A stretch of DNA of 64,000 nt from Convolutriloba macropyga (GCF_964194025.1 NC_134472.1:32302001-32366000), one strand, 5' to 3'. Shown: positions 1-64,000, counted from the stretch's first letter. Notes: a model not told the origin generated them from the sequence alone. Made by a program: numbers and translations.

Positions 1-1316
1 AGAAAAGCAGTGGCAATAATAAGGAACTTTCTCTTCTTTCTCATTTGTTTCTTAGTCATCTGACGCGATTCCTCCAGTTTTAATTAATTATCGTTCCTTT
101 TCTCAATTGATGGTCAATCAAACTGGTGCGTCGCAATGCAGAGAGATTTTTTAAAATCAACTTCCGGCCATGAAATTTGCGGTCAGAATCTCCCAGGCTA
201 TCTACCCAAATGTCAAGTGACTCGCATATATAGTGTACCTCATAGGACCGGAGCATTAGCGAACAGGAGTGATTATGATAGACAGCAATTGGCGGTCTTT
301 ACTCATCCGTTTTTAATAACATGTTAGAACCTAATTCTTGGTAGCCCGGGGGAATTCTAATTGTGTGAGAGGGTAACTGAGTAGAGCATTGTACTAAGAC
401 TAGCTAGGAAAGAAATATAGTCTTAGGAGGTCAAATAAGGGTAACTTAGACCAATGCGCAGTAAAAACACAAATTCACTGCGAACATTTTGGAAGTGCAT
501 TTCTATTAATTAGATAAAGTACTGGACTAAGTTAATGTGCCCCGATTGCGTGATCTTTTGCCCTCGATGCTCTTTGTTTATTAGACAAGTGCTTTTCGAG
601 CAAAACGATAGATCGAGTAAAAAGATTAATGAGCTTCTCTATCATCAATGTCTGGATTATCGAAAAGCAGTAGGTAAATCTGGTTAGACCACCTATGTAC
701 AAGGCTTATCAATAGTCCAACAAAACAGTACATAGCTGTTGTGCTAAGTTAATGACTTTGCCATCCTCTAAGAGGAGTACTCCAACAAAATTACAAACAA
801 ATATTTTGCATCGAAATTTGGTTATTTTAGTTAAGACTAGTTCTTGATTATGTCAACTTGGCATCTTGTATAGTGGAATCGTTGAATTCCGCTCTTTAAT
901 GTGGCTTCTCCTGGGCAAGGGGGGTTGCTACCCAATCAAAATCTTCATCCCAGGAAGATCAATAAGGATTTAATCTCTTTAACCAGTGGCGACTCTACAA
1001 AATATATTTCATAAAATTTGTTAAACCCAAAATTTTTGCATATCAAAGATGAGAGAAAATTCGATTTAAAGAAATTAACTGGGTTCTATTGTGATACTCC
1101 AATCACTATAAACACCAAAAACCGTAACATTTCACGTTACTTTTTTGACCTAGCACAGTGCAAAGAAAAAACAAAGAACAAAACCAACAAACCAATCATG
1201 TTTTACTGTCTTTAATGGTTTTAAATGTTGCTGTTAGTCTAGATCTGATGTTTCTGAAATCAAGCGTCCAATGACTATATCTTTGGGTGCTAGAAGTCTT
1301 AAGAGATTTAAAAAAT

Positions 1317-1455
1317 GGTTCTTTCCCATTATAGCCCCTCCCCCAGCTTAGTGATCAGATAACCTATAGCCCCCCCCCCCCTCCAATCATGGTAATTATA
1401 CCATAATGGGGGGCAATAATTTCACCGGGGGGGGGGGCTATAATTGGAAAGACCC
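1317..1455. mobile_element. Short MITE with ~22-bp imperfect TIRs
   Basis: GGTTCTTTCCCATTATAGCCCC at 1317 vs reverse complement of the right end GGGTCTTTCCAATTATAGCCCC (ends 1455); GC-rich island in AT-rich DNA; TSD not resolvable in A-runs. Confidence 0.7.
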
Positions 1456-1920
1456 AAAAAAATATTTCTACGATATTTTTTCAAAATCTCCATAATTTTT
1501 ATATATGAAAAGCGTTTGTCTTTTCGTCTTATTAACTGATAAGAAGTTGATCTTCTTCTTCTTTAAGATTCTCCTTCTTTCAGAAAAGCACAGATTTTCA
1601 AATCAGTTCATTGTTTTTGAAAGCTGTTTTCAACTTTTTCATTAAAAAAATTCTTGATTTATCAGAGCAGTTTTCATCAGAAGTGGCCAAACAAAAAAAA
1701 AAAAAAGAACATTGTTAATTTCCTCTGGTACACATAAGTATAAAAAGCAAATGGTAAAAGAGGCAATGTAAAGTTAAGAATATAACATTATGTAAAATTA
1801 TAAAATCATTAAATTACTTAACTAAAAATTTGACCTTACATTATTAAAAAATGGCCTAAAATGCGAACATAAAATGTTCTCACAATTTTATATGTACATC
1901 GTGAAGATTAAAAATTAAAA

Positions 1921-4900
1921 TTAAAATCTAATGCTCTCAATATCATCTTTAAAATCAGTTACTTTTGGGTCCTTCAAAAATTCTTTCCAAAAATATTCTT
2001 TCAGTTGTTTTTTTAAGGAAGCTTTCGATGTTGTTTTCAGTCTAATATTAGAAGGCAGACTATTATAAATTGGAATGGCTTGTGCAATAAAAGAATCAGT
2101 TAAAAACTTATTGTTCTTTCTTATATCGAAAGTTACTTTTTTTGACCTGTCATGTTGTTTTATTCTCATGGTAGAGAGAGGTTCAATTTTATACGCTGGA
2201 AGATCGTTGCTGAGTAAGCGAATAAAATATTTTGAGCAACGATATTTCAAGAGAAAAGAAACTGGTAGTATTTTGTTGCGAAGTTTGAGATCTGTAGACC
2301 GATCGTATTTTCTCCTATTAAAAATGGATTTTATTCCCCAATTCAATTGTTTTTCTAAAGTTGTGAGTAATGACTTTTGCAACCCTATCAGAATTAGAGC
2401 GGAATAATGTAGATGACTTATTACTATTGCATTAAGTAATAAGACTTTCGTTTTCTGTGGTAAACTTTTACTTAGTGTATTCAAAACTTTTATTCCACAA
2501 GCCATTCTCTGAAGAATCTTTTTCACTTCTCCATCAAATTTTAGTTTGCTGTCTATAATTACGCCAAGATACTTCACACTATTTGATTCTGCTATTCTTT
2601 CATTGTCAACATTCAGAACAGTATTTGTTAACCTCTTCCTGGTGCTGAACACAATATATTCTGTTTTTTGTTTGTTCACTACTAACTGGGACTTTGCAAA
2701 AAAATCAATAATTTTTGAGATGTTATGTTCAAGTTTTGTTTTTGCCGATATTTCATCAGTGTCGGATGTAAAAAGAAAAGTGTCGTCTGCGTACTGTACA
2801 ACCGTGCAATCCTCTTCAACAATCTTTGCTAAATCGTTGACGTAAATGTTAAATAATAGAGGTCCTAAAATAGTACCTTGTGGAACTCCTCTCTTCAAAT
2901 TTATCCAGTCCGATTCAATTCCATTCAGAACAACTCTTTGCGTTCTTTTACTCAAATAATTCTCTACTAAATTGGTAGCATGTTCATCGAAACCTATATT
3001 TTCTAGTCTCCGTAACAGTATTTTGTGGTTTATAGAATCAAAAGCCTTTGAAAGATCTAAAAACGCCCCTGTAACATTTTTTTTCTTGTTGAGTTCTAAT
3101 CTTATTTGTTCTGTCGATTTCAGGATAGCATCAATTGTTGAAATTTGTTTTCTATAACCAAATTGACTAGCCGACAATAATTGCTCTCTTTCGAGGAAAC
3201 TTGTGATTTGTGAACTGAACGCCTTTTCAAAAATTTTTGACAAAGCAGAAGTGACAGAAATAGGTCTATAATTGAGTGGGTCTTCGGGATTCCCTTTTTT
3301 GAAGAGTGGAGTTACACAAGCTTTTTTAAGATCTTCTGGAAATTTTCCTTCTGTAATGAATTGATTAATGAGATAACATAGTGGTTCCGCTAGCGCTGCT
3401 TTAGCATCTTTTATTGCCCAAGCTGGTATTTTTGAAGGACCGACTGGTTTACTTGTATTCAAAGAATCTATGAGCACATTTGTTTCCTTGGTTGTTATAT
3501 ATCGGAAATTTAAACACTTTCTCGGAGCAGTTTTAGGAGGAATGTGGTTTGTTTGTTGCAAGCCAATAAACTCTCCCAAAGTCGAAAATTTGTAATTTAG
3601 AAGATTTGCGATTTCCATGGGCTTTGTTATCTTATCACCAAAACTGTTTAATAAAGATTGAATTCTTGCTTGAGTCTTTTCTTTATTACGAAGATCTTGA
3701 ATGAATTTCCATCTGGCTTTTTCACTGTTTAACTCCATAAAACTTGAAAGAAGTTGTTTTTCTTTTTGACGGATTAAATCATTTTTAGTTTCATCATCGC
3801 TAATTCTTGAAAACTGTCTTTTTGTTTCCTCACATAACCATTTTTCTTGAAGCAAGAATTTTGGTTTATCTGTTCTAATATAACAGGTTTTAATTAGAGC
3901 ATGTAGTGCTAATGCTCTTTCAATAATTCTTTGAAATTCTAATAACATCATATCTCCTGTCACTGCACCGTAAAAGTGTCTCCAGTCTGAATTTTTAATA
4001 AAATTTTGGAATGCTATGGCTGAATATTTTTTTTTGTCAAAAAACTTTTTCTTTGTTGTTTTTGATTTTAGCATCACAGATTTAAGAACTGTGATTGTTG
4101 CAAAATGATCAGTTTTCAAAATCGTATCCGCTACTATGCCAGTTTCGAAATCGTCTGTTATGATATAATCGATAAGTGTTGAAGAAGAGTTAATCATTCT
4201 TGTAGCTGTGTCATTATTCGTTGGTTTAAGGTCATATGGAGAAATTACAGATTGCAGCAGACTTCTGTCGCGCTTTGCAAAATAGTTTAAATTGTAGTCT
4301 CCAGCAAGTATGACAGATTTTCCTTCAGCCATAGCAAGATCAATTCCCAGGACCAATTTTTCCAAAAACATCTTAACAAGTTTTTTTTCCGGACAGTATG
4401 ATAAATTCAAAACGCATTTATTTTTTTGTATGCTCAACTCAACCCATAAACTTTCAAAAATTGTATCCGGAAAGCAGTTGAGATCATCGCGGAGACGAGG
4501 TTTTAATAATTTTGGAATGTACATGATAATACCACCACCTTTTGTTTTTGTTGTTTGGATGCGATCTTTTCGAAAACAGTCAAAGTTTTGCTTATCTATA
4601 TGCCAAAATTCTTCCGGATGGTTTTGTGACAACCATGTTTCACTAAACGCATATATGCAGTTGTAACCAATGTCTTGAATGAGTTCTTTCAACAGCAGAT
4701 GTTGTCCTGCTAAACTTCTGGCTTTTTGATGTAGAATTTTTATTCTGGAATCAAATAATTTTAACTTTTTCATCATAAGTGCATATGGCAGAACTGGTCC
4801 AGGGTTTATTTCGATATCACCACTTTTTAGTAGAAGATACCATATAACAACCAAGAAAAAGGAAAAGTTGAATTTGGATGGTGAAGCACATTGTTTGCTG

Positions 4901-5022
4901 TTACAGATTCCTTTGAATGAAGGTATTCGAGATGCATAAGGAAGACTGTAAAAACATTCTGAAATACTATCGGAGGATGTGAGTAGTACACATAGTATAA
5001 CTATGAGTCGAATACCTGCCAT
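1921..5022 (-). CDS. LINE ORF2: hydrophobic leader + 2A peptide + APE endonuclease + reverse transcriptase
   Basis: APE motifs FSETW, LAGDYN, LIDYI, KTDH; RT motifs NYRPIS, QFGYR, FLDLSKAFD, GVPQG, QYADD, YLG; GDIEINPGP at aa 68-76. Confidence 0.95.
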   Translation of the reverse strand: MAGIRLIVILCVLLTSSDSISECFYSLPYASRIPSFKGICNSKQCASPSKFNFSFFLVVIWYLLLKSGDIEINPGPVLPYALMMKKLKLFDSRIKILHQKARSLAGQHLLLKELIQDIGYNCIYAFSETWLSQNHPEEFWHIDKQNFDCFRKDRIQTTKTKGGGIIMYIPKLLKPRLRDDLNCFPDTIFESLWVELSIQKNKCVLNLSYCPEKKLVKMFLEKLVLGIDLAMAEGKSVILAGDYNLNYFAKRDRSLLQSVISPYDLKPTNNDTATRMINSSSTLIDYIITDDFETGIVADTILKTDHFATITVLKSVMLKSKTTKKKFFDKKKYSAIAFQNFIKNSDWRHFYGAVTGDMMLLEFQRIIERALALHALIKTCYIRTDKPKFLLQEKWLCEETKRQFSRISDDETKNDLIRQKEKQLLSSFMELNSEKARWKFIQDLRNKEKTQARIQSLLNSFGDKITKPMEIANLLNYKFSTLGEFIGLQQTNHIPPKTAPRKCLNFRYITTKETNVLIDSLNTSKPVGPSKIPAWAIKDAKAALAEPLCYLINQFITEGKFPEDLKKACVTPLFKKGNPEDPLNYRPISVTSALSKIFEKAFSSQITSFLEREQLLSASQFGYRKQISTIDAILKSTEQIRLELNKKKNVTGAFLDLSKAFDSINHKILLRRLENIGFDEHATNLVENYLSKRTQRVVLNGIESDWINLKRGVPQGTILGPLLFNIYVNDLAKIVEEDCTVVQYADDTFLFTSDTDEISAKTKLEHNISKIIDFFAKSQLVVNKQKTEYIVFSTRKRLTNTVLNVDNERIAESNSVKYLGVIIDSKLKFDGEVKKILQRMACGIKVLNTLSKSLPQKTKVLLLNAIVISHLHYSALILIGLQKSLLTTLEKQLNWGIKSIFNRRKYDRSTDLKLRNKILPVSFLLKYRCSKYFIRLLSNDLPAYKIEPLSTMRIKQHDRSKKVTFDIRKNNKFLTDSFIAQAIPIYNSLPSNIRLKTTSKASLKKQLKEYFWKEFLKDPKVTDFKDDIESIRF

Positions 5023-5089
5023 TTTTGGTTATATCTGATTATAAATCATTACACGTTGCCAAATAGCTTAAAAACAACAGAAACTGCAG

Positions 5090-5983
5090 CTAAAATCCAT
5101 TTGTATAACGATATGTTTGTCTCCATGGTTTGTAAGTGTTAGCCCTACTCACGTATGCACTTTGAGAATATTGCAAAGGTTGTAATCGAACAAGATTACA
5201 AGAAGTTAAAAGAAAATGACTTAAAACTGCGTTTTTAATAAACGGAATTCCCTGCTGAAAATTAAAATGTATGTCATCGTAAAAGAGAGCGTTGTAATTT
5301 GCCATTTGACTCAACATGTTGCACACAGGAAGTATTTTGATTTTTTCAGTGTTTTCTTGTGTAATATACTCTCGCAGTTTTTCATTGAATTCATAAATTT
5401 TGTTGTTTGTCTGTTCGTTTTTCGGCAATTTTTTTAAAGGAGGCACTTCCATCAATACCAATGATTCTGGGCTGAACTTTTCCTGTATTGCAGAGACAAG
5501 ATCTTTGTAATCTGAGAATAATGTTTCTAAATGATCACTTTTTTGTTTTAGAATAGCATTGGTCCCATCCTGTAAAATAACTGTTTTCATCTTTTTTTGA
5601 TCGTAACCCTGTAATAATTGCAATTTCTCCTTTGTTGTCGAGCCTGGGTAAGCATGTATACTGCAGTCCTGAGGAAATGTCCGATCTCTTGCCAGGTGTT
5701 TGATTATACTACTACCAATTAAAAAATTTTCTGTTTTCTCCTCGATCTCTAATGTTTCAAACTTTCGAATAAAAACGTCATTTTTTGCACTTGTGTTAAT
5801 CGTTGGTGTTATAATAGCTGAATTAGTTGTTACCTGTGTCGATTTTTTAAGGAATTCACTCACGGTTACCACATGCTCGGCGATGAGACTGTCCTTCTCC
5901 TCTAATTTTTGATAAAGTTCGCAATAAATTTTATAAAGATCCGCTTTTGAATAACTATTAAACTTTTCTGCAGTCATCATCAT
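5090..5983 (-). CDS. LINE ORF1: N-terminal coiled-coil-like region + SGNH/GDSL esterase domain
   Basis: Block I LIGSSII, block II YPG, block III QDGTN, block V DDIH; lies directly upstream of ORF2. Confidence 0.85.
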   Translation of the reverse strand: MMMTAEKFNSYSKADLYKIYCELYQKLEEKDSLIAEHVVTVSEFLKKSTQVTTNSAIITPTINTSAKNDVFIRKFETLEIEEKTENFLIGSSIIKHLARDRTFPQDCSIHAYPGSTTKEKLQLLQGYDQKKMKTVILQDGTNAILKQKSDHLETLFSDYKDLVSAIQEKFSPESLVLMEVPPLKKLPKNEQTNNKIYEFNEKLREYITQENTEKIKILPVCNMLSQMANYNALFYDDIHFNFQQGIPFIKNAVLSHFLLTSCNLVRLQPLQYSQSAYVSRANTYKPWRQTYRYTNGF

Positions 5984-6164
5984 GATTGGAATATATTACA
6001 GGAGGATATTTACAGGAGTAATTTACAATTATTGATATTTACAATTAGAACTATGTTACAGAATCTGTTGCTTAAAAAGAACTATTGTGCTAACGTTTAA
6101 AACTAGCAATGCATAAGAAAGTGTTTAAAAAATGAAGGTCAAGAAGCAACTGTACAGAATGAAA

Positions 6165-6236
6165 GAATTGTGTGTTGTGTGAAATTGTGTGTTGTGTGAA
6201 GAATTGTGTGTTGTGTGAGAATTGTGTGTTGTGTGA
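6165..6236. repeat. 4 x ~18-bp tandem repeat (GAATTGTGTGTTGTGTGA) in the LINE 5' UTR
   Basis: Read directly from the sequence. Confidence 0.9.
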
Positions 6237-8834
6237 CATTACTTGTGAGACAAACCATTACTTCTTTGACAAGTCATTCCCTTATACCTATTGGAATAGG
6301 TGGTCAAAAGCTATAACACAACTACCTTTGCTGCCTCATTAATTAGAGCCGGAGTTTGAGAAAGTAGTTCTGCAACACAAAAGGGACGACTATTTTGGGT
6401 CAAATTTCATTTGGGATTTGTTAATAGATGATTTTTTGGACAGATGAGTTATTGCAGTTTTTTGCACAGTTCTGATTGTACTACCATACTATCAAATGTA
6501 AAAAAAAGTGAATGTGACTCGTAGGCTACCGGCTCAACAAATCAACAAATATCCTTAACATCAAAGATCTTGCTTAATTATTTAGATAGCCAAAGGGTAC
6601 GAAGTGTATTAAACTTTAATTAAAATTGAAATTAGGCGTATAGTTTTGCAAATTATTGAATGAGAAGTTTCCCTCATTTTTTCTAGATGTGAAGAAGCCA
6701 AATGTTTCCGTTTCCAAGGCGAGGCAAGTGCTTTCGTTTCAGGTTTCGATGCGAAATGTCAAAAGTATTAGTGGGTTTGGCCGTACCTTGGGTTCTCTAA
6801 TGCTGATTATCGTTCTCGTAGAGCTTTCAATCACTAAGTTTATGCCGAGTTGTTTGGTTGCTTCTAGAGCGTAATGACAACCGTGTGTCTGTGTATCAAA
6901 TCAACTGCTATAGCTATTACAACAGATGCGATACCTCCTACTAAGCAAGAGCTCACGGAATGACTTCATAACTCAAAAGGCTGTAAAATTACAACTTTTT
7001 GTTTTTTCGTCTATGAAAATCCAATGTAATAAAATTTTCATAAAAATAATGTTCTAAAAAATCCAATTTTCAAAGAGAAGCTGAAAAGTGCCAAGGAAAT
7101 TGCAAAACATATGCTTCAATTCGAAAGTGCAATAAACTGGAAAATTTTGATTTTATAGTTATGCGACATTTATGGAGAAGTCATAGTCACAAAACTTCCA
7201 TTAATAACAAAACTGCACTGCTGCGAATTTCTTATAAATTTTTGAATGTATGAATGAAGCCGATGCATCATTATACGAAAGTTTTTTATTCGAATTTTTT
7301 GTTTTACCCCGTTATTTGGGAGTTTCATTAGTAGCACAAATCACAATTTCTATAAATTAGAACACATTAATTTTCCAATGTGCATGGTTTTCTCGTCAAT
7401 GACATAGAAGTAACCGTCCAATTTCAATGTTCATTAATTTAACACGAAAACTACGTGTGCTTGTAGTTTAAAGACCTTTTCGATAAGAATTTAATGCAGT
7501 TCTCTGATGATATAATGTTCAGTTACACCTTACAATTGTCAAAAAGCTACCTGAGTTTTGTATCATCTAATACAAGAGTAAGAACAAAATTTGTTTCATA
7601 TTACTATTAGTTAAATGATCAGTTTCAGAACAAAAGCAAAAACTGCGCGTAAAGTAAACACACTTTAGTTGAGTTTTTGCACTAAAAGCTAGTAGTTGCA
7701 CTCGACTTACAGGCCACGGCCACTTCATAAATAATTTAATACGTCAAAAAAATATTAGTCTACTGTGAATTAGGTTTATAACAGCTATTTCAGTACTCTA
7801 ATAAAAAACGGCACACAGCTTTAATGGCGCTGAGATTACTTCCACGGTTCTCTAAATTGGCACATTCAGAAAAGTGCAAATCATTTGATTTTTGTAAAAA
7901 ACATGATCAGATATTTCATTGCTATAGTTAATTCACGGACTTGGTGTTCTTAATCACAGTTGAATCTTCCTGTTAACAGTTCATTCTTGATTAAAAGTCT
8001 TGATTCGTATTGTAATCATCGATGCTTTTTCCTTAGCTCGTCCCTAATTGGTGTTTTTTCCAAGTTTTCGTTTCTTTTAATCATACAAAACCTTTTGTTC
8101 GACTCAAACGTGATAACCTCAAAATACTTCATAAATGCAATATCATTGCGTAATTAAAACTTACGTCAACCTGGACAAATTGTCGTGTTGGCCACTTCGT
8201 AACAAAATCGATACGCAGAGTTTTTGCTTTCAAAAACAATGTTCTCAGTTTGATTCCGACAGTTAAATTTCAAAATTACAGAAAAATCACGATGTGTTCG
8301 GAGAGCTTTGCTAAATTTTGAGTTAAAAGAATCTCCGGTCTTACAACCTCTTTCACGCCTCCTTGATTAAACGCCTCTCTGATTAGTGACGGGTTTCAAA
8401 TCATTCCTGCTCAGTTCAATACGTTCAGTCACATTCTTTGGTTTTTATATGCCTTGCAAGTGAATATTATATTACCTACACAGATTTCGAACCAAAACGG
8501 AAGCAAACTGAGTTAGTTCGTATTGTAGGCCAACCATCAGCCATGAAAAGAACAGTTGCGTTCTCGCATAGTTTTCCTCCTGCAAAAACAAAGTCTCATG
8601 GGTGGCACCTTCTTGATATTTGAACATACTAGCTTTAAGATTTAAATTATGTTTACTAAAAGATAAATCCAGTATTAAATACAAGGCCGGGTCGAACAAA
8701 TAGTTATGACTTCACTTTTTCAGTAATTAAAAACAAAAATTTGTTGAGATTTCTACCTATTTTTGGTTCGAAAAGAGAAAAACATTAGTTCACAATAAGT
8801 GTAGAATCAGCATCAGAAACTTCATTCTCTCTTT

Positions 8835-9034
8835 NNNNNNNNNNNNNNNNNNNNNNNNNNNNNNNNNNNNNNNNNNNNNNNNNNNNNNNNNNNNNNNNNN
8901 NNNNNNNNNNNNNNNNNNNNNNNNNNNNNNNNNNNNNNNNNNNNNNNNNNNNNNNNNNNNNNNNNNNNNNNNNNNNNNNNNNNNNNNNNNNNNNNNNNNN
9001 NNNNNNNNNNNNNNNNNNNNNNNNNNNNNNNNNN
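8835..9034. other. Assembly gap (200 N)
   Basis: Run of N. Confidence 1.
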
Positions 9035-9251
9035 AACTTAACAGAAAATGTGAATCATAAACATGAGCCCAAAAAAATTACTTCGTCTAATTACAGGTTG
9101 CCACCTTGCTTATACTTTTTGATATTCAGTTTCTGATCAAGTGTAGCCAAACTGTTGGTTAGATTTGGTTTTAATCATTCATGACATTTTATCTAATTTT
9201 TAGACAAGCGCACAAGTAAAATTATTGTAAGAAGATAGCAGAAACTTCAAA

Positions 9252-9726
9252 CATAGCTGGTTTATTGCCAGAAAATAGCCGCAATAGATTCGTAGATCGG
9301 CAGTCTGAAAAAAACAGTAAAAGAGACGAAAAAATTTTGTCTTTTCATTGAAGGCTGATCTGTTATATTTTGATTATAAAAAATCTGTATAAGTTATTGC
9401 TGCCTCTATTAGCTGATCTCAAATAACCTTCATTTAGAGTAACACACACCCATTTGACCTTATCTCTTTGAATTAAAGTAAACAAAAGTCAATTTCAAAG
9501 TGAGGAAGTCATTTTTGAGAGTGAGGTAAGTCAAGTGTGACCAAAAATTTAATAACGCGCATGAACAAAAAAATTCGCTCCACTAAGAGCGAAAAATGAC
9601 GTCACATGCAATTCAGTTGAAATTGCATGAACGAATGAACAAAAAAGTGGCTGTGACGTCATATGATAGTAACAAAAAACCAAGAGAAGGCCAATAATAG
9701 CCCCAGCTATCGCTGCGCGGCTATTA
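9252..9726 (-). mobile_element. Non-autonomous Helentron-like (HINE/DINE-1 type) element, copy A
   Basis: Minus strand: T-run, subTIR TAATAGCCGC, nearby inverted GGGGCTAT ... 3' GCGGCTAT, stem-loop CTGG-caataaa-CCAG, CTATG, T-run; closely similar copy at 34285-34702. Confidence 0.7.
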
Positions 9727-11213
9727 AAAAACTAAATCAACTAAACTCTTGTGATCAATGCTAACGGTAGTAGCTGATAAAAGTTTCTATGCTAGTAGCG
9801 ATCTTGTGAGGAGTAGCAATAACAAATTTAGATTGTGAATTCCGATCAGATGCTTTTCACTGATGGTGACTCAAAAAGGCCGATTTGAAAAAAAAAATTC
9901 CGGCATGCAATAGAAGATATCTTTCCCCAAGAACATTCAATCATCAAGCCATTGAGTCCCATAGGACAAACACCGGTCATGAGTAATTTCTGACGGTTTC
10001 TTCACTATTTTCCACTGCCAATTTGAGAGAACTTTTTTGTGGTTGGAACAAAAACAATGGTCCAATATCTGAATTTTTCTTTGCTTTCAATAGTTTGCCG
10101 TTGAAAATTAGCTGACCAAAATTTTCATTTTCTGTCCAAAGTCGTTGTAGACAATACTTTGCGATTCACCGTCTTTAACAAACGATTAGTACAAACTTCA
10201 CAATAGGAACGAAAAACTACGTACACCATGAGATAGATTTCCACTTGCTTTTAGCCGTTCGAAGTCTACTAGACTGCTTGAATAAATTTAACAAATATTT
10301 CTAATGACGTCTGTCAAATTCATTCCACAACTCCCCAAAAAATTTAAGTATTTCTGGAACCGAGCTTCAAAATCCGCCGTACACTTTCAATTGCAGACAG
10401 TACAGACAGTAAATTGTGTAAACTAATGACTAAATTGTGTTCCACGTCTTCGACCTAATTGCGGATTAAGGCCAAACTGCAGATTGGGGCAAATGCATAT
10501 CATGGATTAAAGAAGCCTTGGTATCTGAATTAGATCTTAAGTAGTTACAGCAAAATTCACTATATCAATACTTAGGCTGATTGAGATTATTCCTACGTAA
10601 GGCATTCCTCAACATTTTTTGTTGATGCTAGGAGAAATCAATGTCGCCATTTTTGGGTAATGGATTTTTGTAGGTTCTTTGTGTTGATACAAACTTTGCT
10701 TGCGCAGATAGTATTAGCGGATTATGGTAATTGACCATTTTTATGCAATTGCGCAAACTTCAGTTAATTTCCAACATCGCTTACAACCCTATTCTTAAAA
10801 ACTCGTGAACGAAAAAGCGCTACAATTTCAAGCGAGTACTTACAGTCGCTGGAGTGCGCTTTCTGTATTTTGGCGCCCAATACTATCTTTGAACAATTGT
10901 TTGTTTGAGCGGAGGAAGCGCAAATTAAATCTTCAAAACTCACGCTCAATTGCAAATGATAAAAACAAAGAATATCACTATTTGCGAAGCAGGATTCCAT
11001 TGGTTTGAACTATCGCAAAAAAGCTCGGCTTGAAGGGAAAATATGTTCAATGAGTCAAAAGCCCATAGTATTGCTCAACAAGATTTAAAACTTCTGAAAA
11101 TGTATCCTCGACTTTTCTCTAAGAAAAACTCTCTATAAAACTATTATGAATTTTTTAATAACTTATCTACAATATTTATCACGAATTATATTCAATTAAT
11201 GTGCATTCAGAAT

Positions 11214-11482
11214 CTATTTAGCTTTAGTGGAATGTGCGACTTGGGAATGAGTTTTGAGACACTTCCTGATGAACTTGAATACTTCTTCGTAGTCGTCTTG
11301 TTTGAAGCGCACATTCTCAAGTAGTCGCTTTGCACTGATCGGTTTGATCACAGTGTGGCTTTTGGGATCAGTACCTGCATCTTGGACATTGAGCCACCCT
11401 TTGACGTCTTCTACGATATCCTCGTCCGAGACGGAGTCGGCAAGGACGTCCTTCTTATTTGCCAGTATCAGACAGGGGTAGT
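11214..11482 (-). CDS. Arf/Arl-like small GTPase-fold protein, last coding exon
   Basis: G4 LILANKKD and G5 ISAK motifs; acceptor gttgtag| at 11484-11483 is phase-compatible with the donor at 28772, joining as LSP-D-YPCLILANKKD. Confidence 0.75.
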
Positions 11483-11563
11483 CTACAACCACAATATAGT
11501 ACAGTTCCCAGCGTCAAATAAGTACAGATTTTCATTAGCTTCGGCGAAAATTTGTTCCGACCC

Positions 11564-11787
11564 AGTAGTAGTAGGCGAGCAGAGCTGGGGGGGGGGGGTA
11601 AAAGGACGTACCTATGTATAAAGATTACCTATAGCCTATTTTCATCAATTTTCCAAAGACGTACCTAAAAAAGAGAGTGAGAACAATAGACCTGTCATCT
11701 TATCGTAATTACCCAGGTGTAATTATCGTAATTACACCAGGGAAATGCATCCGCTCTAATGCACTTCAGCTAATCTTATCTACTTAA
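11564..11787 (+). repeat. Polinton left terminal inverted repeat (224 bp)
   Basis: Matches the reverse complement of 26260-26482 except for 3 substitutions and 1 G in the G-run. Confidence 0.97.
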
Positions 11788-11934
11788 TATATCTGCGGAA
11801 CTTTCACTTTTAATCATTTTCACATTTTATTCATCCGCGCATAGTTATCACAACTATAACTTTCTTTCATTCATTTACATAAGGAGAATACTATTTTATC
11901 ATTTTTCATTGCAATTCAGTCAATTTTTACTGAA

Positions 11935-12600
11935 TTTACCCGATTTTGGGCTGATATACTTAAATTTTGACAATTTTACCATTTTTTGCCAAAAAATACC
12001 CAATTCTTGGCAAAAATACCCAATTCCTCCCAAAAAATACCTAATTCTTCCAAAAAAATACCCAATTCTGACCAAAAATACCCAATTCTTGGCAAAAAAT
12101 ACCCAATTTTGGCCAAAAAATACCCAATTCTTGGCAAAAAATAGCCAATTTTTACCAACAATTACCCAATTCTTACTAAAAAATACCCATTTCTAGGCAA
12201 AAAATACCGAATTTTTACCAAAAAATACCCAATTCCTGGCAAAAATACCCAATTTTTGGCAAAAAATACCCAATTTTTCTAAAAAAAAATACCCAATTCT
12301 GACCAAAAAATACCCAATTCTTATCAAAAAATACCCAATTCTTCCCGAAAAATACCCAATTCGTGGCAAATAATACCCAATTCTTATCAAAAACTTCCCA
12401 AATCTTACCAAAAAAAACCCAATTCGTGGCAAATTATACCCAATTCTTATCAAAATCTACCCAAATCTTATCAAAAATACCGAATTCGTGGCCAAAAATT
12501 AACAAGTTTGAGCTGAAAATTCCCAGTTTTATCACCACATTTCAAAAAATTACCCAAAATTCAAAGAAATTTACCCAAATTTGTCTACTGTACTCCCATT
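11935..12600. repeat. Subterminal ~22-bp minisatellite (consensus ~AAAAAATACCCAATTCTTGGC)
   Basis: More than 20 imperfect copies; source of the spurious repetitive ORFs at 11909-12605. Confidence 0.92.
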
Positions 12601-12659
12601 ATTAGCACAATTTTGTAATTTCGGAACCTTACAAGTTTCAAAAGCTTCAATGTAATAAA

Positions 12660-12950
12660 GAAATCTCTCACGTGATCCCATTAATTTTGCTTGGAGGTAA
12701 ATGACCTCTGCTTTGTAAAGTCCCTAATAATAAATTTACTGTGTCATCTGTTAATGTGCCTAAAATTCTCACGTGATTAGACAATTAGTCACTATATTAT
12801 TGTCACAATTACTCATAACATTACGATTACATCATTGTAATTCACAATTACGTCATAGTGTCGTAATAATTACGTCATAATAACGTTACAATTACGTCAT
12901 TCTGTCGTCTCAATTAAGTCATTATGTGGTCATAATTACGTCATATTCAA
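12660..12950 (+). promoter_or_regulatory. Putative pPolB promoter: E-boxes plus phased ATF/CRE-like array
   Basis: TCACGTGA at 12668 and 12769; ATTACGTCAT or variant at 12826, 12847, 12869, 12891, 12913, 12935. Confidence 0.6.
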
Positions 12951-13129
12951 CAAAGAACTTTTCATTTCCATTTATTTTCATTTTTCTGATTTACAGAATT
13001 GAGTACAGTTGAGAACTCTAATCTTTACAACTTCTGACAAAAATTTTATTTCATCGCAACTTCCATTTTAACAATTTTTTACTCCTCCTTTTCTCACTTC
13101 TAATCTTACAACTTATTTTATTTTCAGAG

Positions 13130-16100
13130 ATGCCTCGAAAGTCGGACCAAAAAGAACTTTGCAAGTCTTGCGATAAGTTTATTTTGAAATCCAATATGAG
13201 CAGACATCAGAAGCGTCACGCAAAAGTTTGCTCACAATGCTCCCAGTCATTTCCGGACGACGAGAAACTGCGGAAACACATTGCTTCTGTACATGCACCG
13301 TCTCTGGTTATCAAGAAAAAGTTTTCATGTAGAAGCTGCAATTTATCGTTCTCCACATATTATCAACTTCTCCATCATAAACGAAACAATCATCTACATT
13401 CTCCTCCAGTGGATTACGATGACGTCGACTTATCTATATACGGAGAATCCTTCGTTCTTCATAGTGAACTTCAAACGGTTCAACACTTTTTACAAGACTC
13501 ACAGCTTGAATTGTCTAGAAAGAAAGTGCATAACTTCAAGTTATTCGAACTCAGCCACGAAACAGTGATCAACAAATTGGATTTCGTTTACAACGACTTA
13601 CCCAGTTCAGCGAAAATTAACATTTCCTTTGGATTCGTGCTGCAGAGTGTGTATAACTCGGACGAATTTCGATACTTTTACGCGGCAGACAACAACCCCA
13701 TTTTTTTAAATCCTATGGTTCTCTCCGATGACTCAGATCTCAATTTTATCAAATCGAAATTGAGAAGTGAAGATTTTCTACCCAATCTAATCAATCAACG
13801 TCCAGACACGAAGTGGAAGTTTTATTGTGTTACAAATGTCACTTTCTTTGTATTTCTCCTCAGTGGTGTTCCTTTAGGCTGTATAACTCAAAATATTCCA
13901 TCTATTTTGCTCAGGAACGGTTAGGTTAAGTGTTTTGTTTCGGATTGCGAACTAAAACCTTATCAAGACAACTTATGTATGTTCCGTGCTTTAGCTTACG
14001 ATTTGTACGGTAGTGATGAGCTACAAAATAAAAAAATGGAATTGATGCAGATGTTTCTCTCAGCAACAAGGAGAGATGGCGAAAGCTTTCCAGGAGTACA
14101 TGAAGATGATATTCCTTTTCTTGAAGAGCTGACTGACCGAAACATTCAAGTTTACACCATTTTCATTGACGATCAGTCTGAATTATATGCTGAACTTACT
14201 CGTCGCTCCTTGATGAAACGCACAAAGACAACTTCGTTGCTGAGATATGAAAATCATATCTGTTGGACAGCGGACATCAACAAATTCCTCAAAAAATTCC
14301 GGTGCTACGTATGCGATCAGTTTTTCGACAGATCCTTCAATCTTATGAGGCACATACAAACTTGCTCCGAAAACACGCAACACAAATATCCAACAGGAGC
14401 CTATCAGTTATCAGAAACTATTTTTGATCGTTTGGATGACGTTAAAATTAATGTTCCACAAGAACTCAGGCTTTTTTCTCATCTTATTGTATTTGATTTT
14501 GAGTCAATAACCGTCCCCGAAAATACACTCAGAAACACAGATTTGACTTCGTGGATTGGAAAACATGTTCCCATTAGCGTGTCGATAGCTTCCAACCTAC
14601 TTAAAGACCCAATATTCATTTGCAACGAAGATCCATATCAACTAATCCGTGATTTTGTATCCAGCTTGACTAATATAGCAGAAAAAAGCACACTTATAAT
14701 GAGGGAAAAACTCAATGCTTTCGTGCTGGAATTGGAAGAAAAGTATTGGGCAGTTCGACAATTGGTTCCAGTGAAAGACAAGCAGGTACCCACCGGAGTG
14801 CACGACTTATTTGACAACGAAGCTGAACCCAACGAAGAGGAGGACGAAGACCTTGAAATTAGGAGACTGAGATGCGAGCTCAAGATGTTATCAAATTTGA
14901 GACAAGACTTTGAGAAATATTACAGCACTATTCCTGTTTTCGGGTTTAATAGCTCTCGGTATGATTTGAACCTGATAAAAGAATATCTTCTGCATCATCT
15001 GTTAATAGAAAAAAACGTTGTTCCCAAAGTGATTCGTACGGGGAACAAATATATTGGAATGAACTTTCTTGGCTTGCAATTTCTGGACATTCTTAACTTC
15101 CTGGGAGGAGCTACAACTCTGGATAATTTTCTGAAAGCGTATGGAGCCAGTGAAGAGAAGGGTTTTTTCCCTTATGAGTGGTTTGACAGTGCTGAAAAGT
15201 TGAATGAGAACCAACTGCCACCAATTGAAAGTTTCTGGAGTAAGTTGAAAAACCATAACGTCTTGTCAGTCGATTACGATAAGTTCATGGATTGCAAAAA
15301 AAGGGGAATTGAAGAAAAGGAAGCTTTAAAGAAGCTGAAATTAAAAACAGTTCCCAAAAATGCAGCGGAAAACTATCGGGAACTTCAAAACATTTGGGAA
15401 AAGGAGAACATGAACACATTTCGTGATTTTCTCAAGTGGTATAACAACAAAGACGTCGTGCCCACTCTTGATGCGATGACAAAGATGATTCAATTCTACC
15501 ACTCAAAACAAATTGATATGTTGAAACTGGGCTACACGCTTCCCAACTTGGCAAACAGATTTCTCCATTCATCAACAGATGCTGCAATTTTCCCATTCTG
15601 CGAGCAAGACAAGGAATATGATAACTATATCAGAAATTGGCTGACGGGAGGACCCTCGATTATCTTCACCCGATATGCAAAAGTCGGCGAAACGAAGATT
15701 AGAGAGTCCGAAAATGTATGCAAATCTATAGTAGGCATTGATGCAAGTCAACTATACCCATTCTCAATGACCAAGGAAATGCCAACTGGACTCTACACAA
15801 AATGGGAGTTCAACGTCGACACTGCAAAGTTTCACCCAAAAAGGAATTGGAGGAGTTTCTTTGAGCAGCAAGTAATCGATTACTTGCAGAGCACTCGTCC
15901 AGAATGTTTAATACAGTCACAGTTCAGTCACAAAAAACAGAAAAGAATTGGAACTTATCTCGTCGATGGCTTCTGCTCTCATTGCAACACAGTGTTTGAG
16001 GCAATGGGATGCTACTTTCACTTTTGTACCTGTCAGGAGGAAAAGCCGCTGTTATTTGAAGATATAGAGAACGGATTAAAGACACGGGAACGAGATAGTG

Positions 16101-17458
16101 ATCGAAGAGAGTATCTGCAGGGTTTAGGATACACAGTTGTTGAAATTTGGGAGTGTCAGTGGAAAAAGTGGAGGAGGGAAAACATAAATGGAGTAAAAGA
16201 GTTCGTCAACAAGAAATATCCATTTCAGCAATCCCTTTCCAAAAATTCTCTTATTGAAAAAATAAAACGAGGAGATTTGTTTGGTGTGGTCGATTGCAGC
16301 CTCGAAGTCCCTGAACACTTGTACCCTTACTTTGAGGACTTTCCTCCTATTTTTAAGAATTGTGAAGTTGGACGAGACGACATCGGGCACCATATGAAAG
16401 AATTTGCTGAGCGACACAAGTTATTATCAAAACCAAGAAAAATGCTCATTTCTAGTTTCAAGCTTGACAGAGGACCAATTATTACTCCACTTTTGTTATT
16501 TTATCTGGAAAAAGGAGTGATTCTAAGAGACGTTTTTTGGTTCCTACAATACACTCCCCGCCGCTGCTTCCAGTCCTTTGTGCAAAACGTTGTCGACGCT
16601 CGCCGCGATGGAGACCGAAACAAAGACTCAACAGTCGTTGCTGAAACTATGAAATTGATAGGTAACAGTTCTTACGGGTACCAGATAATGGATCGTAGCC
16701 GGCATACGACCACAAAATATGTTAAAGGTTCTCAAGTGGATAAATTAATTAACAACAGATTTTTCAAGACGTTAAATGAGTTGCCAGAAGAGATTTACGA
16801 AGTGGAATTAAACAAGACACGTATCATACATAAAGAACCAATAATAGTTGGTTTTTTTATTCTGCAGTACGCTAAGCTTACAATGTTACAACTCAAGTAC
16901 AATTTTTTCTCCACTTTCTGAGACAAAAATAAGTACGAACTCATTGAAATGGATACAGACAGTCTGTACATGGCGCTTAGTGAGGAAAAACTTGACAGAA
17001 TCATTCGACCAGAAATGCAATCGTTGTGGTACTGGATGAGACAGAGCGACTGCAGTGATAATTTTGCAGCAAACTCAAGCAGCAACTTTTTCCCACGTGA
17101 ATGTTGCAACAAGCATGCGAATTTTGACAAGAGAACTCCAGGCTTGTTCAAAGAAGAATTTAGATGCTCAGAAATGATTGCTTTGCGCTCAAAAACTTAT
17201 TGCTGCTACGATGAGCAATCAGATACTGTAAAATTATCCAGTAAGGGGCTCAACAAAAACAACATCGAGGAACCCTTAGCCAAATACAGAAAAGTATTGT
17301 TTGATGAGGAGCGGGTATATTCAACGAACAGGGGATTTCGCGTAGTCGACAATCAGAAAGTATGCACATATGAACTCAAAAAAAAGGGACTGTCATACTT
17401 TTATCCCAAGCGTAAAGTCTGTGAAGACGGAATTCACACTACTCCTTTAGATATATAA
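13130..17458 (+). pseudogene. pPolB: Protein-primed family B DNA polymerase (ZnF-TP-vOTU-Exo-Pol with Vsr-like insertion); one reading frame with two premature stops
   Basis: ORFs at 13130, 13979 and 16949 share one frame; stops TAG 13922 and TGA 16919; ExoI IVFDFES, ExoII FNSSRYD, ExoIII YNNKDV, motif A IDASQLYP, B KLIGNSSYG, C MDTDS. Confidence 0.95.
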
Positions 17459-17703
17459 GTCATTTTCTTTAGATTTTGTAAATTTTAGCCTTCTTTCATT
17501 TTATATCTTTTTCAATTCACTGTTTACCTCACAAAATGTCTTTTGAAAAAAAATCCTTGTATAAAATAACTAAATTAGATACAAATACACATACAAATGA
17601 TTAAGTAAAAAATTTACAAATTTTTTTTTAAAAAGTTTTGAAAACCATTTGCATCGTTTTACGGATTAATGTTTAAACAATTAAAGATTTTGGTTGTCAA
17701 AAC

Positions 17704-18099
17704 TTACAAAACATCAGCAAAGAACTTCGAAATATGAAAATCATTTAAATATTTAGACGAGACTTTAGAAAATAACACATGTGCAAAATAAATAGCATAT
17801 AAACCACACAATTCTGAATCTTGGAGTTTTTCCTGTACTAATGAACCAAAGTTTGATTTCGTCTTGATGCCATATTTTTCCAAAACTTCTCCCATCGAAT
17901 CACCGTAGAACAACTTTCCATTTTTGTTGGCTAGCAAAATCCAGTGTGAGCCCGGTTGAGTAGATGGATCTGTGTTGATTATACAAAACGTGTTTGTAGG
18001 TAAATTTTTTGGCCGAAGATCTGCTGGGAAGGAACCGAGATATTTGAACTTTAGGTGTGGAAACCTGTTGACAACATGTAAGAGTTGTTGATTATCCAT
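17704..18099 (-). CDS. PRO: Adenovirus-like cysteine (maturation) protease
   Basis: IINTD...PGSHW (His), YGDS (Asp), LQDSELCG (Gln/Cys); ATG overlaps the MCP stop. Confidence 0.92.
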   Translation of the reverse strand: MDNQQLLHVVNRFPHLKFKYLGSFPADLRPKNLPTNTFCIINTDPSTQPGSHWILLANKNGKLFYGDSMGEVLEKYGIKTKSNFGSLVQEKLQDSELCGLYAIYFAHVLFSKVSSKYLNDFHISKFFADVL

Positions 18100-19328
18100 T
18101 TTTGGTGACTGATCCCTCCTTATCAATTGCAATTGAGCTTATACGTTCACCACTAACAAATAATTCTACAGTATTGGTCAAATTGTTAGCAAAGTAGAGC
18201 TCCAAACGAATTCCTGCTCCAACTACATCAGGAAAATGCATTTCGACATTGGCCTCCTGTGTTGAAGTAAGATCGAAAAATAAATGAAAATGGTTTTCAA
18301 AATCCTTGTATTGAATGTTAGGACCGTCATCATCAAATTTGAGTGCTTTCATCGTTTCAGCATAAGCTCTCACGTGATTTTCTGTTTTCAAGTTTACAAT
18401 AGTTTGATTCCCACGCACAATTTTAACTTGTCGAAGACCAAATTTACGAAAATGGAACGGATTAGTGTTGTATGTTCCACTGAACTCATTATTCAGATTC
18501 ATAGCAATATATCATTCGAATTGGTTTGTTTGAAAATATATTTTCTTGTATAAACTGGTTCTGTCCTGCGGGAATGATAAACGTTTTTGGAAGTTCTTCA
18601 TTATAGTAAAATATGGCAGGTTCTCGCAGCAGTCTACTTTTAAAACTTCTCATCCAGTTATCTGAGATCGCTACCTGTCTAGTAAAAAGGCAAGCTTCCA
18701 AAATTAAGGCTTCCGAGTTCAGCCCACCAGTATCGATCATATAGAACGCTGGAGATGATCGGATCAATTTCAGTCTGAGGTTGACATTTGGGAGAAGTAA
18801 AGGTTCACAAGCAAATAGACCTATTGCCAACGGACCGTAAAAAGTAAATTCATCTTTATCTTTTTGAAAAACAGTATCTGTAAATGCTCTTTTTGTAAAA
18901 TCGTTCGGCTCAATCTCGTATCGATATCCTTGGCATTGAGATAAGCTTTCCTTCGTTCCTTTTGTCCCTGAAAATTCAGCAGAGACAAAAGCTTGATGAG
19001 CATAAAGAGAATTGGCACTGTGAACTTGTTCATTATTAAGATATACTTCGCAATTAGAGAAAAGAGAATGAAGAGCATTGTTTACCAATAATGTTTCTTC
19101 GGCATTATCTAAACGTGTTCGATCTCCTTTAATAACCCTTCCTCTGATGATTAATCGAGTAGAGCGCAAGTCAGTAAAAATATTACGATCAGTTTCCAAT
19201 TGAAATTCGATTGTTGACTCGTTTAAGGAATTTGTTGGAAATATTTGCTGTTCATTGGACCAAAGAATGGGGTCTAAAATTGGAACTTTCCCAAAAAAGT
19301 CGAGCATAGAGTGAGACAAGGAATTCAT
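18092..19328 (-). pseudogene. MCP: Major capsid protein (double jelly-roll, PY), frameshifted near 18510
   Basis: NNALHSLFSNCEVYLN, LLLPNVNLRLKL, ENIFS...FSGTYNTNPFHF, FDLT motifs typical of Polinton PY; split over ORFs 18489-19328 and 18092-18502. Confidence 0.88.
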
Positions 19329-19368
19329 TTTAGCCTACCGTTTTTTATAATGATAATTGAGGAAATGA

Positions 19369-20171
19369 TCAAGATTTTTTCTGGAATAATAACGTAAGTT
19401 GAACTTGACCAATAGGGAAGAAGGGAACAAGGTGCCCAGCAGCGTTTCTTAATTCTACATGGATACTGTGGAAGTTGGATTTGATTACTTTATGGAATCT
19501 CAAGTGTTCGAAACTGCGATAACTCAGAACTTGCGATCTCTTAAAAATCTCATCATTATGGAACTCTCGGTGTTTGAACGGAAACGAGCGTAGAAGAGGA
19601 CATTTCACATCACAGACTGAATTGGGTTCAACTATATCCAAGTAGAGTAAAACTTTATGTGTTCCAGTAATATCAAAAGGAGATCTGCCGTTGCCCAGGA
19701 CTTGGTGTTGTATGATCCTTTCGAATCAGGTGGCATAACAGGTTTGTCAGCTTCAACGCCCAAGTTAGCAGCCAAACTTTTGCTGAAGGATACATTTTGA
19801 GAACCTCTATTGCAAAAAGTTAGTCTTCGACTTTTTTTGTCGATGTTGATAGAAAATTGAGGATCTAAGTTTTTGGGATGTCGTGCTTTTTTGGGTATAT
19901 CTGTAAGACTCTTCGCAAATTCGTCCATAGAGTTAAAAACTGCTGGTGGAATAGCGAATACATGCTTAAATTTCTCATCATAGTGAAATGTCATCAATCC
20001 TCCTTCAATGTTATAACATATACCGGGATATGATACTTCGACTAAAGCTACTTCCCATGATCCATCCAGTTCAATTTTGTCGGGAAGAAAATTGGTGAAC
20101 GAAGCCATTGCATTTTGAGGGTAAACTTGAGAGGAAGCGTTGGATACCAATTCTAGATAAAACGAATTCAT
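19369..20171 (-). pseudogene. mCP: Minor capsid (penton, PX) protein, frameshifted near 19680
   Basis: N-terminal FYLELVSNAS...FTNFLP...LDGSWEVAL; C-terminal YLDIVEP...PLLR...SIHVELRN...LTLLF. Confidence 0.85.
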
Positions 20172-20212
20172 GATGTTTGACTGTTCTGTGTGACGTTTGT
20201 TTGGAAAAATGA

Positions 20213-20551
20213 TTAGTCAAGGTTCTTCAAAAGGTCTTTGCGAATTTTTTGTCGAGTAACACTTTGTCTAGTGTTTTTCCTCTTTTTCATACCACTACCA
20301 ACTTGTTTCTGTATTGTTGATTTTGCAGTCTTCTTTACTGCTTTTTTAATCGAAGTCTGTCCTGATAAAACACCACCAATTTCGGGAATGGCTGACTCGA
20401 TTACATCTCGTCCAATTTTTTTTGCTGCAGGTAAAACGTATTTCTTGAGAATGGGAAGAGTTGTCCTAGCGACTGTTCTAGCCAAGGCTCCAAAGCCACG
20501 CCCCCTCTGACGAGGAACTCCTTTAAAATAAGGTAGATTGTAACCGTCCAT
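20213..20551 (-). CDS. Small basic virion core / membrane-active-like protein with Q-x-G-x-G motifs
   Basis: QRGRGFG, amphipathic helices, QVGSG and a K/R-rich tail; located among Polinton structural genes. Confidence 0.7.
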   Translation of the reverse strand: MDGYNLPYFKGVPRQRGRGFGALARTVARTTLPILKKYVLPAAKKIGRDVIESAIPEIGGVLSGQTSIKKAVKKTAKSTIQKQVGSGMKKRKNTRQSVTRQKIRKDLLKNLD

Positions 20552-20578
20552 TTTCTAGCGCGACTAATTGAAAAATGA

Positions 20579-21521
20579 TTATGCAACTTTTGACAATTCT
20601 TGTTCGTAAAAGATTCCATCAATGTTTTCTCCTTTCTGAACAACAGCAAAATATGTCGGGAAGGGCGCTGAAGTATTTATTTTTCGAACTAGGAAAATTT
20701 CATGTGCATAGTGAGGTTTATATCCTTTCAGAAATTTGCCCTCTGCTAATGCCAACCTAACTTTATCTACTACTTGAAACTTGGGCTTTGTATTTTTTCG
20801 TAGCTTCATTCGCTTGTACATGACAGTCAAAAAGTCGGCATTCACTACATCTTTGGGCGCCAACCCAATATTCCGATTGATTCTTGAGTTAATGACGTCA
20901 ACAAACATTTGCAGTTCTTTGATATAGGTTAATGTGTCGTTTTCTTCCAGGTAGCGGTAAATTAAAACTTTCAGGGTTCGTATAGCTCTCTCGCCAAAAG
21001 CTACTTTTGTTTCACTATAAGTGTGATAATATTTGACTCCCACATCCTCGCAGAAATTAGCCATATCTCCAAAAAACTCTTTTCCTTGATCTAGCCATAA
21101 TTTTTTTGGGAAATTGAGTTCGTTCTTTTTCGAACACATCTTGATAAATGCTGCTTTCACACCCTCTGCTCCTTTGCTTCGCAATGCTTCCACTCGCAAA
21201 AATCGAGAAAAAACATCAACAGTAACGAGTAAAAAGTTGATACCTCGATTCCATCGTGATAGTTTATCCATTTGTGCAAGATCCAAACACCAAATCTCAT
21301 CAATATAGCGAGCATGCGCATTTAGCCGGGGAAATTTTTGTCTGATTCCTTTGTACTTCGTATAAGAGTCTTTTGACTGTAAAAATTCTGTAACTCTCGC
21401 GACTGATTCCACTTGCTTTTGTTAGGTTATTGATAGAACCGAAAGCTGTTGGTCCCTTCCCTTTATACAACTTCTGCAATTTGATTCTATCTGAAACTGT
21501 AATTGAACCAGTCTGAGCCAT
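20579..21521 (-). pseudogene. INT: Retroviral-like DDE integrase, frameshifted near 21395
   Basis: WCLDL (D), VDVFSR, WLDQGKEF (D), GERAIRTLK (E); N-terminus (PTAFGSINNL) lies in ORF 21300-21521; no C-terminal chromodomain. Confidence 0.92.
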
Positions 21522-21954
21522 ACTGTGTCCTCAAAATGTTGTTTTTAACCAGATGTGGTCTCAGATTTAAAACTTTAAGAATAAGGAAATAGTTTGGATC
21601 AACTGGAGCGTTCTTCAATTTAATTGAATGAAGGAATGTTTTTATGTCAACTCCTGTGTCAACGTTGTCGACAATAATTGTATTGGAAAGTGAAATTTTT
21701 AACCGTTTGTTTTCGTATATCTCTTTCAAAGTTTTCAATGTCTCAGGATAGTTCTTATAGTGAAATTCCAGGTCTGTCTTAAGTTCTTTAGGTGGACGAT
21801 TGGTTTCTTCGGAACGTTCTTCTTTCACTTTTTTGATAACTGGGAAAACTGTTTCTTCTTTTTTATAGATCTCGCTGTAGGGTTCCGATGGTTTTCTTTT
21901 TCTGGTCTCCCACAGTTCTTTTGGAACAAGAACAAACTTTTTGACCTCACTCAT
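21487..21954 (-). CDS. Polinton hypothetical protein (155 aa)
   Basis: ATG-initiated ORF tightly overlapping both neighbours in the co-oriented gene block. Confidence 0.65.
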   Translation of the reverse strand: MSEVKKFVLVPKELWETRKRKPSEPYSEIYKKEETVFPVIKKVKEERSEETNRPPKELKTDLEFHYKNYPETLKTLKEIYENKRLKISLSNTIIVDNVDTGVDIKTFLHSIKLKNAPVDPNYFLILKVLNLRPHLVKNNILRTQYGSDWFNYSFR

Positions 21955-22267
21955 TGAAGAAAGTTGAAAATTTGTTCATACAAGGTTGGTATATGTAACT
22001 TAATATTGTTATTCCAGCTTTTGAGCGCAATATAAGTCTTCTGGAACTTAGGGTTGTTGATTTTGAAGTGAGCTTTCTAAGTTGTTTTTGGAAGCGAACA
22101 AACTGTTTTTTTCTTACTCCTGTGAGGTTTCCTTTAATCAAGTTTACAATACACTCACAGAGAAATCTGATGAATTCCTTAGGACAATGTAGAAGGAAAG
22201 CTGGTTGAAATTTCTTGTTGAGATTCCGAAAGAGCTTCAGAGTACAATAATTCTGTGCGTTTATCAT
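21947..22267 (-). CDS. Conserved Polinton small basic protein (CECxxNxxKGN motif)
   Basis: FLCECIVNLIKGNL motif recalled from Polinton accessory ORFs; overlaps the ATPase 3' end. Confidence 0.65.
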   Translation of the reverse strand: MINAQNYCTLKLFRNLNKKFQPAFLLHCPKEFIRFLCECIVNLIKGNLTGVRKKQFVRFQKQLRKLTSKSTTLSSRRLILRSKAGITILSYIYQPCMNKFSTFFNE

Positions 22268-22919
22268 TAATATCACTAATACGAGCACGACTGTTCGGTA
22301 CGAAGAATTCTGAAGGAAATGAAGTTACATTTGAACAATATCTTAACAAATCAGGTGTAGATGGTCTCAAATCAATCATAAGATGCCCATATGGTTGTTG
22401 TGTAGCGTCATCATACCATTGTTTTAGTTGTTTTCCCAGACCCAGTTGTCTTCCCAATGTATCAATTTGCTGCACATCTCTGGGTGATTTGAACAAAACA
22501 ATGTGAGTAGTCTGAAGCTCGGCATCACGTCCAGTTTTATTTTTGTGGAAGAGATTATGTTTGATATAAACACAATTTAAACTTCGATGTCTACCGGCTG
22601 TCGCAATTTCGTTGAATTTTTCCGACTTGGAAAGAATGTCTAATGAGTCATCGAATATAAGTAAATGTTTTGTGCCGTCAGCTGGTAAGTTCTCAATTAA
22701 TTCAAAGTCAACACCCTGAATGAATTCTATGCCTGCAATTGATTGCATCATTGTATCGTAAATTGTCTGAAAGTGCTTATAAAAGTACAAAATTCGATCA
22801 AACGAGGGTTGAAAAGTTTTCATTTGCAGCATATCATTAATGAAAACAGTTTTCCCAGATCCGGAAGGCCCAACAAGATACATCAGAATGCGTTCCTTTG
22901 TTGATATAATCTTGTTCAT
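22179..22919 (-). CDS. ATP: A32/FtsK-HerA-like genome packaging ATPase
   Basis: Walker A GPSGSGKT, Walker B LLIFDD, GRH motif, IVLFKSPRD. Confidence 0.93.
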   Translation of the reverse strand: MNKIISTKERILMYLVGPSGSGKTVFINDMLQMKTFQPSFDRILYFYKHFQTIYDTMMQSIAGIEFIQGVDFELIENLPADGTKHLLIFDDSLDILSKSEKFNEIATAGRHRSLNCVYIKHNLFHKNKTGRDAELQTTHIVLFKSPRDVQQIDTLGRQLGLGKQLKQWYDDATQQPYGHLMIDLRPSTPDLLRYCSNVTSFPSEFFVPNSRARISDINDKRTELLYSEALSESQQEISTSFPSTLS

Positions 22920-22920
22920 T

Positions 22921-23175
22921 TTATGCTTTGGGATTAGGAAGTATGTAACCTACAGCACTTGAAAGAATAGCAATCCAAACTGTTCGTTCGTCACAAGTTC
23001 TAGCAAAAATAAGGTTGATGATTGAAAAAAGAAGAAGTATTAATACAACTAAGCACTGGAATATTGACAAAAAAGCTGTTCGAGAGCAAGTGCGTCCGCA
23101 AATTTTCCAAGGAGGTCGCTCCTGATTGTTATTATCGAAACTAAAGTCAGCTGCGTGATTGTTATGATCTGTCAT
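22921..23175 (-). CDS. Small two-transmembrane protein
   Basis: Two hydrophobic segments, C-terminal LSSAVGYILPNP; stop 1 nt before the ATPase ATG. Confidence 0.75.
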   Translation of the reverse strand: MTDHNNHAADFSFDNNNQERPPWKICGRTCSRTAFLSIFQCLVVLILLLFSIINLIFARTCDERTVWIAILSSAVGYILPNPKA

Positions 23176-23217
23176 TAGAGTGCAACTGATTTTTGTTCGT
23201 GTTTAGGAAATAATGAT

Positions 23218-23616
23218 TCACACTTTGATTGAATGGAATCGTGCTGAAAATTTCAGAAAACAACAATATGCTAGTCCTGTTATATGTCCCAAGAAACAAA
23301 AGTTAAATTTTGAATTAAGGAATGAAACCATGTAACAGTACCCAGGACCAATATTTAGATTTGTTTTGAGGTATCCCGTTGCATCATGAAATGTGGCATG
23401 TAAACGAAAAATTTTCGACCAATTCAAAAGTTTTTCTAACTTTGAATCACCAACTCCTATTAGACCTCCAAAGGGAGCTTCTCTGTTAATTTTATCTGGA
23501 TCTGCATTTCTGTCAAAACTTCGACAGACAGCCAAAAAATAATTTTTCCTTTTTGTATTTCCAACAAAAAGTTGACTGATTTCTTTTTCGAACTCTACAA
23601 TTTCCTTAATATTCAT
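23218..23616 (-). CDS. Phospholipase A2-like protein
   Basis: GLIGVG loop followed by a helix containing HATFHD (His-Asp dyad); hydrophobic C-terminus. Confidence 0.55.
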   Translation of the reverse strand: MNIKEIVEFEKEISQLFVGNTKRKNYFLAVCRSFDRNADPDKINREAPFGGLIGVGDSKLEKLLNWSKIFRLHATFHDATGYLKTNLNIGPGYCYMVSFLNSKFNFCFLGHITGLAYCCFLKFSARFHSIKV

Positions 23617-23700
23617 ATCAAGCAACTGTTCTGAAAGAATTTAATTCAAAAAGTGAATAAATAAAGACATCACATACATTATAAAAGTTTACAATTACTT

Positions 23701-24449
23701 CTATGCACTTTGCGATTTTGTCGGGTTTTTGACTTTGTTCAGCGCTGAAATAATTTCATTGCTCATTCGATGTAATTTCTGCAACTCCCCAATTCTGACA
23801 GAAAGGAAGCATTTCCTTCTAAAACTGTCCTTTTCAGTCCCTCGAGTGAAGAGCTTGATGCTGAAATAACATCGATTCGGATCATCTTGGTAAAATGTTC
23901 TGGTCACACATATTTTCGCCTAGCAGTCTCACTCAATTCCCAGAACACATCGAATTTTGCTTTTTCCTCCACATCAGTTGGCTGGAACAAAGTTTCGTCA
24001 ATCATCAACTTTGCAGTAACTTCTGAGGGTTCAAATTGTAGTGCTTCTTTCAACATCTCAGGTAATTTTTGGATGAAAATTTTCAATTCCCAGACCGACA
24101 GCATCAGAAACTGATGTAGAACAAATTCACCTTCGACATTTTCGCGAAAGACTTTCAAGTGGGTCCAATTCGAGCTTGTGTTGATAGTCTCCTCTGGGAT
24201 GCTGATTTGAAATTTCCGGTTGCTGTATTCTTGGAAAGACCAAAGGTTGTTGTTTCCTTGGTGATCCTCATTTGGTTTGCAAACAGTGTCCTCAACTTTC
24301 ACGTTGGTATCGGTAAACAAAGAATATATGCTTTCATTATGATAATCAAACTGGGAGGAAGGAATAACTGGTTTTCCCTTATGGTTTCGTTTGCGGAAGG
24401 GGAAGGCGTAGGGTTTTTTGCTGTCAGCTGAGACTGAACTTTGATCCAT
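23701..24449 (-). pseudogene. Protein with two PC4-like ssDNA-binding repeats; probable frameshift at ~23907
   Basis: ORFs 23904-24449 and 23701-23907 join across a TGTGTG slip; the two halves align with each other and with the PC4 pattern. Confidence 0.55.
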
Positions 24450-24569
24450 CTGTGGCGTGTGAAGTAAGTAAAAGATGAGTTTTTAAAGAAAGAAAGGAAG
24501 AATTGAATAAATAAGGTAACTGAATATTGAAAACGAAAAGCAACAAATGAATGAATTATCTTCAAGAAA

Positions 24570-24760
24570 GAGCTTTATAAATCGAACCAATACAATTTTA
24601 GTAAGAACGAGAATTATTGCGACTTCGTACCCAATGAGATCATGTAAAAGCAGTCGTAACCAATGAGATTTGAGTGTTCATCATGACGTAATAGTTATGT
24701 CATTTCTATTTTTAGTAACATCACGTGACGTGACAATTTATGTCACGTGAGGGAGAATTT
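24570..24760 (-). promoter_or_regulatory. Putative promoter for the minus-strand gene block
   Basis: TATAAA (minus) 24574-24579; CCAATGAGAT at 24631 and 24660; ATGACGTAAT 24683-24692; TCACGTGA at 24721 and 24743. Confidence 0.55.
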
Positions 24761-24788
24761 ATCAGTGAACACAAGCAACTGTTAAGAC

Positions 24789-25367
24789 CTATATTGGAGA
24801 GCACTTGTAGTTCGAGAAAGGAACATTTTGATGAAGTGGTTGGTTCTCATCATTGTCATTTTCCTGGATAGGAGGAAGAATGAGGTCTTGGAAATTGGGT
24901 AGATCGAAGATTTGTGATTTTGTAGAAAATGTATCAGCATGTTTGGAGAACATGTCTTCTACCCACCATACACCGTAGTGATTTATATCACGAGAGTACG
25001 GGAACAAAATACCTTTGCAGTCTTTCAGTGGATGAAATCCTTGTTCTTTTCGAATTCTCTCAACGGCTTGAAAATAAGTGGGGAGAGAAAGTACTGAATT
25101 GTTGACTTTTTCTTCGGCTAAGTGGAGGTTATGATGTCTAGCAGCCTCTAAAGTTCTCCACAAATCTTTCGGAAGTGTTAAGCTAGTAGTCTGTGTTTTT
25201 ATCGTTACTCTTGTGCAATCCACCTCAAAGGATAATTCGGTGTTGTTATCAGTTACTGTTGTTCTAAATTTTGATTCCTCTTTGTTGGGAACGAAATCTA
25301 AATCAGAATGAAATGTCGAAAGAAAAGATGTTGAAGGAAGTAAAGGAAGTGTTGGAGTATTTTGCAT
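24789..25367 (-). CDS. Polinton hypothetical protein (~192 aa)
   Basis: Long ATG-initiated ORF co-oriented with the block; weak PC4-like segment VTIKTQTTSLTLPKDLWRTL. Confidence 0.6.
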   Translation of the reverse strand: MQNTPTLPLLPSTSFLSTFHSDLDFVPNKEESKFRTTVTDNNTELSFEVDCTRVTIKTQTTSLTLPKDLWRTLEAARHHNLHLAEEKVNNSVLSLPTYFQAVERIRKEQGFHPLKDCKGILFPYSRDINHYGVWWVEDMFSKHADTFSTKSQIFDLPNFQDLILPPIQENDNDENQPLHQNVPFSNYKCSPI

Positions 25368-25489
25368 TTTTTTATGACCACTGATTTTCAAATGAGACAA
25401 ACCACAAAATGAACAGAGTTTCTCGGTCCTAGCTTATTTAAACATAGATTATACGAATGATATGATTGGTTAAAAAAATTCATTATAGT

Positions 25490-26250
25490 AAAACATTTTT
25501 ACAAAAAAAAATTAATATAAAACTTTTACATAAAAAAACTTCAAAAATTGAAAAATGGAATAAAAGAAAAATAAAAAACCGCAAAATTTGCATTTTCTGT
25601 TAAAAACCTTATGTAAAAAACCGCATTTTTGAAAGAAATTTATTTTAAGTAAAAACGATTTTTTTTCCAAAAAAAATTACATTAAAAAACTTCAAAAACT
25701 GAAAAAATGGAAAAATAGAAAAATAAAAAACATCAAAATCTGCATTTTTTGCTAAAACCTTATGTAAAAAACGACATTTTTGAAAGATATTTAATTTAAG
25801 GAAAACAATTCTTTTCAAAAAAAATAATAAAAATTTACATGCAAAAAACTGCAAAACTGAAAAATGATAAAATAGAAAAATAAAAAAACATAAAAATCTG
25901 CATTTTTTGTTATAAACCTTATGTAAAAAACAACTTTTTTTAAATAAGAAATATTCTAAAAAAATTAGCATTTCTATAAAAATAATTATTTTTTTAAATT
26001 AAACTCAAAAATTCGAAAAAAAAATGAAAACTATTTTTTTTTCGAAAACTAAGAAATGGAAAAAAAGAAAATTTCAAATTATACATTTTTCATCAAAAAC
26101 CTTACGAAAAAAAAGACATTTTTCAACCAAAATTGATTTAATTAAATTTAAAAAAAATAAATTTAAAATAAAAAAATTTACATAAAAAACTTCAAAAATT
26201 GAAAAGTGGAAAAATAAAATAAAAAAAAAACAAAAATAATTATTTCCTTT
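25490..26250. repeat. A-rich subterminal tandem repeat, ~150-185-bp unit, about 5 copies
   Basis: AAAACCTTATGTAAAAAA-like anchor at ~25603, 25754, 25913 and 26097. Confidence 0.85.
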
Positions 26251-26259
26251 CAAAAAAGT

Positions 26260-26482
26260 TTAAGTAGATAAGATTAGCTGAAGTGCATTAGAGCGGATGC
26301 ATTTCCTTGGGGTAATTACGATAATTACCCCTGGGTAATTACGATAAGATGACAGGTCTATTGTTCTCACTCTCTTTTTTAGGTACGTCTTTGGAAAATT
26401 GATGAAAATAGGCTATAGGTAATCTTTATACATAGGTACGTCCTTTTACCCCCCCCCCCAGCTCTGCTCGCCTACTACTACT
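26260..26482 (-). repeat. Polinton right terminal inverted repeat (223 bp)
   Basis: Reverse complement of 11564-11787. Confidence 0.97.
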
Positions 26483-27900
26483 CGACCCCACTTTTAGTGA
26501 GAGAAGTATATGTCGAAAGGATTTGTTTTTTTTATATAAATATTTATCGTAGAGAGTTGTGCGTGGTATCATGAGAAAGCATGTCCAGCGTATAATATTT
26601 AAATAAGTTTTTCTCGAATTTCGACTTTTTGTGGAGTTATAGAGGTTTACACTTTTGTGAGCATCGGCTAATTTTAGCAATGTTTGTTCACCTTTTAGAA
26701 TTTTTTGTGTTCAAATTTTATTTGGTTTTGATCAAACAAATTCAAATGTGACCAAACACGTTATTGTTGTCATTTTCTCAAAAAGTGACACGGAGTTACT
26801 GAATCTATTAGTTTGAAATTTTTGTCTCAATATTTGATAAAAAAACCCATTTTTTACAAGAAAACGAGCCCAAAATTAATTATTTTTGGTAATACTTCCC
26901 GAAAGCACTGCCATAAATCCTGTTCAAACGATCAAATAAACTACATCGAGGGCTAGTTGGACCTGACCTCTACTATCTGGAAATTTTTCCATCCAATTAC
27001 AATCGAAATAACGTTATTTTGTTCACCTTTAGCGCAACTTTCAGTCTATTTCAAATTTTTGCATGGTTTCAAACAATTACCTATTAGTTAGAGCCGAGCA
27101 TCGATAGTCACGCCAAAATTTGTCTCATTGTGGTTTTTACAATTCTTAAGATTTAGATTGTATTGGGCGTTGTGTTTTTTGAAGATCTCTTCTCACTTGC
27201 TTCCACTTTTGATGTTTAATTTGATTATTTATTTGACAAAATGTTTGATACCTTCGAGAAAATTTTTCGACTTTCCAGTCGACGGTTTATGGGTTTTTAC
27301 GGCTTCGACAAAAAATGTTTGCAAAAACAGCTTTTCCTTCGATTTTTGTTTTTGCTAAACTGAGAGTTCCTCGAAGAGTATCTCTGAGTCTCAATACTGA
27401 CCGCTCTCATTGAATTCTTAGCAAGGCATAACTAAACCTATTTAGCGTTTTCACTTGATAGCTAAAGTTTCCAATGAATTTATCTCAATAAATTTTTAGT
27501 TTATACACTAAAGTTTCAGTGGAGTGTTTTGAGTATTTTGTGCGCTTTTTATGTCGTGTATTTATTTGCAGTAAAGTTGATACTAGTGCTTTGGGTTGAT
27601 AGATTGTGTATTATAAGACTTTATGGTTGTGTTTATAAAAAATTGTGATATTTTATACGACTAATTGTTATCTGTTTTGTTGTCTTGTCTCATAGTATCA
27701 TTAACTGCAAGTGCTTTCGTATTTTATTTATAATTGAACAAATCTGATGGTCTTTTCACTTGATAGTTCAGTATTTTAGGACTATAACACTAAACCATCT
27801 TGCAAAAAGACGGCGAATTTTTGAATTCTGCGTTTTCCTTGTTGTTCTCTTTTGTCGGCTTCTAACTTAATGCCAGATACCATCTCCTTTCCAGGAAAGC
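26483..27900. mobile_element. Remainder of a TGTTCCGACCC-terminated non-autonomous element interrupted by the Polinton (its first 11 bp are at 11553-11563); distal end uncertain
   Basis: 26489-26700 aligns with the reverse complement of ~33380-33604; further patches match 30260-31730. Confidence 0.6.
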
Positions 27901-28772
27901 ATATGTGAATCAGTTCAATAGTTTCAGATTTCATCTATCAAATAGCAATAAATTTGTGATTGCCTTTCGCAATTATAACACATTTAGTTTTGGGCGAAAA
28001 ATGAAGTTCTCTCTATAAGTTTTTCCTCCTTTTTCTTATTAATTTAGCAGATTTAGTCTCAAACGTTTAGCTCACCGTCAAAAATATTCGTTATTGTTAC
28101 AATTTTACTTGTCAAGTCACTAATTTCCTTGTTGCAATTCAGAACCTGTCCTGCCTTTTTTAGTTTTCTAATTCATCGTCTTCTTTGATTCATGTTACGA
28201 CCATCTCAGTACGCGCCCAGATTTCCAAGGGCGACTTCAAATGTGAAATCTACCACTCAGCAGCTCAATTTGTCTGCGTGAAGTCAATTGTTACTGCATT
28301 TATTAGGTATTTTTAGGTCATTTAGGTGATCAATTAGTTGAGCTTTCATGTCTGAACTCACTCAGTTAAACTCACTGTGTACCCACATACTAAATTCAAA
28401 ATGAGAATTAAAAATTTAATTGAAATTTAATAGATCTCGCCCAAGCTAGATACTTCTAAAGCAATGTTACTCGGTATATTACTTTTTGAACAATGATTTG
28501 AATATGCTAGAATTTGAATTCAGAATTTCATGTTTGGTGTCTGGCAAAGTTAGCCTTTCACTTGATAAATTTTATTGACTTGAATTCTTTTTGTTCAGCC
28601 ATAATTTTTTATTCAGCCATGAATCTCTTTGTTCAGCCATGTCACACCTGTGTGCTTAATTTCCGAAAAAAAACTATGCTTACAAACGCTAAATTTTAGT
28701 ACACTTACTCAAACTCTTACAACCGGGGATATAAAAAATTTTACGGGTCAAAATTGACAATTAACACTGTAC

Positions 28773-29049
28773 CTGGACTAAGCTTGGCTCTGACTTTGTG
28801 AAACCACTGATTGCACAGAATATTGCTCTCAGGTTTCTCCAAATCCACCACAAATATCAACAGTGAGTATTTGTCAGAGTCAAATTCCGTGTCGTGTTGA
28901 ATGACCTCAAAGTTAACAGTGTTGTCAAGTTCTGAGAGCAGCTTGGACTTTGAAAGCCACGCTTCAACTGATTTTTTCCCACAGTTTTCAACCCCAGAAA
29001 TAATACCAACTAGCTCTGCTTGATCACCTTTTCCTTTAAACGACTTCAG
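28773..29049 (-). CDS. Arf/Arl-like small GTPase-fold protein, internal exon (first exon not established)
   Basis: Acceptor atatttcag| at 29050; degenerate P-loop GVENCGKKS; LIFVVD strand; donor G|GTACAG at 28772. Confidence 0.75.
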
Positions 29050-30023
29050 CTGAAATATAAAAATATAATTCATTAAGAACCTTAATGGGTATCATTGCAA
29101 GAAAATACAGCAATCCAAATCAGAATTTCCGTTTGTTGTTTATAGAAACTAGAACTTCTGAAACTGTTTTATGTACAAAATATGTTAATAACAAAGAGGT
29201 AACAGTTCGGTGTCATTTATTTGGAATTTTACGGCAACGAGCTGCAATTGACAGCGTAAAAGAATCAACTCAAAGTAGAGTAGATTTCTTAAGTCTCATT
29301 GCCTGGGAGAAACTTTAAAGTAATTACGCCCGTTTAAAAATATACTTCTCGTAGCTTCGGATTAGTAGCTAACATAAATCCTCCACTTTTTCTTCATTTG
29401 GCGTCGAGGATTGATAATTTCGATGCCACAAAGTTTATCAAAGGAGCTCAAATGAGCTTCCACTCCAGTTGTTTTTTTTTTATTTATTGACTGACGCACT
29501 GAATATTTGAAGCCCTTACTTCTCTTAGACGTCAGGCATTCAAAGGCATTTGAGATATTACTAAACGTGATTTTTACACAGGTGAATTTCTAAGAGTTGA
29601 GCAGCAAATGAAAAGTTGAGATAAAGGATTATGCTAATTTTCGCACCGTCGAAAAATTTTTGAACAATAAGAAAACTGAACTTTTGCCGGCGTTCTTTTG
29701 GAAAGCAACATAGTAAATTACATATAGGCAGTCCGATAAAACCAAAAAAGACATCTAATTATGGCTGATGTTAACCAATGTTCTGAAATGGATGTCAAAC
29801 GCAACAAAAACTTTTACGAATAAGTTGAGCCAATCTTTATACACTATTTGATCTAATCATCCCACAAAACAATTCAATTAGACTATTGTTCCCATAAATT
29901 TTAACCAGATCCATTTCCTAAGTATGTCCAAGGAATCTACTAATGTCTCGTTTCAGGTGTCCCAAAAAGAACAGTGAAATTTAAAGTAAACAAGGCGGCT
30001 CGTTAATGTGCGTTCACACATGA

Positions 30024-33000
30024 TGTTCCGACCCGAGCTCATCTACATTTTTGACTTAATTGTCAACCAAATGAAGAAATAACAAAAATAGATGTTTGCG
30101 TTTAAAACAATCGTTACAGAACCTATCTACTAATTGAATTACATAATGCCATGCCTTATTACAGCGCCAATGAGATCTGACCTTACAGAGACTACGAGAC
30201 AAAAAAAAACAAAAAAAAATAGCAAAAACAAAAACTTCACGGCAAAAACTGAATATCTAAATGTAAATCAAAGAGTAACAACGTCAAAATGCAGTCAGGT
30301 AAAAACATAACTACTCAAATTTAATTGTCCCAACTATACAGCGGACGGAAAGTTTTGTTAAGGAGATTATGTTACGATCAATGAGGCGAAATTCAAGAAT
30401 TAATCAACATTTTTTAAACCAAGAACTTTCAAAAGTCTTAAAAATCATTAGCTTTTAACTAAATAATCCATGATAAATTACCAAAAAGTTACTACGAAAG
30501 CAACATGCTTTGTCTTTGGGTAGTTTAAGCTTTAGATACGAACTAAAGAAAAACCTAAAAAAAATTAGAAACGATTTGCGAAAACATAAATTATTGCTAC
30601 CATTAAAATCATTAGCTATTATCTGAATATTATGTATTTTTAATTTAGTTCTTATTTCTACTATTCTTATTCACCTGCAGGAATTATACTGAGAGATTAG
30701 ATAAGTTTATTTGGGCCATATTTGTAGACCATTAGGATCTGTCACTACGCGATTGTTCTGAAAGAAGAGAAAAAGAAGCGCAAAAAATGACCACTCAAAA
30801 AACGTTTAGGAAAACGCATATTGTCTAACAAAGCATGGGTGAAAAAAATATCAGTAGATATGTTGTTTTTTGGAATAAAAGAAATTGGTTGTGATCTCTC
30901 ATTGATGAAAATAAGTTACAATTTGACGAAAAGAACAACAAAAACTAAAAAGTTTGAAAAATGTTTGAAAATGTATATCATAAATTTTAAGACTAAAGGC
31001 TATAAACTGACTAACAGATTCGGTTAACATAATTAATTCAATCCTCAATTAGAAGCCTAAGAGACTTGTCGGCAATTTACGGCTACCTAACGAACAACAA
31101 CAGGCAAAAACAGCAATTTCAAAAAAAAAATTGAGCGAGAAAAGTGTCGAAGGCATTAAAAATGAACTTTTCACCAAAACTTTTCTATGCTCAATTAATG
31201 TTTTAACATCAATGGAATTCCTCTTTCTTATCAATGTAGTTTCAAAAAAATCAAATAGGAACAAATACATTAGAACCACGAAACTTTTGAGAAAACTGGT
31301 AGTATCAACGCCATTAATTTCATTAGCTTTCAACGGAATCCACTAAATACGCTAAATTATGCCTCCATGGGACAACAAATTTATTGGCCAATGATAATTG
31401 GTCAATAAGACCTTACAACAAGTTATTGAAGATGAAAAGAACAACAAAGTCAGGCATCAACTAAAAACTGAGTAGAAAAGTGCCAAAAGAAAGTGTCGAA
31501 GGAATTTAAATCATAAGTTCTTCTGTGAAAACTATTAGTATTAGGATAATGTGATTAGATTTCAAAAGGATCCAGAAAAGAAAATACCCGAAAATTTTTT
31601 TAAAAAATTTGAAAACTAGTGGCATTGAAGTTTTAAAACTAATAGTTAGAAGAAAAAACCGCTAATCAGATCATTTTTGGCTGCATTAGAAACAAAAAGG
31701 GATCCTGTAAGTACTGAGACTCAATAAGAGTCCACGAAAAAAGTTTAGGATCAGTTAATGTTCAAAAAAATTTTCGAAAAACTTTTTTAAAAGTCTTAAC
31801 AGGCATTAAAATCAAAAGCGTTTAACGCAGGTCAATAACTATGCTCAGAAATAACACAATGGCAGGAAAAAATTGTTTGCCATGCATAGATAATCAAAAG
31901 GAGATCACAAAAAAGTCTTAAGACTAGAAAAACAACAAAAACAAAAACATGCGCAAACCAAAAGTCAGTAGAAAAGTGCGAAAAGAAAATTTCGAAGCCA
32001 TTTAAACCATTACCTTTTCTCTGAAAAGTTTATCTGTGATCCACTGAATGTCTTTTCCAAGCCAATGTGATTAGAATAAAATTTGAATAATGTGTATAAT
32101 ATTTGGATAAGGTGATAAGAGTTCAAAAGTAACCAACGATACGAAAACATGCATTTTTTTTAAATTTTGAATTCATGTGTTATTGAAGTCAAATAATCAA
32201 TAGTTAGAAGATAAAACCGCCAACAAAATTTATTTTAGTTTCAATAGAAAGCAAGTGGATTCTGTCGATACTGAGACTGAATAACAGTACACGAAAATTT
32301 TTAGATTAGTTAATGTTCAAACTAATTTTTCGAATTTTTTTTTTTAATTCTTAACAGCCATTAAATTCAATTAATTTCAACGGTCAATAAATACGCCCAA
32401 ATATGCTTCAATAGGAGTACGGGGACGTTTGTCATGCATTGGTGATCAATAAGACATCACAACAAGTCTTTTGACTATGAAAACAACAACAAAATCAGGC
32501 ACAAACCAAAAATTCAGTAGAGAAGTGCGAGAAGAAAATGTCGAAGCCATTTGAAACCAAGCTTATCACTGAAAAATTTAACTGTTATCCACTGAACGTC
32601 TTCATTGAAGCCAATAGGAGCTGTCAATAGGATAATGTGATAAGATTTCAAAAGTAACCAATAATACGGAAATATCCGAAAAAATTTTTAAAACTTTTTG
32701 AAATCTTGTGTCATTAAAGTCATATTACTAAAAGTTAGAAGATAAAACCGCCAGACAAAATTTGGCTACAGTAGTACGGAATATGGTGCTGTCATCACAG
32801 AGACTGACTTACAGTTCACGATTAATAAGTTTATGATTGGTTAGTGTTCGAAAAAAATTTCAAAAAATTATTTTTAAAGTCTTAACAGCCATTAGGTGTC
32901 CACTCAAAGCACTAGATATGTTCACTTAAATCTCATCACGTAACATATTGCACTATTAGGCAATGAGTCCATGCCATTAGACTCCAAAAAATTAGCAAGA

Positions 33001-33614
33001 CCTCAAAAAAAATTCAAAATTTCATTTAAAATTACGAAAACTCAGAGTCGAATTTAAAAAAAACATGAGCAATTACTTGAAAAGGATTTTTTTTGTTCAT
33101 CGGGCTTCAGTTGACTGTAAAGGAGGTTTGTAATTAACGGAACCCCGATATGAAAAGTGACTTGTCTCCAGGTGACTTAAAAAAGCAAAAAAGTAGAAAA
33201 GTTTTATAAAAAAAGAGCTCTCAAATAGATTTCGAATTTTTTTGATATTGAAGCTCCCTATGAGACCAGAACTAGTTTTTTTTATTGCCTTTAGTCTATT
33301 AGGAACACGAAATTGGTCCATTTTTCGGCATGAAATTTAAGTTTGAAATATTTTATAGAAAAATATCTTAATTTGAAGAAAGATCACACTAAAAGTGAAC
33401 AAATATCCCATGTTCACACAAAACTTCAATCCTCGATAACTCCTCGAAAAAAACAAAAATCAAAAAAATCTTAATTTTGAATTCTACGCTGGACCAGCTT
33501 TTTAATGATACCACTCACATTTCTCTGAGATGAATATATCGATCGGCCAAAATTGACTGAACAAAAAACCCATTTGAGTATATAGTTCCTCCCCCCCACA
33601 AGTGGGTCGGAACA
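30024..33614. mobile_element. Non-autonomous DNA transposon with TGT...ACA ends (Ginger-like), 3.6 kb
   Basis: 11-bp perfect TIR TGTTCCGACCC / GGGTCGGAACA; flanking 4-mers ATGA / ATAA (imperfect TSD); no coding capacity. Confidence 0.6.
31100..32890. repeat. Diverged internal tandem repeat, ~0.35-0.55-kb units x4
   Basis: Anchors like AAAGTGTCGAAGGCATT at ~31140, 31490, 31985 and 32535; recurring GTTAGAAGATAAAACCGC and TACTGAGACT motifs. Confidence 0.75.
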
Positions 33615-34284
33615 ATAACAATTTGAGAACAAAAATTAAATGCTATGAAGAGTTCATTTGGTCGTTGACTTGACATTTTTTGAATTAATTGAGTAAAATC
33701 AAAAACATTTTATCCGCAAATCACCAAAACCAAAGACAAAAAACTGCATTGAGAATGAGATCTTTATTTCACATCATTTTGTAAACACTGATGTCTTTCA
33801 AGTAATATAGCTTTATAGTTATCTATCTTGGGTGGTCTCTAAGGAACTGCAATTATAGTATAAATTCTAAATTTACATTACACAAGCGAGTGCAGAACTC
33901 ATTTTTATTAAGTGAGGTACGTGATAAACCCTCCAAAAACCTATCAAACAGCTGACCCCAAAACTTAATCAAAAAGCAGTAACAAATGACTCCACGCACA
34001 TAAATTTAGCTTTTGAGTGGTGAAGGTCACCGAAAAAATGCTATTAATGAACAGCTATTAATAACACTAACAAACCAGATCTAGATTTCTAACGGATTTC
34101 TTTTTACTTAAGATGGACAACCAAAACAGATTAAACAAAATTCCGTCTCTGAGTGGAACGTTCATTGAGTAACAATTATACGTTTCCAGCGTACTATGAT
34201 GGCATCTTACAATTGTGTAAGTGTTCCATCATTTAAGGTTACTAGCTACTTCCACTACCACTACCAGAGCTATAGTAAAAAAAA

Positions 34285-37200
34285 CATAGCTGGCAGATTG
34301 CCAGAAAATAGCCGCAATAGATTCGTAGATCGGCAGTCTAAAAAAACAGACCAAAAAAATTCGTTTTTTCATTGAAGGCTGATCTGTTATATTTTGATTG
34401 ACAATCTGTACAAGTTATTGCTGCCTCTATTAGCTGATCTCAAAAACCCTTCATTTAGAGTGACACACACCCATTTGACCTTATCTCTTTGAATTAAAGT
34501 AAATAAAAGTCAATTTCAAAGTGAGGAAGTCATTTTTGAGAGTGAGGTAAGTCAAGTGTGACCAAAAATTTAATCACGCGCATGAACAACAAAAAACTCG
34601 CTCCACTAAGAGCGAAAAATGACGTCACACATGCAATTCAGTTGAAATTGCATGAACGAATGAACAAAAAGTGGCTGTGACGTCATATGGTCGTAACAAA
34701 AATCATGACGACGAAATAAAAAACATAGCCGGAAGAATTCCGGAAGCAACTCGAAGCGTCAGAACTGCACTAACAAAACGGTAATTGCAACGGAAGCCAC
34801 TACCTTTTGTATTAAACCATTAACTCACTACGTCCCCAGGTCTGCTCTAAAAATTGGTGAAACTTAAACCACTGTCAACAAGAGAAACAAAATGCAGCAA
34901 AATTTTATATTATTGAAACTTTTGGTAAAGTTAAACAATCCAAAACAATTAAGGTGGTAAAAAACAGATAGTCTGAAAAAGCTGACAAGGTTATCAACAG
35001 CCCTCAAATAATTCATGATTCTAATCTGAAAAAGATCGCGAAAGCAGACGGCAGATAATAATCTTTAGAAACTAAGTTAAACCTTTTCAAAAAAGAAAGC
35101 TCAATTTTAAGAATCAGAAAACACCTTTAACTACACTTCTAATCACTGCGATTAAGACAAAAAACAACACACACCTGTTCCTTCTTTTACATAAGCTGGA
35201 CAACATGATTTCATACTAAATCAAAAATAAAATTGATCATAGAAAAGACAAAAGCCGCAGAATTTTCAAAGGCAAAAATCGTTTTAATTAATACCAAGGA
35301 CGGAAGAAAGCTGTAGTAATTAGTCATAAGTGGACATTTTGGAAAAAGCTTGCTATCAAACTCTCAGTACTGCCTTATGTTGAACGAAATCAATTGCAAA
35401 CCAAAGAAATGACGAAAATCTAAGAAAAAGCTGAAATCATTTATTTTCTACAACTGAAAAAATCAACATACCGAAAATAAATGTAGGTGCCAGGAAAAAA
35501 CTAGAATCATACTAACTTGAGCGCAAATATGGGCACAATGTAAGGAGCACCGTAACAAAAAGACAATCTTAATTCTTGAAAGTTGAAACTCAAGAAAAAC
35601 GAATACATTTCATTGTTCAGCATTCAAGACATAGAAAAGATAACTAGCCGTCCAGTACAAAGATCTATTCTCCTGAAGAGAACAGAAAATAGGAAAAAGC
35701 AGAATTCATAAATACGAAAAATTGAAACATTCTGCAAAAAAATGGTCAAAAAACTTTTAAGACTGCAAAATAAAAGTTTTAAATGTTTTTAAATATGAAG
35801 TTTTAAATATGAAAAAGTTTTAAATGTTTTTTCCAAAACTTAACGCCAACAAATGATTGAATTTTTATTGAAACGAAATTAAAGTCCCTCATGTTGCACA
35901 AAAAAAACTATTTCTAGCAATTACAACCCAAATACAAACGAAAAATTGACGAAAATCGGAAAAAAAACTACCAAAATCGTATTAGCATATGTACAATTTT
36001 ATGAAACAAAATTACATCGAGGTAGAAAGAGGCGTTGAGCATAGGAATTATCAAAGAGAAGTTGGCATATTAACTGATTTTTGACAAAAAGACGGTTAAA
36101 AGATCCAAAAATGAAGAAATTAATACTATAAAAACCAAAAATTAACTAAAAAATCAAGAATTATGTGCCAATTTTCAACTTGAAACGCATTTTCAGGCTC
36201 TGCAAAACACTGTGGTATCAATTTCCGAGGTTGACATTTCAATATAGTATCGAATAAAATTTATTTCTACAAGAAACCAAGTTAAAAGCAAAAAAATTGG
36301 GCCACGAAAAAACGGCTAAAAACGGTCATCTATATGTGCAATTCAGTCAAAAACTACTTTTCAAAGTCAAAAAGTCATTCACTAAACGCAGCGCATGATC
36401 AAAAAACTTCTCTCGCTTAGCAAAAATCTGTTCACCAAGACCGCTTTTCTCACTTTCGCTTTTAGGTCAAAATGCCGCGTGAACAAATCTACTTCCTGTA
36501 AAAAAAAAAACATAGCCGGAAGAATTCCGGAAACGACTCGAAGGAGAAAACTGACCATCCTAATGACTAAACAACTATTGTGAACCCTGAACCTCCATAA
36601 ATGCCATAAAAAAATTAAGGAAGAATAGAAACAGCATTCAAAAACAAATTGAACAAAAAAACTAGAAAAACTTAAGTATAAGGAAACAAAAAGCCGAGTA
36701 AAATTCCTTCCCAATTAGCGCAATGGAAAGCTTGTAAAACATTGGGCAAGTAATATCAGCCTAAAAAACTTGTCAGATTAAAAAAAACAAAACCTTCAAA
36801 AAATAAGAAAGATGGTTTTAAAATGTCTCAATTTTTCTGTCAATTTTTCTCAGAAAAAAGTGAGTTACACCAAGAAAACTTTAGTCAAATGGTATCTGAA
36901 AATTCTTTAAGTAACAAGCTTTTATCCAAATCCCACTTAAAGCATTAAAACATAAAGAAAACAGGCAAAAAATCAATAAATTTCGTCTAAAAATCACCAA
37001 AACTGATCAAAAATCTACAAATTAACATTCAACTCAAATTTACTATACTTTTGGCTACACAACTAGGACAACTATTGTGATCCTTGAACCTCCACAAATG
37101 CCATAAAAAAATTAGGGAAGAAAAGAAACGGCATTCAAAAACAAATTGAACAAAAAACTATAAAAACTTAAGCTTTTTTTAACTTGAGTTTTTTTTTAAT

Positions 37201-37996
37201 AGTACAAGAAAACAAAAAGCCGAGTAAAATTCCTTCCCAATTAGCGCAATGGAAAGCTTGTAAAACATTGGGCAAGTCATAGTAGACTAAGAAACTTGTC
37301 TAAGACTAAGAAAAAAAGAGAAACTGCAAAAAAAATAAGAAAAATGGTTTTAAATTTCTCAATTTTTCTGTCAATTTTCCGAAGAAATGAATGATTTAGA
37401 CTAATAAAACTTTAGTCAATTGTTAGTTGAATAAGTAAAAAGCTTCCATTCAAATCCCACTTAAAGCATTAATACAAAAAACAGGCAAAAAATCATTAAA
37501 TTTCGTCTAAAAATCAGCGAAACTGATCAAATACATCCAAATTAGCATTAAACTCAGAATTAACTACTTGAAACCTTCAATTCCTATCAAAACAAGCCTA
37601 AAACTAATACAATATCATAATCAAACCTCATAATCATCATAAGTTGCAAAAAACTGCTTTTAAAAGCCGCACGTGAACAAAAAAATTCGCTCGCTTAGAG
37701 AAAATTTTTTCACACATCAATTTTTCGCTCTCTCAAAAACAGCGGTATGAACAAAAACCCCTCTCTTTTCGCTCCGCTCTCAACTTTTGTTCAGCCCCAA
37801 AATCACTCCAAATTTTTTCACGCGTTTCATTTCCCGCTTCAAAAATCACTCCAATAAAATTGAATTAAAAAAAAGGACTTCTCCAATACTCCTCTTCGAG
37901 TCGTAAAAACCGAGAGAAAACCAATACTCCTCTTCGAGTCGTAAAAAAACCAAGAGAAGGCCAATAATAGCCCCAGCTATCGCTGTGCGGCTATTA
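34285..37996 (-). mobile_element. Composite/tandem Helentron-like array: three 3' ends and one 5' end
   Basis: CATAGCYGG...CCRG hairpin ends at 34285, 34724 and 36511; single CCAAGAGAAGGCCAATAATAGCCCCAGCTATCGCTG.GCGGCTATTA end at ~37950-37996; internal ~0.5-kb duplication 36570-37570. Confidence 0.65.
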
Positions 37997-38813
37997 AAAA
38001 GCAAAATGAATGTAAAAACCAATTATAATTTAAAAACTGCTTCCCCGAACCTCTCATTTTCAATATCGACTGCCAAAACTGTTGGCAACCAAACCACGAT
38101 CGATGAATGCCTAAATACTTCAGCAAGTTGGCTTTTATTTAACAAATGTCGCTTACAAGATGTACAAAAAATTTTCCGGCAACCATTTTGAAAATGTAGT
38201 TAGAAAATACCTTAGATAATTCAAGCATTGGGTTTAGGTTAACATTTCTAAAATGCGGCAGCAGTCACTTTAAAATGAAACAAATCTTATGAAAACGGTG
38301 TTTCCGAAAAGAAACATAATTTGGAAGCAAACATAGAAAACTGAATATTTTTTTGGCTTCCGTTCGCTCAAAGAATTCCATCTTCTTTTAGCACCTCTTG
38401 TGACACTGAGAATCTTGAAGAAATTTCAAGAAAACTTATTAACCAGCTGTTTGCATTCTATACAAGTTTTTCAAATGTCAAACTTTTGGAACTCAATTTT
38501 GTAAAGAAAAGCGAGCTCTGTAATGCATAACTCTTTTCAACTTTTCTGCATCAACTAGACATGAAAACATATTTAATAACAAAAACCAGTCAGGCTCATT
38601 CAAAACATAAACTTATCGGTGGATGAAATTTGAATTACGTTCAGATTTTGTTTAATTCACAAACCAGTACATCGTCCAAAATTTTCAGCAAGGATGAATA
38701 ATTTTTAGAATGTCGGGTCCTGACTTCGAGACTTTTAGCAAGTTGGCGCTCAAAAGGTGGGAAAATTGTGACCTTGAAAACTCATTTTGAACGTGCGTCT
38801 CCTATCTCCCATC

Positions 38814-38981
38814 GAATCGTTTCCGTTTGTGCCCCCCCCCCAAGTACGTTATGCGCCCCCAGTTATAGAGCACGTGCTATTACATAGTAAATCATTATGT
38901 ACAAATATGGCGCGTGCGTCTGGGGGGTAAGAATATGCGCACACTAGGCTGGGGGGCGGGGGTAACAAACGGAAACGATCC
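38814..38981. mobile_element. 168-bp MITE with 8-bp TSD (Merlin-like ends)
   Basis: TIR G(A/G)ATCGTTTCCGTTTGT; TSD CTCCCATC at 38806-38813 and 38982-38989. Confidence 0.88.
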
Positions 38982-40991
38982 CTCCCATCAATACCCAATA
39001 GCTAGCATGACTAAAAAGTACTTCATCTTCAAAAATTCACAAAATTGTACGGTAAAAACTAGCTAAAAAGGGGTTTACACATTTTTGACGGCAAACTCAA
39101 AAATTCAAAAGCTATTCAAGCTAATCATATACCCTTCATTGATATAATATCTGTGTTAGAGCACGCATCTTATCCAGCTAGTTTGCTTGAATAAATTTTT
39201 GAGAAATTTTTTATTAAGATACCTGCAGTTTCAATTACTCCGGCCTCTCTCATGAATTTTTTTTTACAAATATCTTCAAGGAAACTTCAAGTCACATAAT
39301 TCAGCCTCTTCTACAATTTTTTCCATTTTAAGAAAAACTGGGATTGACAAGAGGATTTGGAGTGCCCCATGCTTCAAATAAAAAATGTTCCCAAGTTCAG
39401 CTACGTTTTTTAACAAAAATTAACAGCACAATAATCATAAACAATACTTACGAAACTCTTCATTTCTGGCGCTTAGTGGTGACTCAATTGGTGTAAACTT
39501 TATTAGTAGTGGTGAAGCTTCAAGTAATCTTCACTGTCGCAATAACACAATACATATACCACGTCAGGCCTGGAGAGAAGAGCTGAAAGAGTAGCTTGGT
39601 TGAATTGTTCGCAAATGCAATTGTTGGTAGTTTGAGAATAATAAGCAATGAAAGAAAGTCAAATAACTAACATGGCTACAGTAATATATTTGGCTATTGA
39701 ATATTGCACGTTTTATAAAGCAGCTGTATTCTGAAGGACACCAAATATACGAATAAAAGCTCTCAAAGGCAATAAGTTACAGTAAACAAAGGGCTATATT
39801 ACGCTAAAGTCCAGAATTTAGAAAACATCAATTTGATAATCAAAACTTATGTTTTGTTACCAATTGAAAATTGACGAGGTCTGTATTAATAAATAAATAA
39901 CAATAAAAACAATCAAAACGTCATTGAACTCAGCTCTGAAGATATAATTGCAGATAGAAAGAAGACAAAATTGCGTTAAAAAGCGAGAATTCTTATGGAA
40001 AAGTTAGGCAGGATATATTCAATCATTGCACTCTGAAATATGCGAAACATTACAAAAAGCAATTAGCACAGTAAATAAGTACAGAAAAATGCTTATAGAT
40101 GAAACAGTCAGCACAGGAAATATATATCTTTCCTAGATTGATACAGAAAATATTGAATTTAGTTATTCATTAATTAACCCTAAAACCTTATTTAGCTACC
40201 AAAACAGGATTCAGCGCTTCCGTACAAAATTATCAATAGCAGACCCGGATATATTCCCATTTGAGGTTTGTCATGTTGATATTGACCGGCATGCAAAGTT
40301 AACGGGTTTGATTGGGAATGAAAATTAGGCCCTTAAAAAAACTGTATAAATGGGAAATCCTAACTTCCACTTTCAACCCTTCACCTGTTCAAATTTTACA
40401 AAAATAGATGGATGTTTCCCGAGACTGAACTTGTTCATTGCACATTGTTTAGTGAACAAACAAGCACTGAATGGAATCAAAGTAAAGTGATTTAGGGAAT
40501 AAAAAGCCCTGGGGGTATCAGTTTAATGAAATCTCCTTATCAACACTCGATCCATCCAACTTGCTTTCTTCCCATTCTCATTATGCAAATCAGCCACTGA
40601 GGAAATTGAAGTTACAAGAGGCAAAACTGAGAGTAGCAGTGCACTTGGGTACTGAACAAGCGTAATAACATTTATTACAACCATAAAAAAAGATTGCTAA
40701 CACAAAATACCATTTTTGCTATCATTCAGTTTCTGTGTTAAGCTATGGAGGAGATTAAAAATTCAATTTAACTTATATTTTCAAACTTCTCAATAAGGGC
40801 AAAGAAGAGGAACGAACTGAAGCTATAAACAAACCTCTGAATGGAAAATATGTACCTGAAAGTATAATGAATTCTCTAGAAACCAGATCAATCATCACAA
40901 ATCAACACCAATCTCCCGCAGCAAAATTTCAAAATGAAAAGGTTAAAAGGTAAAAACTGTTTTCGTCCATTGCAACCTCTCAGAGGTCCAA

Positions 40992-42575
40992 TCATTTTCC
41001 ACCCCAACTCCCTTGTACCTTTCTGTTTCCCTTCCTTTTATTTGGACTTGAAGAAGGTTTGAAAAATTTATTGATAGGAGGCTGAGACGGCGACAACTCT
41101 TTCTGAATAGGCTTTGCCTCGCTTTCGTCTCCTTTATTATATCTGGCAATGTACTTGTGAATGTCAAATTTCCGTTTGCAACCTTCGAAACTCATCCAAC
41201 GGATTTTACCTACAACTGGTCTTTCACCCCACTTGGGGGGATCGTGCACTCCAGCTATGGACCACATGACCCCTGCAAAGCCATTGGCATCGGCTCCGTC
41301 CAAACTGTAATGATCATTCAGATACAGAGCAATTTCAAGGGCCTCTTCTGGGCTTTTACTCCATTCTAGAATCTTCTTAGCCCAGTACATGCGCATGAAT
41401 CCATGCATTTTGCCATCAACTTTGAGCTGGATTTGAGCAGCATTCCATAAATGGTCATGTGTTTCTGCATCCTCGAATTGCTGTTTCGTATACACGTACT
41501 CTCTTTGGTCATTTCGGTGCTTATCAAGTGTTTCCTGTGCCCATTCGGGCGCACCCTTTAGGTTGTCATAATTTGGATTGTAAAAGCATAAATTATCCGA
41601 CATTTCCTTCCACGTTACTATTTCATCTATAAACTTTTTAACCGAGTCTGTATGTTTTGCTTCATACTTTTTAGCCTCAATAGTTGCTCTGTGAGCACTT
41701 AGCTGGCCATAATGAAGCCATGGGGATAAATTCGAAACTGCATCAACAGTTGGATCGTTTCTCTGCTCTCCGTAAATTTCCAGCACTTCACTGATAAACT
41801 TTTTCAACCTTTCCTGGCCTTTAGAGAACCCAGGCTCAGCCCAGGTCACATTTGCCACGGTTTCATCCACAGGTACGGAAACTCTGGCTTTCTCCCAATC
41901 AGTATCTTCAAACTTGACCTGACCTGGCACCGGGTGCTCTTTCATTTTGGGAAATTCAGTGAAGTACTCTGAGAACTTTGCTTCCACTTTTAAACGAGTC
42001 TCGTACGCTCTAGGTTCTTGCTTGGGCGACAGTTCCCAAACTGGAATTATATTGTGAGCATCAACTTGGTAAAGACAACAATTATCCATCTTTGCAATTT
42101 CATTTTTCAAAAGATCGATCTGAGTTTTGTGTGGTTTCAACGGACTAAAATCGCAAACAATGCCTTGTATATTGAAGTCACTCATAAATTTAGTAATACG
42201 CTGGTACATAGGTGTTTGGGTTTCCGTCAGAAGATAGAATTGAATTCCTAACCGCTTGCAATCAACTTCCACTTCTTTCAGACCTCCGAGTGAAAAATCA
42301 ATAGCTCGCCGGGTAGCTTCAGGGCTTTCGGGATGTTTTGAGTTTAGTCCTGCCAAAACGTATAGAGGTAGATTGTTCTCGATAGCCCAGTTTTGTGCAA
42401 AAATTGCAGCCCAGTTATCTTCGATTCTCTGGTCTCTGTGTAAGTAGTAAGCCACGCCTTTGGACCCTGAGATGTCATTTTGGCCTTTACCTGCCAGAAG
42501 GCGACACCTTTTTGTGTTGAATGAAGTGTATTCACTGACTGAGCTAAAAATAGCCTTTTTAAGACTTTGCTGCAT
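40992..42575 (-). CDS. phr: Class II CPD (deoxyribodipyrimidine) photolyase; extreme 3' end may be spliced
   Basis: RDQRIEDNWA, QVDAHNI, SNLSPWLHYGQLS, MHGFMRMYWAKKILEW motifs; ATG at 42575 just after acceptor tttccag|. Confidence 0.95.
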   Translation of the reverse strand: MQQSLKKAIFSSVSEYTSFNTKRCRLLAGKGQNDISGSKGVAYYLHRDQRIEDNWAAIFAQNWAIENNLPLYVLAGLNSKHPESPEATRRAIDFSLGGLKEVEVDCKRLGIQFYLLTETQTPMYQRITKFMSDFNIQGIVCDFSPLKPHKTQIDLLKNEIAKMDNCCLYQVDAHNIIPVWELSPKQEPRAYETRLKVEAKFSEYFTEFPKMKEHPVPGQVKFEDTDWEKARVSVPVDETVANVTWAEPGFSKGQERLKKFISEVLEIYGEQRNDPTVDAVSNLSPWLHYGQLSAHRATIEAKKYEAKHTDSVKKFIDEIVTWKEMSDNLCFYNPNYDNLKGAPEWAQETLDKHRNDQREYVYTKQQFEDAETHDHLWNAAQIQLKVDGKMHGFMRMYWAKKILEWSKSPEEALEIALYLNDHYSLDGADANGFAGVMWSIAGVHDPPKWGERPVVGKIRWMSFEGCKRKFDIHKYIARYNKGDESEAKPIQKELSPSQPPINKFFKPSSSPNKRKGNRKVQGSWGGK

Positions 42576-45500
42576 TGCACCTGGAAACCATATCAGCTTT
42601 ACCGAAAAGTATGCCTTAATTGTTACTATTAAAAATGAATAAAAATGATTAGTAATAAATCCAAAAAAAACAATGCTTAGGTGACGCAGTGCAGTCTCAA
42701 ATGGTTTATTTGAGTTGAAAATAATTGAATTGTTCTTTGCTTTCAAAAGGAAAGCAGTCAAGCGAAAAAAAAAGTAAATTCAAATTCACAGAGTAGCATG
42801 GTTTCCTCGACCTAATTTGAAAAACTATCGTAGCAACATCTTATTGCTTAAGCAGCAACTGTTTACAATATTTCAGAGGGGGCATATTCTTAACTCTGTA
42901 GAGAATGCGCTTTATTGCAGTAAACGCGATTGAATTTATTTTTGGCTCCTTATTTCGAGAAAAATATCTACTTTCATTCACTCCTCGTCTACGTTACATT
43001 TGATAGGTAATTGTCTTGTGATAAGCAACACTCGTTTATTTGTTTGTTTTCAGAAAATGATCAAAGTTACCACAGTAATCATAATTTCCGTTATTTTTTA
43101 TTCGGGAAACCGTAATTAGTTGATATATCAATGAGTTTTCATAAGATGTGTCTCAATTGAGACTTCGTCTATTTGTGTTCGGCACACGTCAGGATGTGAC
43201 AGACAAATCAGCTATTTTTTCACGAAACAGATTAAACAGACCAGAACTGAAGATAATGAGAAAAATTTTTTTCAGTTAGTTTTCGTAAATTAGGGCTGCC
43301 TTGATGTCTGTCTTAACTGTAAATTTATTAGCATAATTAGGATGTTCTGCATCGTTAAAAATTACTTAGTTTTTTGTTCTCAATCGAGAGCAATGTCCGA
43401 AATAAATTTTAGGATCCGAATAAGGATTGAAAATTCCAGTTCTAATTTGCATCAGAAAAATTAATTGAAATTTTCAAACCTTATTGTAAAAAGAACTCTC
43501 AATTCATTTCAATACCGACAAACTTTTTTTTATCTCAGTTCAATTTTTTGCGCACTGCCACAAACTAATACATAGTTTATAATTTGCTTATTGCGGCTGA
43601 AATATTTTCCACAAATCTTCGACAGTTTCTTAATGTTTAAACAGTGCACCTTTGAATTTACTTGGTGTCATCAATTGGTACAATTGTTTATTTTCCTGTG
43701 AAATTAAAAACTCAACCAAAAATATGACATCTGAAATTTTCGAAAGCTGCGCTGCCAGGAACAAAAATAAAGCACACTTGTTTGTTATAGGAAATGTTTA
43801 TTTCCCAAAATAGAAAACTCTTCTGCCTTGTGCATGTGCTTGTTTTGAAAAACATCATTTTCAATGCTCCTTCTACCTCTGAAAAATTCAGATTGTTTCA
43901 AATTGTTCATTAAAAATACATCTAAAACACGTTCTAGTAAGAAAAAAGAGTAGACATGACAATTCTATGAAGTGTCATTTGATGTCTCCATTTTTCTGTT
44001 TTAAAATGAAAACAAGATTATTATTAAAACAAATATGACAAATGCATAGTATACAGACAAAGCTATGCATTAGGCGCACACGTGAAAGGTATGTTTCAAA
44101 AATCAACATTAAGTCATAACATACTGCACATTACACCCTATCAACACGATAGATAGGATGTCAGTCCTTTTGGTTAAAAGGTCTCACCAAGAATTAGCGT
44201 GATTTTTGAAAATACCTGACCTAACAAATAGTGAGTTATATGACGCTGCATACGTTCAAAATTGGTGGCATCTATACACTATAAACTTTGCATCGCTGCT
44301 TTTGCTAAGCTAGTTACTAACACCCGATAACAAGAATTATCAGCTGATTATCGTGAATTAGCGTCAATATTTATCCATCGACGAGCCGAAAGTCAAAGCA
44401 AACAAAAAAATCATTTGAATTTTTTTCATCTGTAACTATAACTTTCAACCATCAAAAGAGTAGCTGCCTATTTCATGCTACTAATGAAACATAAAAATAG
44501 CCACTAATTGTATTTTTGCTTGTGGAAACCATTAAAAAAGATTGCAAAGAAAGAAGATTGAAATAGGCTTGCAATTAGTGGTGCAAATAAATTCATTGTG
44601 TATTTTTCTATAATAATTCCAATTTACATTTCCAAAAATTTCTAGGAGCACCGAGTTAACCTAACATGAAAACTGCTTTCCCAGCTCAATTCCACTACTC
44701 GTCCATGATCTTGTTTCCAGAAAAACCTACTCAAAAATTCATTTGATCCACATCTGTTGGACGGCGAAAGCAAATGATAGCCAAGTAAATAATGAATTGT
44801 TGTTCTTCACTCTGACGTTTAAAACGCTTAACAAAGATTAATGCAGACTATTTGTTTTGCAATTATTTTAACATTTCTTTGCCGTAACAATCTTTTGAAC
44901 TTACAACTGCTGTAAGATTTTGGTTGTAATTCAAGATGTTTGAGAGGCAAAAAAAAAGAAATTTCCAGAAAACAGTACCTAGAGAAAATAAAACAACATA
45001 AACTCGTTTTTACTGACAAATTCTGGCACGTAACCTACCTCAGATAAATAGCTACATTAAATTCACTAATCCTTAGTTTAAAAAATTTACCTTAAAATTA
45101 TAAGACAGAAGAACTAAATACATTGGGTAAAAATTTGATATTTTTTGTCTCTCGAAAGGTTTCTCGTTATCAAACTAACTTGATTAATCGGCACGCAACT
45201 AGCCGACAACACGACTATTGTTTCCCATGAAGTCAAATTATAAAAGCAGATAATAAGACTCAACACAGTCTTCATTTTGAGGAGATTGGGCTCAATTTTC
45301 AAATTAATGTTTTCACCTATGTGTTCATATCATAATTTTAGACAACCTTCAAAATCATCTATCTGCGTTGATGATTGGGATCATCTATTTGCGCTGAAAA
45401 AACAGGGATCATGAAAAATTCCGAGAAAGAAAGGCTACCTTGTTGTACAGTTTCCCCATTTGTCGACCTCAAATTGTTGTCAACGAAACAATCACTTATT

Positions 45501-47230
45501 AGAGGGCCGAGGATAACTGCCATTAAGGAGAGTAAGTGACAAGACAAACAACAAAATCAAAAATCATCAAGCATTACTACGACCAAAATTCAATATCTAT
45601 TTTGTCTTATTTAAACGAAAAATTCAAAAAAGAATAAGATGAAGATTTAACTAAATCAAATGACGATCATTTAACCAGAAGAGATATAGGACCTGTCATT
45701 ATTGGGAATAATTTAAAAGTAGTCAGAAAACAAAAAGGGCAAAGTTAGAAACTACGTATACAGTTTTTAAAACAATTAATTTCGAAATCATGAAAGCAAT
45801 TACTTATTACTTATTGACAGAAATTATTCAATGGCTCCACTTGCACATTCGTACAAAACCATTGAGACCTGTCATCATCCAGAATGTCGTAGGACTACAG
45901 AAAGAATCAATACAGGCTAAAATCAACAATTAATCTCCATTTTGCAAGGAAACGGTGTAGAAGCCTATAAGATCAAATTCTATTCACTTAAAATAAAGAT
46001 TATAATCAGTTGCGCCTTATTTAAAGAACATTAATTTGATATATCATATGTCATTGATGTTCAATAAACGTGATGATCAGATAAGACAGCAAAAAAGAAC
46101 CTCAAAAAATTGGAAAATGTTTAAAAAAATAAATTTCAATATTTATTACAAATTAAAACGCAATTAATGTAACAAAAATTGTGGAATACTTTTTTTCAAA
46201 CGAAGAGCCTACTAAATCTAAAACTAACTAAATATTTTTTAATAAATATCTGTTTAAATTACCGACAGACCGCAAAAATGACATTTCCAGCCCAATTGGA
46301 GAAATATTAGAAACAATGACTGATTATGAAAACAAAACGCTTGAAAAACATTTTTCGAGCCTGGATCAACAAAACCGAAACTAAACTTCATTGTTGCGCC
46401 GGGGTCGGAAATGAGGGGTCATAATATTTACTTCATAATTGAGGGTTCGGAAAACGATGTGCACACACATTAAGTAGGCATCATATCTAGTACAGATAAA
46501 TCAAGAACGACAGCAACCATGACCGAAATAAGAAAACAGCAAAATTGGCGTCTAAAGAATTCAAAAAGTGAGGAATGAGCGAAATGAAAGACATAATTCC
46601 TGCTAATGTGGTTTTACAGCATCCACGAGGTAATATTTTTTGGTGAATTGAAAAAAAAATCAAACCGTTGTAAATATTTCTACAATTTCCATTCAGCTGC
46701 CATCTAATTTCTGCTTGCTCATTCAAAGTTAATAAAATTAATGTAGAAAAATTTCAAAACTTATAAGGAAAAAACCTAATTGCAGCCAAAACAGCAACGA
46801 ATCAATCTTAAGACAAATAGCAATGAAGGAATAAGACAAAAAACGAAATGAAAAATTTGGATTAATTTCTCATATATTTAAAATTCATATAAAAATTTGT
46901 GAATTGGTATCATTCAATGATAGGCAAAATAATAGACAAGTCGTAACTGGCCAGCAAATTTCTCTTATTTGCAAATAAATGAGAAAAAACTCAAAGAACT
47001 CAACAAATATGGTTAAAAATTTCTATCATTTGCTTTCTAACACCGTTAACATAATCGACAAAAGACTAAAGCCCGAAGAATTGCTCTCGAACGACTATAC
47101 GAAGCTCGAATCTATTTCCGCATTCTTAAGTCGGGGGAGGGGGCTGTGACTAAGTTCACTAAGGTGGGCTTCAAATGATGTCATTAGAGATTATTGTATA
47201 CCATAAAAGCACTGGTAAAATCTAAAGTAA

Positions 47231-47705
47231 CATAACCGGCAGATTTCCGGAATAGCTGCGAAAGAATAGACTTGCGTGCCATAAAATACAGATAAAAACA
47301 GATATGGAAAAAAGTTATCTTTTTTCAAAGGGGTTGCAGCCAACTTTTATTCAAAGGGGTCGTAAATTTGTGAACAATTTTAAGTGCAAAATTTTCACGC
47401 AACAGAGGTTTGAATATCCAGCCCAGGCGTAAGAACCTGCTGCATTAACCACACTAGGCTACAGGTCCGTTCTGCTCTCTTATACTACAAACAACTTCGT
47501 TTTAGCAACAGACATAAATTCTGAATCCCAGCAATTTAGGTCACGTGAAAATCAAGAATTCAGGCGTGAAAAAGTAACTGAACAAGTGAAGCGACAGAAT
47601 GCTCTAGAGCAAAATGTATATTGAAAAAGAGGGCCAGACGACGAAACAGGAAAAAACAAGGGCACGGCAATATAGCTCCGCTCAGCTGACAGCTTTGCAG
47701 CTATA
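47231..47705 (-). mobile_element. Helentron-like non-autonomous element, diverged copy with internal tRNA-like cassette
   Basis: CATAACCGG...CCGGAATAGCTGC end and ATAGCTCCGC...GCAGCTATAAAAA end resemble copy A; A/B boxes at 47407-47462. Confidence 0.55.
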
Positions 47706-48322
47706 AAAAGATAATGCACCAATTTCGACGCACTTTTAGCAGTGTGACTTAAATCAGTATAATGCCACCAAATTTAGATCATTAACCGGGAGTTTTAGAA
47801 AAAATTAGACTTAAAATGCAAAACTCAAGCGGGGGGGGAGGGGGGTGGGGTTAAATAAGTTGACTAAGATGGGCTTCAAAAATTATGTCTTTAGAGGTAA
47901 TTATAAACCATCATTCACACTTTATTCGAGAGCATTTAATAATCTAGAAATTGAAAATGCCTAAAGATATTAAAAACATAGTTGAAAAACCTCCAAATTG
48001 CGTGACACTCTGAATTGATCAGCATTTCCTGCATCAACTTTACTTCAAAAAATTATTGATTAAAAAAATTCACTTCTCCAATACTGCTCTACGAGTCGTA
48101 AAAAAATTATCACTAGCATCACTATCAGCATCACTTTCTCCATCAAAAACAAAGAACTCAAACTTAAAACTGAATTCAAAATTGCTCAAATCATAAGTTA
48201 CTATCAACCCATTAAATCAAACCACTCAACAGTTTGTACAACTACACTCAAAAGCAAAACAAAAACTATCAAACTTCAACTAAACAGGTGAGCAAGACAG
48301 CACCGCCACACTTTACAAAACT

Positions 48323-51300
48323 TCAAAGTTCAAGATCTGATATTTCAAGATAGTTTTTCAACTCCTCATACATTTCAGCTTTCTCATCACTTTCATCCCA
48401 TTTATGTTTAAAAATTATTCTCCTTAATTGTGAATGCATTTCAATGACATCCGAAATTCGTGCAAAATCGAACGCTTTTTGTACCGCAACCTCCAGTAAT
48501 GCATTATTCAAGGTGTCTAACTTAGCACGCAAGTCGCTTCGTTTACGCTCCATCTCAGCAGCATCGACTTGAACATTTGGTAGTCCAATTTCGGGCGATG
48601 CCTCGCGAGACACATCAATTGCATTTTGAGACATGTTTGAATTTTCAACTGCAGTGTCGTGGTTTTCGACATCCTCATTAACGCTGTTCTTCAATTCATC
48701 AGAATGGCCTTCAGCGCATTCATTTGGAATTTCTTCATTTCCTTCTTGATTTTCAGAGGGGGGCACTTCTGTGTTCTCCGATTCGGTTTCGTTCAAAATA
48801 ACATCAGTAAACAATCGCTCATTCTCTTCCTTTTGTGTTGTTTCGTTGTTACTGACAATACTTTCAGTTACCTTTCCTAGATCCAATGATGTCGATGATC
48901 TGTTCACAATTTCTTCATTGTCAAAAGGCAGAGTCTGCTCAGTTAGAAGAGGTTCCAAGCTTGAGTCAACTAGCAATTTGCTTTGTTCCATTTCGTTATC
49001 CGGGGAGAACATTTTGTCTGCGTAAACTAGAGTTCTTTCTTGATCTTTGGAGCTGATTTGACTTTGCTGCTCACTCTCATTGAGATCCTCGCCAGAACTT
49101 TGTCGCCTGTTACCTGTAGCTGGTGTAACCATCATTTCATCAGATTGTTTCGATTTTGATCTTGTAATACGCGGCTTGATCGGACTAATGCGGCTTTTAA
49201 ATGGACTTTCAGTCTGTGAAGATTTGAGCGAATGAACAAAAGCTTGCTGTTGCTGTTTCTTATACTTTTTAACAATATCACGCGAGACGTCGTTCCGGTT
49301 TCTATTTGCAACTGGTGGCTTTGCTTTCGGTTGTATTGTTAAGGGATCAACTAAATCTCCCTGCTTACTACGCAGCTTCATTGGAAAATTATGATTAGAA
49401 GAGCTCTGGTGGGGTTGTGGCGGTCTCGTGAAGAAAAATTTGGGTGCTTTGGTTTGTGGTTTGAGCCCTAAAGAGCTGAAGCTTCGCAAACTTTCAGCAC
49501 ATTGCTCCTCAAACTCCGAGTCTATTTCCATTTTGACCATACTCAAGGCTGAATCTCTGAAAGCACATGCTCTGTGACGCACTCGCAAACTTTGTGGATC
49601 TGAAACGGGATTGTACTCCAATGCGTTGTCCGCGATCAAGTCTATATCTTCTAAGAACTGTATGATGCTGACATATTGACCGGAATCGGTTTTGCTCATC
49701 ATTGTAGTCAAGTCCATTGGTTGTTTAATGACGTCATAATAGTCAGCAACTTCTTCTCGGTCGACTGGTTTAAGAAAGCAGCGATGTTCGGGTGATCTTG
49801 CCAGACGTATCAAGACATCGCGTAGATAAATTCTCAGTTCTCGCATCAAGGCAATGTGTTTCTCTCTTATCCGATTTATCTCTCGCTCATTCAGTGATGC
49901 TGGTCCTGCGTTTGGCTTGAGCACAACTTTTTTAAACTTCTCAACCGGCTTCAAACTTGTCTTCTTAAAAGTACAATTTCTGATCAGATCATTGAAAATC
50001 TCACCAAAGTAGGCTCTGTAACATTCCCTAGTTGGTGTGCCACTAATAACGTGGGCGCTTTTGTTCATATCAATTTCAAAAACCGATATCGACTCCTCGT
50101 AATTGTAGTAGCTACTCGGCAAAGTTAAAAGAACCAAAAAGTTTCCAGGGAGAGATTTGAGTCTGGCGATGAATTCTGTAATGATCAGTCGAATGGCGGG
50201 TGATACTTCACCATAGAATGAGACTGTATTTGGGATGCATATCACGGCTGATTGCGATCTGGCTGCTTCCTTTAGCATAGCAACAACGGCCTCCTCGGGA
50301 GTCAATCCAGCGGCACCAAACAGCACTGAGTGTGTCATCATAAATATTTGCATGTCTTCATATTCGTTCAATACAGCGGGCAATAAACACGTGTCAACAA
50401 TATTATCTCCGTCATTGTACCAAATACAAACAATGGCTTTTGAAGATGGTTCAACTAAGTTTGCCAAAGGTTCAAATTTTGAGTCTTTAGCGTTTTCCGG
50501 CAATATCAGTCCATCAAGAACTGCATCAAGCTCACTGATTGGATCCGGTTTATTGCAACTATTTCTTTCGTGATAAAACACGGCAGATATTTTTGCGCAC
50601 ATCCTACCAAGCTCGTTTCCCAAAAGAAGCGATAAAGAATTGCTCAACGGTTTAGCAGGGCAATCTGTAACCCGGGTAGTCGAAACTTTAATGCTTCTCA
50701 TAGCGTTGAAAACATCCACAATCTCAACATTCACACTTGTGATGTCGATTTCCAGCTTGCTACTAGATACATAGATTTGTGGGTAGGTTCTTCTAGCGGA
50801 AATCAAAGCCGATTCCATACAAAGAAGGTTTATATCTGCTCCCGAGTATCCGTGCGTCTTTTCGGCAACCAGCTGCATCAATTCGTTGCTCATTGGCGGG
50901 TTCCAGGCCTTGGTAGCAATTTTAACAACCTCCAAGCGAGCGTTAACATCCGGCATTTTAAACAGAAACTCGCGATCAAATCGTCCAGGTCTTCGAAGAG
51001 CTGGATCAATTGAATCGATTCTATTCGTCGCTCCAATGACAATTATTTCTCCACGATTGTCTAAGCCGTCCATTAGAGCTAACAAAGTTGATACTATACT
51101 ACTGTGAATCTGATCTTGTCGACTGCTTCTAACTGGTGCTAAACCATCTATCTCATCGAAGAATATAATCGACGGTCGCATAATGTAAGCCTGATCAAAA
51201 AGCAGCCTCAGTTGCCTCTCCGATTCGCCAACCCATTTGCTCAAGCAATCAGCTCCCTTCCGCATGAAAAACGAGATCTTTCGACCACTGTCTTTGGAGC

Positions 51301-52495
51301 ATTCATTCGCTAATGCTCTGGCCATCAGAGTTTTACCCGTACCTGGGGGCCCATAAAACAAACAGCCTCTTGGAGGATTGATATTAAATTTAGAAAACAG
51401 CTCAGGGTAGAGAAATGGCAGCAGGACCATTTCCTTAAGTGATCGAATATGTTTGTCGAGGCCTCCAATTGAAGCAAAAGTTGTCGATTTGTCAATATTC
51501 ATTGGATCAACATCGGCCAAACTGGCTCCGATAGCCTTTCGGTCTCTTTGAGTTTGTGTCAAATCGCATATATTAAGATTCATCGGCAGAAGCGACATTC
51601 TAGACCGTCTCATACTACGCTTCTTTCGTCTCCTGAAACTGCGCTCATCACCACTTGAGCTGCTTGACGACGAATCAGAATCACTATTATGGAATTTAGC
51701 TTTCCGTTTTTTCTTACTATGTCTTCTCGCTTTCGAGTTTTCACGCAGGCGACTACTCAAAGTTGCAGCAAAGTACGATGGAACATGTACATTTGTACTT
51801 TTCTTGCTCTTCGCATTTGACGGCCGGAAGAACTCGGGCGCTTTTCGTTCAGCACGAAGATTGTATGTCGGTTTGTCATCAAACTCATTTTCCCTACCAT
51901 CAGTTTCAGTAGAATTAGCAACGGTTTCTTCTTCATCGCAAGTTTCGGTTGCGCAGCCTGAGAATACACATTGCGAATTCAGCTGTCGGGTCTGTTGTCG
52001 AGTTCGACCGATGATTGTTTCGCTCTCGTCTTGAGTTACATCTTCCTGCTCCTCAAATTTGGGTTTTTTGCTTTCAGGCTCTTCCTCACGGGGTTCCGAA
52101 TGTCGAAGGGTTATCTCTTCTGATTTCACAAATTGTTCACTACGCGAGTCAAATCGCTTAAATGGTTCTAACGAGAACATCTGCTGACCCCTATGAGTTC
52201 TTGACCGCTTTGGATATCTTGTGTCAGGGTTGCAAGGTGGCGCGCTCCTACGTGACTTAACTGAGCTTGAGGTGACGGGCGGACAGTTTTCGGCATCACT
52301 CAGAATGTCGTACAGAGGGCGAGACGTTGTTACCCGACTTCTCTTTCGGAACTGGTCGTTTTCTTCATCACTGCGCCCGATATCAAATTTGGAGGTATTA
52401 TTAAAAGCTGATGAGGTTTGATCAGATATTATCGGCGAGGGAGCCGATTGCTGTACATTACTGAGGCTGCTCAAGGAATGGCGGGTTTGGACCAT
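48323..52495 (-). CDS. ATAD2: ATPase family AAA domain-containing protein 2 (AAA+ and bromodomain), single coding exon
   Basis: MVQTR start; GPPGTGKT, MRKGADCLSKWVGESERQLR, FFDEID, RRPGRFD; bromodomain FLKPVD...DYYDVIKQPMDL...NALEYN. Confidence 0.96.
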   Translation of the reverse strand: MVQTRHSLSSLSNVQQSAPSPIISDQTSSAFNNTSKFDIGRSDEENDQFRKRSRVTTSRPLYDILSDAENCPPVTSSSVKSRRSAPPCNPDTRYPKRSRTHRGQQMFSLEPFKRFDSRSEQFVKSEEITLRHSEPREEEPESKKPKFEEQEDVTQDESETIIGRTRQQTRQLNSQCVFSGCATETCDEEETVANSTETDGRENEFDDKPTYNLRAERKAPEFFRPSNAKSKKSTNVHVPSYFAATLSSRLRENSKARRHSKKKRKAKFHNSDSDSSSSSSSGDERSFRRRKKRSMRRSRMSLLPMNLNICDLTQTQRDRKAIGASLADVDPMNIDKSTTFASIGGLDKHIRSLKEMVLLPFLYPELFSKFNINPPRGCLFYGPPGTGKTLMARALANECSKDSGRKISFFMRKGADCLSKWVGESERQLRLLFDQAYIMRPSIIFFDEIDGLAPVRSSRQDQIHSSIVSTLLALMDGLDNRGEIIVIGATNRIDSIDPALRRPGRFDREFLFKMPDVNARLEVVKIATKAWNPPMSNELMQLVAEKTHGYSGADINLLCMESALISARRTYPQIYVSSSKLEIDITSVNVEIVDVFNAMRSIKVSTTRVTDCPAKPLSNSLSLLLGNELGRMCAKISAVFYHERNSCNKPDPISELDAVLDGLILPENAKDSKFEPLANLVEPSSKAIVCIWYNDGDNIVDTCLLPAVLNEYEDMQIFMMTHSVLFGAAGLTPEEAVVAMLKEAARSQSAVICIPNTVSFYGEVSPAIRLIITEFIARLKSLPGNFLVLLTLPSSYYNYEESISVFEIDMNKSAHVISGTPTRECYRAYFGEIFNDLIRNCTFKKTSLKPVEKFKKVVLKPNAGPASLNEREINRIREKHIALMRELRIYLRDVLIRLARSPEHRCFLKPVDREEVADYYDVIKQPMDLTTMMSKTDSGQYVSIIQFLEDIDLIADNALEYNPVSDPQSLRVRHRACAFRDSALSMVKMEIDSEFEEQCAESLRSFSSLGLKPQTKAPKFFFTRPPQPHQSSSNHNFPMKLRSKQGDLVDPLTIQPKAKPPVANRNRNDVSRDIVKKYKKQQQQAFVHSLKSSQTESPFKSRISPIKPRITRSKSKQSDEMMVTPATGNRRQSSGEDLNESEQQSQISSKDQERTLVYADKMFSPDNEMEQSKLLVDSSLEPLLTEQTLPFDNEEIVNRSSTSLDLGKVTESIVSNNETTQKEENERLFTDVILNETESENTEVPPSENQEGNEEIPNECAEGHSDELKNSVNEDVENHDTAVENSNMSQNAIDVSREASPEIGLPNVQVDAAEMERKRSDLRAKLDTLNNALLEVAVQKAFDFARISDVIEMHSQLRRIIFKHKWDESDEKAEMYEELKNYLEISDLEL

Positions 52496-54156
52496 TGCTA
52501 CCAGAAAACCATTCAAATTTAACCCTGAAATCAAGCATCCTAACTTAACAGCGGAAGGACTTTCAGAAATTTTTATTTTTTGTACACTAAACTATGAGCT
52601 GCCAAGACAAAATAAAACACAGAAAATGAAAGAACGATATACAAGTCTATCATGAGTTACGCCCGAGTTGCTCTTCAATTTCTCATCTAAAATATTTTAT
52701 TGTTCTTCAAGACAAATTTTATCAGAGAGAATATAATGTTCAGATCAGAGACATCCGATCAATTAACTCTCGATGCAAAGCAAAAAGCTTGCGGCTCTTC
52801 GCATATTTTTTTTGCAAAAAGCAATCTTAAGTAATCCACTTTTGAAAGAAGTACCAATGTATACAGATAAGCTATACTTATAGACAGAGCACCTGAAAAT
52901 AAGAGAGAACGATTGATGTTATGCATAGTGAGGAACGTTCACGTTTGCACTATTTCATAATTACTAGTTTAGTACAAAAATTCTCTAAACAATAATGGCT
53001 TCCTTAAACCTTGTCAACCTGCCTCCTCAAGCGTTCTTCAGCAGCTTTGTTGAAGCGTACACTTAGCTTAGTACATCTCTAAGAGCTTAGTACATCTCTC
53101 AGACACTTAACGCCCCTGGGCTGCACCACTTAAATGAATTGATACAGCAAAAACACCAATGAAATGAATTGATTCAGCCAAAAATTACCTGCATAATGCA
53201 ATTTTTCTTCGATTCGTACGAAAAACACACATGTCTACCATAATTCAGTTCGAGAGCAAGCAACGAAATAAAATGTTTAAAACAGAAAAGCAACTAGAAT
53301 TTGATGACTAGACCACATGAACTTCAAATGTACTTCAAAGTTGGATTAGATCAAATGTACACAACGTCTTGTTTCTGCGTTTGTGAAGATATGAAGGAAC
53401 ACTATGAAAAACAAGAACGGAAAAAAATTTAGAATACCCATGAAGGTTGTTTGACTTTAGAATTCAATCTTCTTAGAATTAAAAGCAGCAAATGTGACGT
53501 CGCAAACAGGCAAAAGCATGAGTACACGCAAACAGTCAGACGAAATTAGTAAAATAGAAATTGCAAATTGTTAAAAATTCGAAATCCTTTAAAAATTGAA
53601 CTTAATGAAAAACAATTCAATTTTTCTCAATCAAATTCATAATTGCACTTTGCCGAACGTACTAGATAGCGATTTTGACAAATCAGTGTTCACCAAAGAT
53701 AAAATTTTCTCAATATTTATCAGAGATCACTGCATTTACAAAAAAATATTCAAAACGAAAGCAATAATAGAAAACTCAACGTTTTTTTCAAACTTTGCAA
53801 TTAACTAATTCATTTCTTTCAAATTAAAGACCTCCTTTGCTTGAAATAATTTCCAGCAGATTAGTGGATTAAGCTAGCTCTAAAAAACCATGAACTAAAT
53901 CGAAAAATTATCAAGACGGCAGGTGCGATTCTGTGCGTAGCACAGAATGTTCCAACATGCCTCTTAACGTTGCAAAAACACTTTTAAAATTCTGTCAGAG
54001 AAACCGTTCCGAGTATCCGAAAGCAACTTATATGCCTTAGAGAAAATTACTTGTACTGTTTGAACCCAAAAACTATGCCGTAATTAAAAATCTTCAACAA
54101 ATTCGAGAAAGACAAGTATAATAGAGATCGAACAACACAGACATAGAAAAATCATA

Positions 54157-54160
<4 letters not shown>

Positions 54161-54232
<72 letters not shown>
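54161..54232. repeat. (CA)n microsatellite
   Basis: Read directly; one interruption. Confidence 0.98.
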
Positions 54233-54233
<1 letters not shown>

Positions 54234-55169
54234 TAAAAAACTCCAAATACAGAGCCCAACATTTAAAAAATGACTTTTTAAATCTTGTTTTTGGCAGTTG
54301 ACCAAAAATCAAGGTTAGGTCCACTTTCTTCTTTTTCTAAAAAAAAACTAGGCGTGGACATTTTATTTTGAGGCAATCCTAACCATAACAGTATTTTTGA
54401 CGTAATGAATTGTAATTTTGAAAATTCGAGAAAAATTTTCTCAATTTTGATATTTCATTGGGACAATCAAATCTTAAAAATCTCAAATTTGTTACCAGCG
54501 AGACTTGAAAACAAAGTTTTTGTTTTGAACCTATTTAAAGCCACAATATGTTGCAAATATTTAATAATTTTTCTAATTTTGCGATGATTCCTAACAGTTC
54601 TGGCACTTCGCCTCTATCTGTATCCAATATTGGACAACTAACTCTCTCAGATTTAAAAACTCGGAACGACTTTGGACTCTGCAATTTTTCAGTCAACTGT
54701 ATTGGTAATTGTAAAATTGACACTAGAATTTATAATAAAATTCTTTCAAAAAATTTTGTGATTTTTGACGTTTCGTGAGCATAATGAGACAATTAGTTTT
54801 TCAACATCCCGCAGACGTGAAATCACTGAGATTTACAAAAATTCTTAGTATAAGACATTTAAAACCGCAATTTAAAGCGAACAGAGCAATTTCTGTATTT
54901 TTTCAAGATCTCTGAGAGTTTTCTCACTCTGCCTCAATTTCTGTCTAACATTTAATGAAATCTCTTTCACATTAACTCTCTCTCTCTCACACACACACAC
55001 ACATACTAATAGCACGCACATTTCAATTACTCACATCCCAACATACAACCCCAAAAGGGCGAAGAGACGCACAAACACGCACACAGAAAAAAAGACAAAC
55101 CTCCAGACCAATTTTAAAATTTTATTAACTTTACTCGAAGTTCTTCATCGTTCATTTATGTCTTACTTG

Positions 55170-57382
55170 TTTTTTTATGGAAAACTAGATGTAGATTTCT
55201 TGAGGCAACTGTATCAGCAATTGTAAAACTGACACTAAAATCTGAGATGAACTTTTTAAATTCGAATTAGTTATTTATAATGTTGCCAGGGCATAATCGA
55301 CCAATTCGTTTTTTTAAAAAAAAACATCTCGTAGTCGCGTAAACAGAGACGGTATCAAGTACTTTTAAAACTGTAATTTATAGCAAATTTTCCGTAATTT
55401 TTTAACTTTTCAACATTTCTGATGGTTTTCGCACTCTGCCTCCAGTTGTGTCTAAAATGTTAAGGAACGTTCAAAAGTGTCCCTAAAGGCTCTTCATTAG
55501 TAGCGCTGAGTAACATTGGTTATCAGTAAATTTTATGTTTGGGCCCATTCAATTAAGTAAAAGCATTTTTAAAGAAATCGGGAATTTTATTAATTTTAAA
55601 GAGAACTGTCACGCCCCTATTTCGTGCCTCATAGTCACGTGATGTTTTTCCTATAAATATCCATAATAAGTGCTATAATTTAGTTCATATTCAGATAGTT
55701 CTCAAGGCCATATATAGCCAGTATTTCCATCTAGGCCTGTAGCCCCTAATTTGTTTATGTTCATTAAAAACAACCGCAGATTGACAGTTTACTGATAAAT
55801 ATATTAAGTGCCTAAAAGCCTCAATATTTACCTTTTTGAGCTCCCTGTCAATGAATTCGCATATTTGTTAAATAACTTTATAAGAAACAATGTACTTGAT
55901 GAAGTAAATATTATGATAAAGTAGGTGCTGATACAGAAGTTGTATATGTACTTAACAAACATCCAGAGACGTACAAAAGCCGGAAATTGCCCAACTTGTA
56001 TATCAGTAATTCTTTACGAAGGACCAAAACAACTCAAGGTACAGCCCTGCGGAACCCTCGATCACCAGAACACCGGATAACCAGCCTGAAAGCCAGTTGA
56101 CCAAAATCTCTTAAAACTTGATAGAACTTGAAAACTTAATAATTCTTGATTAATTCTTGCTGAAATAATTAAAGATTGAACTGGAAAATCTTTATAAAAT
56201 GCTAAGTTAAAACAAGGCTTCCTTAGAGCTAAATTGCGACCGAACAAAGCCAGGCAAATTAGTGTATATAACACGCATCTGAACCACTTAATAAGAGGCT
56301 ATTACTAGCTAGTTTTATTCAAAATATATCCGCTAAAAAACCGCACTGTGAAACATCAAAAAAGTCCTTGTAAAATGATAATTATTCACATTATTCGATT
56401 CAAATATTAACAATAATAACACCTCAAGAAAGACATTAAAAATCAGTGCGTAACATGGCGACAGGAGGTACTAACTGTTTCCCAGTTTAACGGACCGAAA
56501 TTACGATTAATTCCTTAGTCTAAACACTATTTAAAAGAGGGCAAAACCAAAATTTATACAGAAAAACAGAACATTTATATTTATTTTCGCCACCCAGCTC
56601 CGGAGGTCAAAGAATCAAACAGTGACTTCGGTAAATATGCTGTTGCCTATCTGAGTGCAGTTTCCACAAGGCCTGTGCGGTCGTGGTCCCCACGAATTTT
56701 CCTAGACTAAGGGGCACTCTTTAATGGTGAGACTTCGGTGGCCCATACGGCTTCAACGTTAACAGTCTGACGATTTGACCAGAGCTTTAGGCATAGGTTC
56801 ATAAGTAGCCCAAATTTACTATTTCCCGAACAAATGGTTTCAGTAGTTTCTTTTTCTGATATCTTGTGCTACTCATTCAACTTCTTTTACCTTCATTAAC
56901 CAATTAATCTCCCCAATAAGTTAAGTTAAGTGTGCTATTTAATACTTTCGAACGAAACAAGACTGATTTTTATGGAAAACTAGGTGTAGATTTCTTGAGG
57001 CAACTGTATCAGCAATTGTAAAACTGACACTAAAATCTGAGAAGAACTTTTTAAATTCGATAAATTAGTTATTTATAATGTTTCCTGAGCATAATCGGCC
57101 AATTCGTTTTTTTTAAAAAAAATCTCGTAGTCGCGTAAACAAAGCCGGTATCGAGTACTTTTAAAACTGCAATTTTCAGCAAATTTTCAGTAATTTTTTA
57201 AACTTTTTAACATTTCTGTCGGTTTTCGCACTCTGCCTCTAGGTGTGTCTAAAATGTAAAGGAACGTTCAAAAGTGTCCCTAAAAGGTCTTTATTAGTAG
57301 CGCTGAGTAACATTGCTTATCAGTAAATTTTATGTTTGGGCCCGTTCAATTAAATCAAGTATTTTTAAAGAAATCGGGAATT
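55170..57382. repeat. ~0.42-kb direct repeat pair (55170-55587 and 56966-57382); older third copy at ~54690-54960
   Basis: Near-identical from TTTTTATGGAAAACTAG to AAAGAAATCGGGAATTT. Confidence 0.85.
55607..56959. mobile_element. Possible solo LTR
   Basis: TGTCACG...CGAAACA ends and a TATA-like CCTATAAAT; flanks AGAAC/AGACT are not a clean TSD. Confidence 0.3.
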
Positions 57383-57937
57383 TCCTGGAAATTCGTTGAA
57401 AATAATTGAAAAATATACGCAAAATTTTGTGCGGTGCCTTCGTAGAAGGCACCGCGACTCGATTTCTGCTGTCAAAAATCACTTTTTTCAATTTCTAAAG
57501 ACAGTTTTTGTCACTTTTTCCTCCTTCATAGGAACATTTGACAAAACACAACAATTTTTAACTTCGTACGTTGCTCTCTGCTGTAAACAAGTTTCAATTC
57601 GATGTAGTTAAAGTACTTATCTTCGGGCTCTGGTGGAGCAATAAGTTCGAGCAGTTAAAAGGTTGCTAAAAAAGAAATCATTTACAAAATGGCAAGAATA
57701 TTAAATTGAAAAAAAAAATAAGTTTATCCACTCTTACGTTTGTATTACAGGGCACACTGGAAAGAAGGTCTAAGGACCTCGTTGCGCGTCCTTTCCCAGC
57801 CTAAAATAATCTTGAATAAATTTTCAATTTGTTTGTTGGATATATCAAATGCTTTTATTTTTCGATGTTTGATTGTGATCTATGTCGTGTTTTGATTATC
57901 CTTCTTTGTACATTTAATTTATGGGCCGGGATAAATT

Positions 57938-57939
<2 letters not shown>

Positions 57940-58004
<65 letters not shown>
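57940..58004. repeat. (TC)n microsatellite, possibly a retroposon tail
   Basis: Read directly; preceded by AAATTAAC as at the LINE 3' end. Confidence 0.95.
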
Positions 58005-58008
<4 letters not shown>

Positions 58009-59980
58009 CTTAGAGAACCTTAGTTTTTAAGAGAACCGAAACAGAAAAAAATTCTTTTTCCGAAACAAAGTTTCGTTTTTCATATAAAAAGTTTCGCAGT
58101 CAAAAAATGAATTTTTTTTTCAGTTTAAACAGACGCCAAAAGACAGGAAAAGATCAGTCCGAAGATCAATTTCAAAATAAATAATTTTTGGAACTTTGGT
58201 CAAATAGTTCAGAATGTTAATTTTTAGGCTTGAAACAGTAAAAAAGCGACAAAACCCCCATTCAACCTAACTAAATTTGCCATCAACCTGTACAATTTTT
58301 GTATCACGATTTTGAAACTACACTGTAATAGAAAATCGGCGAAAAATCCATTTTACGAAACCAGGCGATACCTTTACGAATTGGCGAAACCAGGTTTATA
58401 CGATGAGAGCAAGCATACTCGTCTGAAATTGAAACTCCGATTACTCTTGCAATTTTAAGACCAATTTATTTCCAATAAGGAAAACGAACGATATAACCAA
58501 AAATAATCGAATTGAACAATTATGGAGCATTAATGGAATAGTTTGAAATAAAAATGCAGTCAAATTCAATTAAAGTAAGCATACGTCCTTTTGAGAACAA
58601 ACTCAAGACCTGACCAGCTTTATTATTGGGCAAACACCATTCGATATTCAAAAGAGCACGCACCAAATAAATTGAAACGTACCAAACAATATACTAAAAC
58701 AAATACGAAAACAAATTAAAAACTCACTTCCCACTTTTAAAGAAACCTTGAGCTATCAAAGTCGTTAAAACCAATAAAAGCCGTAAACACACTCTTGACC
58801 GAACCGTAAACACAAGCTCTATAGAAAATAAACGAGGGAAAGGGTGAAAAGACAATAGATATTTTTTTTTTAAATGCCATCATAGTCAATATAACACAAA
58901 AACTAAAACATCGAACCATTCAGCAGCAACAATCAATAAACATTTAAACTTTTTATCAAAACCAATGGTCTCAAAACCAAAAATCTAATTGCCAAAGACA
59001 GGAACGATCAAAAAGATGCAATGCAGTCTCAGTAAAAATCTGAGGAGATCTGCCAAAACAAAGAAATTACTATAAAAAAAATTTAGAAAACATGGTCAAA
59101 ACTGCTGTTTTTAAAAAAACAAATGGTCTAAATTGAAAACAAACATTAGCTACAAACTGAAACAATGAAATAGATTCAATTTCAATTCATAAGGAAGTAA
59201 ATGTCACCTGTCATTACTGAGAAAATGTAACAAGCCAAACCAGTACAAGGAGCCAGAACCAAAAAAAATCTAATAATTTGTGAAAAAATGGTGCCGCAGT
59301 CGCCGTTTTAAATGAATACTGACAACATAAAACCTCAATAGTGGGACAAGGACAACTGTCATTAACAAGATTAAATGTTAGGGCAACAAAAATAACTTTA
59401 AAATGGTTGAATAATGAATCAAATTTAAATGAAATATTGAAAAAATAGCGTCAAAATTGTTCAAACCGTTGGATATAAATTCACCAATTAGGTTCAATTA
59501 CGTAGTCAGAGCGCCCGAAGATCTTGCATTAATGTTATCAAATGAGAGGACAAGATCTATAAAAATAGGTAAAGCACAAAAAAGATGTGATAATTTTTGC
59601 GAACGAATAGTGTCAAATTCTTTAAAAACGTTAGATGAAATGAAAATGTTAAACACGGGTCATTAATGAGACTAAGAGACAGCACAATACATATAAATAT
59701 GGAAAAATACACTAACTCAAAAATTCACCAACATTTTACGAAAATCAGTGCTCAAGTAATAAAAACAATTAGCTTCCCCTTGATGAAATCAAAAATTAAA
59801 TATATTCACCACTAGAACACATGTGCCAAAACTTTTTCAAACCAGTTTTCTCATTCGACTTTGAAAGTAGCTCAACAAAAAATAGATAAACGTCGATGAA
59901 TTACTCTCAGACAAGCGGGGGCAATTCAACTAACAAATTGGCTGTAGCTTAGAAATGTTTTATGGGTGCAAAAAGTCCAA

Positions 59981-60051
59981 CCCCAGCGATGGTTCGAACC
60001 CTGGATCTCCAGGACGCTAGTCCAACATCTGAACCACTACACTACAATGCC
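59981..60051 (-). pseudogene. tRNA-derived sequence (Pol III A and B boxes) within a Helentron-like fragment extending to ~60353
   Basis: A box TAGTGTAGTGG, B box GGTTCGAACC; acceptor and T stems do not pair; CCAAGAGAAGGCCAAT end motif at ~60317. Confidence 0.6.
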
Positions 60052-60885
60052 GTTGCTTTATTTTCGAGCTTAATTGCTTTTGTATTAGCAATTAACTTTA
60101 TTTCGGAAAGAGAAACTTAATCTTTCACAAAAGCGTGGAAAAATTACTCACGAAGTCAAAGAAAGTTCTAGAAAAGTGCAAAAATTACTGCTTGTCGCTC
60201 CTTTCACTAATCCAGCGTCCAAAATCACTACTTTAATTTGACTTACTGACAAAAAAAAGTGTGAACCCATCTTAAAAAATACAGCACACCGTTACAATTC
60301 TTTAAACCGTAAAAAACCAAGAGAAGGCCAATTATAGCTTGCTACCGCAGCTAATTCTACAAAGTAATATAAATTCTACTCTAATTCGTTGATAACATGA
60401 CTGACCGATCTCTCAAGCAGTTGCATTTAAATGCACCAGCGATTCTCGGAAGAACAGTATAGCTAAAAAAGCTTTTTAAAGGTTAACTTGGCGGGCAAAT
60501 ATCTGCTTCCCGTCAGCTGGAGGGACAAATGGCCAAAAATGTATCATTTTTATAAATACTTATTTATCTTTGTGAACTTCGAATAAATCTCTATAGAGGA
60601 TGTTCTAAATCTGAAGTGTAAGGCAAAACTTGACCAGAAGAGCAGTGAGTATACAGAAGTACCAAAGAATTAAACGTGCATTCAGATGTCCAACTTTCCT
60701 TACTTTTTTTTAAAGAAGAGAATGTTTTCCTCAATACGTATTAATTCAGAATCATCTCGGGCACGGTTTTTTATTTAGGAATCTTCTTTGACCACAAACT
60801 AAAACAAATTGTCAGGAAACGATCAACTTGTAAGATATCTATGTTAAATCAATTTACACCCTAAAAAGGGGGAAATTAGCTAGAC

Positions 60886-62589
60886 TCAATTGTTGTTTTC
60901 ATTCATCTGGCCTATCGTCAAAAGAGCCAGGGAATCAATTTCTGTTGTCAGACCTTCAGAAGACAGCCAGTGTTTGAACTGGTTCATGACTAGTTCACTC
61001 ACTACAGCCCTTTGCTCTTCTGATCGGATGGATTCAAACACACCTCTCCAATTATTCAAATTAGCCTGCCGTGTAGACCAACTTTTAGCATAGTCCGAGG
61101 GCAGGAATTTGAGAATGTTCTCTGCCGATGAGTTTTCATTTCCGATTCCCTGCAGTTCTGTGAATGCAAAGGGAATGGCGAAAAGATTAAAATTCTCTGC
61201 TTTCAAAATGTTCCAAGACTGTTTTTGTTCTGGCACTGGACAGTAAATGATGTTCCACATATTTACAGCCAGAGAAAGTCCAGCCCTTGTCAAGTGATGA
61301 GTGAAAGACGCGTACCATGAATTGAACGGGGCAAAGGTTAGATTCTCATTTTCGTACAGAAGTAAAGGGTTGCTATTAGTGAGAATATGAAAGGTCGAAT
61401 TCTCGGTTTTCTGCACTGATAATTTTCCACAGGCTGCAATAATGCGCATATTTTTGCACTCAGTAACTGATAAAATTGTGGAGACGGCTCCAACGACAAC
61501 AGTTGTGTTCTTACACCTTAACAGGTGAACGCTTTTGACACAATCTAGTAAGTAGATAAAAGAGTTAGTGCATCTAAACAGTTTGATACAATTGTCCTGT
61601 AATAGAAGACCTGTTTTAGCCAATGTTTGTTTCGTAATGTACGCAAACATCACAGAACGTGGCAAATAGTTACCAGTCGAAACAATAATTTTGGAACGGA
61701 TCGTTCCGGATGTGCCAGAAGCGCTCGAATCTACGGGAATTCCTGGAATTGGGCATGGAATTTTAAGTCCAGAGGACAAGGATACTTGCATACCATAAGG
61801 ATTTACAACCAGCGTACCACATAACCATTGGTTGAACTGACTAACTGTGAAGGTATTCGAATCCCGGTTGTATCCGGAGCTCAGAGCTCGAATAGCTAAC
61901 TCTCCTACGGGTTCTATGGCACCGTGATGACGACCTTCAAAAAGGAAGTCCAAACCAGATAACGCCTTCATGCTCAGATATCCAGAAGTATGAGAGGCTA
62001 AGACATCCAGAAGAGAGCCCAATTTCTCTATGAAGAATAGAACAATAGACTGCTCGTCCGCTACTTTTCTGGAAGCCACTGAAGTGTCACCCCAACTGGC
62101 GCTCAAATCGTGACTAGAATTTCCTCCAGGCCACTCGTTAGTGGTTGAACTGTAGCTACTTTTCAAAGACAGTTTGTGAAACTGTTGGAAGAATAGAAAA
62201 CACATGAATGCGTAAATGTCAACTTTTCTCATTTCCCCTTCAAGTCCTGCTGTTATCTGGTTGAAATGCGTCATTTTGTCCGGACTAGTTAGGGATCCTA
62301 ATTGCGCTACTGCTTGCAGCCTTTCCGCAGGAGATGACGTTAAAATTAGAAAGTATTCGAAGTAAAAATTGCCAATTTCTTCATTCATTTGCAGCTTGTT
62401 TACACAAATATGTCTCCACATCTTTTGAGATACTTTACCAATGTTTCGTTTAGATTTCTCTTTCACGTAAGGCAAGATTTTTTTCAAAAAGAAGGGAGAT
62501 AGCTTGGCATGAGGTGATAGTTGGAATGCTGTTTCTGTGATTACGAAAGTACGCGGCCATATTTTGACTGAATTGTCAGTCGAACCCAT
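60886..62589 (-). CDS. TBCCD1: TBCC domain-containing protein 1
   Basis: FLFFQQF N-terminal block; C-CAP/TBCC beta-helix CTNSFIYLL...VVVGAV...IIAAC...PLL...FAPFN. Confidence 0.88.
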   Translation of the reverse strand: MGSTDNSVKIWPRTFVITETAFQLSPHAKLSPFFLKKILPYVKEKSKRNIGKVSQKMWRHICVNKLQMNEEIGNFYFEYFLILTSSPAERLQAVAQLGSLTSPDKMTHFNQITAGLEGEMRKVDIYAFMCFLFFQQFHKLSLKSSYSSTTNEWPGGNSSHDLSASWGDTSVASRKVADEQSIVLFFIEKLGSLLDVLASHTSGYLSMKALSGLDFLFEGRHHGAIEPVGELAIRALSSGYNRDSNTFTVSQFNQWLCGTLVVNPYGMQVSLSSGLKIPCPIPGIPVDSSASGTSGTIRSKIIVSTGNYLPRSVMFAYITKQTLAKTGLLLQDNCIKLFRCTNSFIYLLDCVKSVHLLRCKNTTVVVGAVSTILSVTECKNMRIIAACGKLSVQKTENSTFHILTNSNPLLLYENENLTFAPFNSWYASFTHHLTRAGLSLAVNMWNIIYCPVPEQKQSWNILKAENFNLFAIPFAFTELQGIGNENSSAENILKFLPSDYAKSWSTRQANLNNWRGVFESIRSEEQRAVVSELVMNQFKHWLSSEGLTTEIDSLALLTIGQMNENNN

Positions 62590-62863
62590 TGCTTGTAATG
62601 CAAAAAACCTGAAAGATAGAAAACCGAACCTTCACACTGAAGCAAAACGTCACACTGTGTTATGATTTTTGAATAGAGACTAAATTTGGCACTGTCAAGG
62701 AAATTGACTAAATCCAAATTAAAATTTTCAAATTTTTTCGAACTTTAAAAGATTTAAAGCGAGAAACGTAGCAAAGCAGAGAGTGTACAAACAACTCAAG
62801 CACATCAATTCAGGAAAAACTAAAATAATTCAGTTCAAGGTCATCCCTCGAGGAAAACTTCAA

Positions 62864-63168
62864 TTATTTTGAGGTGATTTCCTTCGGGCTGTTAATTATC
62901 TTTTCAAGAACATATGCTGAACTGGGTTCAATTCTCTTATAGTATCCATCCACTGTATTGGTGACTTCAAAACCATGTTTCTTGTAAAACTCCATCGCGC
63001 TGTCATTGCCAAGTTGCACATGTAAGTAAACCGCCTCTACATCTGAGAATTTTTCGCACAGTTTGAATACGTGCTCCAGCATTACAGTTCCCACTCCTAG
63101 TCTGCGATACTTGGGAAGACAGCCGAGAGTCATAATGTAAAGTTTCTTCTGGTTCTTGTCTCTGAAGC
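62864..63168 (-). CDS. NAA50: N-alpha-acetyltransferase 50 (NatE), last coding exon; upstream exons not located in the window
   Basis: LYIMTLGCLPKYRRLGVG, YLHVQ, FYKKHGF, YYKRIEP; acceptor tattatag| at 63169. Confidence 0.93.
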
Positions 63169-64000
63169 CTATAATATAAGTGATGAGTAAATATAGAACT
63201 AACAAAAGTTGAAAGAAAACGGTTTAAAACATTTATGTACTGTTGCAATCTATATGGCATATTTTTCTCTTTTTCGACCGCTCTAAAACCTTGTTAATAT
63301 TGGACCAAATTCTTTTCTGCTAAAGAAAATTTGTTTTCGACAGATTTTGAAAACAATCAATTCATTTCAATTCATGAAAGAGTCATTCCAATTGAGAGCA
63401 ATTAAAGGAGCTACAAGATTTTCTTTAACAAAGCACGTAAAACCAAATAACAGATACAGCCAAAATTATCACAGAGACAAAATGGTATCAGCTGGCCACT
63501 TCAAACTCGATTTCAGCGTACTTTTGCATTGATTTGACTATTACAATTGAATGAAAGAGCATTTTAGATCGCGCAAAAATCAAACATTCAAGCGTGATAA
63601 AACTCCTGAAAAAGTCAAACACACAAGCAAAAAATTAGCATAAACTTGGTTCGGGAACAATTAATAACCGAAAAAGAATCAACGAAAATCTATTTCAAAA
63701 TAATTTTACTAGAAAGAACGCCTCCAAATAATCGTTTCAATTTAAACGGTTCGCTGTATCATACCGAATGTCAGATAATTATCTCATGTCTTCAAAGTAA
63801 AAATTCATGACGATGCGCATGAAGAACAGTTATCTCACTGGAGTGCGCAGAATTTGTTCAGGTTCGATAGCTGCTTTTAGAATCAATTGCTTGAATCAAT
63901 TGCATGAGCAGGCCATCCTCAACTGCTCTTCGGTTAGAAGCATTAAGAAGCCGCACCTACTGATCAACTCTACAGATTTGATTGGAAAGACATTACTCTC

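Follow-up and report, generated by a model that had tools for sequence, protein, structure and literature searches.

The 64,000-nucleotide stretch of the Convolutriloba macropyga genome analyzed here (GCF_964194025.1 NC_134472.1:32302001-32366000; hereafter the window) carries a recently inserted and now defective Polinton/Maverick provirus in an intron of a host gene, and the lineage of this provirus is likely to act as helper for a family of giant satellites, palindromic in form, whose ends match its own. Taken by itself, the element is an ordinary Polinton/Maverick, and the provirus belongs to a known kind; it is the proposed pair of helper and satellite that appears to be new.

The element occupies positions 11564-26482 (14,919 bp). 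Its left TIR (11564..11787, plus strand, 224 bp) starts with (AGT)3 and pairs with the right TIR (26260..26482, minus strand) at 98.2% identity over 224 nt; the terminal sequences of this copy are AGTAGTAGT//ACTACTACT. A direct 6-bp repeat, CGACCC, flanks both ends (11558..11563 and 26483..26488), in keeping with the TIRs and clean TSD reported by the initial annotation. Thus, the element has the (AGT)n end motif and the 6-bp TSD that are hallmarks of polintoviruses. Two tandem arrays lie toward its ends: about 25 copies of a 21-bp unit (11979..12499, plus strand), which recur in the palindrome arms, and an AT-rich array of ~151-bp units (25472..26250, plus strand) just before the right TIR, expanded versions of which fill the palindromes from the inner arms to the centre. 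The gene for the protein-primed family B polymerase, pPolB, stands on the plus strand and converges on 12 minus-strand genes, recovered in the order first described. The overlapping gene boundaries noted at that time are also real: there are four true overlaps (PRO/MCP, 8 nt; INT/ORF155, 35 nt; ORF155/ORF106, 8 nt; ORF106/ATPase, 89 nt), and a 1-nt gap separates the ATPase and 2-TM genes.

The provirus sits in the last intron of a small-GTPase-like host gene (11483..28772, minus strand), 79 bp from the acceptor. This placement follows from a contig that carries a non-templated stretch of T, covers 11134-11484 and resumes at 28775, from the GT-AG boundaries of the intron, and from an NKxD motif in the joined flanking frame, which we take to be the G4 motif of small GTPases. 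The skipping contig may derive from an allele with or without the element. In the assembly, the left flank of the insertion occurs once. Contigs of a second organism covered 28 of 30 bins; coverage extended over the left flank and the interior, with no contig formally spanning the junction.

Support for the polymerase (13130..17458, plus strand) is partly indirect. A Pfam search of the window's own ORF gave no match to PF03175; the ORF is 64% identical to P0005, which matches PF03175 at E 7e-19. Pfam did recognize N-terminal C2H2 fingers and a Vsr/DUF559-like insert in the window ORF, the nuclease match covering aa 676-741 of 980 (DUF559, E 2.2e-4, above the cut-off; MTES_1575, E 0.002). By motif, terminal-protein and vOTU regions are presumably present as well. 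Both domains are found in polinton pPolB (PMC11161782). The reading frame is broken by in-frame stops at 13922-13924 and 16919-16921, and the segment at 16676-17161 is the part that survives as a relic in the palindromes. The first stop is located between the region predicted as terminal protein and the vOTU motif, and might be taken to mark a programmed division of terminal protein from polymerase of the kind reported for a coral polinton (PMC11161782). Sibling copies of both subfamilies described below are open at that position, however, and we reject this explanation as having practically no chance of being correct.

On the minus strand, the series begins with PRO (17704..18099; 131 aa, open), an adenovirus-type cysteine protease with weak Pfam support (PF00770, E 0.0036; PF02902 (C5/C48), E 0.001; both just under the cut-offs) and a dN/dS of 0.12-0.13. 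The putative major capsid gene, MCP (18092..19328), is split between frames at ~18489-18511 and encodes 412-414 aa in siblings, with a dN/dS of 0.10 or less; its label comes from motifs, the 412-aa size and synteny beside the protease. The putative minor capsid gene, mCP (19369..20171; split at ~19632-19725; 267 aa in siblings), is named from synteny and size. Neither putative capsid protein had a Pfam or PDB-sequence match, Atlas likewise gave no family, and one pattern-based scan of IMG/VR with the MCP alignment returned no relative. A basic, core-like protein of 112 aa (20213..20551, open) presumably resembles the 'Cupiennin' class; Pfam and PDB searches did not support the core label, which derives from motifs together with size and synteny. 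The rve integrase, INT (20579..21521; split at ~21300-21421; 314 aa in siblings), matches PF00665 at E 2.3e-7 in the window piece and at E 3e-9, above the cut-off, in a sibling gene. Next come ORF155 (21487..21954), conserved in sister families with a dN/dS of 0.21-0.30, and ORF106 (21947..22267; dN/dS 0.30), which we assume to resemble the 'GasderminX' class. The A32-type packaging ATPase (22179..22919; 246 aa, open) matches PF04665 (Pox_A32) at E 3.9e-8, above the cut-off, and is followed by an 84-aa protein with two hydrophobic segments, 2-TM (22921..23175; dN/dS 0.10-0.13). As the initial annotation maintained, this is the Polinton/adintovirus core set, carried by Pfam for integrase, ATPase and, weakly, protease, and by the 64% relative for pPolB.

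Three genes remain. A 132-aa protein (23218..23616, minus strand) is called PLA2-like from its HD..Y motif, size and synteny; it had no Pfam or PDB match, and Atlas gave no family. A tandem PC4/PUR-like protein (23701..24449, minus strand; split at ~23904-23919; 249 aa in siblings) is likely to bind single strands. Atlas matched it at 0.78-0.82 to clusters in which 28-31% of members carry PC4, and among 48,161 folds Pur-alpha was the sole match at Z >= 5 (Z 6.5, rmsd 3.9, 101 aligned); the predicted model behind the fold lead has a pLDDT of 36. The two leads agree, and each is weak. The AlphaFold models of this protein and of ORF300 (pLDDT 31; see below) are too poor to trust, and Foldseek found no match at E <= 0.001. 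Finally, ORF192 (24789..25367, minus strand; dN/dS 0.22) occurs in subfamilies A and B only and gave no family in Pfam, PDB-sequence or Atlas searches. Its identity with a 212-aa gene of the sister families was tested and rejected.

A TIR search of the 1.18-Gb genome yielded 819 candidates, the best 40 of which were scored, and nine further TIR pairs from these 40 were examined. Six proved to be full-length siblings, 90-98.5% identical to the window element. A search with the element interior gave 357 candidates, the best 40 at 94-100% identity. An exact 6-bp TSD borders all seven full-length copies examined, the window copy included, and their open genes number 4, 6, 8, 10, 11, 12 and 13 of 13. 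The family is therefore young and multicopy, and the recent activity and intact relatives that had been anticipated are both borne out, the former by the nearest sibling (98.5%) and the TSDs, the latter by copies retaining between 4 and 13 open genes. The description of the window copy as complete, with a full virion module, holds in that all 13 genes, the TIRs and the TSD are present; it fails in that five of the 13 genes are interrupted, and the capsid labels are putative. With two in-frame stops in pPolB, frame splits in MCP, mCP, INT and the PC4-like gene, and the other eight genes open, this copy is a dead, recently inserted provirus, and not 'intact' in the sense of PMC8097293.

A second subfamily, B, has the same layout and is 86% identical to the window lineage, A. 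When the window was compared with two B copies, dN/dS was 0.00-0.30 in all 16 window ORF pieces (Fisher p <= 0.035), indicating that every accessory gene is real and selected; the strongest selection was on MCP, mCP, ATPase and protease (0.00-0.13). Divergence at synonymous sites between A and B is 0.05-0.21 in MCP and 1.1-1.35 in the pPolB core, a roughly tenfold difference that points to possible exchange of modules between the subfamilies. Eight stretches picked by remote ORF300 matches added seven sister-family Polintons or relics and one palindrome. In the four sister copies where the order is clear, an ORF300-like gene is followed on the opposite strand by PRO, MCP, core, mCP, INT, ORF155, ORF106, ATPase, 2-TM, a ~200-aa gene, PLA2 and the PC4-like gene, and then by a ~212-aa gene and an outward-pointing pPolB. 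Compared with these sisters, the window lineage has pPolB at its left end, core and mCP swapped, ORF192 present and the two ~200-aa genes absent. Twelve of its 13 genes are common to sister families of the same genome, and only ORF192 is lineage-specific. The claim of an unusual accessory set is overstated, given this sharing and the published precedents for PLA2-like genes (PMC8502044) and the Vsr insert (PMC10748475); the set is real and not exceptional.

Three of the nine TIR pairs were palindromes, not proviruses. With eight more, chosen as inverted pairs, 11 were available, and both ends were visible in 10. These 10 are 11.4-16.9 kb long, with arms of about 5-6.5 kb that are 90-99% identical, and nine have exact 6-bp TSDs, the tenth matching at 5 of 6 bases. 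From the outside inward, each arm carries the TIR, the 21-bp array, short stretches that match sequence upstream of pPolB, an ORF of ~300 aa (ORF300), a pPolB relic, and 151-bp arrays that run to the centre. Protein searches with ORF300 gave about 1,000 candidates, of which the best 129-150 were scored. We pooled 164 matches, namely 129 of the 132 from one search (three split fragments were dropped) and 35 from another, from which duplicates and matches within known autonomous elements were left out. They fall into 110 loci, 47 with several matches and 63 with one. Convergent matches occurred in 45 of the 47 multi-match loci and none was divergent only, so the palindromes occupy at least 45 loci, 40 of them on large contigs; a single-match locus may have an unscored partner or may be autonomous. 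In 18 further neighbourhoods (7-18 kb each), no capsid, integrase or ATPase match was found, and the pPolB relic was present in 17. As would be expected of satellites, the palindromes combine helper-type ends with independent insertions and contain no intact replication or integration genes. Some contain N gaps and sit on small contigs. The initial annotation had missed this family, which shares the Polinton ends.

ORF300 consists of an N-terminal domain of ~135 aa, shared with sister-family genes at 37-47% identity, and an acidic low-complexity tail. Two homologues contain a VVIDLT motif, which we take to be a SUMO-interacting motif. No family was found for ORF300 in Pfam, PDB-sequence or Atlas, and the idea that it arose by duplication of the PC4-like gene or ORF192 was tested and rejected. 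A protein annotated in C. macropyga is 87% identical to ORF300 over 37% of its length. Among the long matches, 21 of 34 are open and 13 have stops. The N-terminal domain has a dN/dS of 0.12-0.28 in six cross-type pairs (p 6e-10 to 2e-4), which have deep branches in common and are therefore non-independent, as against 0.61-1.10 for the tail. In near-identical satellite copies (dS < 0.05) the ORF300 value is 0.88, so that selection appears to act along the satellite lineage and not on resting copies; together with the stops in 13 of 34 matches, this value suggests that most copies decay after insertion. Satellite ORF300s are 67-100% identical among themselves and 32-47% identical to any autonomous homologue among those scored, although only the best 129-150 of about 1,000 candidates were scored, and the remainder could conceal an autonomous element whose ORF300 is close. 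An ORF300-like gene (32-36%) stands directly upstream of pPolB in three of eight autonomous B copies, and this suggests a parent with the layout TIR, ORF300, pPolB; none of seven A copies has an ORF at that position. Because it lies at the left end and its acidic tail is disordered, ORF300 most likely acts as an early regulator.

Judged by sequence, the palindromes descend from the left end of the A/B lineage, and the long relics have a single origin. The long relics (n = 11) are 73-76% identical to window positions 16676-17161, and in a midpoint-rooted tree all 11 group as a single clade (100/100) within A+B, separate from four copies of sister families; A-type satellites, which keep only about 85 bp of the relic, were left out of this tree. 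The termini, by contrast, fall with the present-day helper subfamilies. A terminus was visible in 20 of the 22 palindromes tried and was compared with nt 41-230 of the element's left end and its counterparts: 13 match A helpers at 81-98% (vs. 63-65% for B), and seven match B helpers at 78-97% (vs. 59-66% for A). Satellite and helper termini interleave in the tree. Ends up to 98% helper-like around a relic that is only about 75% so imply terminal exchange, and the satellite termini are probably best explained as renewed by exchange with helpers.

These observations can be assembled into a possible cycle. Going by Polinton and adenovirus biology, a helper would be released as linear DNA, pPolB would start synthesis at the (AGT)n ends, primed by its terminal-protein domain, copies would be inserted with 6-bp TSDs by the rve integrase, and particles would be built from MCP, mCP, ATPase and protease. 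Polinton integrase makes duplications of this length. Protein-primed replication starts from repeated end motifs (PMC8097293). The satellite ancestor would have been an A/B forebear ordered TIR, ORF300, pPolB, in which a left-end deletion and a fold-back or template switch during strand-displacement replication could have produced a head-to-head left-end dimer. With two origins and a length of 11-17 kb, near that of the helper, such a palindrome could be copied and integrated in trans by helper pPolB and integrase. Its arms would be homogenised at each replication, so that arm divergence would date insertions. The satellite would retain ORF300, with its selected N-terminal domain, as a likely early regulator favouring satellite copying, and its terminal ~250 bp would likely be renewed through recombination with the helper subfamily active at the time. 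In its fullest form, to which we give somewhat less than an even chance, the proposal is that these are true satellite viruses of animal polintoviruses: genome-sized, germ-line-integrating palindromes of left-end snapback origin that keep an early gene lost by the helper, are copied and packaged by helpers, and swap ends with new ones. Transcripts converging on the hairpin could, in addition, give rise to dsRNA that silences the helper.

It is conceivable, but unlikely, that the palindromes are dead deletion products of several viruses, formed again and again, with both ORF300 selection and ends inherited from each parent. ORF300 homologues do occur in autonomous elements, young copies are near-neutral in dN/dS, and the scoring of only the best 129-150 of about 1,000 candidates leaves room for unseen parents. 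Yet repeated origin sits poorly with relics that form one clade with common boundaries, with satellite ORF300s far closer to each other than to the scored autonomous homologues, and with ends up to 98% helper-like around a relic at 73-79%.

We give still less credence to a purely intracellular history, in which the element is a self-synthesising transposon whose virion genes serve intracellular steps only and the palindromes are foldback-type elements moved by cut-and-paste without replication. Such a history agrees with elements known here from genome sequence alone and with the lack of an IMG/VR relative in the one pattern-based scan. Against it, the virion genes MCP, mCP, ATPase and protease are the most strongly selected, the ~tenfold gap in dS between pPolB and MCP is expected from recombination between co-replicating genomes, and arms have been homogenised while copies diverge. 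Fold-back artefacts of long-read sequencing or amplification, suggested by the N gaps and small contigs of some palindromes, are very improbable, and we reject them: the arms differ by 1-10%, nine of 10 have a direct 6-bp repeat within distinct flanks at the two ends, and large contigs hold 40 of the 45 convergent loci.

These findings bear on whether free replication as a linear virus persists in animal Polintons. Lasting dependants of snapback type would be a trace of protein-primed replication outside the chromosomes and of recombination among genomes as they replicate, and a clustering of satellite lengths near helper length would provide an indirect test of capsid packaging. Moreover, palindromes of 11-17 kb, whose number is at least 45 and probably runs to hundreds, would contribute appreciably to hairpin RNA and rearrangement in an animal rich in stem cells. 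Among the papers listed by literature searches, none describes palindromic Polinton satellites, nor are they mentioned in the available portions of PMC6431247, PMC3671162 and bioRxiv 10.1101/2023.10.06.561300. No account of acoel Polintons was found among those papers either; an acoel entry or matching 'Adintoc' labels may stand in the supplement of PMC8502044.

Animal Polintons/Mavericks are polintoviruses, assigned by ICTV to Eupolintoviridae (formerly Adintoviridae), Amphintovirales, Polintoviricetes (PMC12451622). The window element resembles them in having pPolB, rve integrase, A32 ATPase, adenain-type protease and two putative capsid genes, and also in its TIRs, (AGT)n ends, 6-bp TSD, intronless genes and mostly decayed copies; its 14.9 kb compares with 12.7-24.6 kb published for vertebrate Polintons (PMC8097293, PMC8502044, PMC12451622). 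It differs in its acoel host, in having pPolB alone on one strand and in ORF192. Marine pPolB2 Polintons likewise have a DUF559/MTES_1575-type nuclease inside the polymerase (PMC10748475), a likeness by insert and not by tree. Relative to sister families of the same genome, the gene order of the window is rearranged. Within the adintoviruses, its PLA2-like gene points to Alpha, and the presumed likeness to Cupiennin and GasderminX points to Beta.

For the palindromes, several parallels can be drawn. Kapitonov and Jurka, in 2006, reportedly described non-autonomous Polintons, which would likewise be linear, gene-poor dependants, and Repbase may list palindromic ones. Foldback-type transposons such as FB, Galileo and Tetris, which derive from P or Mutator transposases, also have very long, internally repetitive inverted arms; unlike them, the palindromes have Polinton ends and a pPolB relic. 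Transpovirons are linear gene-poor dependants of a double-jelly-roll virus or element, as the palindromes may be, but possess their own helicase and 6-8 genes and, in the available text, are not described as palindromes (PMC3671162). There is also a likeness in form to AAV 5' snapback genomes (PMC8235507), which are helper-dependent and duplicate the left end head to head, together with its promoter region and part of a replicase gene. Compared with these, the palindromes are set apart by their 11-17 kb length, integration with a TSD, germ-line inheritance, existence as a lasting lineage and possession of a full gene under selection, with a helper dependence that we infer.

Polinton ends, ORF300 (a gene of about 300 aa carried once per satellite arm) and a decayed relic of the protein-primed family B polymerase are together the features of a giant palindromic family (L003/L004, L005/L006, L011/L012, L019-L034, L036-L055, and L066/L067). 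In some autonomous subfamily B copies (L076/L077, L082/L083, and L086/L087), the inverted termini are extended to 0.5-1.6 kb with 88-90% identity, and these extended termini possibly represent an intermediate on the way to palindromes. In some copies, internal blocks of 0.7-4 kb are tandemly duplicated (L015/L016, L078/L079, L062/L063, and L047). At the extreme ends of both helpers and satellites, the first ~25 bases lying between the AGT repeats and the G-run show mosaic variation (11564-11603 in the window, and other termini), the pattern of which is independent of the TIR body. A piece of ORF300 was additionally found in a named host gene model (P0185), whose N-terminal ~100 residues correspond to ORF300 and are fused to an unrelated membrane-protein domain; this could be a chimera created by the annotation, or else a case of exon capture.

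The defective provirus of the window lies within an intron of a small-GTPase-like host gene, the last two exons of which are on the minus strand at 11134-11482 and 28773-29050. A stretch of its integrase gene (21385-21419) has an inverted match of 35 nt and 74% in the right flank (32248-32282) which may be a small old Polinton fragment or a chance resemblance. Also on the minus strand are a non-LTR retrotransposon (1921-5995), in which both ORF1, encoding a GDSL/OSK-like esterase, and ORF2, encoding a reverse transcriptase of 1035 aa, are open, and three host genes with long single frames, encoding a photolyase (40992-42779), an ATAD2-like AAA-bromodomain protein (48323-52591) and a TBCC-domain protein (60886-62631).

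In the terminus tree, the three subfamily B copies bearing an ORF300-like gene (L072-L075 and L084/L085) form a separate clade (100/99). The sister Polinton families (L056-L061 and L068-L071) are 50-60% identical at the amino acid level, differ in gene order and carry two additional genes of ~200 aa.
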